Source of the DNA: an uncultured delta proteobacterium
GTDB taxonomy: Bacteria > Myxococcota > Myxococcia > Myxococcales > Myxococcaceae
Reading direction: 5' to 3'
Length of the DNA stretch: 64,000 bases
NCBI GenBank assembly: GCA_963771175.1
Contig: CAVYSY010000027.1
Location: forward strand, 1 to 64,000
Each line of letters begins with the position of its first letter. The first letter of the stretch is position 1. Made by a program: the position numbers and the translations under genes. This document shows positions 1-64,000 of this stretch, in pieces. A model generated the notes under the pieces. The model was given only the letters and a program-made list of their open reading frames with translations, was not told the DNA's origin and made no database searches.

Positions 1-751
1 CACGCCCATGGGCACCTCCTTCGCGGATGCGCCCGCCGCGCCCGAGGACTCCACCCGGAACACGACGCCCCACCCGGAGGACCCGTAACATGCGGCCCGG
101 AAAGCGCTCGGCGCGGGACAAGCTCCCCGTGGCCGATCGAACCCGCCGGTTGCAGGAAGAACTTCTGCATCCGCATGTACGAGGACGAGCACCAGGCGAT
201 GCTCGACACCTGCGAGGCCCTCTCCAGTCCCGGCGTCAAGGTGGAGCCCTCACTGCTGTTCACCACCGCCGCCGTGGAGGAGGCGGCACGGCTCGGGTTC
301 ACCCCGAGCACCGCCGGCTCCTCCATCCGCCGCCGGCCGGGCAGCTGGGAGAACGACCCGCCGCCGCGCGACGAGAGCTTCAAGCGGCGCATCACCATCA
401 CCATCCACCCGCTCCACTTCCAGGCCATCCGAAGCGCCGCCGAGTGGGCCGGAGTCGAAGTGCCCCACTTCCTGCGGGGCAGCCTGTGGCGCTTCATCGC
501 CAACCGCCAGCGCGCCGAGCCCGGCAACGCGAAGCTGCGCGCCATCGAGGTGCCGGCGAAGTACCGCACCCTGACCCCCATGCCGCGCTGCCTCTTCCTC
601 CTCGCCCTTCTCCTCGCGCCGCTCCCTGCCCGTGCCGACAGGAGCGAGCCTTTACCGCCACCGCCGTGCTCGCCTACCGGCTGGACACCGGCCACCCCAT
701 CGCTCCCCTGGCCCGCGTCGAGCTGGGGGGCGGCTTCGTGCGCTACTCCCC
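1..751 (+). repeat. Degenerate left copy of a direct duplication (RHH gene plus 5' part of the beta-barrel gene)
   Basis: 1-649 aligns with 5911-6559 at offset 5910 and is near-identical from ~176. 651-751 aligns with ~6801-6905, so ~240 bp is missing from this copy. It may extend beyond the window edge. Confidence 0.9.
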
Positions 752-866
752 TGCCGGGCACGATGTCCCGGAGGGCGACCTTCTTCTTCGATGCCCAGCA
801 GGGGAGCGAGGCCTGGGGAATGCTCGCGTTCCTGCTGCTGGGCCCGCGGCGGCGGAGGTGGAGCTG

Positions 867-1300
867 ATGCATCGAGGGCTCAGCGTTCCAGCGAGGGCCG
901 CCGCACTGCTCGCCGCGCTGCTCGCCGTGACTCCGGGCTGCAGGCCCGCGAACCATGTGTGTGGCTCGGAATTCGGCTGTGTCTGCGACTGCCGGGTCTG
1001 CGCCAGGCGGGGGAGTGACGGCACCTGCGCGCACGAGGAGGTTCGGCGGGAAGCGGCAGCTGGTGTTCTCCCAGGACGCGGACAAGCCTTCCGAGTGTGA
1101 GGCGGTGGCCCGGGCCGCGCTGGAGAGCATGGGCGAGCAGTGTACCCGGATCTGCGGGCAGACCCTGCGCGATGTCCAGGGGCTCGACGTACTGGGCTGC
1201 GACATCGCTCCGCCATCCGCCCAGCCGTTGCAGGTGGTCGAGACCGATGACCCGGATCTGCGCGCAGTTGGATGTCATGGAGAGGAAGGACTGACCATGC
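867..1300 (+). pseudogene. Small Cys-rich putative lipoprotein, frameshifted
   Basis: MHRGLSVPARAAALLAALLAVTPGC signal/lipobox-like start, then CGSEFGCVCDCRVC; continues in another frame (CEAVARAALESMGEQCTRIC). Confidence 0.4.
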
Positions 1301-1758
1301 CGATGCTCATGAAGAAATCCTCGTGGCGGGTGCTCGTGCTGCTGGCAACCGCCGGCTGCGGCGCGACGGAGACCCAGGAGAAGCAGTATACGGGAGGTGT
1401 GGCGGGAGCCGTCCGCCCGGAGCTGCACCAACCACGTGTTTTGCTCTGGGAGCAGCCGCAAGGTCGTCACCTTCAGCTACTTCAATGAGGACGGTCGGCA
1501 CTGGAAGATGCCCCTCACCCACTCGCCGGGCGCACGGAGCTTCTCGCTGGCCGCTCCGGCAATCATCGAGCAGTGGGAGGTCTTGGAGGGAATGCTGTCG
1601 CTCGGCAACACCCGCGCGGCCTTCGAGTGCTCGAGGAGAAGCTCGCCGTGGGGGAGTCCCCATATCGCGTGAGTTACCTCCGCCCGCCGGCCGAGCTCCA
1701 GACGAAGCTCGTGGAAGCCCTCCAGCAGGACGGTACCTGGTCGGCGAAGCGCTACTGA
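1297..1758 (+). pseudogene. Putative lipoprotein, frameshifted
   Basis: MKKSSWRVLVLLATAGC lipobox; the coding-like sequence continues across frames (1397 and 1573 ORFs) to a stop at 1758. Confidence 0.4.
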
Positions 1759-1792
1759 GCCGACGACGGAGCAGCGGGCCTCGCGCTCGACG

Positions 1793-2845
1793 TCAAGAGG
1801 GCTCCCGCGTGTAGCTCTCCGGCCCCCAGAACCATTCGATGCGCGCCTGTCGGCGCCGCTCCTCCAACCATGCCTCGAACAGCGCGTCCCGGCAGGCCGT
1901 GCGGGTGGCCTCATCGAACCGCGCTGGATGGCGTGCCAGCACGATGAGGAGCTCGAAGCCTCTCTCTCCCGCGAGAGCCCACCACGGACTCAGGCGAGGC
2001 GCCAAACAGGGCGGAGCGCACCTCGGGGCGGACGCCTTCCCGGCGCATCCGCCCGAAGGTGAGCTGAGTGGGATGGAGGCCGTCTGCCTGGACAGCGCGT
2101 TGCACGGGAAGCAGCGAGCCGGCGGGCCCGGCTTCGAGCACCGCGGTCTTCAGCGAGCGCAGCCATGGGGCGTCCTCATGTCGGACCGTGACGGTGGAGA
2201 GCTCGTCGAGTTCCTCGCGGTGGGTCTGGAACCAGGCCTCTTCCCGGCCTCCCGCGATACGCTGCTTCAAGCTCTCCGTCAGCTGCTGTGCTTCGACGTG
2301 CCGCTCAAGTCGCTCGTGCGAGAGACCCCGTGCCTCCAGCCAACGCTGGGTGTCTTCAGCGCGAAGCAGTCCGCGCCGGATGCGGAAGACGTCCAGCGCC
2401 TGCTGGAGCTCGCGGTCCGAGAGGTGCAGGTCTCTCTTCCTGATTTCCTGGCGGATCGGCGCTCATCCACCAGGCGCGTCAGTACACGTGAGTCACTCCA
2501 CTGGAAGTCGAGCCTCGCCATCAGGGTCTCGACATCCAGCAACTCCCCGTCGACGCGCACCACATGCTTGTCGCTCCAGCGCTGGACTCCCCGCAGGCCA
2601 GGGGACGGCCTCCTCCTGGCCATGACAACCGTCTCGCGGCCATGTGTCAGCAGCAGGTCGTAGTGCACCTCGGACTCGGGCCCGGTGGCCTCCCACACCA
2701 GCTCCAACCCGAGCGCCGGGGCCCGGAGGCGCAGGTGCTCCAGCTCGCGCAAGGCGTTCCGGGGCTCGACTCGCCGGGCGGTCAGGTCGCGCAGCCACGC
2801 CAGCGCCACCGGGAGGAAGCGCTCCAGCTCTCGAGGCTCGCTCAT
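1793..2845 (-). CDS. TIGR04500-like (PpiC-related) peptide maturation system protein, 2 frameshifts
   Basis: Joined frames give LELVWE..HYDLLL..LRGVQRWS..VVRVDGE..LDFQW, then LSDRELQQALDVFR..AEDTQRWLEARGLS, ending WLEERRRQARIEWFWG. Recognised from memory of the family. Overlaps the ATP-grasp stop. Confidence 0.75.
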
Positions 2846-3835
2846 GCGGCACCGCCAGTCCTTCGGAGGGAGGGGGTTGCGGCGGGCTCGCGGGCGAGCT
2901 GGAGGAAGGAGTCGCAGAGCGCCTCGCTGATGGGCAGGCCGGTGAGGGATTCAATCCACTCCCACTGGCCGCTCGGGTTGATTTCGAGGAACACATAGCG
3001 GCCGTCCGGAGTGAGCACGAGGTCGATGGCGCCAAAGCACAGCCCCAGCGCCTTCACGAGGGCCATGCAGCGCTCCGCCACATCTCGGGGAAGCTCATGG
3101 GAAAGGTGGGGCGTGCGCCGCAAGGTGTAGTGGCGCCAGTCATGCCGGGTGCGGTGGGTGGCCTGGGAATGGATTTCCGCGGCGAAGATGCGCTCTCCCA
3201 CCACGGTGGCGCGAATCTCCACTCGCTTGGGTACATAGCGCTGGAAGATGACGGGAGAGAGGCGCAGGGAGCGGAAGTGGGCCACATCCCGTGGCGTGAC
3301 GAACTGCGTGTAGCGGGCGAATGGCTTGAAATGGAAATCCAATCCCCAGCCGAGCAGCTTGCTGACGACCTGTCCTCCCTGGGCCCGGTAGAAGTCGAGG
3401 AATTCCGAGGGCCCATTGGAGACGAGGGTCGGGGCTCGAACCAGGGTCTGGGCCAGGCGCAGTTGCGCGAGCTTGTGCTCGGCCTGGAAGAGCCGGGGAA
3501 GGCGGCCGGCAGGGCAGGGCATCCCAGAGGTTGTTGATGAAGCCCCGGCTGTCCTCTTCGATGAACCGTCTCGTGGCCTCGTCCTGGACGTGCCCGGGCG
3601 CGACGGGCCAGCCGGGCCGGCGGAACCAACCGACCTGGACCCGCTCGAGTTCGAGTGCTTCGGAGCCTCGTCGGAGGACTCCCGTGACTTCCGTTCCCCG
3701 GAAGCGGAGGCTGCTCTCCGTGCGTTCTGGATATTCGACCGGGTCGAACCAGAACACCTCGGCTCCGCGCTCCTGGAGCCGTTGGGCCACCTGCGCCGCT
3801 GGCCCGTCACCGGACTGAGAGACAATGAGGATCAA
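2842..3835 (-). CDS. ATP-grasp peptide maturase (RimK/MvdC-D-like graspetide synthetase), frameshift near 3515
   Basis: N-term MILIVSQSGD..WFRRP; C-term HKLAQLRLA, PVIFQRYVPKRVEIRATVVG, DWR, FGAIDLVLTPDGRYVFLEINPSGQW. Confidence 0.88.
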
Positions 3836-3945
3836 GGCGCCTCGGAGGTAGGCAGCGGGACCAAGAAAGAGGGGAAGTCCAGACGAAAGGCCGGGAGGCT
3901 GGGCGAGGTGCTCCCGGCAGTGATGGCGATGTGCTTGAAAGGTGT

Positions 3946-4140
3946 TCAGCCGCAGATCAAAACCCTGTCCTCCCTGCAGGACGCCGTGTCATTGTCATAC
4001 GTCGGAGCCGTGCCGACGTCGTCGCACTGCATACCACCAGTCACCAGTTCGAGCTCCGACTCTGGAATCACCGTCATGGCTTCAGGCGCGACAGAGTCCA
4101 CGACGAGATCGGCAACCACCGTACGGACGTTCTTCTTCAT
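3946..4140 (-). CDS. RiPP precursor peptide with double-glycine leader (64 aa)
   Basis: The leader ends ..ESELELVTGG; core MQCDDVGTAPTYDNDTASCREDRVLICG; lies ~110 bp upstream of the ATP-grasp gene on the same strand. Confidence 0.8.
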   Translation of the reverse strand: MKKNVRTVVADLVVDSVAPEAMTVIPESELELVTGGMQCDDVGTAPTYDNDTASCREDRVLICG

Positions 4141-4239
4141 TGTGATCTACCCCCACTGTGAACAACGGCCACTACACTCCGTCTTCTTTGTGTTCCCTTG
4201 CTTGCCTTCGGGGAGAGAGCTTCCTCTTCGCTGGGATCG

Positions 4240-5091
4240 TCAATGTTCGGATGGAGAGCCGGCTGGCGGGGGCGAGGCTGTGATGGCAGCCACATATAGG
4301 ATTCCATGGAACGCAGGCTGTGATGAACCCCTGGCGAAGATGTCCCCCAATTCGGCGAAACGTTCGGTGCCGAGTTCCTCTGCCCCGAAGGCTTGACGCA
4401 CCCCGCAGGGCACAGGGCAACCCCAGTAGGTTTCCTTGGAGTGGCGTACGTCGAGCGAGAAGATTGGATGTCCCCAACGCAGAAGCATGCCCCCGGCGCG
4501 GTCTTCCAAGTCGATGCGCGTGTGGTTGTTGCCCGCTTCCACCACGATGAACGCATCAGGCCGGGCCGCTCGCACCTGCTGGATGGTGTCGGCCATGTCC
4601 CAATCCGCTGGGAGCTGATGGTACGACGGCTGTTGGAGCATGAAGACCTCCACGTCCAGCCCCTGCTGGCGCAAGCGCCGCATCCGCTCCAGCAGCTTGA
4701 CCGCCGCGGCACTCGTCCGGCCATCGGGCCATTCCGGGTGCCAGAGGTCCTCACTCAGCAACATGGCGAGGTCCGCCTCTGTTCCCTTCGACTCCAGGAA
4801 CCGGTCGATGCTCGCCTGATACTTCTGGCTCATCTCCAAGCCGACCCGGACCGGATGGCCCGCGCGAGCGGCGCGGCAGGCGAGGTCTCCCACGGCCTGG
4901 GGAATCTCCTCGGTTCCATGGAGCTCTCCGAGGAGGAGGGTGACACCCTTCTGGAGCAGTGGTTCCGTCCCTCGGATGGGAGGCCCACACTCCTCATCGA
5001 CGGAAGTGGCCTCCTGCATCTGGTCCTTGCAGCCAAAGATGCAAACCACGAGACCCAGAAACATCAGCACTCTCGCCAGGGCGTCGTTCAT
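4240..5091 (-). CDS. Lipoprotein of the EreA/ChaN-like superfamily
   Basis: Lipobox VCIFGC; LLLGELHGTEEIP, VGLEM, DGRTS and AGNNH motifs. Confidence 0.6.
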   Translation of the reverse strand: MNDALARVLMFLGLVVCIFGCKDQMQEATSVDEECGPPIRGTEPLLQKGVTLLLGELHGTEEIPQAVGDLACRAARAGHPVRVGLEMSQKYQASIDRFLESKGTEADLAMLLSEDLWHPEWPDGRTSAAAVKLLERMRRLRQQGLDVEVFMLQQPSYHQLPADWDMADTIQQVRAARPDAFIVVEAGNNHTRIDLEDRAGGMLLRWGHPIFSLDVRHSKETYWGCPVPCGVRQAFGAEELGTERFAELGDIFARGSSQPAFHGILYVAAITASPPPAGSPSEH

Positions 5092-5910
5092 CGCACTCCC
5101 CCACGTCGGATTACCGGGAATGCTACAAGATCGGATTGGCTTTCCCGGTGAGCTGTCTTTCCCAGCTTCGGGTTTCGTACTCTCGCATGGCGTGGGTTCG
5201 GGTTTTTGAACATCCAGGGCAACTGGCCCGAGCCGGCCAGCGCCAGGCACTCCTCCGTGCCGCGCCGCCGGCCCAAGCGCGTCCGATAGCCCGCCCCTGT
5301 CTTGAGCGCCTCGGATTGTCGTGTTATACCACGACAACATGGGAGGTCATTCCACCTCCGATGTCCTCGGGAAGTCACCCGCCGATGCGACCCTCCGACA
5401 AGGCTCGGACGATTGCCGCCCGCATCGCGGCCTCCGTCATCCGCCACGAGGTGCAATCCCGCTCGTTCCTGGAGCTGTACCTGACCGCGTCGGACCAGGA
5501 GCAGGTGGTGGAGGGAGATGCGCCAGCTCGCGACGACGCTAGAGGTGCTCTGCGCCTCCAGCCTTCCGGCCCTCACGCCCCACCAGGCGTGACCCATCCT
5601 CGTTTCCACACCCGCAGCCCCGTCCCAACCGCCCATGTCCCAGGACCTGCCCGCCACCGCCCTGCGCACCATCATCGGAAGCCGAGCCCGACCCTCATAC
5701 CGGCGGCGCCCCGGAGCGAGCTTCCGGGGAAATCGACGCACCGGAGCCCTCCACCGGGGAACACCCGGAACCAGAGGAGCCACGACCGGGCTCGCTGAAA
5801 CAGGAGCCGTCCGCACCCGCTCCTTCACAGGCCCCCGCTCGCCGCCGTTCCTCACCGGCCCCGGCCGCGCCGGCCCGGGAAACAGCCCCCAGGCCACGCC
5901 GCTCCCTCGC

Positions 5911-6905
5911 CACCCCCATGGGCACCTCCTTCGCGGATGCGCCCGCCGCGCCCGAGGACTCCACCCGGAACACGACGCCCCACCCGGAGGCCCCGTAACA
6001 TGCGGCCCGGAAAGCGCGCTCAGCACCAGGACAACTCCCCCGTGGCCGATCAGACCCGCAACTCCAAGAACTTCTCCATCCGTATGTACGAGGACGAGCA
6101 CCAGGCGATGCTCGACACCTGCGAGGCCCTCTCCAGTCCCGGCGTCAAGGTGGAGCCCTCGCTGCTGTTCACCACCGCCGCCGTGGAGGAGGCGGCACGG
6201 CTCGGGTTCACCCCGAGCACCGCCGGCTCCTCCATCCGCCGCCGGCCGGGCAGCTGGGAGAACGACCCGCCGCCGCGCGACGAGAGCTTCAAGCGGCGCA
6301 TCACCATCACCATCCACCCGCTCCACTTCCAGGCCATCCGAAGCGCCGCCGAGTGGGCCGGAGTCGAAGTGCCCCACTTCCTGCGGGGCAGCCTGTGGCG
6401 CTTCATCGCCAACCGCCAGCGCGCCGAGCCCGGCAACGCGAAGCTGCGCGCCATCGAGGTGCCGGCGAAGTACCGCACCTGAGCCCCCCATGCCGCGCTG
6501 CCTCTTCCTCCTCGCCCTTCTCCTCGCGCCGCTCCCGGCCCGTGCCGACAGGAGCGAGCTCTACACCCTGCTGCGAGGATGACACCGGGCCGCGGTTCGT
6601 TCTCTGGCCCCTTCGACGGCACGCCCCCGGCCCTCAACTTCAGCGCGGGCGTGCAGCTCGTCGCCTATTACGGCCTCACCCACTCGTTGCACGTCGGGGC
6701 CGCGTTCGGCTTCTCCGGGGGGCTCAATACCGCGTACCAGCGCATGACGCTCCAACTCGAGGACGGCTCGCGCCCCACGGGAGACCTCTTCGAGGACTTC
6801 TTCACCGTCACCGCCGCCGCCGTCCTCGCCTACCGGCTGGACACCGGCTACCCCCTCGCGCCCCTGGCCCGCGTCGAGCTGGGGGGCAACTTCGTGCGCT
6901 ACCCC
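5911..6905 (+). repeat. Fuller right copy of the direct duplication
   Basis: Direct sequence match to 1-751. Confidence 0.9.
6000..6482 (+). CDS. Putative DNA-binding protein with two ribbon-helix-helix-like units
   Basis: KNFSIRMYEDEHQAMLDTCEAL and KRRITITIHPLHFQAIRSAAEWAGVEVPHFLRGSL both fit a strand-helix-helix (CopG/Arc-like) pattern; fold inferred. Confidence 0.5.
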   Translation: MRPGKRAQHQDNSPVADQTRNSKNFSIRMYEDEHQAMLDTCEALSSPGVKVEPSLLFTTAAVEEAARLGFTPSTAGSSIRRRPGSWENDPPPRDESFKRRITITIHPLHFQAIRSAAEWAGVEVPHFLRGSLWRFIANRQRAEPGNAKLRAIEVPAKYRT

Positions 6906-7115
6906 CACGGGGAGTTCTTCCCGGACCAGACGCGGCTCGCCCTGGCCCTGCCCACACGCTCGGAGCTGGTGCCCTCGGCGCGCCTGGTCATGGCTGTCGA
7001 GTACCGCTTCGCCGACCGGTGGGTGGCCTCCGTCGGGCTCTCCGCCCGCCGCCATTTCGGCGGACGCTCGCCGTGGCTGCTCACCGTGCCCCTGTCCGCG
7101 GGGGTCATCTGGTGA
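6490..7115 (+). CDS. Putative outer-membrane beta-barrel protein, frameshift near 6575
   Basis: Signal peptide MPRCLFLLALLLAPLPARA; alternating amphipathic strands; aromatic C-terminal residue (GVIW). Confidence 0.55.
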
Positions 7116-7127
7116 GAGCTCCCGCCG

Positions 7128-8281
7128 TCATCTGAGGCGGGGCTGGCAACCCCACAGGCGTCATGTCCTCCGAGGCCGAAGAACAAGACCAACCCTCCCC
7201 ACAGGAGTCCAGGTCGAGCGGATCGCACCGGCGGAAACAGGTGCTGACGGTGGCGCCGCCCATCCCGCAGACCTGGTCCGGGGGGCAACTGTCCGCCCGG
7301 AATGGGTTGCACAGGCGGGCGCACCAGAACACCGCATGGCCGCGAAACGTGCGCATGTTGCAGCGCTCGCCCTCGGCGCATGGGGACTCCGGGCAGTCGC
7401 CTCGAACACTGGAAAAACATTGATGTAAGCCGCGACCGAATTCCTTGCAGCGCTGTCCCTCGGGGCACCCGAGCTGGCGGCAGTCAGGGTAGCAACCCGC
7501 TCCATTGAGGCTGTCCTGACAGGAATGACCCGCGGGACAGCCCGACGGGTCATCCAGGCGGCAGGGGACGGTGCAAAGGCCCGAGAGGCACACCAGCCCC
7601 TCCCGGCAGCCCCCCGCCGACGAGAATGGGCAGTGTATCGCAATGCTCCCCCTCCTGGCGCACCCCCTCGGGGACGCAGCGGCGTATCAAGGTGGGGCCG
7701 GTCGACCCACCGCCAACCCGGCGGCAGACGAAGCCCGGGAAACAATGCGTGTCCTCCTCGCACTCGGAGGCCATGCACTCGAAGCGGCGTGTCTCTCGAT
7801 TGGCCACGCAGCCCTGTCCCGCCGGACAATCCCCATCCGTGCGACACCCTCCGCAGGTGAACGTGCCTCCGTCGTAGGTGCAACGCAGCCCCTCGACGGG
7901 GATTCCATCCGCGGCAATCTCCGAAACGGAGAGGGGGGGCCGCGAGAAGCCCGGTGCCGCCTCCCCACTCTCCTGTGCGTCGACGAGGGCGGGACTGGCT
8001 CGCGGCCCGCTCGTGGCCTCCGGCCAGGAGCCTGTCGTAACGAGAGTCGCGGAAGAGGAGGACTCCAGCGCCGCATGGATGCTGAAGCCCTCGGTGCGCG
8101 GCGGCGGTCTCGCCCCGTCAACCCGCGATGACTCCCCCGTACCTTCGAGTGGAACCGGCATGGAACTCGGGTTCGCCGTGTCGGCGGAAAGCCAGGCCAG
8201 CAGACCCGCTCCGATCGCGACCGCCACCACGACCAGAACCGCGAGTGCCGTCCAGGAGTTGCTCTGTGTCGTGCGCCGCAT
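7128..8281 (-). CDS. Cys-rich membrane-anchored protein, paralog A, 2 frameshifts
   Basis: N-terminal TM segment, low-complexity linker, then CGGCRTDGDCPAGQGCVANRETRRFECMASECEEDTHCFPGFVC..IRRCVPEG; the corrected end is MTLWGCQPRLR*. Confidence 0.75.
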
Positions 8282-8503
8282 GAGGGTCTCGGAGCGAAGT
8301 ATTGAAAAGCGAAACGCCGGAAACGAGACATCCAGCGGCCGCCTTATCGAGTGCTCCGTAACGCGTGGCTCCCAAGCCGGGTTGCATGTCACATGGAAAC
8401 AGGGGCTCGTAATGTCAGGAAGAGGTCACGGATGGAGGCGGCTGCTTGCGCTGGAAACCGCTGAACGTGCAGACTTCCGGCAAGTCTTCGAACGGGGTTT
8501 AGC

Positions 8504-8665
8504 ATGGTGAGCAGGAAGCTTCTTCTGCGAGTTCTCTTGGCCGCTGGACTCGTCGGCGTACTCTCTGGTGGATTGGCAGCTGCCATGCAAAGCGAGTGTT
8601 GGATTTGCAAGTCGTGCGGTTGTGGCAACGATGGTAGAGACCTCATCTGCTGCAACGAGTGCTAG
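8504..8665 (+). CDS. Small secreted Cys-rich peptide (53 aa, 7 Cys); below the ORF-track cutoff
   Basis: Manual translation: MVSRKLLLRVLLAAGLVGVLSGGLAAAMQSECWICKSCGCGNDGRDLICCNEC*. Signal peptide ends AAA. A homologous leader occurs at 26372. Confidence 0.8.
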   Translation: MVSRKLLLRVLLAAGLVGVLSGGLAAAMQSECWICKSCGCGNDGRDLICCNEC

Positions 8666-8681
8666 AAAGCGGCGTCAGCAA

Positions 8682-9831
8682 TTGAGGTACGCACGGCACA
8701 AAGCCATCCTCCTGCTGGTGCTCGCGAGCGGAATGCTGATGCTAGGAGTGGGCCTGCTGACCAACTCGTCCGCGCCCACCGTGGACGCGGACACCTCCGA
8801 GAACACGGGCACCTCGGGGCGCGCATTGATTCCGACCGCCGGGCCTCCGTCCCGCGACGCCTCCCCCGACTCCACACCGCTCTCCGCGTCCGCCCCGGAG
8901 CCCAGCCCCAGCGCTCGCGGCCGTGCTCTCGAAGCGGGCCGAACCGCCATCTCCTCTACCGTTCAGCGCGCTCCACCCGGCTCCCGCCGCGCCCGTCAGC
9001 CGCCCCTCCGAAACCACGCGCCTCATGAGCCTGCCCCTGGAGTCCCAGGAGCTCATGCCAGATGGGCTTCCCGCCTCCGCCGTGCGCTGCACGCGGGACG
9101 GAGGTGTCTACACTTGCGGTGGCTGCCGCTCGGACGGCGATTGTCCCCCTGGGAGAGCCTGCCTCCCCCACCGCGAGACACGCCGCTTCGAATGCCTGGA
9201 CTCCGAGTGCGAGGAGGACGTGCACTGCTTCCCGGGCTTCGTCTGCCGCGCCCTCAACAGCGGGGCACCCCGCATCCGCCGCTGCGTGCCCGAAGGCCAG
9301 CGGCAGGAGGGCGAGCCGTGTGACGCCTCACCGTCATCACCCCAAGCCACCTGCCGGGAAGGACTGAGGTGCGTCCTGGGAGTTTGTGGACCCTCCTGTC
9401 TTCCAAATGACCCGGGGAGCTGTCCCGCCGACCATGTCTGTGAGGAGGGCCCCGATGGTCCGGCCTGCGTCCCCGACTGCCGGAGGCGCGGATGTCCCGA
9501 GAACCAGCGCTGCAAGCGACTCTACGACTCGCGGTACCAGTGCTTCCGCGTCGACCATGGGAGTTGCCCCGAGACGCCCTGCCCCGAGGGGTACCAGTGC
9601 AACATGGCGATTCGCCGCGGCCGGGGCATTTTCTGGTGTGGCCGCACGTGTGACCCCCACCTCGCGGGAAGCTGCCCCACCGGGGAAGTGTGCGGAACGA
9701 TGCGTGGACTCTCCACCTGCTACCGCCAGTGCAACCCGTCAGGCTCCGACGCCTGTGGCGAGGGCTGGGGGTGTGCTTCCGGCGCGAAGGACCTGAGCTT
9801 CTGGGGCTGCATGCCGGCCTTTGGCCCGTGA
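8682..9831 (+). CDS. Cys-rich membrane-anchored protein, paralog B, frameshift near 8920
   Basis: TTG start 16 bp after the peptide gene; TM segment AILLLVLASGMLMLGVGLL; same Cys array as paralogs A and C; ends FWGCMPAFGP. Confidence 0.78.
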
Positions 9832-9843
9832 GGGCCCCGCAGC

Positions 9844-10725
9844 TCAGCGGCGCGCCGCCTTGACCTCGAAGACGACCTCGGCGGCGGCCTTGCGCCGGCC
9901 CGCGGTGGCCGTCACCACCGTGCGCCCCGGCCCCATCGCCGTCACCTGCCCGGTGGGGGACACCGTCGCCACCGACCAGTCCGAGCTGAACCAGGTAACG
10001 GGCACATCCGTGAGGACGAGTCCCCGGCTGTTGAACGTCTTGGCACGCAGTTGGAGCTGCTGCCCCACCTTCGCGAAGACAAGGTGAGTGGGCTCTACCT
10101 CCACCCGCGCGAAGTCCGAGCGCACCACCTGCACCTGAAGGTTGCGGCTCAGCGGCGGCACCATGGCCGTGATGGTGGCCCGACCCGGCGCCACTCCCAC
10201 CAGCCGCCCGTTCTCCACCTTCGCCACGGACTCGTCGCTGGAGCTCCACACCGGCGGCACGTCCACCAACGGCTTGCCCAGCTCGTTCTTCACCACCGCC
10301 GAGATGGAGATGGATTTGCCAGCCAGCAGGAAGTCCGCCCCATCCACGCGGATGTCCACCAGGCTGGGGATGGACACCTGCACGTCCACCGCGGCCCGGG
10401 CCTTGCCCGCCGCCGCGGAGATGGTGGCCTTGCCGGACCTGCGCGCCACCACCACGCCGTTGTCCACCGTCGCCACCTCCGGCGCCGAGCTCACCCAGCG
10501 CAGCTTCGGGTCCTCCACCGGCTGGCCCTTCGCGTCGAGTGCGACGGCTTGCAGCACCATCGACTCGCCGGGGGCGTGCAGCGGCCGGTTCTCCGGCATG
10601 GTCAGGGTGAGCGATTCTGGAGCGGAACGGCAGGCCCCGAGCACGAGGACGGACAGCAGGAGCAGCGAGCGGGCAGGGAACAGAGAAGTCACGGCGGTGG
10701 GGGGAATGTATTTCGATACGGGCAA
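9844..10725 (-). CDS. Ig-like (Big_2) repeat lipoprotein
   Basis: Lipobox VLGAC; three repeats of WxSSxxxVAxV..G.V...PGxATI. Confidence 0.85.
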   Translation of the reverse strand: MPVSKYIPPTAVTSLFPARSLLLLSVLVLGACRSAPESLTLTMPENRPLHAPGESMVLQAVALDAKGQPVEDPKLRWVSSAPEVATVDNGVVVARRSGKATISAAAGKARAAVDVQVSIPSLVDIRVDGADFLLAGKSISISAVVKNELGKPLVDVPPVWSSSDESVAKVENGRLVGVAPGRATITAMVPPLSRNLQVQVVRSDFARVEVEPTHLVFAKVGQQLQLRAKTFNSRGLVLTDVPVTWFSSDWSVATVSPTGQVTAMGPGRTVVTATAGRRKAAAEVVFEVKAARR

Positions 10726-10929
10726 GGCGCCAGCATTTACAAGCCCGCTTCCCCCCGCATGGCCGCCTGCTCCGCTGGGGACCTGGCACGACGTGGAAGA
10801 AGTGTGGAGTCTCCAACGCTCGCTTCACGACTGGCGGGCTGACGAGCGGCTCCACCGCCCTACCCTGCCGGCGAGGGTGGACGCCGGGCTCGGATCTGCC
10901 CAGGCTCAAGGGAACATGGGGGACCTACT

Positions 10930-11694
10930 TTGATTCACAACGTCTTCACGCTCCTGTCCCTCCTGCCGCGGGGCCCTCGCCGGGCCGCCGTCCGCAAGCT
11001 GATGGACACCGTCTGGGACCTCCGCACTACCCTGGAGATGAGCGGGCGGGAGAACCTCCCCGAAGACCCCTGCCTCTTCATCTGCAACCACCTGTCCAAC
11101 GCGGATGGGTTCACGCTCGACCGCGCCCTGCGGCCCCGCCGGGTCTGCTTCCTGGCCGGCATCAAGCTCCAGGGCACCGTGATGACCCGGCTCGGCACCG
11201 AGGCGGTGGACACCATCTTCATCCGCCCCAACTCGCCGGACATCGAGCCCCTCAAGCGCGCCGTGGAGACGCTCAAGGGAGGCAACTCCGTCCTCATCTT
11301 CCCCGAGGGCAGTCGCAGCCGGACAGGTGCGCTCCTCCAGGCCAAGAAGGGCGTCGCCCTCATCGCCAAACGGGCGGGCGTCCCCATCGTCCCCGTGGCC
11401 CTCACGGGGACCGAGCGGTTCATGCCCATCAATGACCAGGACATGGGCCGGGAGAAGGTGCGCCGGGCCCACCTCACCGTCCGCGTCGGCAAGCCCTTCC
11501 GCATCGAGGACCTCGAGCCCGAGACCGCCGGAGCCGAGGACACGCGCCAGGCCCTCACCGACGCGATGATGCGGCGCGTGGCGGAGCTGCTCCCCCCCGA
11601 GTACCGCGGCGTCTACGCCGCCCCCAAGCCCGGCGCCGACGTGAAGGAGTCGTCCCCCCCGGATGCGGGGGCCCCCTCGGAGCCCGGCCCCTGA
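10930..11694 (+). CDS. plsC: Lysophospholipid (1-acyl-sn-glycerol-3-phosphate) acyltransferase
   Basis: CNHLSNAD (NHxxxxD) and IFPEGSRS motifs. Confidence 0.88.
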   Translation: MIHNVFTLLSLLPRGPRRAAVRKLMDTVWDLRTTLEMSGRENLPEDPCLFICNHLSNADGFTLDRALRPRRVCFLAGIKLQGTVMTRLGTEAVDTIFIRPNSPDIEPLKRAVETLKGGNSVLIFPEGSRSRTGALLQAKKGVALIAKRAGVPIVPVALTGTERFMPINDQDMGREKVRRAHLTVRVGKPFRIEDLEPETAGAEDTRQALTDAMMRRVAELLPPEYRGVYAAPKPGADVKESSPPDAGAPSEPGP

Positions 11695-11712
11695 GCCCGC
11701 ACCGACGGGCCA

Positions 11713-13347
11713 CTACGGCTGGGCGCTCGTCCCGCTCGGAGTGAGGCTCATGGGCGGAAGGTAGAGCCCCACGCGCTCGCGGCGCCACCACTCCCCCGTG
11801 CGCCGGTGCGTCTCCAGGTCCGTCATCCGGTAGTCGTAGAGGACGGCGCGCAGGTAGCGCGGCGGGTGCTCCGGGAAGGGATTGTGCGCGAAGAGCTTCA
11901 GCACGTCCGGCGAGCCCTCGAACAGCCGCAGCATCAGGGCCAACAACCACGAGGGCGGCGAGCCCAGGGCCGCGAACCACATCTGCCAGTCCAGCCGGGG
12001 CTGGTGCGGGGCCACCAGCCTCGGCGCCCGGCTCGGGTCGCTCACCTTGTAGCGGAAGGTGTACTCCCGCCACGTCTGGCCGTCGTCCGAGCCCTCGATG
12101 GCGATCTCCGGCCGGCGCACCGTCATCACCGCGAAGAGGCCATAGGGATTCACGATGCGCAGCGGGCGCGCCTGCCCCTCCAGCCAACCCAGCCACCGGG
12201 GCGGGTTGCGGGGACGCTCGAAGCGGGCCAGGATTTCATTCGCGCCGAGGACGAGCAGCGGCGCGGCGGGAAGCCACGCCCCCACGGTGCGCCACACCGG
12301 CCGGGGCTCGGCGGGCGGCGGATGCGAGCGCGGCAGGAAGCGCCGCAGGGACTCGTCATCCAGCAGCCACAGGCCCAGCACCAGCGACTGCACGTTGAAG
12401 AAGCCGTAGTTGCCGGTGGCCATGATGAGCCCCTGCAGCCCGGAGAAGAACCAGAAGGACAGAAGCCGCACCCGCCTCGGGGCGAAGGTGAGGAATGGGG
12501 CCACCGTCTCCACCACCAGCGTCGACAGCGTGGAGAGCTTCTGCAGCTTCACCGGCAGGTGGTGCGCGTACCAGCCCCCCTTCGTGGGGAGCGGCGCCGT
12601 CTCGTAGTAGTAGCTGTGCGCGGTGAGCTTGCGCCACGTCTCGTCGCCGGACTTCAGCTTGGCCACTCCGGCGCCGAAGTAGAGGCGGAAGAAGAGCGCG
12701 CGCCACAGCGCCACCTGCGCCGCGGACGGCTCGTGACGGCCCGCCCCCGGCCTCAGCCCCGCCGGCGCGGTGAGGAGGCCGAGCAGCCCCATCTCCGTCA
12801 GCAACACGTCCCACTGGAAGGAGAGGAACTCGCGCCCCGCCGCCGTATAGGAGAGGTAGAGGGCCCACAGCGCCGTCAGCGAGACCTGCGGCGCGAGGCC
12901 CAGCATCACCGCCACGGACAGCGCCTGCCCCGCGCGAGTGCCGCGCACCAGCGTCTCGTCCGACGCGTCCAGCCAGAAGAGCGAGGGCACCAGGTGGTAG
13001 CGCTCGCGCCCCAGCGACGCCAGCCGCTTCGAGGCGAACAGCTCCCGCATGGGCAGGATGCCGCGCGAGCCGTACAGCCCTCGCACCTGCCGCCCCAGCG
13101 ACGTGAAGGCGATGAAATAGACGCCGCCCAGCGCCCGGAGGAACACCTGGCGCACGAGCCGGTGATGCGGCGGCGCCACGCGCCCCAACCGCTTCCAGCT
13201 CGGGACGCCGAGGTCGGCCACCACCCGCGCCGCCTGGACGAGTCCCTGGAGATTCCCTCGCCGCGCTCGCCTTCGCGAACGCCGGGAGGGCGAGTAGCCG
13301 AGCATCCGGAAGACGGCCTCGGCGCCCTTGGAGCTGACACCGCGCAT
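11713..13347 (-). CDS. Lipase maturation factor (LMF1) family protein
   Basis: FLSFQWDVLL, YYETAPLP, TGNYGFFN, YGLFAVMT, PHQPRLDWQMWFAAL; GAGGAG RBS upstream of the ATG at 13347. Confidence 0.9.
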   Translation of the reverse strand: MRGVSSKGAEAVFRMLGYSPSRRSRRRARRGNLQGLVQAARVVADLGVPSWKRLGRVAPPHHRLVRQVFLRALGGVYFIAFTSLGRQVRGLYGSRGILPMRELFASKRLASLGRERYHLVPSLFWLDASDETLVRGTRAGQALSVAVMLGLAPQVSLTALWALYLSYTAAGREFLSFQWDVLLTEMGLLGLLTAPAGLRPGAGRHEPSAAQVALWRALFFRLYFGAGVAKLKSGDETWRKLTAHSYYYETAPLPTKGGWYAHHLPVKLQKLSTLSTLVVETVAPFLTFAPRRVRLLSFWFFSGLQGLIMATGNYGFFNVQSLVLGLWLLDDESLRRFLPRSHPPPAEPRPVWRTVGAWLPAAPLLVLGANEILARFERPRNPPRWLGWLEGQARPLRIVNPYGLFAVMTVRRPEIAIEGSDDGQTWREYTFRYKVSDPSRAPRLVAPHQPRLDWQMWFAALGSPPSWLLALMLRLFEGSPDVLKLFAHNPFPEHPPRYLRAVLYDYRMTDLETHRRTGEWWRRERVGLYLPPMSLTPSGTSAQP

Positions 13348-13479
13348 GGGGCTCCTCCTCATCTCCTCGAAGCTGGGAGCGCCCCTGGCCCGATGCCGGG
13401 AGGGGCCCGCCCCTCGCCTCGGAAGGGCCCGAGCGGCCGGGCTCCATGCTCCCCGGGGATGGGTGCCTAGCTTTGCCGC

Positions 13480-14133
13480 ATGAGCGAGCCCAAGGAACGA
13501 GCCCACCGGACGGAGGAGGTCATCCCCGGCGTCCACCGCTGGTTCGTCAAGGATGACCGCATCGGCGGCGGGGAGAGCGATGCCTACGCGGTGGTGGCCG
13601 AGGACGGAGCCGTCACCCTCATCGACCCACTGCCCATCGACGAGAAGGCACTGCGCAAGCTGGGCCGGGTAGAGGCCATCGTGCTCACCGCCGGCAACCA
13701 CCAGCGCTCAGCGTGGCGCTTCCGCAAGCTGTTCGGCGCTCCCGTGTGGGCGCCTCGGGACGCCTACGGGCTGGAGGACACACCGGACGCCACCTATGGC
13801 GGTGGCGACAACCTCCCGGGCGGCCTCGTGGCCTACCACACGCCCGGCCCCGTCGAGTCCATGCACGCCCTCTGGCTGGAGCGCCCCCGGAGCGTCATCT
13901 TCCTCTCGGACCTCCTCACCCACGCCAAGAGGGGCACGCCGCGCTTCGTGGAGAGCGAGTACCAGGACGACCCCGGGCGCACCCGGACGAGCATCCAGCG
14001 CATCCTCGACCACCTGCCGCTGGAGGTGCTCTGCTTCGCGCACGGCGGCCCCATCCTGCGGGACGGCGCTTCCGCGCTCCGGCGCGCCCTGGACGAGGAC
14101 ACCGAGGCCCCCGCCCCCTCCGAGCCCCTGTAG
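13480..14133 (+). CDS. MBL-fold hydrolase-like protein
   Basis: LIDP, LTAGNHQR, HTPG, SD and CFAHG motifs. Confidence 0.7.
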   Translation: MSEPKERAHRTEEVIPGVHRWFVKDDRIGGGESDAYAVVAEDGAVTLIDPLPIDEKALRKLGRVEAIVLTAGNHQRSAWRFRKLFGAPVWAPRDAYGLEDTPDATYGGGDNLPGGLVAYHTPGPVESMHALWLERPRSVIFLSDLLTHAKRGTPRFVESEYQDDPGRTRTSIQRILDHLPLEVLCFAHGGPILRDGASALRRALDEDTEAPAPSEPL

Positions 14134-14140
14134 CCCCGCG

Positions 14141-14872
14141 CTACTTCGCGCCCACTGCGTCCAGGCGGCAGCTCACCGCCAGGGACAGCACCACCTCGTC
14201 CACGGACACCGTCTGCTGCTTCACCTCGCCGGGTGGCTCACAACCCACCACCTGGAGCGGGGAGCGCTCGGACTGGGCCAGGGCCATGAAGCCCCGCGCA
14301 CGCTCCACCCAGCGCTTCGTCAGCTCGGTGCGGTGCGCCTCCGGGTCCCTCACCTGGGCATCGGGGAAACCGAACGTCACGCGCAGCCCCGTGTTCGCCT
14401 TCTCCGCGGCCGCGGCCTGCTCTCCTCCCATCCGCGTCAGCGTGGCCACCAGCGCCGCGCGGCCCCAGAAGTCCAGCGACTCGGGCAGGGACACCTCCAG
14501 CACACCGTGCGCCATCGCCTCGGTGCCACTGCGCTTGCCGTACTCCCGCTCGAAGCCCCGCATCCTCACCGAGACCTCCGCCTTGCTGGCCTTCGCGGCC
14601 TCGGTCGCGGCGCGCACGTACTGGTCCACCGCCGCCTTCAGCTTCGGCAACGCCTGCTCCAGCCCCTCCGTCTCCTGGCGGATGGCGAACGACATGACCA
14701 ACACGTCCGGGCGCACCTTCATCCCCTCTTCCACCGTCGGGGTCGGGGGGAGGGTGTCGTCCGACTTGTAGGACGAGGCCACCGCCGAGGAGGACATGGA
14801 GCCACGGCCGCACGAGGTCCACAGACAGACGAGCACGACACAGCCGGGAAAGACGAGGTGACGCAGGGACAT
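14141..14872 (-). CDS. Hypothetical lipoprotein (SIMPL-like), paralog 1
   Basis: Lipobox-like LWTSC; VRPDVLVMSF motif; colinear with the divergent gene at 14960. Confidence 0.6.
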   Translation of the reverse strand: MSLRHLVFPGCVVLVCLWTSCGRGSMSSSAVASSYKSDDTLPPTPTVEEGMKVRPDVLVMSFAIRQETEGLEQALPKLKAAVDQYVRAATEAAKASKAEVSVRMRGFEREYGKRSGTEAMAHGVLEVSLPESLDFWGRAALVATLTRMGGEQAAAAEKANTGLRVTFGFPDAQVRDPEAHRTELTKRWVERARGFMALAQSERSPLQVVGCEPPGEVKQQTVSVDEVVLSLAVSCRLDAVGAK

Positions 14873-14959
14873 GGATGAGGCTCCAGGTGACAAGAACGGC
14901 GACCCAGTGGACTGGGCTCGTGCCGCGCAGATTGCCAGCGGGTAGGCTCGCCGTCCGCC

Positions 14960-15655
14960 ATGTCCTTGTCCTACAAAGAGAAATACTCCGGCTCCCGCGA
15001 GCTGCCCCCCGTCCGGGCCGAGCTCGTCGTGCGTCCGGACCTGCTCCGCGTGTCCTTCTCCGTCTCCCTCGAAGCGGAGGGCATCGAGCAGGGACTGCCC
15101 CTCCTCCAGCGCGCGTGCGAACAGCTCCAGCGCCGGGTCCGTGAGGCCGTCTCGGCCGAGGTGCTGCTCCGGCCACGCGACACGCGCTTCAATCGCGCCG
15201 CGCCGAAGAAGCTGTCGCTCCCCGAGGACGATGACCGGACCTTCATCGCCGTGGACGGGACGCTGGAGGTGCCGCTCCCCGAGGGGCTCGACTTCTGGGC
15301 GCGCGGCAGCCGCGTGGGTGCACTGGTGCGCATGTGCCACGAGGTGGAGCGCGACACCCGTGAGGAGAAGAAGCGCCCCCGCTTCAGCTTCGGCACAGTG
15401 GAGGCCCTCGTCGCGAAGCCCGAGGCCCACCGTGAGGAGCTGCTCCGCCGCTTCGTCGCGCGGGTGCGGGAGCTCGCCGCCGCCGCGGGCTCGCCGGAAG
15501 CTCCCCTCCGGGCGGTGGACTGCTCCGTGCCCGGTCCGGTGGAGCAGTCGCCCGTGTCCCTCGAGGAGGTGGGCCTGGCGCTGCACGTGGCCTGCCGGCT
15601 CGACGTGGTACGCGGCGGTGGAGCCCGAGACGACGAGGGACTCCCCTCCCCTGAC
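14960..15655 (+). CDS. Hypothetical protein (SIMPL-like), paralog 2; stop probably displaced by an indel
   Basis: Shares VRPD, LDFW, PEAHR and CRLD blocks with paralog 1; homology ends at ~15610. Confidence 0.6.
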
Positions 15656-15661
15656 CTTCGC

Positions 15662-16939
15662 TCACTCCATGCGGAGCACGGCCACGTCGGGCTCGGGCTT
15701 CTTCGCCGGGGCCCGCACCACGGCGAGCACTCCGTTCTTCACCGCGCACGTGGCCTCCTGGGGAGGCACCACGCGCACCGGGTTGAGCGTCTCGGGCCGG
15801 CCGAACTTCACCGCGCTGGTGGCGAGCATCAGCTCCTGCTTCTTACCGCTGTCGCTGTCGCTGTAGACGACGCTGATGCCCTTGAAGGGCGTGGGCAGCT
15901 TCACCTTCAGCCGGTAGCCCTTCTTGTCGGGCATCTCGGCGCGCTCCACCTGCAGCGTCTGCTTGGGCGAGCCGAAGGCGGGGAACACCTGGCCATCGAC
16001 GAGGCGGAGGCCCCACTGCGAGGGCTTCTGCTCGTTGGTGGGCTTGCCACAGCCGGTGAGCTCCTGGGGCGCCTGCGGGGCCAGCCACAGCTCGATGTGG
16101 TCATCGTTGAGCCACTTCGCGCTCGGGCCCGTCCACTTGTCGTCCCGCACCTCGACGAGCAGCGTGTCCGGCGCCACCAGCAGCGCCTTCAGCCCCGCGT
16201 CCTTCGGGTCGTCCTGGTTGCCCAGCAGGAAGTTGCCCGCCTCGAAGCCGCACTCGCCGAGCCCCGCCTGCTTCCACCCCTCCTGGAGGAATGCCTTGTC
16301 CACCTGCACCTGGGGCAGGTACGGCAGGCTCCTCTCCCCGAGGGAGGGCTCCCCCGGCTCGCACTCGGGGGCGGAGCGGGTCACATCGCCGCGCAGCGCC
16401 TCGAAGTCCCAGAACTCGCCGTCCTCCTTCGTCTCTCCGTTCATGGAGACAGAGGCGGTGCGCAGGGTCTCGCTCGTCAACCGCAGGGAGGAGAGCTGCA
16501 GCGTGCGCGCGGTGGTCCACCGCTCCCGGCTGCCCCCCGTCTGCTCGTGGGTGAAGAAGTCGTCGCTCACCGTCACCGTGTCCTGGCCCACGCCCGCGGC
16601 GCCGTAGCCGTCATTGCACACGGACACCAGGAGCTGGGCGGGCTGCGAGGGGCGCACCAGCCACCACTCGGCGGCCTCGCACTGGCCCTCCGCCCGCGAG
16701 CCATCCGCCTTCCGCCCGCCCGGCCCGAACCTGCGCCCGAGGGACTGGCTCGCCGTATCGATCTCCGCCCACCCGAGCGACAGGTGCTTCACCTGTTGGG
16801 AGCGGCCCTGTGCGTCCTTGCCCGCGTCGAGCGTCTCCACGACGCGGCAGGGCTCGCGCTTCGCGCACAGCGGGTCCGAGGAAGAAGCGGGCGGAGCGCC
16901 CAGCAGAGACAGCAGCAGCACGGTACTGGTAGCGTTCAT
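15662..16939 (-). CDS. Secreted hypothetical protein
   Basis: Signal-like MNATSTVLLLSLLGA; natural amino-acid composition; GC-rich third codon positions. Confidence 0.75.
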   Translation of the reverse strand: MNATSTVLLLSLLGAPPASSSDPLCAKREPCRVVETLDAGKDAQGRSQQVKHLSLGWAEIDTASQSLGRRFGPGGRKADGSRAEGQCEAAEWWLVRPSQPAQLLVSVCNDGYGAAGVGQDTVTVSDDFFTHEQTGGSRERWTTARTLQLSSLRLTSETLRTASVSMNGETKEDGEFWDFEALRGDVTRSAPECEPGEPSLGERSLPYLPQVQVDKAFLQEGWKQAGLGECGFEAGNFLLGNQDDPKDAGLKALLVAPDTLLVEVRDDKWTGPSAKWLNDDHIELWLAPQAPQELTGCGKPTNEQKPSQWGLRLVDGQVFPAFGSPKQTLQVERAEMPDKKGYRLKVKLPTPFKGISVVYSDSDSGKKQELMLATSAVKFGRPETLNPVRVVPPQEATCAVKNGVLAVVRAPAKKPEPDVAVLRME

Positions 16940-16964
16940 GGGGCGCAGCTTGCACCAGCCAGAC

Positions 16965-17429
16965 ATGTCCTCCAACGCCCCCTTCGTCTCCCAAGTCCCC
17001 TATGAAGCCAGCCACCCACACGTGCTCGCCATCTATTGTTCGGATGGGCGCTTCACGGACGCGGTGGAGGACCTCGCCCAACACCTGGGGCACGAGCGCA
17101 TCGACACGCTGACGCTCCCCGGAGGCCCCGGGCTGCTCAACCGGTGGTCGGCCGACTACCTGGAGAGCGACATGGTGACGCGCGCGGCGCACTTCCTCAT
17201 CCGCGGCCACCACATCACCGAGGTGCTCCTGCTGGCCCACGCCGGCTGCGGCTACTACCAGACCCGCCACGGCGCGTTCGGCCCGGACTTCATCGCCGAG
17301 CAGCAGCTCACGGACCTGCGCACCGCCGCCGAGGAGCTGCGCAAGGCGCACCCCGGCCTCACCGTGCACCTCTACTTCGTCCGGCCGCATGGCTCGAGCA
17401 TCCACTTCGAGCCCGTGCCGGCCTCCTGA
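16965..17429 (+). CDS. Beta-carbonic-anhydrase-like protein
   Basis: CSDGRF and HAGCGYY zinc-ligand motifs. Confidence 0.7.
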   Translation: MSSNAPFVSQVPYEASHPHVLAIYCSDGRFTDAVEDLAQHLGHERIDTLTLPGGPGLLNRWSADYLESDMVTRAAHFLIRGHHITEVLLLAHAGCGYYQTRHGAFGPDFIAEQQLTDLRTAAEELRKAHPGLTVHLYFVRPHGSSIHFEPVPAS

Positions 17430-17478
17430 GCCCCCTGCGACCATCGCGCCCTCTTCCTCCAAGAGCTATCCTGGACAC

Positions 17479-18099
17479 ATGTTCCTCAAGGACGTCGAGA
17501 CGCACGAGGGGACCGGCCACTACGCGGAGCTCATCCGCCGCAGCCGGGGACAGGGCATGCCTCCCTCGGGACTCTGGCACCTGTTCGCGTTCAAGCCGGA
17601 GATGGCGAACGCGCTGTCCCAGTTCACCCAGGCGGTGATGCGCGGCCCCTCGCCGCTGCCACCCGGGATGCGCGAGCTGATCGCCGCCTTCACATCGCGG
17701 CGCAACCAGTGTGTGTTTTGAACGGACTCCCACGCCGCGGTCGCGGCGAAGCTGCTGGGAGACGAGCAGAAGGTCCAGGCCGTCCTGGATGACCCTCGCA
17801 CCGCCCCCATCCCGGAGGCCGAGAAGGTGCTGTTCTCCTTCCTGGAGAAGGTCAACCGGGAGTCGGAACACATCGCCCAGGAGGATGTGGACGCAGTGAA
17901 GGCGGCGGGCTGGTCGGACGAGGCCCTCTACGACGCCATCACCGTCTGCGCCTTGTTCAACTTCTACAACCGGTGGGCAGATGCCACGGGTGTGCGCGAG
18001 CACCCGGTGGAGGTCTACCAACGGAGCGCCGAGCGACTCGCCCATGGGGGCTATGTGCCTCCCCCCCCGGCGAGCCCCCCGCCCGACAAGGACCGCTAG
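17479..18099 (+). CDS. AhpD/CMD-family peroxidase-related selenoprotein (Sec81, CxxU)
   Basis: ORFs 17479-17721 and 17722-18099 share a frame and are separated only by TGA at 17719-21, giving RELIAAFTSRRNQCVF-U-TDSH; downstream AGWSDEALYD..FNFYNRW. Confidence 0.85.
17722..17760 (+). promoter_or_regulatory. Bacterial SECIS-like hairpin
   Basis: CGCCGC (17733-38) pairs with GCGGCG (17743-48) around a GGUC loop 18 nt after UGA; TCCCA (17728-32) can pair with TGGGA (17756-60). Confidence 0.7.
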
Positions 18100-19025
18100 G
18101 CGGGCTGCTCACGCACCCGGCGCTCCTTGCGGCCCTTCTCGCCGGGACTCACCGTCGAGCGGACCACGACGACCTTGTTGAGCACGTCGAACCAGAAGGG
18201 CGAGCCGAGGGAGACCGCGAGGCCCGTCAGCACGAGCCCGAGCACCTTGAGGACCCACCCCATGAAGGTGGTCGGCGGCCGACGGATGTCCGCGAGCGGG
18301 GCCTCGGACGTGTCCGCACCGGAGCTCCAGCCCAGCGGCAACCCGAGGTTCCCGAGCACCTTCACCTGCTCCTCGAGCCGCTCCTCCGCCGACCCCGCGT
18401 CCGAGCCGGGCAGCACCCCGGTCCGCTGCTGGTCCTCGGCGGCGGCCACCAGGGCGGCACGCACGGCACTGTCCCGCGAGAGCTGGTTGACGACCTGGAT
18501 GGTGTCGATGTTGTACGCGGCGGCGAACACCAGACCGATGCAGAAGACGATGACCTGAGTCCGGCGCTTGTACCAGCCGGAGACCCGCTCCATCGAGGCG
18601 TTGAACCAGTCCGCGATGCCCGTCTGGAGTCTGGCGAGATCCCCATCGGCGGAAGCGATCAGCGCCTGGAGCGCCTCCTTGAGACGCGCGGCCTGCGGGG
18701 GCAGCGACTGGACCTTCCGCTCGAGGTCCTCCACCGAGCCCCGGGCACCCCGGTGCAGCACTCCCTCCAGCAGGGCGACCACGAACGTGCGCGTGGGGAT
18801 ATAGGAAGGCCGCCGGCCCCCTTCCTTGTAGAGCGCCTGGATGAGCGCGTGCGCGTAGAAGTCCTTGGCGCCCTGGTCTCCGAGCAGGCCCACGAGGGTC
18901 TCCTGGAGCGCCTTCGCTCGCTTCTTGATGACAATCTCGATTGCCTCCACCGCCGCCGAGCAGATGAGACTCAGCATCAAGAAGATGAAGGTGACGCCCA
19001 GCAAGACATTCAACATCTCGAGCAT
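18096..19025 (-). CDS. Hypothetical membrane protein
   Basis: Three hydrophobic segments; WFNASMERVSGWYKR and LGSPFWFDVLNK blocks. Confidence 0.75.
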   Translation of the reverse strand: MLEMLNVLLGVTFIFLMLSLICSAAVEAIEIVIKKRAKALQETLVGLLGDQGAKDFYAHALIQALYKEGGRRPSYIPTRTFVVALLEGVLHRGARGSVEDLERKVQSLPPQAARLKEALQALIASADGDLARLQTGIADWFNASMERVSGWYKRRTQVIVFCIGLVFAAAYNIDTIQVVNQLSRDSAVRAALVAAAEDQQRTGVLPGSDAGSAEERLEEQVKVLGNLGLPLGWSSGADTSEAPLADIRRPPTTFMGWVLKVLGLVLTGLAVSLGSPFWFDVLNKVVVVRSTVSPGEKGRKERRVREQPA

Positions 19026-19273
19026 GGCCTGTTCCCCCAGGGATGGAGTCCCCAGGAGCCAATGTGTCGACTCGTGAGGCGTCCGCCCCGGACAAAGCAG
19101 CCTGTCCGCTCGGACGACGAGCCTGCCCACGACCCAGACGGGCGCGCCGGGGATGCGCCCCCCGCTGACAACTCCCCGGAATCACGAGACCTGCCGCCCC
19201 GAGGGTGGGCCGGGTCCGAGGGTTGGATTCCGGGGTCTGGATTCGGGACGACAGGCCATGCCAAGACGGGGGC

Positions 19274-21063
19274 ATGTCCTTCCTGCAGCAGGCCCTCATC
19301 TTCCTCGCGGCCGCGGTGGTGTCCGTCCCCATCTTCAAGCGGCTCGGGCTGGGCTCGGTGCTGGGCTACCTCGCGGCGGGCATGGTGATCGGCCCGTGGG
19401 GCGCGGGGTTCATCTCGGACGTGGAGAGCATCCTCCACTTCGCCGAGCTCGGCGTGGTGCTGCTGCTCTTCCTCATCGGGCTGGAGCTGCAGCCCTCGCG
19501 CCTGTGGGAGCTGCGCCGCGTCGGTGTTCGGCCTGGGTGGGCTGCAGGTGGTCGGCACGGGCGCTGGTGCTGGCGGCGGTGGGACTGCTGCTCGGGCTGC
19601 GGCTGCCCACCGCGCTCGTCGCCGGGCTGGGGCTGTCGCTGTCCTCCACGGCCTTCGCGCTCCAGCTGCTGGCGGAGAAGAACGAGCTGACCACCGAGCA
19701 CGGCCGGGCCTCCTTCGGCATCCTGCTGTTCCAGGACCTGGCCGTCATCCCGCTGCTGGCGCTGCTGCCCTTCCTCGGCGAGCCCACGGCACAGGCCGTC
19801 GACCGAGCCCGGGTGGGTGTCGGCCCTCAAGGTGGTGGGCGTGCTGGCGGGAGTGGTGCTGGCGAGGCCGCTACGTGCTGCGGCCCGTCTTCCGCGTCGT
19901 GGCCTCGCTGCACAGCCAGGAGCTGTTCACCGCCACGGCGCTGCTGCTGGTGGTGGGCACCGCGCTGCTGGTGAGCCAGGTGGGGCTGTCCATGGCGCTG
20001 GGCGCCTTCCTCGCCGGCGTGCTGCTGGCGGACTCGGAGTACCGCCACGAGCTGGAGGCCGACATCGAGCCCTTCAAGGGCCTGCTGCTGGGCCTCTTCT
20101 TCATCGCGGTGGGCATGTCGGTGAACGTCGGCCTGCTGGCCGAGCGGCCCGCTGCGCGTGGTGGCGCTGGTGCTCGGGCTGGTGCGCTCAAGGCGCTGGT
20201 GCTCTTCGCCCTGGGCCGGTGGGCCTTCAAGAGCAACGAGCCGGCGCTGAGCATGGCGGTGGTCATCTCCCAGGGCGGCGAGTTCGCCTTCGTGCTCTTC
20301 GGGCTCGCGGTGGGCTTCCGGGTGATGGACAGGGAGCTGGCGGACCTGCTGGTGGTGGTGGTGAGCCTCTCCATGGCCGTCACCCCGGTGCTCTTCCTGC
20401 GTCCATGCCCGGTTCGTGCGGCCCCGCTTCGCAGAAGGCGGCGAAGCGCGAGTTCGACGTGGCTCCCCGAGGAGGAGCACCCGGTCATCATCGCGGGCTT
20501 CGGGCGGGTGGGGCAGGTGGTGGGCCGCGTGCTGCGCGCCAAGCGCATCGGCTTCACCGCCCTGGACGCCAGCCCCGAGCACATCGACTTCCTCAAGCGC
20601 TTCGGCAACCAAGATTTACTACGGGGACGCCTCGCGGCTGGACCTGCTGCGGGCGGCGCGCGCGGAGCAAGGCGAAGGTGTTCGTGCTGGCCATCGACGA
20701 CGTGGAGGCGTCGATGCGGACGGCCGAGACGGTGCGCCAGCACTTCCCCCACCTCACCATCTTCGCGCGCGCGCGCAACCGGCAGCACGCCTACCGGCTG
20801 CTGAACCTGGGCATCACGCACGTCATGCGCGAGACCTACGCCGGCAGCCTCGAGATGACGGGGGAGGTCCTCCAGGAGCTGGGGCTCACCTGCTCGGAGG
20901 CAGCAAGGCCGCGATGGAGCGCTTCCGGCAGCACGACGAGGCGCTGCTGCTGTCCACCTACAAGCACCACGGGGACGTGAAGAAGCTCACCGAGATAGCC
21001 ATCAAGGCGCGCGAGGAGTTGGAGGAGCTCTTCGAGCAGGATGAGCAGAAGAAGACCGGCTGA
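19274..21063 (+). CDS. kefC: Glutathione-regulated K+/H+ antiporter KefB/KefC (CPA2), many frameshifts
   Basis: [83 protein letters not shown]. Confidence 0.88.
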
Positions 21064-21156
21064 GCGCCTGCCCAGGCCGCCCTCCGGTGGGGTGCGCAGC
21101 AGGGGCCTCGGCCTGTTGACACAGGGGGTCCCGCTCCGGAAATAGCCCCGGACACC

Positions 21157-22483
21157 TCAAGCGGCGGGCGCCGTACTCTCCTCCGTGCGCACGGGCACCC
21201 GGCGCATCGGCTGGAGCTTCCCGTATGTCAGCGAGCGCCACACCCATTCAACCGGGCCGAAGCGGAAGCGCACCAGCCAGAGATGGCTCACCAGCACCTG
21301 CACCCAGAAGAGCCCGAACACGAGCAAGAGGCACACCGAGGGGCGGAGCTTCCCGATGAGGTTCAGCCCGTAGCCGTAGAAGACGAGCTGCCCGATGACG
21401 GACTGGCTCAGGTAGTTCGTCAGCGCCATCTGTCCCGCCGGGCGCCAGCACGGAGAGGAATCGCCGCGCTCGCGGACGCGGGAAGAGGAGCGCGAAGGCG
21501 GCCACATAGAAGGCGGCGAGGCCCAGGACGCCCACCTCCCAGATGGCTGGCGGGACGAAGGTCATCCACAGCGCGCCCTTGGGAATCACTCCGGTGCTCG
21601 ACAGGTGTCTGATGAGCCACCCGACCCCGTTCCCCACAAGCCCAACCACCAGGCCCCACCCGAGGAGCCGGCGAAAGAGGGGCCGATTCCCCTCCACGTC
21701 ATGGAAGAGCCGCCGCCGACCCGCGACGAGTCCCAGGAGGAACCGGCCGAGCGTGACGAGCGCGTACGACACCATCATCGGACTGAAGAAGACGCGCAGG
21801 TGGAACTCGATGTTGGCCCGCGCGGTGGTGAGATAGGAGCCACTCTGGAAGGCCTCCAGGGTCCGGGCGCGGATGTCCGCGATTCTCGCGAAGGTCTCCC
21901 GGGATGCGTCCTGGACGACGTCCGGCGAGCTCGCCAGCACCGGCACGAGCCTCAAGGCGGCGACCACGACGAGCGGCGCTCCGATCATGAGCACGAGGCT
22001 CCAGACCAGCAGCCTCCGGTCGGGCACCTGGCGGAACAGCAGGAGCACGAAGCCCACCACCGCGTACATGTGGAGGACGTCGCCGTACCAGATCGCGAAG
22101 AGGTGCGTGAGCCCGATGAGCAGGAGCACCCCCAGACGCCGGGCGTACACGGAGACGATGGAGGCTCCGCGCTCCTCGGCCCGGCCCAGCTGGATGGCGA
22201 AGCCGAGGCCGAAGAGGAACGAGAAGATGGCCATGGCCTTCCCCGAAAGCAGGCGCTCGTAGAGGAACTCGGCGACGACATCCACCCGCGAGACCCTCAG
22301 GGCATCGCGGGTGGCCTTCGGCACGAGACCCCAACCGCTCAGGTGGGTGTAGGCATTCGAGACGAAGACGCCGCAGAGCGCGAAGCCGCGCAGCACATCG
22401 AGGAGGATGAGGCGCTCACTGGAGTCGACCGGGCGCGGCGCTTCAGTGGCTCCGTGTGGCGCCGGGGGGGAAGTGCTGGCCAT
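21157..22483 (-). CDS. DUF418 (YeiB-like) membrane protein, frameshift near 21445
   Basis: LDVLRGFALCG, FSFLFGLGF, WYGDVL, GQMALTNYLSQS, FGPVEWVWRSLTY. Confidence 0.88.
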
Positions 22484-22514
22484 GAGCCCAGCAGACGCGC
22501 CCCCCTTCCTCACG

Positions 22515-22740
22515 TCAAGGGCACGGAAGCAGGTGTCCCGGTCACGCAGCGCCCAGGGCGTGTGCTCGAGCCGATCCGGGCCGGACGCCATCGCCTGACC
22601 ACACAGCTCCGCATCACGCAAAGCGAAGGGACGAACTCCACCACGCACCCGCCACGTCTCGCCGCCGCCAGGCACAGCTCCCGGGTGCGGAGCGCATCGG
22701 GAACGTAGGAGAGGCTTTCACCGTCACGTCTCCTCGATGC
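22515..22740 (-). pseudogene. DUF4116-like repeat remnant
   Basis: GESLSYVPDALRTRELCLAA and LEHTPWALRDRDTCFRAL repeats in broken frames. Confidence 0.45.
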
Positions 22741-22806
22741 GCTCGAACGTCTCGCCGTCTTCCCCGGATGCTCCGTCTTTGCGGCGGGCCTCCAGGTAGG
22801 CGGCTT

Positions 22807-22926
22807 TGAGCGAGCGCGGTCCCTCGTGCCCACACCAACAGGTGGAAGTGGTTGGAAGCGAAGGTGAACGCGCGCAGCCGCACGTGACCGGCGCTCCGCT
22901 GGATGGCTCGCGCCAGCGCGCCTCCT
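22807..22926 (-). mobile_element. REP-associated tyrosine transposase (RAYT/Y1 HUH) N-terminal fragment
   Basis: GGALARAIQRSAGHVRLRAFTFASNHFHLLVWARG contains the HUH motif (NHFH). Confidence 0.7.
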
Positions 22927-23005
22927 GTTGCTACAGGTGGCTACAAATTTGCCCGGCCCTGTATCCGGGATGAGAGTGCCCGACGTCTCTCCCCGGAGCC
23001 CGCAT

Positions 23006-23533
23006 ATGAAGAGTCTCCTGACGCTCGTGGCCTCTCTCTCGGTGGCGACCGCGCCGGGTGGCGACGCGCGGCACCTCCTGCGCGTGGACCTGGAGACCTC
23101 GGCGCTCTCGGCGCTGCCCTCCACGTGCTTTCGTACGCCCGCGGGGGCCTCGGAAGCCTCGCCTGCCTCGGAGCAGAGCCTGACCTGGGTGCTGCGCGAT
23201 GACGGCGAGCGCGGCTCGAGCATGCTCGAACCCGGCGCACCTTCCTTCGTGCTCGGTGACGCTGGACGGGTGACCCTGCCCCAGCAGCTCAGGGGGAGCG
23301 ATGCGCGCTTCTCCTTCCAGGACTTCCAGGCGCGCGTGGAGGGCACGCGCATCACCACTCGCCACACCTCGGCGGAGATCGTGCTCACCCCTGCTGAGGA
23401 GGGCTGGACGGGAACGCTGGCCTTGAGCGTGCGGGACGAGTGCCGCGGCGGCACGTGTCAGCTGGCCTGTGAGGTGGTGCTGCCGTTCACCGCCAGACCC
23501 GTACCTCTCCGCCTCGCGAGCGCGGCGCGCTGA
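23006..23533 (+). CDS. Secreted hypothetical protein
   Basis: Signal-like MKSLLTLVASLSVATA; open frame to 23533. Confidence 0.6.
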   Translation: MKSLLTLVASLSVATAPGGDARHLLRVDLETSALSALPSTCFRTPAGASEASPASEQSLTWVLRDDGERGSSMLEPGAPSFVLGDAGRVTLPQQLRGSDARFSFQDFQARVEGTRITTRHTSAEIVLTPAEEGWTGTLALSVRDECRGGTCQLACEVVLPFTARPVPLRLASAAR

Positions 23534-23909
23534 GCGCCGAAGGTGTCAGACTCGACTTTCGCCGGGGTACACGCCTGCCCAGGCCGCGTGGGCACTCCCA
23601 GGCACTGCAAGCCTGTTTCAGCAAGTCGCTCCCCAGTGATGTCGAGCCGCTCCGGTTACGTCCAAAAACATGACCTCAAAGGTCATGTCGGTGGTATCGT
23701 GTCCGCGCAATGCGCGCGGGCTCTTGCCGACTGGTTCCAGTCCAGCTATGATTTCTCGTTAAGAGGGTTTTGACTGGATTCCTTGTAGGACAGGGCCTGG
23801 GTCGAGAGGGGATGTCGGGTTCAGGGGTTCGGGGAAGCAACTGCTTTCGTGTTGCCGCGACAATCCTCCAGCTGAGCTGTGCGCTGTGCCGGATACGACC
23901 GGAGTCCTC

Positions 23910-24335
23910 ATGAACAAGGCCCTTCGACACCTTCGAGTCGCGCTCCCGACGCTCATGCTACTGGCGTGCAGCAACCCTCCGGAAGTCGGCGTGGACCCGA
24001 CAGAAGTCAGCGTCGACGAGACGATGACCCATGCCGTCAAGCTCCGCGCTGGAGACACCGTCAAGGTCAGCCTCGATGTCCATATGAGCTCGGGGTCGAG
24101 TTGGCACCTCGCAAACACGCCTCCCGCCAACCTGGAGTTGCTCGGCTCTGAAGTGGTTCAACCCCCGGGTGAGAACAACCCACCCGGCATGGTCGGGCAG
24201 CGTGAAGTCCAGGTCTTCCGCTTCAAGGCGGTCTCCCAGGGGGACGTGAGTCTGGAATTCAGGAAGGCCAGACCCTGGGAGAAGCAGAAGCCCGAGAAGA
24301 CCTTCAGCATCCAGCTCGCGGTTGCGGCGAAGTAG
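23910..24335 (+). CDS. Chagasin-family (I42) cysteine protease inhibitor lipoprotein
   Basis: Lipobox LLAC; SSGSSW loop, GMVG loop, FRFKA and RPWE motifs. Confidence 0.82.
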   Translation: MNKALRHLRVALPTLMLLACSNPPEVGVDPTEVSVDETMTHAVKLRAGDTVKVSLDVHMSSGSSWHLANTPPANLELLGSEVVQPPGENNPPGMVGQREVQVFRFKAVSQGDVSLEFRKARPWEKQKPEKTFSIQLAVAAK

Positions 24336-24394
24336 CGCAGTAGCCCTGGACGGGCCTGGACGCAGGGGCCTTTCCCCTCCAAGGAGTCTCTTCC

Positions 24395-24920
24395 ATGCTG
24401 CGCTCCTTCAAGCATCTGCTCGGTGCTGTCCTCGGGCTTTCCCTCGCGGCATGTGCCACGACAGGTGCCTCGCTCAACACACACCCACGGCTGGCGGAAC
24501 TGGAGCGCCTCAAGCAGGAGCGCGGCTGGACGTTTGATTTGAAATACACGGAAGTGCTCGAGCGCCCCCTGCCCAAGCGGATTCCCCTCAGGACCATGAG
24601 CTCGCGGCAGTCGCGTGAGCAGACGAAGACGTCCAAGGCGCAGCTCGCCTCCGCGAACAAGACCGGCAACGGGCCCTGGAATACCCAATGTGACTCCACC
24701 GCGAGCCAGTGGGACTGGAGAACGGAGAGGCATGTTGGAGAGGTTCGGGATCAAGGCCGTCAGTGTTTCTCCTGCTGGGCCTTCGCCGCCGCCGCTGCAT
24801 TCGAGGCGAGCTACTCCGTTCAACATGGCCAGTACATTCCCGTCTCGGAGCAGAACGTCCTCAATTGCGCATCGACCATGAGCACTTGTGATGGGGGGTT
24901 GGTGGCTGATGCCTACAATG
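24395..24920 (+). pseudogene. Papain-like C1A cysteine protease lipoprotein, 3'-truncated
   Basis: Lipobox LAAC; WDWR, VRDQG, CFSCWAF, SEQNVLNC, CDGG; the His/Asn half is absent and replaced by transposase sequence. Confidence 0.82.
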
Positions 24921-25080
24921 AAGTCCCCTCGCCTCCACCGAGCAGCTGCCTCGCGGAAGGTCGTGACGAAGGCCCGGTACTGCTCGCGTAACTCCCGTAG
25001 TGCCTGGAGCGTGGAGGCATGCCCAACGGCCGCGGGCTGCGCTTGAGGTGCTCGGGCCGGGTGTGAGGGTGCTGTGCCAT
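24919..25080 (-). mobile_element. RAYT transposase C-terminal fragment
   Basis: HPHTRPEHLKRSPRPL then GHASTLQALRELREQYRAFVTTFREAAARWRRGDF, recalled as the tail of myxobacterial RAYT proteins. Confidence 0.6.
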
Positions 25081-25177
25081 CACGGATTGACTCCCAAGGC
25101 AGGCTTACCCCGTGCTCGGCCCTCGGCTTCCACCTCAGGGCAGCGACGGCCGGTACGGCCTGGGTTAGGGCAGGACC

Positions 25178-26255
25178 ATGCCCCTCGTCCTCGGACATAC
25201 CCTGCTCGCGGCCCTCGTGCTGACGGGCGCCAGGCCCGCCTCCTCTTCCCCCAGCGCGTCCGACCCGCAGATCGGACCGGGCCCGCCGTCTCGTATCTCA
25301 AGTCCCAGGAGGACGTGGGGTGCGACTGGATGCGGCAGCCGCTGCCCTCCGGAAAGCCCGAGCGCGTCTTCTCCTTCGATGAGCCCTGCGGCGTCGCCAG
25401 CGTGTCGTGGAGCCGCGATGGCAAGCAGGGCCTCGTCTTCGCCCCCAGCTATGGCCCGGACCGGGGCCTTCGCGTCTGGCGCGTGGACTTCCTGAAGCGC
25501 ACGGGCACGTTGGTGGACCTCAGCGGGCTGCCCGTGCCGAAGACGCCGTCGAAAGAGGATGTGCCCACCATCTCGAAGATGAGCTTCGATCCGCAGGGGC
25601 GCCTGGTGGCGCTGGTCCACTACTCGCCCGTGCTACAGCCGCGCTCCCCGGAGCCGGATGGCAAGCTGTTCATCTCCTTCGAGGGCCAGCGCTACCCCGT
25701 GGACGACGGCCGTGCGGATACCTCGCTCGTCATGGCGTACCGGCTCGAGGCCGGCACCTGGAAGCGCGTCGAGCTGAAGCCGTCCACCTCCGGAGTATTC
25801 GAGCCCCTCGAGACGGCGCGGACGCTTCAGCCCGTGGTCTCTCAAAGCGGAGTGGACGGGTTCCGGGGCAAGGGGAGCTCCAGCGAAGGATCCCGCCCGG
25901 AAGCTGCTGAGCGCCGCCTTCCCGGACAAGAAAGAGGGACTGGGAGAAGGCAGGTGGCTGCGGCTGTCCACCTCGGGAGGTCCGCTCTACTACCGCGAGG
26001 AGCCGCTGGGCGATGGCTATACGGCCTTTGCCCCCGTGCGGTGGGGAGCGGGCGGCAAGCTGCTGCCGGTGGAGGGCGTGCCTGACGGACAGGATGTCTC
26101 CGTCGGCTTTCACCTCGAGCGCGAGCTGCTGCTGGTGCAGCTCGAGGGGAGGCGAGGGTCCCACGGCGCTGATCTTCGATACGAAGACGAAGAAGCGCCT
26201 GCTGTCCCTGGATGATGTCACCGCCCCCGCGCTCTGGCCGCGCTCGTCCAGGTGA
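25178..26255 (+). CDS. Secreted hypothetical protein (beta-propeller-like), frameshifted
   Basis: Signal MPLVLGHTLLAALVLTG; VSWSRDGKQ.. and SFDPQGRLV repeats; ends TAPALWPRSSR. Confidence 0.55.
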
Positions 26256-26371
26256 GACTCGATGCCCGCTGTCTGGATTCGTGAGCGACTGAACGCGCGC
26301 GCCAGCGTGGCCCTTGAGCAACCATTTCAGGGAGCGCAGAGTGGCCCGTGAATCCAGACACGGGGGCGTCC

Positions 26372-26496
26372 ATGACGAGCAGGAAGAAGGTGCTTCTCCG
26401 TTGGTTGGTGGCCGTTGGAGCCGCGGGAGCGCTGCTGGGGGGAGCGGCGTATTCCATGCCCATGGAGTGATTTGCTGCGACATCAAAGCCTGTTAG
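26372..26496 (+). pseudogene. Second small Cys-rich peptide gene, internally deleted
   Basis: MTSRKKVLLRWLVAVGAAGALLGGAAYSMPME* followed at once, in another frame, by ICCDIKAC*; matches both ends of the 8504 peptide. Confidence 0.7.
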
Positions 26497-26500
26497 TCCC

Positions 26501-27660
26501 ATGTCTCGCCCGCTCCAGGACATGTCACACACCAGAGGGACCGCGCTCGCCCTGGTAGGAGTGGGCTGCGTGCTGCTCCTCTGGCTGGTCGCCACCGCGC
26601 TCCCCAGCCCCAGTGCGACCGGGGAAGTCCCCTCCGCTGTTGGCTCATCAGCCCCACAGGATGGACGCTCCCCGCCTCCTGCTCCGCTCGATGAACCACG
26701 TTCCAACATGATGAACGCCGGGCACATGAGCGCCTCCCTTCCAAGGGAAGCGCCCACGCTCCGCGGACCCGAGCCCCAGCCTCCGATGCAATCCTCCGAA
26801 CCCGCCGCCAGCTTCGCGGAGAGCTCGCCGGCCCCAGCCATGTCGAGCATGCCCTCCCCTCGCAGCGGAGATCGCACCGGACGGCTTCCCCACTTCCGCC
26901 ATGCGCTGCACCTTCGACGGTGGTGTCATGACCTGCGGGAGGTGCCGGACGGACAGCGACTGCCCGGCGGGCCAGGGGTGTGTGGCCAATCGCGAGACGC
27001 GCCGCTTCGAGTGCATGGCTTCCGACTGCGAGGAGGACGCGCACTGCTTTCCCGGCTTCGCCTGCCGTGCCGCCAACGGTGGAGACTCCGGCCCCATCAT
27101 CCGGCGCTGTACGCCCGAAGGGGTACGGCGCGAGGGGGAGACGTGCGATTCAAGTTACATCTCCCGAGCCGGGGCCTGCCGCGAGGGCCTGCGCTGCGTC
27201 AGCGGGATATGTACCGTGCCCTGTCGGCTCGATGACCCGGCGAGCTGCCCGACCGGATACCTCTGCAAGGAAGGATGCGGACGGCCCGGGCTGCTTTCCC
27301 GATTGCCGCCAGCTCGGATGCCCGCGAGGGCAGCAGTGCAAGCGCATCACCGACTCGAAATCGCAGTGCCTGGAGCAGGTCGTCGGCACCTGCCCGGAGA
27401 CGCCGTGCGCCGAGGGCGAGCTCTGCGTCAAGCGGTTCTCGCGAGGCCGCGGAGTCTTCTGGTGTGCCCGCTCCTGCAATCCCATCTTCCCGGACAGTTG
27501 TCCCGCCGGCTACGTCTGCGGTCAGGCCTCCCCCACCACCAGCGCCTGCTTCCGCGCGTGCGACCCGCATGACCTCGACTCCTGCGGCAAGGGATGGATG
27601 TGCGCCACCGCGTCCGAGGACCTGCTGCTGTGGGGGTGCTACCCGAACTCCGACGAGTAA
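26501..27660 (+). CDS. Cys-rich membrane-anchored protein, paralog C, 2 frameshifts
   Basis: TM segment ALALVGVGCVLLLWLVA; CGRCRTDSDCPAGQGCVANRETRRFECMASDCEEDAHCFPGF; ends LLLWGCYPNSDE. Confidence 0.78.
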
Positions 27661-27735
27661 CGGAATGCCCGCTGGCGGAAGCTCGGCCAAACTCCGGGCT
27701 GGGCACGGGCGCGCTCCGAGGCGAGGCTTGGGCCC

Positions 27736-29433
27736 GTGGACACCCTGCCCGACCCCGAGCAACTCGAGCCCCTCCTCTCCGCCGCCCTCGCCCTGCCGGC
27801 CCTGAAGCCCCATGCGGCCCGCCTCGAGCGGCTGCGCCGTGACTACGCGCGCGGCCTGGAGCAGAAGGACGCGCCCCTCACCGTGGCCCTGGTGGGCGCC
27901 ACCGGCGCGGGCAAGTCCACCCTGCTCAACGCGCTGGCCGGCCAGTCGCTCGCGCGCGAGGGCGAGGACCGCCCCACCAGCTCCGCCTCCACCGTCTTCG
28001 CTCCCGAGGGCATCGGCCTCGACACCCTCTCCCAGGTGGGCGCGAAGGTGGTGCGCTACACGCCGGGCCCTCGGGGGTTGTGGAGCGGGCAGGTGTTCAT
28101 CGACACGCCGGACCTCAACAGCGTGGCCACCGTGCACCGAGAGGTGGCGCGCGGGGCGCTGGAGCGCGCGGACGTGGCACTGGTGGTGATGCACCGGGGA
28201 AGCGTGGCCGAGGCCACCCAGGTCGAGTTCCTCGCCGACTTCGCCCGGCGCCGCTCGCTCGTGTTCCTCATCAACTTCGCGGACGAGCTGTCCGCGGACT
28301 CGCGCGAGACCCTGAAGTCCCAGGCGCGCCGGCTGGCGGCGGAGCAGTACGGGCTGGCGCTGGAGTCCGTGCCCGTCTTCGCCATCAGCGCCCGCGCGGC
28401 GCAGCGGGGGGAGGACCCCTCGGGCGAGTTCGGCTCCCTCCTCTTCCACCTCAAGTCCCTGGCCACCCAGGCAGTGGCCGAGCGCGTGCGGCGCTCCAAT
28501 GCCCAGGGCGTGCTGGAGGAAATCACCTCGCGGGTGGAGGGCGCGCTGAAGGACACGGAGGACACGCTGGCCCGGGCGCGCACCGCGCTGGAGTCGGGCC
28601 TCGGGCGCACCTCCGAGGGGCTGAAGGCGGACTTCGACGCGCGGCTGACGCTGGCGCAGGGCTTCCTGGCCACGGAGGTGCGGAATCAGGCGGCGGGGCG
28701 CTTCTGGGGCCCGGCGGCGTGGGGCATGCGGCTCTCCTTCGTGGGAGCGGGAGGGCTGGGAGCGGCGACGCTGGTGGCGCGGCGCAGCCTGCCGGTGGGA
28801 CTGGCGGTGGCGGCGACCTCCACCGTGCTGGACGCGGTGCGGGACAGGACGCGGGCCCGTGCGGCGGAGACGGCGGTGGTGGAGCCCTTCGAGGACGACA
28901 TCTCCGTGGAGGGAGCCGCGCGCGCCGCGCTGACGGAGGCCCGGAGCCTGGCGCACGCGAGCGGGCTGTCCCCGGAGGTGCTGGGGCTTCCGGACGTGGA
29001 GACACTGCTGGTGGAGTTGAAGTCCGCGCGCGCGAGCGCCTGGCGCTACACCGTCACCACGGCGGTGGCGGAGGCGGTGGCCGGCTGGTGGCGCACGGCG
29101 CGCTGGCTGCTGCTGCCGCTCATCAACCTGCCCCTGCTGGGGCTGCTGGGGCACGTGGGCTACCGCGTGGTGCGCGCGTACGTGGAGGGCCCGCTGCTGG
29201 GCGTGGACTACTTCCTCAACGCGGGAGCCCTCTTCGCGCTGCTCGCGGGGGCCGGGGCACTCCTGGCCTCGGCGAGCCTCGCGGGCACCACCCGCGCCGT
29301 CCGCCGCGCGGGCCACGAGCGTTTCGTCACGCTGCTGGGCACGCTCGGTGGCCGGTTGGGAGACACGGTCCAGGACAGCCTCCGCCCCGCTCGCGAGGCC
29401 GCCCGCCGACTGCTCGCCCTCAACCGGAAGTGA
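27736..29433 (+). CDS. Dynamin-like/TRAFAC GTPase with C-terminal TM segments
   Basis: GATGAGKS (G1), PTS (G2), DTPD (G3), NFAD (G4-like); helical and hydrophobic C-terminus. Confidence 0.82.
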   Translation: MDTLPDPEQLEPLLSAALALPALKPHAARLERLRRDYARGLEQKDAPLTVALVGATGAGKSTLLNALAGQSLAREGEDRPTSSASTVFAPEGIGLDTLSQVGAKVVRYTPGPRGLWSGQVFIDTPDLNSVATVHREVARGALERADVALVVMHRGSVAEATQVEFLADFARRRSLVFLINFADELSADSRETLKSQARRLAAEQYGLALESVPVFAISARAAQRGEDPSGEFGSLLFHLKSLATQAVAERVRRSNAQGVLEEITSRVEGALKDTEDTLARARTALESGLGRTSEGLKADFDARLTLAQGFLATEVRNQAAGRFWGPAAWGMRLSFVGAGGLGAATLVARRSLPVGLAVAATSTVLDAVRDRTRARAAETAVVEPFEDDISVEGAARAALTEARSLAHASGLSPEVLGLPDVETLLVELKSARASAWRYTVTTAVAEAVAGWWRTARWLLLPLINLPLLGLLGHVGYRVVRAYVEGPLLGVDYFLNAGALFALLAGAGALLASASLAGTTRAVRRAGHERFVTLLGTLGGRLGDTVQDSLRPAREAARRLLALNRK

Positions 29434-30097
29434 CCCGCCCCTGTCGGCCAGAGCGCACGACTCGGGCCTGCAGGCGCTTGTAGAGCTCCATCACCAGCCG
29501 GAGCTCGTCCGCGGTCCGCCGCTCGATGGCGGTGTAGTCGCCGCTCTCGTAGCTCTCCCATACGCCCTTGCTCGAGCCCTTCAGCTCGCACAGCCCCAGG
29601 CGCCCCGCCATCTCCTTGGTCGTCTTCGGGTAGAGGACGGGCTCCTCGGGGAACAGGAAGCTGGCCTCGTTGGCCAGGTCGATTGGCCGGGCCTTGAAGA
29701 AGACCTCGAACAGCTCGGCCGGATCGGCGATCTCATTGAAGAGGGAGCGGCAGTAGAGCGCCGGCAGGTCGAACTTGGCGATGCCCGCGCCGCAGAGGAC
29801 CAGGTCCTTCGCCGGCTTGCCGAGGATGCGCACCCCCTCGTCCCGCTGCCGTTGCCACTCCTGCTCGAAACGCGCCTTGATGGCGCGCAGCAGGGCGGCC
29901 TCGGACTCGAAGTTCCAGAGCCACAGGCCCTGGACCTCCGGCGTCTCCGGGATGGGCTCCTCGAAGCGCTTGCTGAAGAAGCAGCCCCCGAGCAGCAGGT
30001 GGCTTGGCCTCGCCGGATTGACGATGAGCGAGCTCAGGCTCGTGGCACGGTCGCTCGGAGGCGCATAGGCCTCCAGGTCGAAGAACAGCATGGCCAC
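29420..30097 (-). CDS. Hypothetical protein with RNase H-like/DEDD 3'-5' exonuclease features
   Basis: FFDLEA, ESEAALL, GAGIAKFDLPAL, IDL and C-terminal ADEL. Confidence 0.55.
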   Translation of the reverse strand: MAMLFFDLEAYAPPSDRATSLSSLIVNPARPSHLLLGGCFFSKRFEEPIPETPEVQGLWLWNFESEAALLRAIKARFEQEWQRQRDEGVRILGKPAKDLVLCGAGIAKFDLPALYCRSLFNEIADPAELFEVFFKARPIDLANEASFLFPEEPVLYPKTTKEMAGRLGLCELKGSSKGVWESYESGDYTAIERRTADELRLVMELYKRLQARVVRSGRQGRVTSG

Positions 30098-30171
30098 CTC
30101 GTCGGAGGGTTCACCGCCGAGGCGCAGGCTACCACGGGGGCCCCCCGGGTAGCCCTCGCGACACGCGGCCG

Positions 30172-30942
30172 CTACTCGGTCCGGATGGCCTGACGGGAGC
30201 CACCGGCGCCGTCCGACGCGCGCTCGTCACGCTTGCGCGCGTTCTCGAGGGTGGACTTCGCCCCAGTCGGGATGCCACCCGCGGCCTGCTCACCCTCGCT
30301 CGGCGGGGCGCTGGCGGGAGCGAGCGACTCGTTGCCACGCGCCGCGTCGTTGGCGGCCATGACCGGCATGTTCTGGTTGTTGCCGCACGCGGGCGCGGCG
30401 ATGAGGGTGTCGCGCACCGGGTCGCCGTAGCCGGCGATGAGGGCGGGCGTGGAGGGGTTGTTCCACCCGGAGCCCACCGTGCGGGCCACCTTGAAGTGCA
30501 GGTGGGGGCCACAGGACCAGCCGGTGTTGCCCGAGTAGCCCAGGAGCTGCCCCTTCTGCACCTGCTCGCCGGGCTTCACCACCACGGCGCTGAAGTGCAG
30601 GTACTGGGTCTCGACGCCACCCTCGTGGGCGACGACGACGTAGTTGGCGTGCTGCGCCATCTTCGGGTTGCACCCACCCTGGGTGCTGTCACCACGCGCC
30701 AGGCGCACCACGCCGTCCTGGGCGGAGACGATCGGCGTGCCCACGGGCATGCGGAAATCCCACGCGTAGGTGTCATTCTGCAGGTGGCTGCCCGTGTCGT
30801 GGCCCTGGCTCACCGGGAACACACGGCCACAGGCGAAGGGGATGCCCATTTCAGGCACCACGGTGTTGCGGGCGGAGGGGACTGCCGGAGCGGACGCGAG
30901 GAGAAAGATCGTGGGCAGGATCATGGGGTGGCCGCGCGACAA
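30172..30942 (-). CDS. M23 family metallopeptidase
   Basis: H..YAWDF, YLH, YSGNTGWSCGPHLHF. Confidence 0.88.
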   Translation of the reverse strand: MSRGHPMILPTIFLLASAPAVPSARNTVVPEMGIPFACGRVFPVSQGHDTGSHLQNDTYAWDFRMPVGTPIVSAQDGVVRLARGDSTQGGCNPKMAQHANYVVVAHEGGVETQYLHFSAVVVKPGEQVQKGQLLGYSGNTGWSCGPHLHFKVARTVGSGWNNPSTPALIAGYGDPVRDTLIAAPACGNNQNMPVMAANDAARGNESLAPASAPPSEGEQAAGGIPTGAKSTLENARKRDERASDGAGGSRQAIRTE

Positions 30943-31085
30943 CGACGGAAGTCCCTTCCACTATTCCATTCCATTTCCCTCCCCACCCTCCCCTCGCTGC
31001 TCGCCCGCTGGCTTCGGGAACGACCCGCCGAGCCATACTGTTGGCGGCCCCGCCTGGGAGCCCCGGACGAAGGGGAACACACGAC

Positions 31086-32543
31086 ATGCGGCGAGCGACT
31101 CGAGCGATGCGGTGGATGGCCCTGGGCCTGGCACTCGGGACGACGGCCTGCCGCCGGACGGCGCCGCCGCCCCCCGAGAACGTGGAACCCCAGGACGCGG
31201 TGGCCTTCGTGGACGTGAACGTGGTGCCCATGGACTCCGAGCGCCTGCTCGCCCACCAGACGGTGGTGGTGAGTGGAGGTCGCATCCTGGCGCTGGGGCC
31301 GGTGGGCTCCACGCCAGTGCCGGTGAGCGCGGTGCGCATCGAGGGCCAGGGCCGCTACCTGATGCCCGGGCTGGTGGACATGCACCTGCACCTCGTGCCG
31401 GGGGTGGGCGAGCCGGAGGACCCCGCGGGCCAGGTGCTCGCGCTGCTGCTGGCCAACGGCGTCACCTCGGCGCGGGCGCTGGGCGGCCCCAAGGACACCG
31501 CGTTGAAGGTGCGCGACCGGGTGGCGCGCGGCGAGGTGCTGGGGCCCACGCTGTGGGTGGCGGGCCCCTCGCTCCACGGCAAGTCGGTGCAGGGTCCGGA
31601 GCAGGCGCGCCAACGGGTGCGCGAGGACAAGGCGGCGGGCTACGACGGGCTGAAGACTCATGGCTATTTGGGCCGCGAGACGTACGACGTGATGGTGGCC
31701 GAGGCGCGCGCGCAAGGCCTCCAGGTGAGCGGCCACGTGACACCCGACGTGGGGCTCTTCCACGCGCTGGAGTCGGGACAGCAGGTCGAGCACCTGGACG
31801 GCTACCTCAACGAGCTGCTGCCCGAGAACGACGCCGCGCGGGCCGAGGTGGGCCAGGTGGAGGTGGGCGACGCGCTGGACCGGATGGACCCGGCGCGCAT
31901 CCCCGCGCTGGCGGAGGCCACGAAGAGGGCGGGCGTGTGGAGCTCGCCCACGCTGGACCGCTTCGAGACGGTGACGAGCCCCGAGGGCGTGGAGCCGCTG
32001 CGCGCGCGTCCGGAGCTGCGCTACGTGCCACGGGCGGCCGTGAAGGCGTGGACGCGGATGGTGTCGAGCGACCCGCGAATGACCGGGGTGTCGGCGGAGC
32101 GCAAGCGCAAGTTCGCCGAGCTGCGGCGGCAGGTGACGCGCGAGCTGTACGCGGCGGGGGCGAAGCTGCTGGTGGGCTCGGACTCGCCGCAGCTCTTCAT
32201 GGTGGCGGGCTTCGCGATGCACCGGGAGATGGAGGCGCTGGCGGCGGCGGGGGTGCCCACGTACGGGGTGCTGGAGGCGGCCACGCGCAACCCGGCGGAG
32301 TACCTCGGCGAGGCGGACACCTGGGGCACGGTGGCCGAGGGCAAGCGCGCGGACCTGCTGCTGTTGGACGCCAACCCGCTGGAGGACGTGAAGCACACGC
32401 GCGACCTCGCCGGGGTGATGGTGCGCGGGCACTGGCTGCCGCGGAGCGAGCTGGGCGCGCTGCTGGAGCGCACGGCCGTGGCGGCGAACGCGCCTCCCCC
32501 GGTGAAGAAGCGCATGGCCACCGCCACGTCGCCGGTCCCATGA
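31086..32543 (+). CDS. Amidohydrolase family lipoprotein
   Basis: LMPGLVDMHLH, GVT, SGH, EH, GSDSP, GKRADLLLLDANPL. Confidence 0.9.
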   Translation: MRRATRAMRWMALGLALGTTACRRTAPPPPENVEPQDAVAFVDVNVVPMDSERLLAHQTVVVSGGRILALGPVGSTPVPVSAVRIEGQGRYLMPGLVDMHLHLVPGVGEPEDPAGQVLALLLANGVTSARALGGPKDTALKVRDRVARGEVLGPTLWVAGPSLHGKSVQGPEQARQRVREDKAAGYDGLKTHGYLGRETYDVMVAEARAQGLQVSGHVTPDVGLFHALESGQQVEHLDGYLNELLPENDAARAEVGQVEVGDALDRMDPARIPALAEATKRAGVWSSPTLDRFETVTSPEGVEPLRARPELRYVPRAAVKAWTRMVSSDPRMTGVSAERKRKFAELRRQVTRELYAAGAKLLVGSDSPQLFMVAGFAMHREMEALAAAGVPTYGVLEAATRNPAEYLGEADTWGTVAEGKRADLLLLDANPLEDVKHTRDLAGVMVRGHWLPRSELGALLERTAVAANAPPPVKKRMATATSPVP

Positions 32544-32564
32544 TGGGGTGAACGGGAGGGACAC

Positions 32565-32978
32565 ATGGCACGCATGGACAGCTTCGTGGAATACACCCTG
32601 GAACTGCTGGAGCCCCTCGGCTCCGTGCTGGCGCGCGCCATGTTCGGCGGGTGGGGCCTGTATCAGGGCGGGAGGATGTTCGGCCTGATCATCGAGGACC
32701 GGCTCTACCTGAAGACGGACGACGCCACGCGCCCCGACTTCGAGTCCGCGGGGGGCGAGCCCTTCGTCTACGACGCGGGCAAGGGTCGCAAGCCCGTCAC
32801 CATGTCGTACTGGACGCCTCCGCCGGACGCGAGCGACGACGCCCACCTGCTGCTCCCATGGGCCCGCCGCGCGGTGGAGGCCTCCCTGCGCGCCGCCCAG
32901 AAGAAGCCCGCCGCGAAGAAGAAGCAGGCCCCGAAGAAGAAGCCCGCCGCGAAGAAGCGCGCCCCTCGGCGCGCCTGA
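32565..32978 (+). CDS. TfoX/Sxy N-terminal domain protein
   Basis: RAMFGGWGLY, LYLKTD, PFVY, MSYW; Lys/Ala/Pro-rich tail. Confidence 0.88.
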   Translation: MARMDSFVEYTLELLEPLGSVLARAMFGGWGLYQGGRMFGLIIEDRLYLKTDDATRPDFESAGGEPFVYDAGKGRKPVTMSYWTPPPDASDDAHLLLPWARRAVEASLRAAQKKPAAKKKQAPKKKPAAKKRAPRRA

Positions 32979-33084
32979 CCGTCACCGGTCCAGTCAACCG
33001 GAGTGGAGCTGACGCGCCAGGACGAGCGGACGATGGCGACGCGTGGCAGGCTGCGGACCCTCAACCCCATACACGAGGGACTCC

Positions 33085-35272
33085 GTGCAACAGAGCCTGA
33101 AGCCGGCGATCGCCGCGCTGTCGCTGATGCTGCCCCTGACGTCACAGGCCAGTGCCAAGGGCGCCGTGCCCCCGCCGTCCGTCGCGGCGAAGAAGCCCGT
33201 GGTGGACACCTACCACGGCGTGAAGGTCGACGACCCGTACCAGTGGCTCGAGAAGAAGATCGACGACCCCGAGGTCCGCCAGTGGGTGGACGGGCAGACC
33301 GCGCACATGCGCGCGGTGCTCGACAAGCTGCCCTCGCGCGACGCCATCCGCGCGCGCCTCACCACGCTGATGACCCACAAGTCACCGGCTCACTTCGCCC
33401 TGGTGCGGAAGGGCGGCGTCTTCTTCGCGATGAAGTTCCAACCGCCCAGGCAGCAGCCCATGCTGGTGGTGCTGCCCTCGCTGGAGGACCCCTCCACGGC
33501 GCGCGTGCTGGTGGACCCGGTGGAGCTGGACCCGAGCGGAAAGACCACCATCGACTTCTTCGTCCCCTCGCCGGACGGCAAGAAGGTGGCCGTGTCGATG
33601 TCGAAGAATGGCACGGAGAGCGGTGACGTCACCGTCTACGACGTGGCCACCGGCAAGGTGCTGCCCGGCGAGGTGGTGCCCCGGGTGAACGGCGGCACCG
33701 CGGGCGGCAGCCTCACGTGGAACGGGGATGGCTCGGGCTTCTTCTACACGCGCTACCCGCGCGGCGAGGAGCGCCCGGCCGAGGACCGCGACTTCTTCCA
33801 GCAGGTGTACTTCCACAAGCTCGGCACGCCGACGGACACGGACACCTACGAGCTGGGCAAGGAGGCCCCGCGCATCGCCAACTACGAGCTCAAGACGTCC
33901 GAGGATGGCGCGTACGTGCTCGCCGTCCTGGGCAACGGCGACGGCGGCGAGTACTCGCTCCACCTGCGCGGGCCGCAGGGCACCTGGGCGCGGCTCTCGA
34001 CGTTCGAAGACAAGCTCATCGGCGCGGCCTTCGGGCAGGACGGTGCGCTCTACGCGCTCTCGCGCAAGGACGCGCCGCGCGGCAAGGTGCTGCGCATTCC
34101 GCTCGCCACGCCGTCGCTCGACAAGGCCACCGTCCTCGTCCCCGAGGGAGAGGCCTCCATCGCCGGCTTCCGCCCCACCGCCACCCGCCTCTACGTGATG
34201 GAGCAGCTCGGCGGCCCCTCGCGGATGCGCATGATGGGCCTGGACGGCAAGGACCTGGGCGTGGTGCCCACCCCGCCCGTCTCCTCCGCGGGCGGCGTGG
34301 TGCCCCTGGGCGGTGACGACGTGCTCCTGTTCAACAGCAGCTACACCGAGCCGCTCTCCGTGTACCGCTACGGCGCCAAGGACGGGAAGCTGGAGAAGAC
34401 GGCGCTGGGCCGCACCTCGCCCGTGGACACCCGCGACGTGGTGGTGGACCGCGTCATGTGCACGTCCAAGGACGGCACCCAGGTGCCGCTCAACATCCTC
34501 CACGCGCGCGGCGCGAAGCTGAACGGCAACAACCCCACGCTCCTCACCGGCTACGGCGGCTTCAACATCTCCCTCTCCCCGGGCCTCAACCCGCCTCAAC
34601 TTCGCCTTCATCGAGCAGGGCGGCGTGGTGGCCATCGCCAACCTGCGCGGCGGCGGCGAGTTCGGCGAGGAGTGGCACGCCAACGGCTCGCTGACGAAGA
34701 AGCAGAACGTCTTCGACGACTTCCACGCCTGCGCGAAGCTGCTGGTGGACAAGAAGTGGACGAAGCCCGAGCGCCTCGCCATCCAGGGCGGCAGCAACGG
34801 CGGCCTGCTCATGGGCGCGGCGCTCACCCAGCACCCGGAGCTGTACCGCACCGTGCTCGCGCACGTGGGCCTCTACGACATGCTGCGCGTGGAGCTCACG
34901 CCCAACGGCCAGTTCAACATCACCGAGTACGGGACGGTGAAGAACCCCGAGCAGTTCCAGGCCCTGTATGCCTATTCGCCCTACCACCAGGTGAAGGACG
35001 GGGTGAAGTACCCCTCGGTGCTCTTCACCTCGGGCGAGAACGACCCGCGCGTCGACCCGTTCCACTCGCGCAAGATGGTGGCCCGGCTGCAGGCGGCCAC
35101 GGGCTCCAAGCGCCCGGTGCTGCTGCGCACCAACAACATGGGCCACGGCCTGGGCACGCCGCTGGCCGAGTCCATCGAGGAGAAGGTGGACATCTACGCC
35201 TTCCTCTTCCACGAGCTGGGCATGAAGTACCGGCCGGTGGACGGCAAGGTGTCCGCCCCCGCGGCGAAGTAA
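33085..35272 (+). CDS. Secreted prolyl oligopeptidase (S9A), frameshift near 34595
   Basis: DPYQWLE, GYGGF, NLRGGGEFGEEWH, GGSNGGLL, DPRV, GHG. Confidence 0.93.
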
Positions 35273-35282
35273 CCCCGCGGAC

Positions 35283-35316
35283 CCGCTCCCCTCTGCCCGC
35301 CGTGGGAGGGGAGCGG
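35283..35316. terminator. GC-rich hairpin between convergent genes
   Basis: CCGCTCCCCTC..GAGGGGAGCGG inverted repeat 10 bp after the peptidase stop. Confidence 0.55.
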
Positions 35317-35366
35317 AGACCGCCCCGGGCCCCTCACGCGGTCCCACGCCCGGAGGAAGTGGGCCT

Positions 35367-35391
35367 CTTCTTCTTCTGCTCGCGCAGCTCG
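35367..35391. repeat. 25-bp direct repeat, left copy
   Basis: CTTCTTCTTCTGCTCGCGCAGCTCG; 23/25 identical to 37208-37232. Confidence 0.8.
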
Positions 35392-35399
35392 TCGTGCCC

Positions 35400-36421
35400 C
35401 GGGTCTCCTCGGAGACAGCCGAGCCGCGAGCGCATCGGGATTTCGTTGATCTTCGTGTGACCGCCGTGGGCTTTGGCATCACCGCGGGAGGGTATCTTCT
35501 CTACTGCGAGGGGTTGCCGCTGCCCGTGCTCGTCCCCGAGTCGCATGTCGATCTCGGACTCACGAACGCAGTGCCGCTGAATGCATCCATCTACCCGGAC
35601 CGGGAGTCGGCCCTGCAGAAGTGGCGGACAATGCCCACGGGTCAAGACACGCGAGGTACGCCTATTACCGTGGAGCAGGGGGCGCGCTCATCGTGCCCAC
35701 CCTCTTCTCTCCGGCCACCACCCCCCGCATTGCCCAGACGATGCTCGAGGTGCGCAAACACCTGACAGAAACACTCCAGCGCGAGCTGAAGGTCCTCTTG
35801 TTGAGCCTGACGGGGACCAGGGTTCTGCAGGGAGTCTTCTCGAGCGTGGTGCGAGTGGGCTCGGAGCCAGCACTCCGACCGCCCGCCCAGAACAGGGGAG
35901 TCGGGGGCGAAGCTCCGGCGCCGCGACAACCGGTGACACGAGCAGCTGCACCCGATCCACAACCCGCTCCCGCTCCGGCGCCAACGGCTCCTGCTCCCGT
36001 GCCGGGCGCACCCGCGCCATCGCGGGGATTGGTCCAGGCGCTCACTGGCAACAACCCGACCGGACAGGTGGCTCCTGGTCCGCGCCTGCCGCAGGATGCC
36101 GCAGTCAGCACGAAGGTGCCCGCGGTACGTCGGTTGGACCGGCCCATCGGCTCCAGCCCGGTCCAGAATGCGCAGGTCCAGGCGGACATCGACTACCTGC
36201 AAAACCTGGGTGCCACGAACATCCGGGTGAACCAGCAGCAAGTCACAATACGCAACGGCCAGCGAGTGGGAGTCAATCGGCCGGACCTGCAGTTCGACTA
36301 TAACGGCCGCCGCTACCATGTGGAGTACGACACGCCCAGCTCGGGCCGTGGCTCTGGTCACCAGTCACGCATCACGTCCAACGACCCGAACACGGAAACC
36401 ATCCTCTTGATCGTGCCCTGA
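35400..36421 (+). CDS. Polymorphic toxin fragment with restriction-endonuclease-fold C-terminus (5'-truncated, frameshifted)
   Basis: Pro/Ala linker, then IRVNQQQV..NRPDLQF..YHVEYD (PD-(D/E)xK-like); immediately followed by an immunity-like gene. Confidence 0.65.
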
Positions 36422-36437
36422 CGGGAAGGCGCAGCCG

Positions 36438-37167
36438 ATGACCGAGAACATGAAGGGACTGCTCCTTGATGACCGCTGGGCGCCCATCACTTCGGGAGAT
36501 GGGATTTCTGGAGACTGATGCGGAACATGCCGCTCGCGCCTTCGCGGCGTGGCAGGCAGGGCTGCAGGCGCCCCGTGGCATCGCCGTGGAAGTGCGCCCG
36601 GTCTCGGGCTCCCTGGAGCAGGCCCTCTCGTCCCTGCTGCCAATGACCAGTCCAGAGACACGGCGATACCTCTTCATTCCGACACGAAGCCCCTGGACGG
36701 CGTACGTCGAAAACGGGTGGGGCGGGACCGATGCCGCGAGCGCTATGTCCTACATGGCCCGGACACTTGGCTGCCGGGGCATGCGTGTGGTCGCCGTGCC
36801 CCACACCCTCCGGAAGGACAAAGGCCGCTATGGCGCCGTGATGCTTGAGGTGTACGGCCCACATCGGACAGCATGGCTCAACTACGTTCGGACCCTGGGC
36901 GCGTCCAATGACGGGGGCCGCTGGGTCTTCGACCAATCCGGCGAGCCCTTCCCCTTCGAGAAGCTGGAGCAGTACCAGGCACGCCGGGTGAGGGACCGGT
37001 TCACGTTCGACATGCTCAAGGAGTACCTGCGTCACCTGGGGCTGTCGCCCTTCGAGGAGGACTTCTACCTGCCGCAGGGCACCCCCGCCTGGCTGGTGGA
37101 GAAGACAGGGACGTTCGTCCCCGCTCAGACGGAGTACGCCCTGGCCCAGGCTCGGGAGCACTTCTGA
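36438..37167 (+). CDS. Putative cognate immunity protein, frameshift near 36495
   Basis: Starts 16 bp after the toxin stop (MTENMKGLLLDDRWAPITS/EMGFLE); aromatic-rich; WVFDQSGEPFPFE..Y..RRVRDRFT. Confidence 0.65.
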
Positions 37168-37195
37168 CACAGGGTCTGAAGGAACTTTCCTCGGC

Positions 37196-38724
37196 TCAGG
37201 CGCTCGGCTTCTTCTTCTGCTCACGCAACTCGCCATAGAGCGAGACGCGGCCGGCCACCGTGCCCGCAACCACGTTCTCCAGCGGGCGCAGCGCCCGAGG
37301 CAGCGGCAGCACCGCCCTCATTCGCCGCCGCACCTCGTCCTCCACCAGGCCTCGCAGCACCTCGGACTGCACCCGCCCCAGCGTGGCGGCCACCACGTAG
37401 GGCTCTGTTCCACGGGTGCCTCCTCCGGCCGCACCACCTTCATGTGGTGCACCGCCAGGTCATAGAAGCTCCGCCGCGCGCACTCGTCGTCCTCGAAGGG
37501 GAACTCCCCTCCGAGCGCCTTGCCCACGGCCAGCCCCGAGGTGAATGCCATCTCGTGCCCGGAGATGAGCCCCGTGTACTCCCCGCAAAAGTAGGTGCGC
37601 CGCTTGCCCTGGATGCGGTGCAGCTCCGACGAACGCACCGCATGCACCCCGTCGAATACCAGGTGCTGCCAGTGCTTCGTCTCCACCACCTTCGCCGGGT
37701 CGATCAGCCCCTCGGGCGGATTGCACGTGGCGAACAGGTCCTCGCCTCCCACCCAGTCCTGCAGGTCCGGCAGGTAGTAGTTGTAGTGCGCCCGCTCGAA
37801 GGGTCCCCGCGCCTCCGGCGTGACGTACGTGTACGCCGCCCACAGGCTCCGGTCCTCCGGCATTACCCGCGCATCCGTGTGCAGCACGATGGTCGCCGGC
37901 TCGTACTCCACCTCGCCGAGCAGCAGCGCCTCGTCCGAGGAGGGGTCGTCCAACAGCTTCAGCGCCGTGCCCGCCTCCGTGGCCAGGACCACCTGGTCGA
38001 ACCGGTGCACCGAGCCGTCCATGCACGTCAGCGTCACCCCGTCCCGCTCGCGGCGGATGGAGCGGACCCCACAGCCCGTGCGCACGCTCGATGCGAAGCA
38101 CGCGGACAGCCGCCGCACGTACTCGCGCGAGCCCTGCTTCACCGTGCGCCACGGCGTAGGCCCCACCAGCGAGTAGCCGCTCACCGGCCCGAAGGTGGCC
38201 GCCACCATGAACATCGACATCCGCAACAGGCCGATGCGCGTGACGAAGAGGACCGACAGCAGCGGCGCCAGCACCTTGTGCTTGAAGTCCTCCGAGTACC
38301 CCTCCTGCTCCAGGTACTGCTCCACCGTCAGGGGCATGTACTTCTTCGGGTGGGAGACGATCTCCGGCAGCGCGAGCTGGAAGCGGTCCACCTCGTGCCG
38401 AACGGACTCCCAGAACGCCGAGTCCCGCCCCGTGCGCCAGTGGCCACCCTGAAAATGGATGGACAGCTCCAGGCCCCGGCGCATCGGCTGCGTCTCCACG
38501 CCCAGCCGCCGGAAGAGCGCCGACAGGTTCGGATACACCCACTCGTGGTAGATGAGGAACCCGATGTCCACCGGCACCGTGCGGCCACCGCGCGTCACCT
38601 CCGCGGTGTGCGCATGGCCTCCCAGCACCGGCGACGCCTCGAAGAGCGTCACCTGATGCTGGCGGTTCAGGCTGTAGGCGGCGCCCATCCCCGCGATGCC
38701 GCCGCCCACGACGGCGACCTTCAC
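37196..38724 (-). CDS. FAD-dependent oxidoreductase (COG2907-like), probable frameshift near 37400
   Basis: VAVVGGGIAG, LGGHAHT, VDIGFLIY..YPN, IQGKRRTYFCG..GHE; GTG start overlaps the FAAL stop. Confidence 0.85.
37208..37232. repeat. 25-bp direct repeat, right copy
   Basis: CTTCTTCTTCTGCTCACGCAACTCG. Confidence 0.8.
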
Positions 38725-40473
38725 GCAGCCTCCTCCATCAGCGGCTGCAGGCTGCGCTCCAGGTACGCGCGCTTCGCGGCCTGCCGTTGAATCTTGCCGC
38801 TGGACGTCTTGGGGATGCTCCCCGGCTTGAGGAACATCAGGTCGTGCAGCCGGAGCTGGTACGCGTCGTTGATGGCCTGACGCACCGTGTCCGTCGCCGC
38901 CTGGACGTCGAAGGCCGCGCCGCCCTGCTGCTGCTTCGTGTCCACCTCCGCCACCACCACCAGCCGCTCCTCGCCCTCCACCTCCACCGAGAAGGCCGCG
39001 CCACACCCCGGCCGCACCGCCGGCAGCGCCGCCTCCACCGTCCACTCGAGGTCCTGCGGGTAGTGGTTCTGCCCGCCGATGATGATGAGGTCCTTCCTGC
39101 GGCCGGTGATGTACAGCAGCCCGTCTCGCATGAAGCCCAGGTCTCCCGTGCGCAGCCACGTGCGGGAGTCATCCCCGCGGATGCGCGCGCGGAACGTCTC
39201 CTCGGACAGCTCCGGCTTCCGCCAGTAGCCCTGCGCCACGCTGGGTCCATACACCCAGATCTCCCCCACTCGCCCCTCCGGCAGGGGGTCGCGGGACTCC
39301 GGCTCCACGATGGCCAGGCCGTAGCCCTCCTGGGACTCGCCGCAGGAGACGATCTCCGCGGCGTTGGCGTCGCCCGCGGGCAGCGGCACCACCCGGTCCT
39401 CCTTGAGGGCCTCCTTGTCCACGCTCAGCGTCACCACGCCGCGCCCCTGCGCGCCCGGCGCCTTCAGCGTCGCCTCCGCGAGGCCGAACACCGGGAAGAG
39501 CGCCGCCGGGGAGAAGCCCCGGGGAGCAGAACGTCTCGATGAAGCGCCGCATGGTGCCCGCGCGCACCGGCTCGGCGCCGCAGTACGCGCTGCGCCACGA
39601 GGACAAATCCAATGCGGCCAGGGCCTCCGGCGTCGCCTTGCGCACGCACAGCTCGTAGCCGAAGTTGGGCCCTCCCGAGTGCGTCACCTTGAAGGCCGTC
39701 ACCGCCTGGAGCCAGCGCAGCGGGTGCTTGAGGAAGTCCGCCGGGGACATCAGGTACACCGGGTAGCCCGAGTAGAAGCCCTCCATCAGCCCGTCCACGA
39801 GCCCCATGTCGTGGAAGGACGGCAGCCACGTCACCGAGCACGAGTCCTCGCCCAGCTTCACGCTGCCCTGGATGTGGGCGACGTTGGCCAGCAGGTTGCC
39901 GTGGCTCACCATCACCCCCTTGGGCGACGAGGTGGAGCCCGAGGTGTACTGAAGGAAGGCGAGCTGCTCGCTCCGGACGCTGGCCGGAGACTCCAGCGCC
40001 GTCACGCCCAGGTCCTCCTGGTCGGTGGCCAGCCACTTCAGCTCCGCCAGGCCGGGCACCTGCTCGGCGAAGGCCGCCGCCATGGCGCAGATGTCGACGG
40101 TGGACAGCACCACCTTCGGGCGGCAGTCCGCGATGATGCCCAGCAGCCGGCCCAGGGTGCGCTCCAGCCGGGTGGGGTCCGGCGGGTAGGCCGGCACCGC
40201 CACCGTGCCCGCGTAGAGGCAGCCCAGGAAGGCCTCCACGTATTCCGCCCCCTGGGGGTAGAGCAGCAGCGCGCGCTCGCCCTCCACGCCGTGGGCCTTC
40301 AGCAGCGCGGCGATGGTGCGGGCCCGTTGATCCAACCCCGCGTAGGAGTGCGCCTTGCGCTCCTCGGTGCCACGCACGATGAAGGTGAGGGCCCTGCGCT
40401 CCGGATGGCGCTCGGCGCGACGATGAAGGATTTGCGCGAGCGATGTCGCGCCCGAGATGCAGTCAGAAGCCAT
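38721..40473 (-). CDS. Fatty acyl-AMP ligase (FAAL), frameshift near 39525
   Basis: AFLQYTSGSTSSPKGV, WLPSFHDMGL, GPNFGY, GAEPV, GLAEATL, FAAL-type insertion, LRTGDLG, GRRKD, PKTSSGK. Confidence 0.92.
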
Positions 40474-40506
40474 GGGGGTACTCCAATCCGAGAGGAGGGG
40501 GGTTCT

Positions 40507-41673
40507 CTACTGACGGGGAGGAAGCGGCGTGCCGTCGTTGCCATCCGAGATGCCGATGGCATTGGCGTACTCCTCATATCCGGCGGCGGGCCGCTCCGCC
40601 TTGCCGGCGGCGAGCTGCTCCCGGAAGCGCGGCACCGCGTCCACGTAGGAGCGGACCACGCCCACCGCGCGCAGCAGGCGGATGAAGAGGAAGGCCATGT
40701 CGAGCTGCGACGGCACCAGCCGCAGGTTGGCCGAGCGGGGGAACTTGTGGTGGTTGTTGTGCCACTCGGAGGCGAAGACGCCGTAGAAGACCTGGTTGAG
40801 GGCCAGCGTCCGATCGTCGAACTCCCAGCCCGGCATCTTCGCCCGCGGCCACCAGCCACCATGGCCGACGAAGTTGAAGTCGCGGATGAGGCAGGTGACG
40901 AAGCACACCGCCGCGTACCAGGCCAGCACGCACGGCACGCCGCCCACCGCATACGCCAACCCGGCCCACAGCACCTGCGCGACGAGCATGCGCACCGCGA
41001 GATGCCCGGCGTGCTCCACCGTCCCCGTGCGCCGGAACTGCTCATAGGTGCTGATGGGAAAGCCGATGTGGCTCACCGTCCTCGCCAGGTGCTCGTACTG
41101 CACCGGCGTCATGTCGGTGTTGAGCTTCGTCACCGACTCGATGGCCAGGTAGCTGGCGAGGCGTCCCAGGTGCGGGCCGTACGGGTCCCCCACCCTATCC
41201 GAGCGCTGGTGGTGCACCCGGTGGGGAATGGCGTAGGTGTCCTCGCGGACGGTCATGCCGTTGAGCCACAGGAAGACGCGCGCCAGCCAGGGGTAGCGGA
41301 ACTCGAAGGCCTTGTGCGAGCAGTAGCGGTGCAGCCACGCCGTGTGCGTCACCGTGGCCAGGAAGAAGGCGGAGACGGAGAAGTAGAGGGCGCTCTTCCA
41401 CGACAGGTGCCAGCCCACGAACGCCACCAGGCACCCCATCGTCGACAGATGGAAGAGCACGTGCAGCGCGGCCGGCAGCCGGCGGAGGTCGGCGAGGAAG
41501 TTCACCGCGCTCCACCACTCGCGCAGCGCCTCGCCCACGGTGGGCTTCTTCGGCGTGCCCTCCGGTGTGGCCCACCCGAAGACAGGCTCCTGGAGGACCC
41601 AGCCCGCCTTGTTGCCCACGGGCGAGGACGGCTCCCCCTCCTCGGAGAGCAACCGCCGGGCCGCCTCAGCCAT
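40507..41673 (-). CDS. Membrane-bound fatty acid desaturase (Delta9/JamB-like)
   Basis: His boxes HRYCSH, HRVHH and HNNHH; TM segments. Confidence 0.88.
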   Translation of the reverse strand: MAEAARRLLSEEGEPSSPVGNKAGWVLQEPVFGWATPEGTPKKPTVGEALREWWSAVNFLADLRRLPAALHVLFHLSTMGCLVAFVGWHLSWKSALYFSVSAFFLATVTHTAWLHRYCSHKAFEFRYPWLARVFLWLNGMTVREDTYAIPHRVHHQRSDRVGDPYGPHLGRLASYLAIESVTKLNTDMTPVQYEHLARTVSHIGFPISTYEQFRRTGTVEHAGHLAVRMLVAQVLWAGLAYAVGGVPCVLAWYAAVCFVTCLIRDFNFVGHGGWWPRAKMPGWEFDDRTLALNQVFYGVFASEWHNNHHKFPRSANLRLVPSQLDMAFLFIRLLRAVGVVRSYVDAVPRFREQLAAGKAERPAAGYEEYANAIGISDGNDGTPLPPRQ

Positions 41674-42403
41674 TGGCCCAGCCCTCGCGCCAGCTCACGA
41701 TGCGCGCACCGCACACCTTCTCGAACTTGCGCTTCATCTGCAGCACGGTGGTGAAGTCGTTCTCCACCGCCACCGGCAGCTCGCACACGTGCCAGCCGTA
41801 GTGCTTGAAGTTGCTGGCTGCCCGCAGCACCTCGGGCTTCAGCTCCGGCTTGCGCTCCAGCAGCTTGGTGAGAATCTGGTAGCCGCCCTCCGCGTGGCGG
41901 AACTCGTCCACGGAGATGAAGTTCAGCAGCTTCGCCAGCACCTTCTCCTGGCACTGCGCCGCGAGCTGCCGGGCGAAATAGCCCGCCGCGTGCTCGGACC
42001 AGATGAAGTTCACCAGCTCCTGGACGGTGTCCTCGGGCTTGAAGTTGACGTGCTCGATGTTGCGCTTGCGGATCTCCACCAACTCCTCGTCGGTGATGCG
42101 CGGCTCGCAGCCCACGATGTCCAGGTAGCGCCGCAGGCTCCAGAAGTGCCGGAAGCCCTCGAAGCACTCCACCTGGAAGACCGAGGTGGCATCCACGTCC
42201 TCGTGGAGCAGCTTGATGAGCGAGACGGTGCCCAGCGCGTGGTAGGACTCGATGAGGGCCGTGCGCCGCACCTTGTCCAGGATGTCCGGCTGGCTCAGCG
42301 CGACCTCGCGGTCGATGTCCCCCCAGGGGATGTCCTTCTCCACGTTCCAGCGCGACTCCGACTTGGCGCCGAAGAAATCGTAATAGTAACGCTCCGTCGT
42401 CAT
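41666..42403 (-). CDS. Ferritin-like diiron enzyme
   Basis: W..DIPW N-terminus; E..EGFRH and E..DEFRH carboxylate/His pattern; ATGA overlap with the ligase. Confidence 0.8.
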   Translation of the reverse strand: MTTERYYYDFFGAKSESRWNVEKDIPWGDIDREVALSQPDILDKVRRTALIESYHALGTVSLIKLLHEDVDATSVFQVECFEGFRHFWSLRRYLDIVGCEPRITDEELVEIRKRNIEHVNFKPEDTVQELVNFIWSEHAAGYFARQLAAQCQEKVLAKLLNFISVDEFRHAEGGYQILTKLLERKPELKPEVLRAASNFKHYGWHVCELPVAVENDFTTVLQMKRKFEKVCGARIVSWREGWANG

Positions 42404-43377
42404 GGCATCCGCTCCGTGGAAGGAATCACTTCGCGCCACGCCGCGGGATCCGTCCCGTGGTACGCGACGAACGCCGCCACCCAGCGCTCCAGCCCGAAGG
42501 CGATACAGCCCGTGCTGGCCTGCTGCCCGTCCGGCAGGGAGAGGCCGAAGGTGCGGGAGAACGAGTCCCCGTGCAGGTTGAAGGAGGCGATCGCGAGGTC
42601 TCCTCCCTTCTGCCCGGTGACGTCCACCAACAGCTCGTACTTGAGCGACTGCGCCCGCTGCAGCAGCGTGCGCGCCCGGCCCTCCACCGCTCCGAAGAAC
42701 GGGTCCGAGGCCACGTCGATGCGCCCGGAGAGGCCGTGCGCCCTGGCGAACTCCACCACCTCCAGCAGCAGCTTCTCGCGCAGGCTGGCGATGGGCGCCT
42801 CGGGCCCCAGCAGGACGATCTCCCGCATGGTGAACTCCCACTGCCGGCGCAGCGGGGCGAACTCCCCGTGCTCGTAGCGGAAGCACCGGCCCTGGGTGGT
42901 GAGCACCATCGGCTCGCCGGTGATGGCGCGCCCCTCGAGCTCCGCGTAGCAGTGGTAGCAGACGGCGCCGGACAGCACCGCGCCCGACGAGCGCACCCGG
43001 GAGGCAGCCGTCGCCTCCACCCGCTCGCCCCCCTTCACCGCGTCCACGAACTGGCGCAGGGACGCGGTGTCCCGGTCCAGGCACATGGCGAAGGTGGCGT
43101 GGTGCGGGAAGGACTTGAAGTAGTCCGTCCGCTCCATCACCGAGATGGGCATCAGCGTGGGGTACTGGCGCTCGGAGGCGCCGTGCTTGAACGCCAGCTC
43201 GAGGAACTTGCGCTCGAAGTAGCGGAACAGCCACAGCGCGGGGCCGGACATGCCCAGCGTGCCGTTCTCGTACGAGCGCAGGTCTCCCCGCTCCAGCAAC
43301 TGGCCCACCGCCTCCGGCCGGGGCGAGCGGCCCGAGCTGAAGGCGAGGCTCTTCGGGTCCACCGTCAGGGAGCTCAC
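42400..43377 (-). CDS. Amino acid--[carrier protein] ligase (class II seryl-tRNA-synthetase-like, no tRNA-binding domain)
   Basis: YFKSFPH, AVCYH, CFRYE (motif 2), FTMRE, ASDPFF, KYEL, SFNLH, GCIAFGLER (motif 3); translationally coupled to a carrier protein. Confidence 0.87.
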   Translation of the reverse strand: MSSLTVDPKSLAFSSGRSPRPEAVGQLLERGDLRSYENGTLGMSGPALWLFRYFERKFLELAFKHGASERQYPTLMPISVMERTDYFKSFPHHATFAMCLDRDTASLRQFVDAVKGGERVEATAASRVRSSGAVLSGAVCYHCYAELEGRAITGEPMVLTTQGRCFRYEHGEFAPLRRQWEFTMREIVLLGPEAPIASLREKLLLEVVEFARAHGLSGRIDVASDPFFGAVEGRARTLLQRAQSLKYELLVDVTGQKGGDLAIASFNLHGDSFSRTFGLSLPDGQQASTGCIAFGLERWVAAFVAYHGTDPAAWREVIPSTERMP

Positions 43378-43637
43378 GCCTTCGCCTCCCCACCCGGGCA
43401 GAACGTGTCGGCGATGATCCGCGGCGTGCGGAAGTAGTTCATCGTCAGCTTGTCCTCGGGCACCTCGATGGAGAGCTCGCTCTCGATGAAGCCCATCAGG
43501 TCGATGATGCGCATCGAGTTGATGAGGCGATTCTCGAACAGCGCGGTGTCCCGGCCGATGTCCGCGGTGATGCCGTTCTCCACGCACAGCTTGCGAATGA
43601 AGGCGAGCAGCCGCTCCTCGAACTGATTCCTGTCCAT
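43374..43637 (-). CDS. Carrier protein 1 (aminoacyl carrier type)
   Basis: 87 aa; LINSMRIIDL (Ser attachment site, NS variant); IEVPE..FRT. Confidence 0.85.
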   Translation of the reverse strand: MDRNQFEERLLAFIRKLCVENGITADIGRDTALFENRLINSMRIIDLMGFIESELSIEVPEDKLTMNYFRTPRIIADTFCPGGEAKA

Positions 43638-43650
43638 GGTGTGTCCCTCG

Positions 43651-44778
43651 TCAGCTCCGGTTACGTCCCCAGTCGGTGGCCACGCCGTGGCGCAGCACGT
43701 CGCGCAGCAACTGCGTCGCGGGCGGCGGCTTCACCCGCTCGCCGAGCAGCGTGTGCACGGGCCGGGCGTCGAACACCTGGGAGGCCAGCAGGTGCCCGTA
43801 CATGGTGTCCCCGAGCCGGACGACCTCGTGGGACTGCTTGTTCTGCGTCTGCAGCAGCGTGCGCCGCAGCAGCGTGTACGTGTCCTCGTCGACGATGTCC
43901 GGCGGGAGGAAGACCCCCTGGGCCCAGCGCCGCTCCGTCTCCGCGGACACCTCGGTCATGATGTCGATGAAGTCCCGCAGCCGCAGGCCCTCGTCCCCGT
44001 TGCCGATGTGGAAGGTGCGGCCCGGCTGGTAGTGCTCCAGGAAGAGCGTGAGCAGGGCGGAGGCCGCGTAGTCGTTGGACGACAGGTCCATCCGCGAGTC
44101 GTCGGTGCCCGGCAAGGCGCCCACGTGCCCCTGGTAGAAGAGCCGCATGAGCGAGTGCATGGAGTTGTACCGGGTCACCTCGCCGCTATCCCGGCCGATG
44201 AGGTAGGCCAGCCGGTACATGGCGATGGGCAGCTCCTTCATCAGCCCGCGCACGAAGTGCTCCGCCTCGTACTTGCTCTGCTCGTACGGGTTGACGAAGC
44301 CCGCCTCGTGCACCTCGTCCGTCTCCAGGAAGCGGCCCTTGCGGTGGCCCGCCACGAAGAGGGTGCTCACGTAGCCGACGCGCTCCAGCCGGCGGAAGGT
44401 GCGCACCACCTCGAAGACATGGCGCGTGCCGTCCACGTTGGCCAGCCGCGCCTCCGGCAGCGGAGCGTCCAGCTCCACGTTGGCCGCCGAGTGGATGACG
44501 TGCGTCACCTCGTCCGCCAGCCGCGCCGCGTCCTCCGGCGACAGCCCCAGCCCGGGCCGGGTGATGTCGCCCAGCACGGGCACGAACTGGCCCTCGGGCG
44601 GGCGCGTCGAGGCATCCGGCCACAGCTTCGCCGCCAGCTTCGACCAGCGGGCCTTGAGCACCACGGGCGAGGGGGCCCGGATGAGCGCGTACACCCGCGC
44701 CTTCGGCGTGTTGCGGGCGATCCAGCGCGCCATCTCCATACCGACGGCGCCGGTGATTCCAGTCAGGAACAGGTTCAT
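43651..44778 (-). CDS. Thioester reductase / fatty acyl reductase-like extended SDR
   Basis: LTGITGAVG, GDIT..LGL, IHSAANV, NVDGT, VST, YEQSK. Confidence 0.87.
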   Translation of the reverse strand: MNLFLTGITGAVGMEMARWIARNTPKARVYALIRAPSPVVLKARWSKLAAKLWPDASTRPPEGQFVPVLGDITRPGLGLSPEDAARLADEVTHVIHSAANVELDAPLPEARLANVDGTRHVFEVVRTFRRLERVGYVSTLFVAGHRKGRFLETDEVHEAGFVNPYEQSKYEAEHFVRGLMKELPIAMYRLAYLIGRDSGEVTRYNSMHSLMRLFYQGHVGALPGTDDSRMDLSSNDYAASALLTLFLEHYQPGRTFHIGNGDEGLRLRDFIDIMTEVSAETERRWAQGVFLPPDIVDEDTYTLLRRTLLQTQNKQSHEVVRLGDTMYGHLLASQVFDARPVHTLLGERVKPPPATQLLRDVLRHGVATDWGRNRS

Positions 44779-44811
44779 GGTGTGGGAGGTTCCGTGGGGG
44801 GGGCGCGTGCG

Positions 44812-45790
44812 TCAGATCCGCACGATGCTGCAGCCCCAGTGCGCGCCGAGCCCGAAGGAGAACATCATCACGTGGTCGCCCTTCTTCACCAGGCCCTGGT
44901 CGATGACGTCCTTGAGGTTGATCCAATTGTCCGCCGCCACCGAGTGGCCCTTGGGACGGATGTTCTCCGTGTAGATCTTCTCCAGGGGGATGCCGGTGAA
45001 CTTGCTGAGGATCTCCCAGCTCCGCAGGCTGACGTTGTGGGGGATGAGGAGCTTGATGTCCTCGCGAGCCAGCCCGCTGGCCTTGAAGGTCTTCTCCAGC
45101 ACGCGCTTGCCGGTGGGGAAGTAGGCGGCGAGCAGCTCGTTCTGGTGGCCGTCCGGGTCCCAGTAATAGCCGCGGGTGAGCGTGTGGTACGTCTTGAGCT
45201 GGAGGCCCTCGGGATCGCGCGACAGCAGCACCGCGCACGCCGAGTCGCTGCAGACGTTGTAGACGACCTCGCGCTTGATGCCGTCGGGGAAGACGTCCGC
45301 GTTGACGCAGAGGGCGTACTTCAGGTCCTCCATCTCCATGACGGCGTGGGCCAGCCACACCGCGTGGGACAGGGAGACGCAGCCCAGCTCGCTCAGGCCC
45401 ACCGTGCGCGCGTTGGACAGGCCCAGCTCGTCCTGGAGGCGCGTGCTGGAGAAGCGGAACAGCCCCAGGTGCGCGTTGTCCCCCGAGGGGTACTCGGCGA
45501 GCGAGTCGCCACGCGGCACCAGCGAGCTGGTGGGCAGCACGCTCGCGTTGATGAGCAGCCCCACCTCCAGCGGATCCACCCCGTGACGCTCCAGCAGCGC
45601 CTTGAGGGTCGTCGAAGCGAGCTGCGTGGCCGGCACATTCGACACCCGGCAGTCGCCGAAGCCGAAGTCCGCGCATCGTCTCGGGCGTGCTGACGAGGCG
45701 CCCCTCTTCCGCGAGTTGCTCGAGGCCGACCTGCCGCTCGGGCAGCGTGTAGTGGATACCGTGGATGCGAATGGTCGAGGACGGATTCAT
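44812..45790 (-). CDS. KAS III (FabH-like) condensing enzyme/acyltransferase, frameshift near 45675
   Basis: ELGCVS catalytic Cys, SDSACA, IPHN, GHSVAAD, FGLGAHWG. Confidence 0.85.
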
Positions 45791-46458
45791 GAGCGCACGA
45801 TGGCCAGCAGGTGGTGGTGCAGGGCCAGGAAGGTGAAGGCGAACTCGCGGGAAACGGGCTGACGCAGTCGGAGCACGCCCTCGCCGAGCTCGGGCTCCAG
45901 GGCGCGCAACGGAAGGGGCTCCGGCGGGCGGAGGGCCTTGTAGAGCGCCTCCTTCAGCAGCCACAGCCGCGGGGCCAGCTCCGGCTCCCGCTCGCAGCGG
46001 GCCCGCTCGGCGGGAGTAAGGAAGAAGTGCCACAGCCGCTCGGGGATGGGGGCCACCGGCTCCACGTCCACGCCCACCTGGCCGCGCGAGGTGACGGCCG
46101 CCACCGACAGGCCGCGCCCGTGGCTGAGCGACACCTCCAGGCGCCGCGAGCCCTCCGGCACGTGCAGCCGGGGCTCTCCCTGGGGGCCCGGCAGCACCTC
46201 CACGTGGCTCGGCGGACACTCCGGGCCGAGCAGCTCCCGAGCCACCTGCTTGCACACCCGGCGCCCGCGGAGCCACTCGTGCTGGCGAGGGCCGGGCAAC
46301 GCGGAGAGGACGTCCCGCTCGCGCTCGGACAGGAGCTCCCACCCGAGCGGCGAGGCCGGAGCCGGCGCCAGGACGCCGACGCCCACCTCATCCCAGCAGA
46401 GGAAGGAACCCCCCTCCGGAGCAGAGAGCGTCATGCCTTGCATTACTCCGGGTTGCAT
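45787..46458 (-). CDS. Sfp-type 4'-phosphopantetheinyl transferase
   Basis: GEP, VSLSH, VGVDVE, WLLKEALYKA. Confidence 0.88.
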   Translation of the reverse strand: MQPGVMQGMTLSAPEGGSFLCWDEVGVGVLAPAPASPLGWELLSERERDVLSALPGPRQHEWLRGRRVCKQVARELLGPECPPSHVEVLPGPQGEPRLHVPEGSRRLEVSLSHGRGLSVAAVTSRGQVGVDVEPVAPIPERLWHFFLTPAERARCEREPELAPRLWLLKEALYKALRPPEPLPLRALEPELGEGVLRLRQPVSREFAFTFLALHHHLLAIVRS

Positions 46459-46532
46459 AATTGGTGTGTAGAGTACACTTCGCCGACAAGCAAGGCCCCC
46501 CTGATTTTTCAGTCAAACCGGAGAGATTGACA

Positions 46533-46931
46533 TTGCCTGAAAACAACATCTTCGCGCGCATCGTTCGAGGAGAGATTCCCTGTCACAAGGTGTGGGAGGA
46601 CGAGCGGCACCTGGCCTTCCTGGACATCCGGCCGGTGCAGCCCGGACACACGCTGGTGATTCCGAAGGCGGACGGGGACTACCTGTTCGACCTGGAGCCC
46701 CAGCGGTACGGGGAGCTGATGCAGGCGGTGCGCACGGTGGCGCGGCTGCTCAAGGAGCGCACCGGGTGCCAGCGCGTGGTGGAGGTGGTGCTGGGCTACG
46801 AGGTGCCTCACGCCCACGTGCACCTGATTCCCACCGACTCCATGGCGGACCTGCCGCCCATCCTCGGCACTCCGGCGGAGCAGGCGGACCTGGCGGCCAT
46901 GGCGGCGCGCCTGCGAGGCCCGGGCAAATGA
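46533..46931 (+). CDS. HIT family hydrolase
   Basis: IFARIVRGEIP, AFLDIRP, GHTLVIPK, VPHAHVHLIP. Confidence 0.92.
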   Translation: MPENNIFARIVRGEIPCHKVWEDERHLAFLDIRPVQPGHTLVIPKADGDYLFDLEPQRYGELMQAVRTVARLLKERTGCQRVVEVVLGYEVPHAHVHLIPTDSMADLPPILGTPAEQADLAAMAARLRGPGK

Positions 46932-47179
46932 CGCCCTCCACGAAGACGGCGGAGGACATCCAGCGCTGGCTGGTGGAGCGCGTGGCGGGCTTCCTGGAGC
47001 TGACGCCCGCGGACATCGACGTGCGGGCGCCCTTCCAGCACTACGGGTTGGACTCGATGGAGCAGCTGCGCATCATCGGCGAGCTGGAGACGTGGCTGCA
47101 GCGGGAGTTCGAGGAGACGCTGCTGCGCCAGTACCCCACCATCGAGTCGGTGGCGGCCTTCCTGGCGAAGGCCGCCTGA
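46928..47179 (+). CDS. Carrier protein 2 (acyl carrier, PKS/FAAL type)
   Basis: WLVERVA..IDVRAPFQHYGLDSM..YPTIESVA; ATGA overlap with the HIT gene. Confidence 0.9.
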   Translation: MTPSTKTAEDIQRWLVERVAGFLELTPADIDVRAPFQHYGLDSMEQLRIIGELETWLQREFEETLLRQYPTIESVAAFLAKAA

Positions 47180-47239
47180 GGCCCGAGCGCCGCGCGGGGG
47201 CTTCGGCACGAGGAAGTGCCGGAGCCCACCGGGCGAGAC

Positions 47240-49077
47240 TCATGCCGCGCGCGTGTCGCCACTCTTCTCGGCGTCGCGGTACAGCTCCTCCAGCGCCTCG
47301 CCGAACTTCTTGAGCACGTTGCGGCGCTTGAGCTTGAGCGACGGCGTCAGCATGTCGTTGGCGGTGGTGAAGTCCTCGCTGATGAGCAGGAAGCGCTGCG
47401 GCTTCTCGTAGCCCTTGAGCCCGCGTGGACAGCTCGTTGATCTGCTCGCGGTAGAGCTGCTGCACCTCGGGCCGCTTGAGCAGCTCGGGGATGGAGGTGG
47501 TGTCGAGGCCCTTCTCGCTGGCCCACTTCTTCAGCGCCTCCATGTCCGGGACGATGATCGCCACGTTGAAGGGCTTGTTCTGCGCCGTGCATCATCACGT
47601 TGGCGATGACGGGCGAGAGCTTGCAGCGCCTGCTCGATGGGCACCGGCACCACGTACTTGCCGTTCTCCAGCTTGTACTGCTCCTTGATGCGGCCGGTGA
47701 TGTAGAGGAAGCCGTCGTCGTCGAGGTAGCCCATGTCGCCGGTGCGGAAGCCGCCGTCGCCGGTGAAGACCTTCGCGTTCTCCTCGGGCAGGTTGTAGTA
47801 GCCCATCATCACGTTGTGGCCGTAGACGACGATCTCGCCCTGCTCGGCGTCGCCGGTCGCGGCGCGTGTCGATCTCGACGCGCACGCCGGGGATGGCCTT
47901 GCCGACCGAGCCGATCTTGCCGGTGGCCCGGGTAGTTCGCGGTGGCGATGGGGCGACGTCTCGGTGAGGCCGTAGCCCTCGTAGACGGTGATGCCGAGGT
48001 TGTCGATGAACTCGGCGACCTCGCGCGAGATCGCCGCGCCGCCGCAGAAGGCGTACTTCAGCCGGCCGCCGAAGCGCTCGCGCACCTTGGAGAAGACGAC
48101 CTTGTCGAAGACGGCGTGCTGCAGGTCCAGCAGCACGCTGCTCTGCTGCCCTGCGCCGCGAGCTGCCTTGCGCTGCTTGGCCGCCATCCGAGGCCGCGCG
48201 TGAAGAGCATGCGCTTGATGGCCGACTCGGCGGCCATGCGCTTCTGCAGCCCGTCGTAGATGCGGTTGAAGATGCGCGGCACCGAGAAGAGCAGCGTGGG
48301 CTTCACCTCGGCGAGGTTGTCGATGATCTTCTCGACGCTCTCGGCGATGCCCATCGAGGCGCCCATGGAGAACAGGCCGTGGAGCTCGACGACCTGCCCG
48401 AAGGAGTGCGCCCACGGGAGGAAGGACGAGCGAGCGATCCTCCAGGTCATGCGGGAAGATCTCGTGCATGGCGCGTCACGTTGCGCGCGAGGTTCGCGTG
48501 GCTGAGCATCACGCCCTTGGGGTTGCCGGTGGTGCCCGAGGTGTAGATGAGGCCGGCCAGGTCCGCGGGCTTGGGCTGGGTGAGCACGGGGCTGGGCGTC
48601 TCCGCGCCGCGGCGCAGCAGGCACGCGATAGGAGTCCGTCTCGGTCTCGGTGCCGGAGAAGCGGATGATGTGCTCGAGCTTGGGCAGCGGCCGGCTTGAG
48701 CGCCTCGAGCTTGGCGGCGATGGCGTCGGTGGCGGCGAACACCACCTTGGCGCCGCAGTCATTGAGGATGTACTGCCACTCCTTGTCGAGCTGCTGCTCG
48801 TACATGGGCACGTAGGCGGCCCCCAGCGTGTACGACGGCATAGGCGCCCACCGCCCACTCGTGCCGGTTGTTGGAGATGACCGCCACCCGATCACCCGTG
48901 CGTCACGCCGAGCTGGGACAGACCTCCGCGCAGGTCGTCCACGAGCTGGCCGAACCGCGCATAGGACATCCACGTCCACTGCCCGTTCTTCTTCTCCCCG
49001 AAGAGCGGCCGCGGGCCGAAGGAAGCGGTGCTCTGCAGGAAGATCTCGACCAACGTGTCGAACTTGGGGCTCGCCAT
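47240..49077 (-). CDS. Long-chain fatty acid--CoA ligase, many frameshifts
   Basis: [52 protein letters not shown]. Confidence 0.88.
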
Positions 49078-49258
49078 GTGTACCTGGGCTCCTTGGGTTC
49101 AGCGATGTGGGCGGTGTCGAAGGACCCCCCCCGATGCCTGGGAATGCCGGGAAGCTATCGCAACTCGAGTCCTACTGGATGGGTCTCCAAGCACTTTGGA
49201 CCGCACTCGAAGTGGAAAGTGGACATGACGCATGGAGTCATGGCGCGCGGCACGAGCC

Positions 49259-50938
49259 TCAGAACGGCGCGGGGCACTCGAGCTCGAGGCGCTCGCCGGT
49301 GTGGGGATGGAGGAACCTCAGGGCCTCGACATGCAGCAGCAGGCGCGTGTCGTCACGGCCGTACAGCCGATCTCCGACGATGGGGACGCCCAGGCCCAGG
49401 GGGTGCGCGGCGTGGACGCGAGGCTGGTGGGTGCGATCCGTGCGGAGGAAGAGCGACACCCGCGTCCGGGCGAGGGTCCGCTGGGTGACGCGCCACTCGG
49501 TGATGGCGCGCTTGCCGTGCTTCGGGTCGACGCACTGGCGGGGACGGTCCTCGGGATCGCCGCGCAGCGGCAGCTCGATGACACCGTGGTCACCGGCGAC
49601 GTGGCCGTCGAGCCAGGCGACATAGCGCTCGTCGGCCTCGCGCCGCGCGAACTGCCGCTGGAGCGCCGCGTAGGTCTCTGGAGTCCTGGCGATGAGCAGA
49701 AGCCCGGAGGCCTCGAGCTCCAGGCGGTGCACGACCAGAAGCCCCGCCGCGTCCGCGTATCGTCGCTGGAGGCGGACGAGCACGGAGTCGCGCAGCAGGG
49801 CGTGGCGGCCGGGAACCGACAGCAGGCCCCGAGGCTTGTCCACGACGAGCAGCCACGGGTCTTCGTACACGAGCCGGGGCTCCTCCACCGGGAGCGGCTC
49901 CGAGCCGGCGAGCGGCGGTTCGACGGGCAGCCCCTCGAGCATGTACGGAAGGACCTGGCCGCACTTGTGATGACATGCGGGGTAGTACACGCCCGCCTCC
50001 CGCCCCCCCGAGAGAGGAGGCGCGCCCCACCAGAACTCGGCGAGCGCCAGCGGCTTCAGGTGGTGGCGGTAGGCATGGCCGAGGAGCTTCGGAGCGGCGC
50101 AGTCCCCCGCTCCGCCGGGCGGCGCCTCATTCGCGAACAGCGCTCCCAGGGTCCGCTGTTCACCGCGCGCATTCAGCAGCACGTAGCTGTCGGCCATCCG
50201 CTGCCAGAGCTGCCTCGAACGCTCGGCACGCTGGTGCTCGAGCTCCGCGCGACGCGCGTCGAGCGCTCGTAAGGCCGAGGCCAGGGCCTCACGCTCCTGG
50301 TGGTGCGCCTCATCCAACCGCCGGCGCTCGGCGGCATCAGCACGGCTCTCCTGCGCGAGCGCCGCACGTCGCTCGTCAGCTCCCGCGGCCCCGTCGGCCA
50401 GATGCCGGCGCGCGTCGTGCCGGAGGCGGCGGTTCGCGTCGTGGCGTGCACGCATCCCGGCGGTGGCGACGTCGTGCCGCGCGGTCAGCTCGGCGAGGCG
50501 CGCGCGCAGCGCCACGGGCTCGGCACCGTCGACCAGCTCGGCATGGCGGTCGGCGAGCGCGCGCAGCTCGGCCTCGCCGGCGGGCCAGAACGCATCGCGC
50601 GCGACCGGGTCGAAGAGTGGCGGCGCGAACCCGTCGATCTCCCAGCGGTCGTCGAGCATGCCCGAGAACCCGCACAGGTAGCCCACCCGACCATCCGGGG
50701 CCGCGACGACCAGCACACCGAACATCTTGCCGCCGCCAGGCTCATCGAGGGCGCTGAGGTCGATCCCACCGGAGAAGTCGCCACGGCGCAGACGCAGCTG
50801 CAACGCCTCCGCGGCCCGGCGCGCCAGGGCCTGCGGCGCGCCCTGGATGAACGGGCTCGCCAGCCGCACCGGCACCTCGTCTGGGGCCGGCTGCGGCTCG
50901 AAGTACGTCACGACCGCCTGCGAAGGTGCCTCTCTCAC
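49259..50938 (-). CDS. RluA-family pseudouridine synthase with long N-terminal extension
   Basis: GKMFGVLVV, GAGDCAAPKLL, VDKPRGLLSVPG, VHRLELEASG, RTHQPRVH; the catalytic HRLD reads HRLE. Confidence 0.8.
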   Translation of the reverse strand: MREAPSQAVVTYFEPQPAPDEVPVRLASPFIQGAPQALARRAAEALQLRLRRGDFSGGIDLSALDEPGGGKMFGVLVVAAPDGRVGYLCGFSGMLDDRWEIDGFAPPLFDPVARDAFWPAGEAELRALADRHAELVDGAEPVALRARLAELTARHDVATAGMRARHDANRRLRHDARRHLADGAAGADERRAALAQESRADAAERRRLDEAHHQEREALASALRALDARRAELEHQRAERSRQLWQRMADSYVLLNARGEQRTLGALFANEAPPGGAGDCAAPKLLGHAYRHHLKPLALAEFWWGAPPLSGGREAGVYYPACHHKCGQVLPYMLEGLPVEPPLAGSEPLPVEEPRLVYEDPWLLVVDKPRGLLSVPGRHALLRDSVLVRLQRRYADAAGLLVVHRLELEASGLLLIARTPETYAALQRQFARREADERYVAWLDGHVAGDHGVIELPLRGDPEDRPRQCVDPKHGKRAITEWRVTQRTLARTRVSLFLRTDRTHQPRVHAAHPLGLGVPIVGDRLYGRDDTRLLLHVEALRFLHPHTGERLELECPAPF

Positions 50939-50967
50939 GATGACCTGGGTGCCATGATACGCCCAGC

Positions 50968-52324
50968 CTATGGCTCGACCAGGTTGAAGCGTCGCCACGC
51001 GCCGCCCCGGAAGCGCAGGTACAGGGCCAGGGCGAGCGCGCCAATCCACGCCACCAGCCAGAGCATGGCCACCTGCGCGCCGGCCCCGAAGTGGCGGACG
51101 CTGAGCCAGGTGCCGGGCACGAAGAAGAACCAGGCCAGCGCCATCCGCACCCAGAGGGTGAAGGCGGTGTCCCCCGCGGCGCGCAGGGCCTCGGTCAGGG
51201 TGGTGGCCGCGGCATCGAAGAGCTGCCACGCCACGGAGATGCGCAACAGCCGCGCCCCGGTGGCGAGCAACGCGCCGCTCGCCGCCCCTCCCGCGAAGGG
51301 AGCGAAGGTCCACTCCGGCAGCAGCAGGAAGAGGACGCCCACCACCGCCTGCCAGCCCGCAGTGAGGAGGAAGGTGAGCCGCACCGCGCGCGGTACGTCG
51401 TCCCTCGCGCCCGCGCCAATGGCCTGACCCACCACGATGGCCCCCGCGCTCGCCACGGCGAACGCCGGCATGAAGGCCCCCGAGTTGAGCTGCATGACGG
51501 CCATCAGCGCCGCCAATGAGGTGGTGCCCAGCCCCGCCACCACCACGTTGACGAAGAAGTTGTAGGCCAGGAACTCGAAGAACCAGTTGAGGCCCGAGGG
51601 CAGGCCGAAACGCAGCGTGCGCAGGAACTCGCGCCCGTGCAGGCGGGGGAGTACCGGGCCGCGGCCCTCGAAGAGGAAGACGCCGAGCAGTCCGAGGAAG
51701 CCAAGTGCCGAGGAGGCGACCGTCGCCCACGCCGCGCCCGCGATGCCGAGCGCGGGAAACCCGAGGTGGCCGTCGATGAGCAGCCAGTTGCCCAGGACGT
51801 TGAGCACCATGGCGACGAGGCTGGCCACCATGGGCAGCCGGGTGTTGCCGAGGCCCGCGTAGTAGTTGGCGAGCGCCTCGAGGCCCACGGCGACCACCCC
51901 CGACAGCAGGCGTATCTGGAGGTACTGCCGCACGCCCTCGCGCACCTCGGGGGCGTACTCGAACAGGGCGAGTCCCGCGGGCAGCAGGGGCACGAGGAGC
52001 AGACAGAGCACCTGGGCGAGGCCCGCGATGGCGAGGCCATACCAGGCGTAGCGCCGGGCACCGGCGACGTCGCCGCTCCCGAAGTACTGGGAGGCGAAGC
52101 TGGAGACGATGAACACCGTGCCCATGGGCAGGATGAACACCAGTTGGGCGTTCATCGCGCCCGTGGTGACGGCGGCCAGGGAGACCTCGCCGAGATGGGC
52201 CACCATGAGCGCGTCCGCGAGCCCCACCACCACCTGCGTGGAGCGCGGAGATGATGATGGGCCACGCCAGCCGCAGCAGCGCGGGAATCGACACGGCGAC
52301 ACGTTGGCCAGGAGCGCTGGTCAT
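50968..52324 (-). CDS. MATE family efflux transporter, frameshift near 52250
   Basis: LLRLAWP, D..MVAHLG, GNTRLPM, LGIAGAAWAT, ALRAAGDT. Confidence 0.9.
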
Positions 52325-52368
52325 CCCGCGACTCCTAGCACGGCCGCCCTACTCCAACGTCGCTCGCT

Positions 52369-53388
52369 TCACTTCACTCCCGAGGACTCCCGCGCCGGAG
52401 GCGACTGGAACACCCGCAGCAGGAACAGCAGCGAGGGGAGGATGAGGGCCCCGCCCACCGCGAGCGCCATCAGCAGGGCCCGCTGGGTGGCCGCGGACGC
52501 CGCCGCGCCCTGGAGGGTGAGGTCCGGCACCACCAGGAACGGGTACTGCGAGGCGGCCCACCCGGCCACGATGAGCCCCACCTGTGCCGCCGCCGCCACG
52601 CGCGCCAGCCCGAAGCGCCGGGCGAGCAGCAGCCCGAAGGCCAGCACCGCCGCCACCGCCGTCGCCGCGTGCAGCACCAGCGCGAAGGGCGAGCCCGTCA
52701 GCCCCGCCCACACCCGAGGCGCCCCCTCGCGCGCCAGCACCAGCACGCCGAAGGCCGCCAGGAACACCGCCACGCCCGCCCCCAGGGCCCGCCTCCGGAA
52801 GTCCTCTCGCAGCGCGTGCTCCTGTGTCTCCGCGGTGAGGTACACCGCCGCCAGGAAGGCGAAGAGGCACAGGGCCAGCGCGCCCACCGCCAGCGCGAAG
52901 GGCGACAGCCACGGGGAGAAGAAGCCGCTCACCACCACCTTGTCCCGCACCTGGATGTCACCGCTCACCACCGCGCCCACGCACATGCCCAGCAGCGCCG
53001 GCGACAGGACGCTCGCCACGCTGAAGACGAGCCCCCAGCGCCGCTGCACCAGGTCACCCCGCATGTCATAGGTGCGGAAGGTGAAGGCCGTGCCCCGGAA
53101 GACGATGCCCAGCAGCAGCAGCGTCAGCGGCACGTGCAGCGCCACCGACAGCACCGCGAAAGCCGGTGGGAAGGCCGAGAAGAGGATGACGATGCCGATG
53201 ATGAGCCAGACATGGTTCACCTCCCACACCGGCCCGAGTGCCTTCGCGATGAGCGCCCGCTGCTCCGCCTTGCGCGGCCCCGAGGCCAGCAGGTCCCACA
53301 CGCCGCCGCCGAAGTCCGCGCCCCCGAAGAGCGCGTAGAGGACGAAGGCGGCCACCAGCGCGCCGCCCAGCCACAGCTCAGTGCCCAT
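52369..53388 (-). CDS. cydB: Cytochrome bd oxidase subunit II
   Basis: GADFGGG, PVWEVNHVWL, LLGIVFRG. Confidence 0.93.
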   Translation of the reverse strand: MGTELWLGGALVAAFVLYALFGGADFGGGVWDLLASGPRKAEQRALIAKALGPVWEVNHVWLIIGIVILFSAFPPAFAVLSVALHVPLTLLLLGIVFRGTAFTFRTYDMRGDLVQRRWGLVFSVASVLSPALLGMCVGAVVSGDIQVRDKVVVSGFFSPWLSPFALAVGALALCLFAFLAAVYLTAETQEHALREDFRRRALGAGVAVFLAAFGVLVLAREGAPRVWAGLTGSPFALVLHAATAVAAVLAFGLLLARRFGLARVAAAAQVGLIVAGWAASQYPFLVVPDLTLQGAAASAATQRALLMALAVGGALILPSLLFLLRVFQSPPARESSGVK

Positions 53389-54703
53389 GGGCCACCTCCT
53401 CCGACTCGCGGCCCGGCAGCGTTCCCGCCACCTGCCGCACCAGGAGGAACGTCACCATCGTGCCCAGGAAGAGGTACACGAGCGAGAACGTCCAGAAGGG
53501 CACCACCAGGTTCGGCACCGGTGTCGCCGCGTTCGCCGTGCGCATCAGCCCGCGGACAATCCACGGCTGGCGCCCCCACTCGGTGACGAGCCACCCGGCC
53601 TCCATCGCCACCACCCCGAGCGGCCCGCACAGCAGCCAGCCCCACAGCACCCGCCGGCCCTCGGGCCACGCCTTGTGCCGCCAGCGCAGGAAGAGCGTCA
53701 CCACCGCCAGCAGCGCCATCGCGCTCCCCGTGCCCACCATGACCTGGAAGGCCACGTGCACCTTGGCCACCGGCGGCCACTCGTCACGCGGGAAGTCCTT
53801 CAGCCCCTTCACCTCCGCGTTCGGGTCCGCGAACGCCAGGATGGACAGCCCCTTCGGTATCTCGAGCGCGTATGGCGTGGTGCCCGTCTCCGCGTCCGGC
53901 AGCCCGCCCAGGCTCAGGGGTGCGCCCCGCTGCGTCTCGAACAGGCCCTCCGCCGCCGCCAGCTTCACCGGCTGCGTCCGCGCCACCTCCTTCGCGGACA
54001 GGTCGCCCGCCAGCGGCTGCAGCAGCGCGGTGACACACGCCAGCGGCAGCGCGATGGAGAGTGCCTTGCGGTGGAAGGCCGCCCCCGGGTGTCGCAGCAG
54101 GACGAAGGCGTGGATGCCCGCCATGGCGAAGGCGCTCGCCTGGTAGCACGCGAGCAGCGTGTGCGCCGTCTGGTGCATCCAGCCCGGGCTGAACATCGCC
54201 GCCACCGGGTCCACGTCCACCGGCCCGCCCGGCGTGGGCGTGAAGCCCGAGGGCTGGTTCATGAAGGTGTTCACCAGCGTGACGAAGAAGGCGCTCGCCG
54301 CGCCACTCAGCGCCACCATCACCCCCGAGAAGAGGTGCAGCCCCGCGGATATCCGCTCCCGCCCATACAGGTAGATGCCGAGGAACACCGCCTCGGTGAA
54401 GAAGGCCGCGCCCTCCAGCGCGAAGGGCAGCCCGATGACTTCACCGTATGTCCCCATGAAGTGGGGCCACAGCAGCCCCAATTCGAAGGACAGCGCCGTG
54501 CCGCTCACCGCGCCCACCGCGAAGAGGATGGCCGTCCCCTTCGCCAGCTTGCGGCTGAGCACCGCGTAGTCCGCGTCTCCCGTCCTCCGGGCCTTCAGGT
54601 CGCTGAGCACCATCAACAGCGGGAGCGCAATCCCCGCGGCCGCGAAGATGATGTGGAAGGCGAGGGACATCCCCATCTGGGCACGCGCGTAGAGCAGATC
54701 CAT
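53378..54703 (-). CDS. cydA: Cytochrome bd oxidase subunit I
   Basis: FHIIF, FAVGAVSG, EGAAFFTEA, QPVKLAAAEG, GWLVTEWGRQPW. Confidence 0.95.
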   Translation of the reverse strand: MDLLYARAQMGMSLAFHIIFAAAGIALPLLMVLSDLKARRTGDADYAVLSRKLAKGTAILFAVGAVSGTALSFELGLLWPHFMGTYGEVIGLPFALEGAAFFTEAVFLGIYLYGRERISAGLHLFSGVMVALSGAASAFFVTLVNTFMNQPSGFTPTPGGPVDVDPVAAMFSPGWMHQTAHTLLACYQASAFAMAGIHAFVLLRHPGAAFHRKALSIALPLACVTALLQPLAGDLSAKEVARTQPVKLAAAEGLFETQRGAPLSLGGLPDAETGTTPYALEIPKGLSILAFADPNAEVKGLKDFPRDEWPPVAKVHVAFQVMVGTGSAMALLAVVTLFLRWRHKAWPEGRRVLWGWLLCGPLGVVAMEAGWLVTEWGRQPWIVRGLMRTANAATPVPNLVVPFWTFSLVYLFLGTMVTFLLVRQVAGTLPGRESEEVAHGH

Positions 54704-54761
54704 GGCGAGCATGAATCTGCTTCATACGCTGCCCTCTCGCCATCAATTAATCTTATCAACC

Positions 54762-55292
54762 CTAGGCCTGGGCCGGGGTCTGGGTGATGCGCAACCCCAG
54801 GCGCTTCTTGCCCTCGTGGGCCTGACCGGTCTCGGAAGGGGGCACCAGCGACTTCACGGCGCTCTTCGCCATGGCCGAGGCCAGCGTGGTGGCGAAGATG
54901 AGGACGAGCTTCCGGCCGAGCTCGAAGCCGATGGGGCGCTCCTCGGCGCGGGAGGCCAACCGGTCCGGGTGCTCCCAGGCGCGCCGCAGGGCCTTCCGGC
55001 GATGCTTCCACATCAGCTCGTCGCGGTGACGCCGCCGCCACCAGGAGTAGCCCATGCCCACGACGAGCAGCCCCAGCGCGACGCCGCCCGCCTTCACCAA
55101 CAGGTCACGGTTCTGTTCGACGGCATGGCGGAACTGGTAGCGCACGTCGAACGCGCGCTCGCGGCGCCGGTCCAGCTCCTCGAGGGTGAGGAGCAGCTCG
55201 TCCCGCAGACGGTCCGCCGTCTTCTCCACCTTCTCACGGTCGCTCATGCTGGCGGTGATGGGCCCGCCACCCTTGTATTCCTGCTCGCTCAT
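54762..55292 (-). CDS. Hypothetical membrane protein
   Basis: MSEQEYK.. start overlaps the upstream stop; helical region plus one TM segment. Confidence 0.7.
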   Translation of the reverse strand: MSEQEYKGGGPITASMSDREKVEKTADRLRDELLLTLEELDRRRERAFDVRYQFRHAVEQNRDLLVKAGGVALGLLVVGMGYSWWRRRHRDELMWKHRRKALRRAWEHPDRLASRAEERPIGFELGRKLVLIFATTLASAMAKSAVKSLVPPSETGQAHEGKKRLGLRITQTPAQA

Positions 55293-55693
55293 TGCAGCGT
55301 CTCCCGGGTGCGGGTGATGTCCGTCTTCAACCGATCCTGGGTATGGGGCAGGGGCTTCTTCGGCAGCCGCTTGTAGCCCGCGAACGCCAGGCCGCCCGCC
55401 AGCAGCAGCAGGAACGCCCCCACCAGCAGCACCCCGAGCCACTCGCTCAGCGGCAGCGCCAGCCCCACCGTCACGAGGAGCGCGGCCAGGGCCATCAGCC
55501 CCAGCACGGCGCCCGCCCCCAGGAGGATGCCCGAGGTGCGCGCCACCTTCAGCTCCTCCTGTATCTCCTTCTTCGCATGGAGCACCTCGGCACGGGCCAG
55601 CAACCGCGCCTCCTCGATGGCGTGACGGATGAGCTCCGCCGTGGACAGCGACTCCAGTTGCCTGCGCTCCAGACGTTCCGATTCGTGTTCCAC
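55289..55693 (-). CDS. Phage-holin-superfamily (YqjE-like) membrane protein
   Basis: STAELI..LLARAEVLHAKKEI, two TM segments, P..TQDRLKTD. Confidence 0.78.
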   Translation of the reverse strand: MEHESERLERRQLESLSTAELIRHAIEEARLLARAEVLHAKKEIQEELKVARTSGILLGAGAVLGLMALAALLVTVGLALPLSEWLGVLLVGAFLLLLAGGLAFAGYKRLPKKPLPHTQDRLKTDITRTRETLQ

Positions 55694-55997
55694 GTCCCCG
55701 CCTCCGGCGCATCCGGCGGGCCCGCCCGGGCAGCGCCCTGGCATGTCCCGCTCTCCTCGCGGAAGGTGGGAGCGGAACGATTCCGGGGGAAGTCTGGCCG
55801 CCAGAACACAGTGATGCCCGCCCGCCCGCCCTGATTGCCCACGGAGAGCCACTCGCCCGCCCTGGAGGAGCAGACGAGCAGCCCCAGGAGCAGGGCTGCC
55901 TCCGCCCAGCTCCAACCCGTCCGAGGGAACCGCATGGGCGATCCGAGGAACTTCCCAGGGACACGAGGAGAAGACAGGAGTCCTCCCGGGCGCATGC

Positions 55998-56034
55998 TGG
56001 AAAAACCTGTCCGACAGTCGGACAGGTTTTTCCA
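55998..56034. repeat. Perfect 18-bp-arm palindrome (REP-like)
   Basis: TGGAAAAACCTGTCCGAC-A-GTCGGACAGGTTTTTCCA. Confidence 0.85.
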
Positions 56035-56089
56035 CCGCGCACCCGGAGGGGGGGTCCACCCCACGCGGAAGGACACCCTTCTCGCCGGT

Positions 56090-57157
56090 TCAGCGGCGAC
56101 GGCGCTGTTGGGCGAGCGCGGTGGCGAGCGTCTCGCGCACCTGCCGTGCCTGGAAGAGGCGGTCCGCCGCGTCCCGCAGGGTGTCCGCGTACAGCACGTT
56201 CTTGCGCAACCGCGCCGGAATGGCGGCCGTCCCCAGGTGCGCCCCCAGCAGGGCCCCCGTGCACGCCGCCGCCACGTCGGCCTCGCCCCCGCAGCGCAGC
56301 GTCATCTCCACCGCCTGCCGGAAGTCGTGCGGCACCTTCAGCGTCGCGTACAGCGCCGTGAGCAGCACCGGCACCACATGCGGAGGCAGGCCGTCCACGC
56401 CCCGGAGCTGGCTGGGCGGCACGCTCACCTTGCGCAACTGGGTCAGCGCGCGCGCCGTGTCCCACGTCAGCAGCCGGGGCAGGTGCCGCAGCTCCTCGGC
56501 CAGCTCCTTGTCATGGGCCGCGGCCGCCAGCGCCAGCTCCTCGCAGAACCCCGCCGGCGTCAGCGGCTCGTGCGTCGTCAGCCCCAGCGCCACCGCCTGG
56601 GCGAAGGCCGCCGCCGCCGCCGCGCACGTGGGATCCTTGTGCGTCAGCACCGTCAGCACGCCCGCGTCGTGGCGGATGCGCACCCGGCTCTTGCTCTCGA
56701 AGAGCCCCACCACCACCGCTCGGCTCAGCACCGAGGGACACTTCACCCCCAGCGGCGCGCCCGCGCTCATCCACGGCGTGCCCTGGGCCAGCTTCTGCAG
56801 CGCCTCGGAGAGCTGCTTGGGCGGCTGGAGGATGATGCCCTCCTGCCACAGCCACGCCAGGTGCGCCGCCGCGCTGCGCCCGTCCACCTTGTTCTCGCGG
56901 ATGACGCTCTCGGCCGCCGCCAGCATCAGCTGCGTGTCGTCCGAGAACTGGCCCTTGGCGAACTTCCCCCGAGGCCGAGGCGCGAAGTCCTCCGCCAGTC
57001 CAGGCAGGCGCGCCAGGCTCGCCGGCGGAACGCCCCGCAGCGGAAATCCGAGGGCATCCCCGATGGCGAGACCCAGGAACGCCGCATGAAACCTGTCCTG
57101 GCGTTCGGCGGGTGTCAGCGGCATGGGGAGCGGCAAGATAACCGAGCCGCGTTCCAT
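56090..57157 (-). CDS. ADP-ribosylglycohydrolase family protein
   Basis: GLAIGDALG, FSDDTQ, LTH, GALLGA; start may be ~57125. Confidence 0.85.
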   Translation of the reverse strand: MERGSVILPLPMPLTPAERQDRFHAAFLGLAIGDALGFPLRGVPPASLARLPGLAEDFAPRPRGKFAKGQFSDDTQLMLAAAESVIRENKVDGRSAAAHLAWLWQEGIILQPPKQLSEALQKLAQGTPWMSAGAPLGVKCPSVLSRAVVVGLFESKSRVRIRHDAGVLTVLTHKDPTCAAAAAAFAQAVALGLTTHEPLTPAGFCEELALAAAAHDKELAEELRHLPRLLTWDTARALTQLRKVSVPPSQLRGVDGLPPHVVPVLLTALYATLKVPHDFRQAVEMTLRCGGEADVAAACTGALLGAHLGTAAIPARLRKNVLYADTLRDAADRLFQARQVRETLATALAQQRRRR

Positions 57158-57251
57158 GGCTAGCCCCGTCTTGCATCCATGCGCACGGATCAGGCGCGCT
57201 CACGCACATGTTGGGTGAAGGGCGCTCTCCCACCACAAGGAGGGACGCGCG

Positions 57252-57509
57252 CTAGCCGTCGCGACCGAGGTTGACAACCGCCTGCAGCCTCGCCACGACC
57301 GCCTCGGCGCCCTGGTGCAGGTGCTCGCCGTCCCACAGCGAGGGCGTGGTGTGTCCACCCAATTCACGCCAGGCCGACTCCTCCTCCGGGAAGGCGACGT
57401 TGCGGAAGCGCACCCGGTCCTCCAACGCGTAGTCGACGATGTAGCGGCGCGCCACCGCCGAGGGGGGATCCGCGATGCGGTGGAAGAACTCCAGCACGGG
57501 GGAACTCAC
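57252..57509 (-). CDS. Small glutaredoxin-like protein lacking CxxC
   Basis: 85 aa; ELGGHTTPSLWDG; overlaps/abuts the nsrR end. Confidence 0.55.
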   Translation of the reverse strand: MSSPVLEFFHRIADPPSAVARRYIVDYALEDRVRFRNVAFPEEESAWRELGGHTTPSLWDGEHLHQGAEAVVARLQAVVNLGRDG

Positions 57510-57519
57510 CGGCGCCCCC

Positions 57520-57978
57520 TCACCCCGCCTCGACGTCCGGCACGGGCTTGAGGAAGTAGCTGGACAGATTGCGCGGGCTGCGGCGCAGGAGGTCCTCCAG
57601 CGTGTACTTGTCCAGCGTGGCCAGGAAGGCCCGCATCGCCTCGTTGAGCACGCCGATCAGCCCGCAGGCCGGGGCGATGGGGCAGGTGTTCGTCTTCGGA
57701 TCGAAGCACTCCACCACGTTGAAGTCCGGCTCCATGTGGCGCACCACCTGCCCCACGGAGATTTCGGACGGCGAGCGCGCCAGCACGACGCCCCCGGACC
57801 GCCCCGGCCGCACCTCCACGAAGCCGTGGCGTCCCAGTCCCTGCACCACCCGGACGAGGTGGTGCTTGGAGATGCCGTAGGCCTCGCTCACCTCGGCGGT
57901 GGAGATGACTCGATCCGGGTGGGCCGCCAGGTACAGCAGCACGCGCAGCGAGTAGTCAGCGTGAAGAGTCAGATGCAC
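57520..57978 (-). CDS. nsrR: Rrf2-family NO-sensing regulator
   Basis: DYSLRVLLYLA, ISKHHL, GRSGG, three Cys (ECF..TCPI..AC); sits in a globin operon. Confidence 0.85.
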   Translation of the reverse strand: MHLTLHADYSLRVLLYLAAHPDRVISTAEVSEAYGISKHHLVRVVQGLGRHGFVEVRPGRSGGVVLARSPSEISVGQVVRHMEPDFNVVECFDPKTNTCPIAPACGLIGVLNEAMRAFLATLDKYTLEDLLRRSPRNLSSYFLKPVPDVEAG

Positions 57979-58972
57979 GAACCGTCACTCCCGCTCCTGC
58001 CTGCGGCGGAGGAGTGCTCGGGAGGAAGGCATCCGCATGGATTTCCTTGAGCGACAGTCCGGCGAGGAAGAGCTTCTTCCTCAGGGATAGCACCAGGTCG
58101 GGGTTGCCGCACAGGAATGCCCTCCAGCCCGCCGGCCGAGGGCATTCCTCCTTGATGATGGCGTCCAGGGCCCCCACCGACACCCCCACCCGTTCCGGTC
58201 CCCGCAGGATACTCGGGCGGTACTGGAAGCAACTGTACCGGGATTGCAGCTCGCGCAGCTCCTCGACGAGGTACAGCCCGGAGGCCTCGACCGCACCGTG
58301 GAAGAGCCAGATGGGCCCGGTGTGTCCCTGGGCCAGTGCGTCCCGGACGATGCCGTACAGGGGCGCCAGACCCGTGCCCGTGCCCGCCAGCAGCAGCGGC
58401 TGCTCCGGCCGCCCCGGCACGTAGAAACACTCTCCCGCCGGTCCTTGGAGGTCCAACACGTCCCCCGGCTGGGCCTCGTCGAAGAGCCACCCGCTCATGC
58501 GGCCCCCGGGGATGCGGCGCACGTGCAGCTCCACCGTGTCCTCCCGGGACTGGCTCGCGAGCGAGTAACTCCGGGCCAGTCCGTCCGCCCGCAGCAGCGA
58601 CACGTACTGGCCGGGCCGGTACTCGAAGTGCCCATCGGGGCGCAGCCGCACGCACAGCACGCTGTCGCTCAGCGGCTCCAGCGCGGTGATGTGCGCGGGC
58701 ACCCGCAGGTCCGCTCCCGCGCTGGCCACCTCGAGCTCGTTCTCCGGACGGCACGCGCACGCGAGGAAGTACCCCTGGGCCTTGAGCGTCTCCTTCAGTC
58801 CCACCTGAGCCTTGGCCGGCACCTCGCCGCGCTCGGCGCGCATCAGACAGGACTGGCACGCCCCCGCCCGACACGAGTGCGGCACCTCCACCCCTTGCCG
58901 CAGCAGTCCGTCGAGCACCGACTCATCTTCGTCCAGCCCGTACCACTGCCCCTCGTGCTTGACCTTCGTCAT
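57956..58972 (-). CDS. 2Fe-2S ferredoxin / FAD-NAD(P)H reductase
   Basis: CRAGACQSC..C, PGQY, RSYSLAS, GTGTGLAP, FLCG. Confidence 0.9.
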   Translation of the reverse strand: MTKVKHEGQWYGLDEDESVLDGLLRQGVEVPHSCRAGACQSCLMRAERGEVPAKAQVGLKETLKAQGYFLACACRPENELEVASAGADLRVPAHITALEPLSDSVLCVRLRPDGHFEYRPGQYVSLLRADGLARSYSLASQSREDTVELHVRRIPGGRMSGWLFDEAQPGDVLDLQGPAGECFYVPGRPEQPLLLAGTGTGLAPLYGIVRDALAQGHTGPIWLFHGAVEASGLYLVEELRELQSRYSCFQYRPSILRGPERVGVSVGALDAIIKEECPRPAGWRAFLCGNPDLVLSLRKKLFLAGLSLKEIHADAFLPSTPPPQAGAGVTVRASDSSR

Positions 58973-58991
58973 GCGCGCGCCCTCCCGCTCC

Positions 58992-59381
58992 TCAGCGGTT
59001 CAGTACGTCCGCCCGCGCGCTCTCGGCGATCGCCAGCACCTGCTCCACCAGCGGCTTCGCCACGCCCAGCTCCGTCAGCGTCGCGGCCAGGTTCTCCGCC
59101 ACCGCGTTGAAGTGCGTGTCGTTCAGCCCCTGCTTCACCAGGTGCGCGTGCCCCTTGCGCATGTCCTTGCCCGAGTAGGCGCTCGGGCCCCCACACACCA
59201 TCGTCAGGAACGCCTTCTGCTTCGCCGACTGGCGCTCCATGTCCACGTCCTCGAAGAAGTGGCTGATGCGGTCGTCCGACAGCACCTTCCGATAGAAGAG
59301 CTCCACTGCCGCCGCCATCGCCGGCTCCCCACCAATCTGCTCGTACAGGCTGTTCTTCTTCTCCACGACGTTGGCGCTCAT
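58992..59381 (-). CDS. glbN: Group I truncated haemoglobin
   Basis: SLYEQIGG, FY..V..D, FF, Q..FL..GGP..YSGKDM..H, HFNAV. Confidence 0.9.
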   Translation of the reverse strand: MSANVVEKKNSLYEQIGGEPAMAAAVELFYRKVLSDDRISHFFEDVDMERQSAKQKAFLTMVCGGPSAYSGKDMRKGHAHLVKQGLNDTHFNAVAENLAATLTELGVAKPLVEQVLAIAESARADVLNR

Positions 59382-59402
59382 CTCGTTCCACTCCCCGGTT
59401 TG

Positions 59403-59446
59403 GATGCATGCAGCATGCATCTTTAAAGATGCATCCTCAATGCTCC
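59403..59446. promoter_or_regulatory. Tandem NsrR-type operator sites
   Basis: GATGCAT-N5-ATGCATC at 59403-59421; degenerate GATGCAT-N5-ATGCTCC at 59428-59446; 21 bp upstream of the globin ATG. Confidence 0.8.
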
Positions 59447-59754
59447 TTTCTGGGCGTGACGTCAAGTACACCCCGGGTTCCAGGCCGAGTGGCGAGGGAC
59501 AGGGAGCGCGAGGAGGTGCTCGCCTGGCCCGGTGCTACGGGCTCGAGAGAGCCGGAGTCGACGGAGCGGCGGGGCCGACGGCACGCCAGTTGGCGCGGCG
59601 CGTCACCTCGCGGGCATGGTGGAGCTCAGGAGCGAAGGAACGTGGGGAATCGGCCAGGGGGGCTCACGCGGGGGAGCCACTCGCGCTGGCGACAACGGGC
59701 CCGGGGACTCCGCCGTGGGGGGCGTCCACCGGGTTGAAGCGGGGGTGGGGCGAA

Positions 59755-59790
59755 CCTCTCACCCCGTCCCTCTCCCGAGCGGAAGAGGGG
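59755..59790. repeat. REP-like CCTCTCACCCCGTCCCTCTCCC..AGAGGG element
   Basis: Resembles a common intergenic repeat class; single degenerate copy here. Confidence 0.4.
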
Positions 59791-59811
59791 TGTTTCCTCG
59801 GGGGCGGGGCT

Positions 59812-60216
59812 TCAGCGCAGACCGGCGGCGCCCATGCGCGCCGTCTCGCGGCGCACCGTCGCCTGCTCGATGTCGAAGCGCACGTCGTCCGCGGACATGC
59901 CACGCAGGCGCTCCACCGCCTCCTGCATCCGCCGACGCGCGGCCTCCACGTCGATACCCGTGACCGCCTCGGCCACGTCCGCGAGCACCAGCACCTTGTC
60001 GTTGCTCACCTCGACGAAGCCGCCGGCCACGAAGTAGTTCTCGCGCCGCCCGCCCTCGATGATGGTCATCGGCCCCGGCTCCATCAGCGACAGGAACGGG
60101 GTGTGGCCCGGCCGCACGCCGAACAGACCCTTGCCACCGGGGACGATCGCCTCGTCCGCCTGCACCGACAGGATGCGCTTCTCGGGGGTCACAATCTCGA
60201 CCGTCAGCTTGGCCAT
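59812..60216 (-). CDS. atpC: ATP synthase F1 epsilon
   Basis: LTVEIVTPEK, GVRPGHTP, VAGGFVEV. Confidence 0.95.
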   Translation of the reverse strand: MAKLTVEIVTPEKRILSVQADEAIVPGGKGLFGVRPGHTPFLSLMEPGPMTIIEGGRRENYFVAGGFVEVSNDKVLVLADVAEAVTGIDVEAARRRMQEAVERLRGMSADDVRFDIEQATVRRETARMGAAGLR

Positions 60217-60243
60217 GGGGTTCCGTGCTCCCTGCGTACCGCT

Positions 60244-60783
60244 TCAGAAAACAAGCTGGTGGGACTTGCCGCCCACCGTCTCGAACTCGATGCGCCCGGC
60301 GTCCGTCAGGCGCGGGCCCTTGCCCGGAACCCCGAGCACGCCCTCCAACCACTTGAGGTGCTTCTCCATCTGCCGCACCTCCGACAACTCCCGCACGCCC
60401 ACGAAGTCCAGCAGGCGCTTCTCCTGCTCGTGCTCGCCCCGGCGGTCATACTCCACCGCCACCACCGTGTTGGCCCAGGCGGGCACCTTCCTGAACTGCT
60501 TGCCGGCCAGCTTCTTCGTCCCCTTCGGGGCCAGCGGGTACAGCACCCACACCCGCTGTCCGTCGTTGGAGACGAAGTAGAGGTCGTCCACCCCGCCCAC
60601 GCACTGGCTCAGCGTCCAGACCGGGCCGCTCTCCTTCGATACCTCCAGGGTGCACTTGTCCGGCGCGGTCTCCACCAGACGCACACTGAAGGTGCCGTTG
60701 ACGCTCACGCGCGTACGGCTGGAGCGCTCCGCGGAAGCCGGGAGCGCCAGCAACAGCACCAGGATGACGACGGAGCGAAGCAC
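60244..60783 (-). CDS. Secreted hypothetical protein within the atp operon
   Basis: Signal MLRSVVILVLLLALPASA; co-oriented between atpD and atpC. Confidence 0.78.
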   Translation of the reverse strand: MLRSVVILVLLLALPASAERSSRTRVSVNGTFSVRLVETAPDKCTLEVSKESGPVWTLSQCVGGVDDLYFVSNDGQRVWVLYPLAPKGTKKLAGKQFRKVPAWANTVVAVEYDRRGEHEQEKRLLDFVGVRELSEVRQMEKHLKWLEGVLGVPGKGPRLTDAGRIEFETVGGKSHQLVF

Positions 60784-60811
60784 GTGAAGCGACCTCCTGG
60801 CGCGGTGGCGA

Positions 60812-62314
<1,503 letters not shown>

Positions 62315-62374
62315 CTACAGGTGGGCTCCCCCCGGGGTCAAGCCTCAGGGCCTGTCGGCCAGAAGCGGAACTTC

Positions 62375-63286
62375 TTACTTCAGCGCCTCGGCGCCGGACA
62401 CGATCTCCATCAGCTCGTTCGTGATGACGGCCTGGCGCGTGCGGTTGTAGGTCAGCGACAGGCTGGCGATCATGTCCGTGGCGTTGCTGGTGGCGTTATC
62501 CATGGCGCTCATGCGCGCGCCGTGCTCGCTGGCGACGCTCTCCAGCAGGGAGCGGTACAGCTTGATGGACACCGCCTGGGGCACCAGGCGATCGAGCACG
62601 TCCTGGCGGCCCGGCTCGTACTTGAAGTCCACCAGCGACGGGGTGGGCGCCACGTCCGGAGGCGGCACCTGGCCGGCCTGGGCGGCCGTCTCGGTGCCCA
62701 CCGACAGCGTCTGCAGCGGCAGGAGCTGGGCCAGGGTCACCTTCTGGTTAATGGCGGAGAGGAACTCGTTGTAGATGACGTAGACGGCATCCACCTCGCC
62801 CTTGAGGAAACGGGCGCTCAGCTCCTCGGCCACCTGCGAGGCGTGGGGGTAGTCCAGCCGCTGGTAGAGCTGGCCGAAGTCCTTGCGCATCTTCTGGCCG
62901 CGCTGGCGGAAGAAGTCGTTGCCCTTGCGACCCACGGTGGAGATCTCCACCTCCAGGCCGCTGTTCTCATAGAGGAAGCGGCTGGCGCGCCGGATGACGT
63001 TGGAGTTGAAGCCACCGGCCAGACCGCGGTCCGACGTGAGCACCACCAGCTCCACCTTGCGCACCGGGCGGGAGGTCAGCAGCGGGTGGGCCACCTCCTC
63101 GCCGCCCGAGCGGGTCACCAGGTCGGAGATGATCTGATCCAGCATCGTCGCGTAGGGGCGAGCGGCGATGATGGCGTCCTGCGCTTTGCGGAGCTTGGCG
63201 GCGGCCACCATCTTCATCGCCTTGGTGATCTGCCGCGTGTTCTTCACCGAGCGGATGCGCTTGCGAATATCGCGAAGGGACGCCAT
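62375..63286 (-). CDS. atpG: ATP synthase F1 gamma
   Basis: [50 protein letters not shown]. Confidence 0.97.
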
Positions 63287-63533
63287 GGGGCCACCAACTC
63301 CTCTGGAAACGCGGGCTCGAGCACCCCTCCGGAAAAGGGGGACAGCCTGGACGCGGCCCCCTATATAGGCGGTATGGCGGCCGGTCAACCGTGGCCTTCC
63401 AACAAGTGGGGGGGCCCCACGATCGGGGCCCGGCATCCAGGCGGACACACTCCCCCCTCCCCCAGGATGCGGACCAGGACCCCGGGTCATAGCCTTCCAG
63501 GGCAGGTCCCACCTCAGGTTGGAGGTCCTGACC

Positions 63534-63956
63534 ATGGCCACCTTGCGCGGCCCGGTCCTCATCGTGGAAGACGACCCGGATATCCGCGAGTCGCTCCAGC
63601 AGCTCCTGGAGCTCCACGGACATCTGGTGCGGGTGGCGAGCCAGGGCAAGGAGGCCCTGGTGATGATGGGGCGCTCGCCCCGGCCGGCGGTGGTGGTCCT
63701 GGACATGACCCTGCCGGTGATGGACGGCCACAGGCTGCTCACCACCCGGAAGGCGGACGAGGCCCTGCGCGCCATCCCCGTCATCATCCTCTCGGCGGGC
63801 ATGGCGGGGATGAGCGCGAGGGATCGGGCCCTGTACGCGTCCAACTATGGGGTGGCCGCCTTCCTGAGCAAGCCGGCGGAGCCGCGGCAGCTCCTGGAGA
63901 TGGTGGAACGGCACGGAATCAGGGCCGAGGATCCCACCGCTGGTGTCCCTGTGTGA
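63534..63956 (+). CDS. Single-domain response regulator
   Basis: [21 protein letters not shown]. Confidence 0.9.
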
Positions 63957-64000
63957 GCACCAGACGAGGGAGCACTTCCCCCCGGGCGCCCAGGGAAGGA

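What the first reader, a model, noticed from the sequence alone, without database searches (positions are those of the whole stretch)
37196..47179. NRPS/PKS-free lipo-amino-acid pathway built on an aaRS-like ligase, two carrier proteins and three oxidising enzymes
Seen: nine tightly coupled minus-strand genes, several with ATGA/GTGA overlaps (PPTase, KAS III, SDR, CP1, aa:CP ligase, ferritin-like diiron, desaturase, FAAL, FAD oxidoreductase), plus a divergent HIT-CP2 pair. Known: SerRS-like ligases load small amino acids onto carrier proteins and their downstream products are largely unknown; FAAL+ACP+membrane desaturase is the JamABC architecture for alkene/terminal alkyne formation; extended SDRs release thioesters reductively. 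Inference: an aminoacyl arm (CP1) and an unsaturated acyl arm (CP2) are joined by the KAS III and released as an N-acyl amino aldehyde/alcohol or a related signal lipid or antibiotic. I do not recognise this combination from a characterised cluster.
Basis: partly seen in the sequence, partly recalled or inferred. Interest (0 to 1): 0.88.

Follow-up and report, generated by a model that had tools for sequence, protein, structure and literature searches.

The report
NRPS-free lipo-amino acid gene cluster
A conserved myxobacterial gene cluster appears to make a small fatty-acyl amino alcohol or aldehyde without the usual giant peptide synthetases, which would give a tRNA-synthetase-like enzyme family its first biological role.

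Summary
On the minus strand lie PPTase, KAS III, thioester reductase (TR), CP1, an aa:CP ligase, a diiron protein, a membrane desaturase, FAAL and an FAD oxidase. HIT and CP2 diverge from them, and six gene junctions overlap. Three corrections apply. FAAL, KAS III and the FAD oxidase each carry a frame-breaking 1-nt indel in this sequence. All three are intact in Archangium relatives, and similar breaks hit unrelated genes across the window, so sequence error is the likelier cause. The conserved block runs on to about 49100 and includes a broken FadD11-like acyl-CoA synthetase. The desaturase and FAD oxidase are accessory, being absent in A. gephyra. The core (PPTase, KAS III, TR, CP, ligase, diiron enzyme) recurs in Gemmatimonadota, and in Acidimicrobiia with an AurF-type enzyme. 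The KAS III family has an invariant Cys-His-Asp triad that aligns with the CerJ acyltransferase. The TR is closest to the myxalamid MxaA reductase. The ligase is closest to Bll0957. This supports N-acylation of a CP1-bound amino acid followed by reductive release, but no step is shown experimentally. I found no published description. I rate it a new variant of a known kind, of moderate to high interest.

The parts
37196..38724 (-). FAD-dependent amine/amide oxidase of the MAO family, related to LkcE. Accessory tailoring enzyme. Frame break (1-nt deletion) near 37384.
   Evidence: Pfam Amino_oxidase 2.2e-24. PDB best hit LkcE 6f7v, E 1.5e-50, full length. LkcE residues E64, Y182 and R326 are replaced by L, M and Y. 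The tail continues in ORF 37196-37396. Absent from L004. The ortholog is an intact 507-aa ORF in L003.
38721..40473 (-). Fatty acyl-AMP ligase (FAAL). Split into two frames by one extra base at 39527, in a C4G4 run.
   Evidence: Pfam AMP-binding on both pieces. NCBIfam FAAL subfamilies 1e-53 to 1e-97. Break located. The L003 ortholog is a single 583-aa ORF.
40507..41673 (-). Membrane fatty-acid desaturase-like protein (388 aa). Accessory.
   Evidence: His boxes HRYCSH, HRVHH and HNNHH plus two hydrophobic stretches. NCBIfam DesA family 4.2e-15, below cutoff. Atlas top three clusters are FA_desaturase at 0.96-0.97. No Pfam hit. Absent from L004 and from all distant loci.
41666..42403 (-). Ferritin-like diiron oxidase of a small, unannotated subfamily. 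Core component.
   Evidence: Invariant E52, E82, H86, E137, E167, H170 in 33 of 33 sequences. Profile vs PDB: DesA2 1.3e-9. AF2 model pLDDT 90.9. Foldseek: stearoyl-ACP desaturase 5.5e-4, TM 0.5-0.6, and R2lox. Only 59 representatives at E<=1e-30 among 1.84 billion. Orthologs sit in the same position in L031 and L062.
42400..43377 (-). Amino acid:[carrier protein] ligase (truncated class II, SerRS-like).
   Evidence: NCBIfam PRK07080 1.8e-49, 168.5 bits against a cutoff of 357. PDB Bll0957 2.2e-33, against type-2 SerRS 2.6e-20. 325 aa with no tRNA-binding domain. Invariant C140, E186, C291 in A1.
43374..43637 (-). Carrier protein CP1, the ligase's presumed partner.
   Evidence: GTGA overlap with the ligase start. 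Weak NCBIfam DltC and PRK07081 carrier hits. INS motif Ser41 invariant in 7 of 7. CP is fused to the ligase in L031 and in many database homologues.
43651..44778 (-). Stand-alone thioester reductase (extended SDR).
   Evidence: Pfam NAD_binding_4 5.5e-43. TIGR01746 2.8e-36, below cutoff. PDB best hit MxaA reductase 4u7w, 3.1e-24. GITGAVG and YEQSK motifs.
44812..45790 (-). KAS III-fold enzyme with a Cys-His-Asp triad (acyltransferase type). Split by one extra base at 45669.
   Evidence: Pfam ACP_syn_III_C. True start at the ATGA overlap with the PPTase stop. Intact in L002-L004. C137, H282 and D287 in 32 of 32, with the FabH His position variable. Alignment to CerJ H295/D300 through a family member. 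dN/dS 0.05.
45787..46458 (-). Sfp-type phosphopantetheinyl transferase.
   Evidence: Pfam ACPS 8.9e-13 and 4PPT_N. Present in the distant syntenic loci L062, L038, L066, L045 and L065.
46461..46931 (+). HIT-family (HinT-like) hydrolase. Its role in the pathway is unknown. The real start is probably TTG at 46527 or 46533.
   Evidence: Pfam HIT 5.3e-20. HAHVH motif and an RBS-like GGAGAGA before 46527. Conserved with CP2 in L002-L004.
46928..47179 (+). Carrier protein CP2 (GLDSM motif), presumed partner of the FAAL.
   Evidence: Pfam PP-binding 1.7e-11. ATGA overlap with the HIT stop. Conserved in L002-L004 only.
47240..49077 (-). FadD11-like long-chain fatty-acid-CoA ligase, convergent with CP2. 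Broken here by about 16 indels that are not multiples of three.
   Evidence: AMP-binding fragments in three or more frames. Indel list. The L003 ortholog is an intact 656-aa ORF, FadD11 8.6e-88. dN/dS 0.36, within the range of its neighbours.

Best explanation
This is a biosynthetic operon of an Archangium-like myxobacterium that builds a small lipo-amino compound on free-standing carrier proteins, with no NRPS or PKS. Proposed route, with each step marked. (1) The Sfp-type PPTase primes CP1 and CP2 (inferred). (2) The SerRS-like ligase adenylates a small amino acid and loads it on CP1. Characterised family members load Gly or Ala. The family assignment is shown here; the substrate is inferred. 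(3) A fatty acid is activated by the FAAL and parked on CP2, or supplied as acyl-CoA by the FadD11-like synthetase (inferred). (4) The KAS III-fold enzyme has the Cys-His-Asp triad of the CerJ/ChlB3-type acyltransferases, not the FabH Cys-His-Asn triad. It takes the acyl group on Cys137 and transfers it to the amino group of aminoacyl-S-CP1, playing the part of an NRPS condensation domain (triad shown; reaction inferred). (5) The acyl-ACP-desaturase-like diiron enzyme oxidises the carrier-bound intermediate by desaturation or hydroxylation (fold and ligands shown; substrate unknown). (6) The MxaA-like thioester reductase releases the product as an N-acyl amino aldehyde or alcohol (inferred). 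The membrane desaturase and the LkcE-related flavin oxidase are lineage-specific tailoring steps. The frame breaks in FAAL, KAS III and the FAD oxidase are most likely errors in this sequence, not gene decay.
For: Family assignments. Ligase with CP1: GTGA coupling, CP::ligase fusions in homologues, and Bll0957 as best solved relative at 2.2e-33. Reviews state that these ligases load Gly or Ala on a CP encoded in the same operon (PMC5370406 passage; PMC9437257 passages). KAS III: C137, H282 and D287 invariant in 32 of 32, while the FabH His position is H in only 26 of 32 and the FabH Asn is His in 32 of 32. CerJ is the top PDB hit for family member L066, with His and Asp aligned on CerJ H295 and D300. 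Published triads are ChlB3 C113/H296/D301, DpsC S118/H297/D302 and OxaC S113/H292/D297, all acyltransferases (PMC9573744 and PMC12308425 passages). TR: MxaA reductase is the best solved relative at 3.1e-24. It is the terminal reductase domain of the myxalamid NRPS module, and its structure paper is titled for production of primary alcohols (PMC8024701 passages and reference list). Conserved core: PPTase-KAS III-TR-CP-ligase-diiron lie in the same order in L062, and the same minus PPTase in L031. The Acidimicrobiia loci L038 and L066 hold AMP-binding, KAS III, AurF, (CP)ligase, TR and PPTase. Counts: 10 of 80 loci have KAS III near the ligase and 12 of 80 have the TR; the two extra loci are cut at the contig end. 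All 13 ligases from this context fit one side of one branch of the ligase tree, and 0 of 500 label shuffles did as well. Function retained: dN/dS is 0.05-0.38 for 12 of 12 genes. Error rather than decay: the broken genes are intact in L001-L004. The indels are mostly 1-nt insertions. They also hit the prolyl oligopeptidase at 34594 and split a Na+/H+ exchanger 20 kb away over three frames.
Against: No step has been tested experimentally, and the amino acid, the acyl chain and the acceptor atom are all unknown. For the Archangium protein, overall KAS III sequence similarity is higher to FabH (5.1e-13) than to ChlB3 (8.3e-5) or CerJ (2.3e-4). The fold search does not separate FabH, ChlB3, OleA and DpsC, which all score TM 0.75-0.80. 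The FabH-type His is kept in 26 of 32 family members, so condensing chemistry is not excluded. The ligase, TR and desaturase all score below NCBIfam curated cutoffs. The diiron enzyme's subfamily is unresolved: Atlas neighbours include AurF-labelled and desaturase-labelled clusters, and an AurF protein fills the equivalent slot in Acidimicrobiia. The tree support for one clade is weak (59), it comes from the quick search only, and the branches are long. About 16 indels concentrated in one 1.8-kb gene is an odd pattern for random sequence error, and most of the inserted bases are not in homopolymer runs.
Confidence: 0.5

Rival explanations
1. The KAS III is a true condensing enzyme. Either the aminoacyl group from CP1 primes a decarboxylative condensation with malonyl-ACP, giving a gamma-amino-beta-ketoacyl chain, or an acyl group is joined to the alpha-carbon of aminoacyl-S-CP1. 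Reduction by the TR would then give a 2-amino-3-keto alcohol resembling a sphingoid base, made without PLP.
For: KAS III fold with FabH among the top hits. The FabH-type His position is His in 26 of 32 and the neighbouring Asn252 is invariant. OleA, a non-decarboxylative Claisen enzyme, is also a close structural match.
Against: The FabH catalytic Asn is replaced by His in 32 of 32. The invariant residues are the Cys-His-x4-Asp set of CerJ and ChlB3, and six family members lack the FabH His. The alpha-carbon of an aminoacyl thioester is a poor nucleophile without PLP (established chemistry, inference).
Confidence: 0.15
2. The pathway follows pvf/mgo/ham logic. The diiron enzyme N-oxygenates the CP1-bound amino acid, the KAS III acylates the resulting hydroxylamine or a later amine, and the TR releases an N-oxygenated product (hydroxamate, diazeniumdiolate or pyrazine N-oxide type) that acts as a signal or metallophore.
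For: In L038 and L066 a clear AurF-family protein (1.1e-32 and 2.3e-39) sits between KAS III and the ligase. L031 has an extra ferritin/AurF-like protein fused to a carrier domain. One Atlas neighbour cluster of the window's protein is labelled AurF, with a 28% share. The parallel between carrier-bound amino acid, diiron N-oxygenase and reductase and the PvfB/HamC systems is recalled; for those systems I saw only search listings and a reference title.
Against: In the window's diiron family the position four residues before the last Glu ligand is Ile or Cys in 31 of 33 and never His. FDO N-oxygenases carry a characteristic seventh His there (PMC12154687 passage). hhalign probability against the AurF-like proteins is 1.2% and 0.7%. 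The nearest solved proteins are acyl-ACP desaturases, DesA2 and R2lox.
Confidence: 0.12
3. The KAS III moves the aminoacyl group rather than the acyl group. It takes the amino acid from CP1 and esterifies or amidates a hydroxylated or aminated acyl chain on CP2, with the hydroxyl installed by the diiron enzyme. The TR then releases from CP2, giving an O-aminoacyl fatty alcohol or aldehyde.
For: CerJ-type enzymes transfer acyl groups to hydroxyl acceptors and ChlB3 shuttles acyl groups between carrier proteins (PMC9573744 passages). The diiron enzyme resembles enzymes that act on acyl-ACP.
Against: By my motif screen, the variants in L062, L066 and L080 have only one carrier protein, next to the ligase. 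CP2 and the FAAL are absent from the Gemmatimonadota loci. So a second acyl-carrier arm cannot be essential to the core chemistry.
Confidence: 0.1
4. In this particular strain the cluster is genuinely inactivated. The frame breaks in FAAL, KAS III, the FAD oxidase and the acyl-CoA synthetase are real mutations, and the locus is a decaying remnant.
For: There are three frame breaks in the nine-gene operon and about 16 in the neighbouring synthetase. Most inserted bases are not in homopolymer runs, so this is not classic homopolymer error.
Against: The indels are overwhelmingly single-base insertions. Frame breaks also occur in unrelated genes: the prolyl oligopeptidase and a Na+/H+ exchanger split over three frames. 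Catalytic motifs and GC3 codon bias are intact in the fragments. dN/dS of the most broken gene (0.36) matches its intact neighbours. All the orthologs are intact in four related genomes.
Confidence: 0.15

Closest known systems
Bll0957-type amino acid:[carrier protein] ligases with their operon-encoded carrier proteins (Bradyrhizobium; Mocibob et al. 2010, 2013; known to me from reviews and recall, original papers not held)
   Same: A truncated class II SerRS-like catalytic core without a tRNA-binding domain. The Cys/Glu/Cys positions are conserved. The carrier protein is encoded immediately upstream, or fused in relatives. Bll0957 is the best solved relative.
   Different: Similarity is only moderate: E 2.2e-33, and 168.5 bits against the NCBIfam cutoff of 357. 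Here the pair is embedded in a conserved set of KAS III, reductase, diiron enzyme and PPTase. The biological role of the characterised ligases is stated to be unknown.
Myxalamid terminal NRPS module MxaA (A-PCP-R), with reductive release
   Same: The stand-alone reductase's nearest solved relative is the MxaA R domain. The proposed last step, reduction of an N-acylated aminoacyl thioester, is the same kind of reaction. That MxaA acts on an alanyl thioester to give an amino alcohol is my recall.
   Different: All functions here are separate proteins. An aaRS-like ligase replaces the adenylation domain and a KAS III-fold acyltransferase replaces the condensation domain. Whether two or four electrons are transferred cannot be told from sequence.
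CerJ / ChlB3 / DpsC / OxaC: KAS III-fold acyltransferases
   Same: Thiolase/KAS III fold with the nucleophile and a His-x4-Asp pair at the same aligned positions.
   Different: This is a distinct and divergent family. For the Archangium protein FabH scores better than ChlB3 or CerJ. Most members also keep the FabH-type His. The partners here are an aminoacyl carrier protein system, not a type II PKS or a sugar. Clade membership was not tested by phylogeny.
pvf / mgo / ham clusters (valdiazen, fragin, pyrazine N-oxides): A-T-R NRPS plus an AurF-like N-oxygenase (architecture recalled; only search listings and a reference title were seen)
   Same: A carrier-bound amino acid, a ferritin-like diiron enzyme and a terminal reductase form the conserved logic. 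The Acidimicrobiia variant even has an AurF-family enzyme.
   Different: There is no NRPS. The window's diiron enzyme lacks the N-oxygenase-type seventh His and is unrelated to AurF at profile level. A KAS III acyltransferase is an added core member.
JamABC / TtuABC terminal-alkyne cassettes
   Same: An acyl-activating ligase, a membrane desaturase with three His boxes and a dedicated carrier protein all occur in one locus (PMC8341276 passages).
   Different: This is not a three-gene cassette: CP2 lies 5 kb away on the other strand behind a HIT gene. The desaturase is missing from A. gephyra and from all distant variants. Sequence relatedness to JamB or TtuB could not be tested.
LkcE, the amide oxidase and Mannich cyclase of lankacidin biosynthesis
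   Same: Full-length similarity, E 1.5e-50, in the MAO family of FAD enzymes.
   Different: The residues strictly conserved in LkcE-type cyclases (E64, Y182, R326) are Leu, Met and Tyr here. The gene is accessory, being absent in L004.
Soluble acyl-ACP desaturases, DesA2 and R2lox (ferritin-like diiron oxidases)
   Same: A four-helix-bundle diiron fold with six conserved carboxylate and His ligands. These are the nearest solved structures.
   Different: The protein is about 245 aa against 270-360. The first motif is E-x3-H rather than ExxH. TM is only 0.5-0.6. No Pfam family passes its cutoff (FA_desaturase_2 2.1e-3). The family is rare: 59 representatives at E<=1e-30.

Membership tests
Amino acid:[carrier protein] ligase (aa:CP ligase) | Class II SerRS-like catalytic core without the tRNA-binding N-terminal domain | tested here: met
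   325 aa. Pfam tRNA-synt_2b. PDB Bll0957 2.2e-33, ahead of type-2 SerRS (527 aa) at 2.6e-20.
Amino acid:[carrier protein] ligase (aa:CP ligase) | Score above the curated equivalog cutoff of NCBIfam PRK07080 | tested here: not met
   168.5 bits against a cutoff of 357, E 1.8e-49. This is a divergent branch of the family.
Amino acid:[carrier protein] ligase (aa:CP ligase) | Zinc-binding Cys/Glu/Cys conserved (identity of the ligands is recalled) | tested here: met
   C140, E186 and C291 are invariant in 25 of 25. The Cys-containing motifs align with Bll0957.
Amino acid:[carrier protein] ligase (aa:CP ligase) | Cognate carrier protein encoded in the same operon | tested here: met
   CP1 stop and ligase start overlap as GTGA. 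CP::ligase fusions occur in homologues. Reviews.
Amino acid:[carrier protein] ligase (aa:CP ligase) | Aminoacylates the phosphopantetheine arm of the CP and not tRNA | not testable with these tools
   Needs an in vitro loading assay.
CerJ/ChlB3/DpsC-type KAS III acyltransferases | KAS III (thiolase) fold | tested here: met
   AF2 model pLDDT 88.6. Foldseek ChlB3 3.0e-24 TM 0.79, DpsC TM 0.80, FabH TM 0.78.
CerJ/ChlB3/DpsC-type KAS III acyltransferases | Nucleophile plus a His-x4-Asp pair in place of the FabH His/Asn pair | tested here: met
   C137, H282 and D287 in 32 of 32. Aligned to CerJ H295 and D300. Published triads.
CerJ/ChlB3/DpsC-type KAS III acyltransferases | Loss of the FabH decarboxylation residues | tested here: inconclusive
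   The Asn is replaced by His in 32 of 32, but the FabH His position is still His in 26 of 32.
CerJ/ChlB3/DpsC-type KAS III acyltransferases | Placement in the DpsC-like clade | not tested
   No phylogeny with reference sequences was built. By E-value the Archangium protein is nearer FabH and the Acidimicrobiia member is nearer CerJ.
NRPS/PKS-type thioester reductase (TR, extended SDR) | NAD_binding_4 domain with a GxxGxxG motif and a catalytic YxxxK | tested here: met
   Pfam 5.5e-43. GITGAVG and YEQSK. MxaA reductase 3.1e-24. TIGR01746 scores 125.5 bits against a cutoff of 213.35.
JamABC/TtuABC alkyne cassette | Adjacent three-gene cassette of ligase, membrane desaturase and ACP | tested here: not met
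   FAAL and the desaturase are adjacent, but CP2 lies 5.3 kb away on the opposite strand. The desaturase is absent from L004.
JamABC/TtuABC alkyne cassette | Desaturase homologous to JamB or TtuB, with acetylenase activity | not tested
   No JamB or TtuB sequence was available. Only the three His boxes and general FA_desaturase likeness are shown.
AurF-type diiron N-oxygenases (as in PvfB/HamC systems) | Six metal ligands plus the seventh His characteristic of N-oxygenases | tested here: not met
   Six ligands are present. The position four residues before the last Glu is Ile or Cys in 31 of 33 and never His (criterion from PMC12154687). hhalign 1.2% and 0.7%. No Pfam AurF hit.
LkcE-type amide oxidase/cyclases | E64, Y182 and R326 strictly conserved | tested here: not met
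   They map to Leu, Met and Tyr. The chain numbering offset of 4 is validated by Y168, Y182 and R326 of LkcE.
Soluble acyl-ACP desaturase family (PF03405) | Pfam gathering score and two ExxH motifs | tested here: inconclusive
   PF03405 E 2.1e-3, 17.4 bits against 22.7. One E-x3-H motif and one ExxH motif. DesA2 is the best solved sequence relative at 1.3e-9.

The most novel reading that the evidence does not exclude
A cross-phylum, NRPS-independent 'split assembly line' in which an aaRS-like ligase stands in for the adenylation domain, a CerJ-type KAS III for the condensation domain and a free-standing reductase for the R domain. Together with a previously undescribed diiron oxidase subfamily acting on the carrier-bound intermediate, they make N-acyl amino alcohols or aldehydes. 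If the amino acid is glycine the products would be N-acylethanolamine-like lipids. This would be the first physiological role for aa:CP ligases, an open question since 2010.
Probability: 0.35. Interest if true: 0.8.

Novelty: new variant of a known kind. Interest (0 to 1): 0.62.

Why it matters
A 2022 review still states that the biological role of aa:CP ligases 'remains unknown' (PMC9437257 passage), although they have been known biochemically and structurally since 2010. This locus places one branch of that family in a defined operon under purifying selection. The operon's core recurs in three phyla, and it is present in named Archangium genomes (A. violaceum Cb vi76, A. gephyra SDU49). That makes the question directly testable by knockout, heterologous expression and in vitro reconstitution. 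It also suggests a compact, modular way of making N-acyl amino alcohols or aldehydes. Those compound classes include signalling lipids and protease-inhibitor warheads. The locus also points to a rare, uncharacterised diiron oxidase subfamily. Standard NRPS/PKS-centred genome mining would probably overlook clusters of this type.

Tried and rejected
(1) Complex prediction of the KAS III dimer with CP1 (collected): score 0.01, verdict 'no answer'. I do not use it either way.

(2) Equivalence of the window's diiron protein with the AurF proteins of the Acidimicrobiia variant: rejected at sequence level (hhalign 1.2% and 0.7%; no seventh His).

(3) The FAD oxidase as an LkcE-type Mannich cyclase: rejected.

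(4) Using fold to decide FabH-type versus acyltransferase-type KAS III: not discriminating.

(5) The top profile hit of the diiron family in the PDB was a de novo designed helical bundle (9u78, 2.5e-10). It matches only the repeated helix carrying the D-E-x-R-H motif, so I disregarded it.

(6) Promoter and terminator scan of 36900-49400: no promoters, and one terminator-like site inside the FAD oxidase gene on the wrong strand, fewer than in shuffles. Rfam scan of 33000-53000: nothing.

(7) Literature: five searches found no paper on a cluster combining an aa:CP ligase with KAS III, reductase or diiron genes. Mocibob 2010 is not held. PMC10817482 has no mention of carrier proteins.

(9) The careful maximum-likelihood tree did not finish, so only the quick tree is reported.

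(10) In one search three of my query pieces (FAD oxidase, CP2 and one ACSL piece) were out of frame. I corrected this. The FAD oxidase column should be read through.

(11) Amino-acid specificity of the ligase: I know no specificity code and did not attempt a prediction.

Full report
WHAT IS THERE. The window is about 69% G+C. Third-position GC frame plots, Pfam and NCBIfam resolve a minus-strand operon. In transcription order it holds an Sfp-type PPTase (45787-46458), a KAS III (44812-45790), a thioester reductase (43651-44778), carrier protein CP1 (43374-43637) and an aa:CP ligase (42400-43377). These are followed by a ferritin-like diiron protein (41666-42403), a membrane desaturase-like protein (40507-41673), a FAAL (38721-40473) and an FAD amine-oxidase-family enzyme (37196-38724). 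A plus-strand pair diverges from it: HIT (46461-46931) and CP2 (46928-47179). Six junctions overlap: ATGA three times, GTGA twice, and one of 8 nt.

Three genes are not single ORFs in this sequence. The FAAL changes frame at an extra base at 39527, in a C4G4 run. The KAS III starts at the ATGA overlap with the PPTase stop and changes frame at an extra base at 45669. The FAD oxidase loses frame near 37384, and its real tail is the small ORF ending at 37196. A twelfth gene lies convergent with CP2, at 47240-49077 on the minus strand. It is a FadD11-like fatty-acid-CoA ligase, broken by about 16 indels that are not multiples of three.

ERROR OR DECAY. In the four Archangium loci recovered (L001-L004), all these genes are in one frame wherever the locus covers them. 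Across the cluster these loci share 88-90% DNA identity with the window, and their ligases are 92-94% identical. The window's differences are almost all single-base insertions, and most are not in homopolymers. The same kind of break occurs in unrelated genes: the prolyl oligopeptidase at 34594 and a Na+/H+ exchanger 20 kb away, split over three frames. With the indels ignored, dN/dS against A. violaceum is 0.05-0.38 for 12 of 12 genes. The most broken gene (0.36) sits within the range of its intact neighbours. I therefore read the breaks as sequence errors. I put about 0.15 on real inactivation in this strain, because the concentration of indels in one gene is odd.

CONSERVATION. I scanned the species-representative genome collection with a ligase alignment. 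tblastn with all cluster proteins gave these results:
- The full locus is found only in Archangium. L001 is cut at a contig end.
- A. gephyra SDU49 (L004, a complete genome) lacks the desaturase and the FAD oxidase.
- PPTase, KAS III, reductase, CP, ligase and diiron protein occur in the same order in Gemmatimonadales L062, and the same set without PPTase in L031.
- An AMP-binding enzyme, KAS III, an AurF-family protein, CP, ligase, reductase and PPTase occur in the Acidimicrobiia/Actinomycetota loci L038 and L066. L078 and L080 are partial, and L045 and L065 are cut.
- In all, 10 of 80 loci have the KAS III and 12 of 80 have the reductase.

The other loci I sampled use the ligase in quite different settings:
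- a hexapeptide transferase, CP::ligase and GNAT trio (L005, L008, L013, L018, L040, L061);
- nonulosonic-acid and capsule genes (L006, L054);
- CP, acyl-CoA dehydrogenase, ligase, a carrier domain fused to a thioesterase, a P450 (L009 only) and an NRPS in Streptomyces (L009, L016).

A quick ML tree of the 81 ligases groups them by context. The 13 ligases from the KAS III/reductase context fit one side of one branch. Support there is 59 and the branches are long, but 0 of 500 shuffles did as well.

THE PARTS.
- Ligase. Bll0957 is the best solved relative (2.2e-33, against 2.6e-20 for type-2 SerRS). There is no tRNA-binding domain, and the Cys/Glu/Cys positions are invariant. It scores below the NCBIfam equivalog cutoff. 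Reviews say such ligases load Gly or Ala on an operon-encoded CP and that the downstream role is unknown.
- KAS III. Across 32 family members C137, H282 and D287 are invariant. The FabH Asn is always His, and the FabH His position varies: H 26, N 4, P 1, Q 1. For the actinobacterial member CerJ is the top PDB hit, and the printed alignment puts the family's His and Asp on CerJ H295 and D300. ChlB3, CerJ, DpsC and OxaC share this His-x4-Asp arrangement and are acyltransferases rather than condensing enzymes. The fold alone does not discriminate.
- Reductase. The MxaA R domain is the nearest solved relative (3.1e-24), and the NAD and YxxxK motifs are present.
- Diiron protein. The family is rare and unannotated. 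There were 58 word-index hits, and 59, 185 and 391 representatives at 1e-30, 1e-10 and 1e-3 among 1.84 billion. The six ligands are invariant. The nearest relatives are DesA2, stearoyl-ACP desaturases and R2lox, at TM 0.5-0.6. It lacks the seventh His of N-oxygenases and is unrelated to the AurF-like proteins at profile level. Atlas neighbours are mixed.
- FAD oxidase. It resembles LkcE over its full length (1.5e-50) but lacks the residues that define the LkcE cyclases.
- Desaturase. It has three His boxes and two hydrophobic hairpins, and its Atlas neighbours are FA_desaturase clusters.

HOW IT MOST LIKELY WORKS (confidence about 0.5). The ligase loads a small amino acid on CP1. The KAS III acyltransferase transfers a fatty acyl group to its amine. 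That acyl group comes from FAAL/CP2 in Archangium, and from acyl-CoA or FAS acyl-ACP in the variants with a single carrier. The diiron enzyme oxidises the tethered intermediate. The reductase releases an N-acyl amino aldehyde or alcohol. The desaturase and flavin oxidase tailor the product in some Archangium species. What is shown: the family assignments, the active-site residues, the gene coupling, the synteny and the selection. What is inferred: every substrate, the acceptor atom and the product. The rivals are C-C condensation, pvf/ham-like N-oxygenation, aminoacyl transfer to a lipid acceptor, and a dead locus. Each is given in its own section with the result that would refute it.

COMPARISON AND NOVELTY. 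The logic matches thiotemplated lipo-amino acid assembly with reductive release, as in the myxalamid terminal module. In the AurF-bearing variant it matches pvf/ham. Here, though, each NRPS domain is replaced by an unrelated free-standing enzyme. I found no description of such a cluster in five literature searches. The library lacks most subscription journals, and MIBiG and antiSMASH could not be run. I rate it a new variant of a known kind, with interest 0.62.

Noticed in passing
window 19078-20977 (+), 33043-35272 (+), 47240-49077 (-): Frame-breaking single-base indels occur across the window and are not confined to the cluster. A Na+/H+ exchanger is split over three frames, with its TrkA_N domain in a fourth ORF. 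The prolyl oligopeptidase breaks at 34594. About 16 indels are packed into the acyl-CoA synthetase. The indels are mostly insertions and mostly outside homopolymers, in a patchy pattern that suggests uneven sequence quality.
   Followed up: partly
L005, L008, L013, L018, L040, L061 (around 8600-11900 in each; L061 3035-6135): A second conserved context for the ligase family: a hexapeptide-repeat acyltransferase, a CP::ligase fusion and a roughly 320-aa GNAT protein. It occurs in Sorangium, Polyangiaceae, Acidobacteriota, Planctomycetota and a Gemmatimonadota MAG. L018 has an LPG_synthase_TM protein next door, so this may be aminoacylation of a lipid or glycan.
   Followed up: partly
L006 5761-14334; L054 6993-14485: In Anaerolineales the ligase sits among NeuB, a cytidylyltransferase, a capsule-synthesis protein (L006 only), a GNAT (L054 only), an aminoglycoside-N-acetyltransferase-like protein and DUF4910 genes. 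That suggests aminoacyl decoration of a nonulosonic acid or capsule sugar. This is the largest ligase clade among the kept loci (43 of 81 tree rows).
   Followed up: no
L009 8251-16890; L016 7876-16500: Streptomyces cellostaticus has two paralogous loci with a CP, an acyl-CoA dehydrogenase and the ligase. L009 also has a carrier domain fused to a thioesterase and a P450. Both have an A-T-C NRPS. Here an aa:CP ligase appears to feed an NRPS pathway, possibly through a dehydro-amino acid.
   Followed up: no
L031 6568-7461: A ferritin/AurF-like domain fused to a C-terminal carrier (PP-binding) domain, directly after the ortholog of the window's diiron protein. A methyltransferase is inserted between the ligase and that diiron protein.
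   Followed up: no
L062 13129-17797; L038 1918-5322 and 12607-16283: The distant core clusters carry different neighbours. L062 has a radical SAM/SPASM protein and an MMPL transporter. L038 has a P450, an animal-haem-peroxidase-like protein, a patatin and a tyrosinase. These may be variant-specific tailoring and export functions.
   Followed up: no
window 35621-36421 (+) and 36466-37167 (+): Two coding-looking ORFs with no Pfam or NCBIfam family lie between the prolyl oligopeptidase and the cluster. The segment is absent from L002 and L003, and partly present but rearranged in A. gephyra L004, where it replaces the FAD oxidase.
   Followed up: partly
protein P0193: A KAS III homologue with 49% identity comes from Teredinibacter, the genus that holds the TtuABC terminal-alkyne cassette. 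Whether the two are linked could not be checked.
   Followed up: no
window 50968-52302 (-) and about 49400-49850 (-): A MATE efflux pump and a pseudouridine synthase lie just beyond the acyl-CoA synthetase. This stretch (about 49218-52400) does not align with the Archangium relatives, so the pump is not a conserved part of the cluster.
   Followed up: partly
window 11713-13701 (-): A 662-aa protein with lipase maturation factor domains (LMF1 and LMF1_C, each about 3e-49) lies next to a PlsC-type acyltransferase (10930-11694). It appears unrelated to the finding.
   Followed up: no
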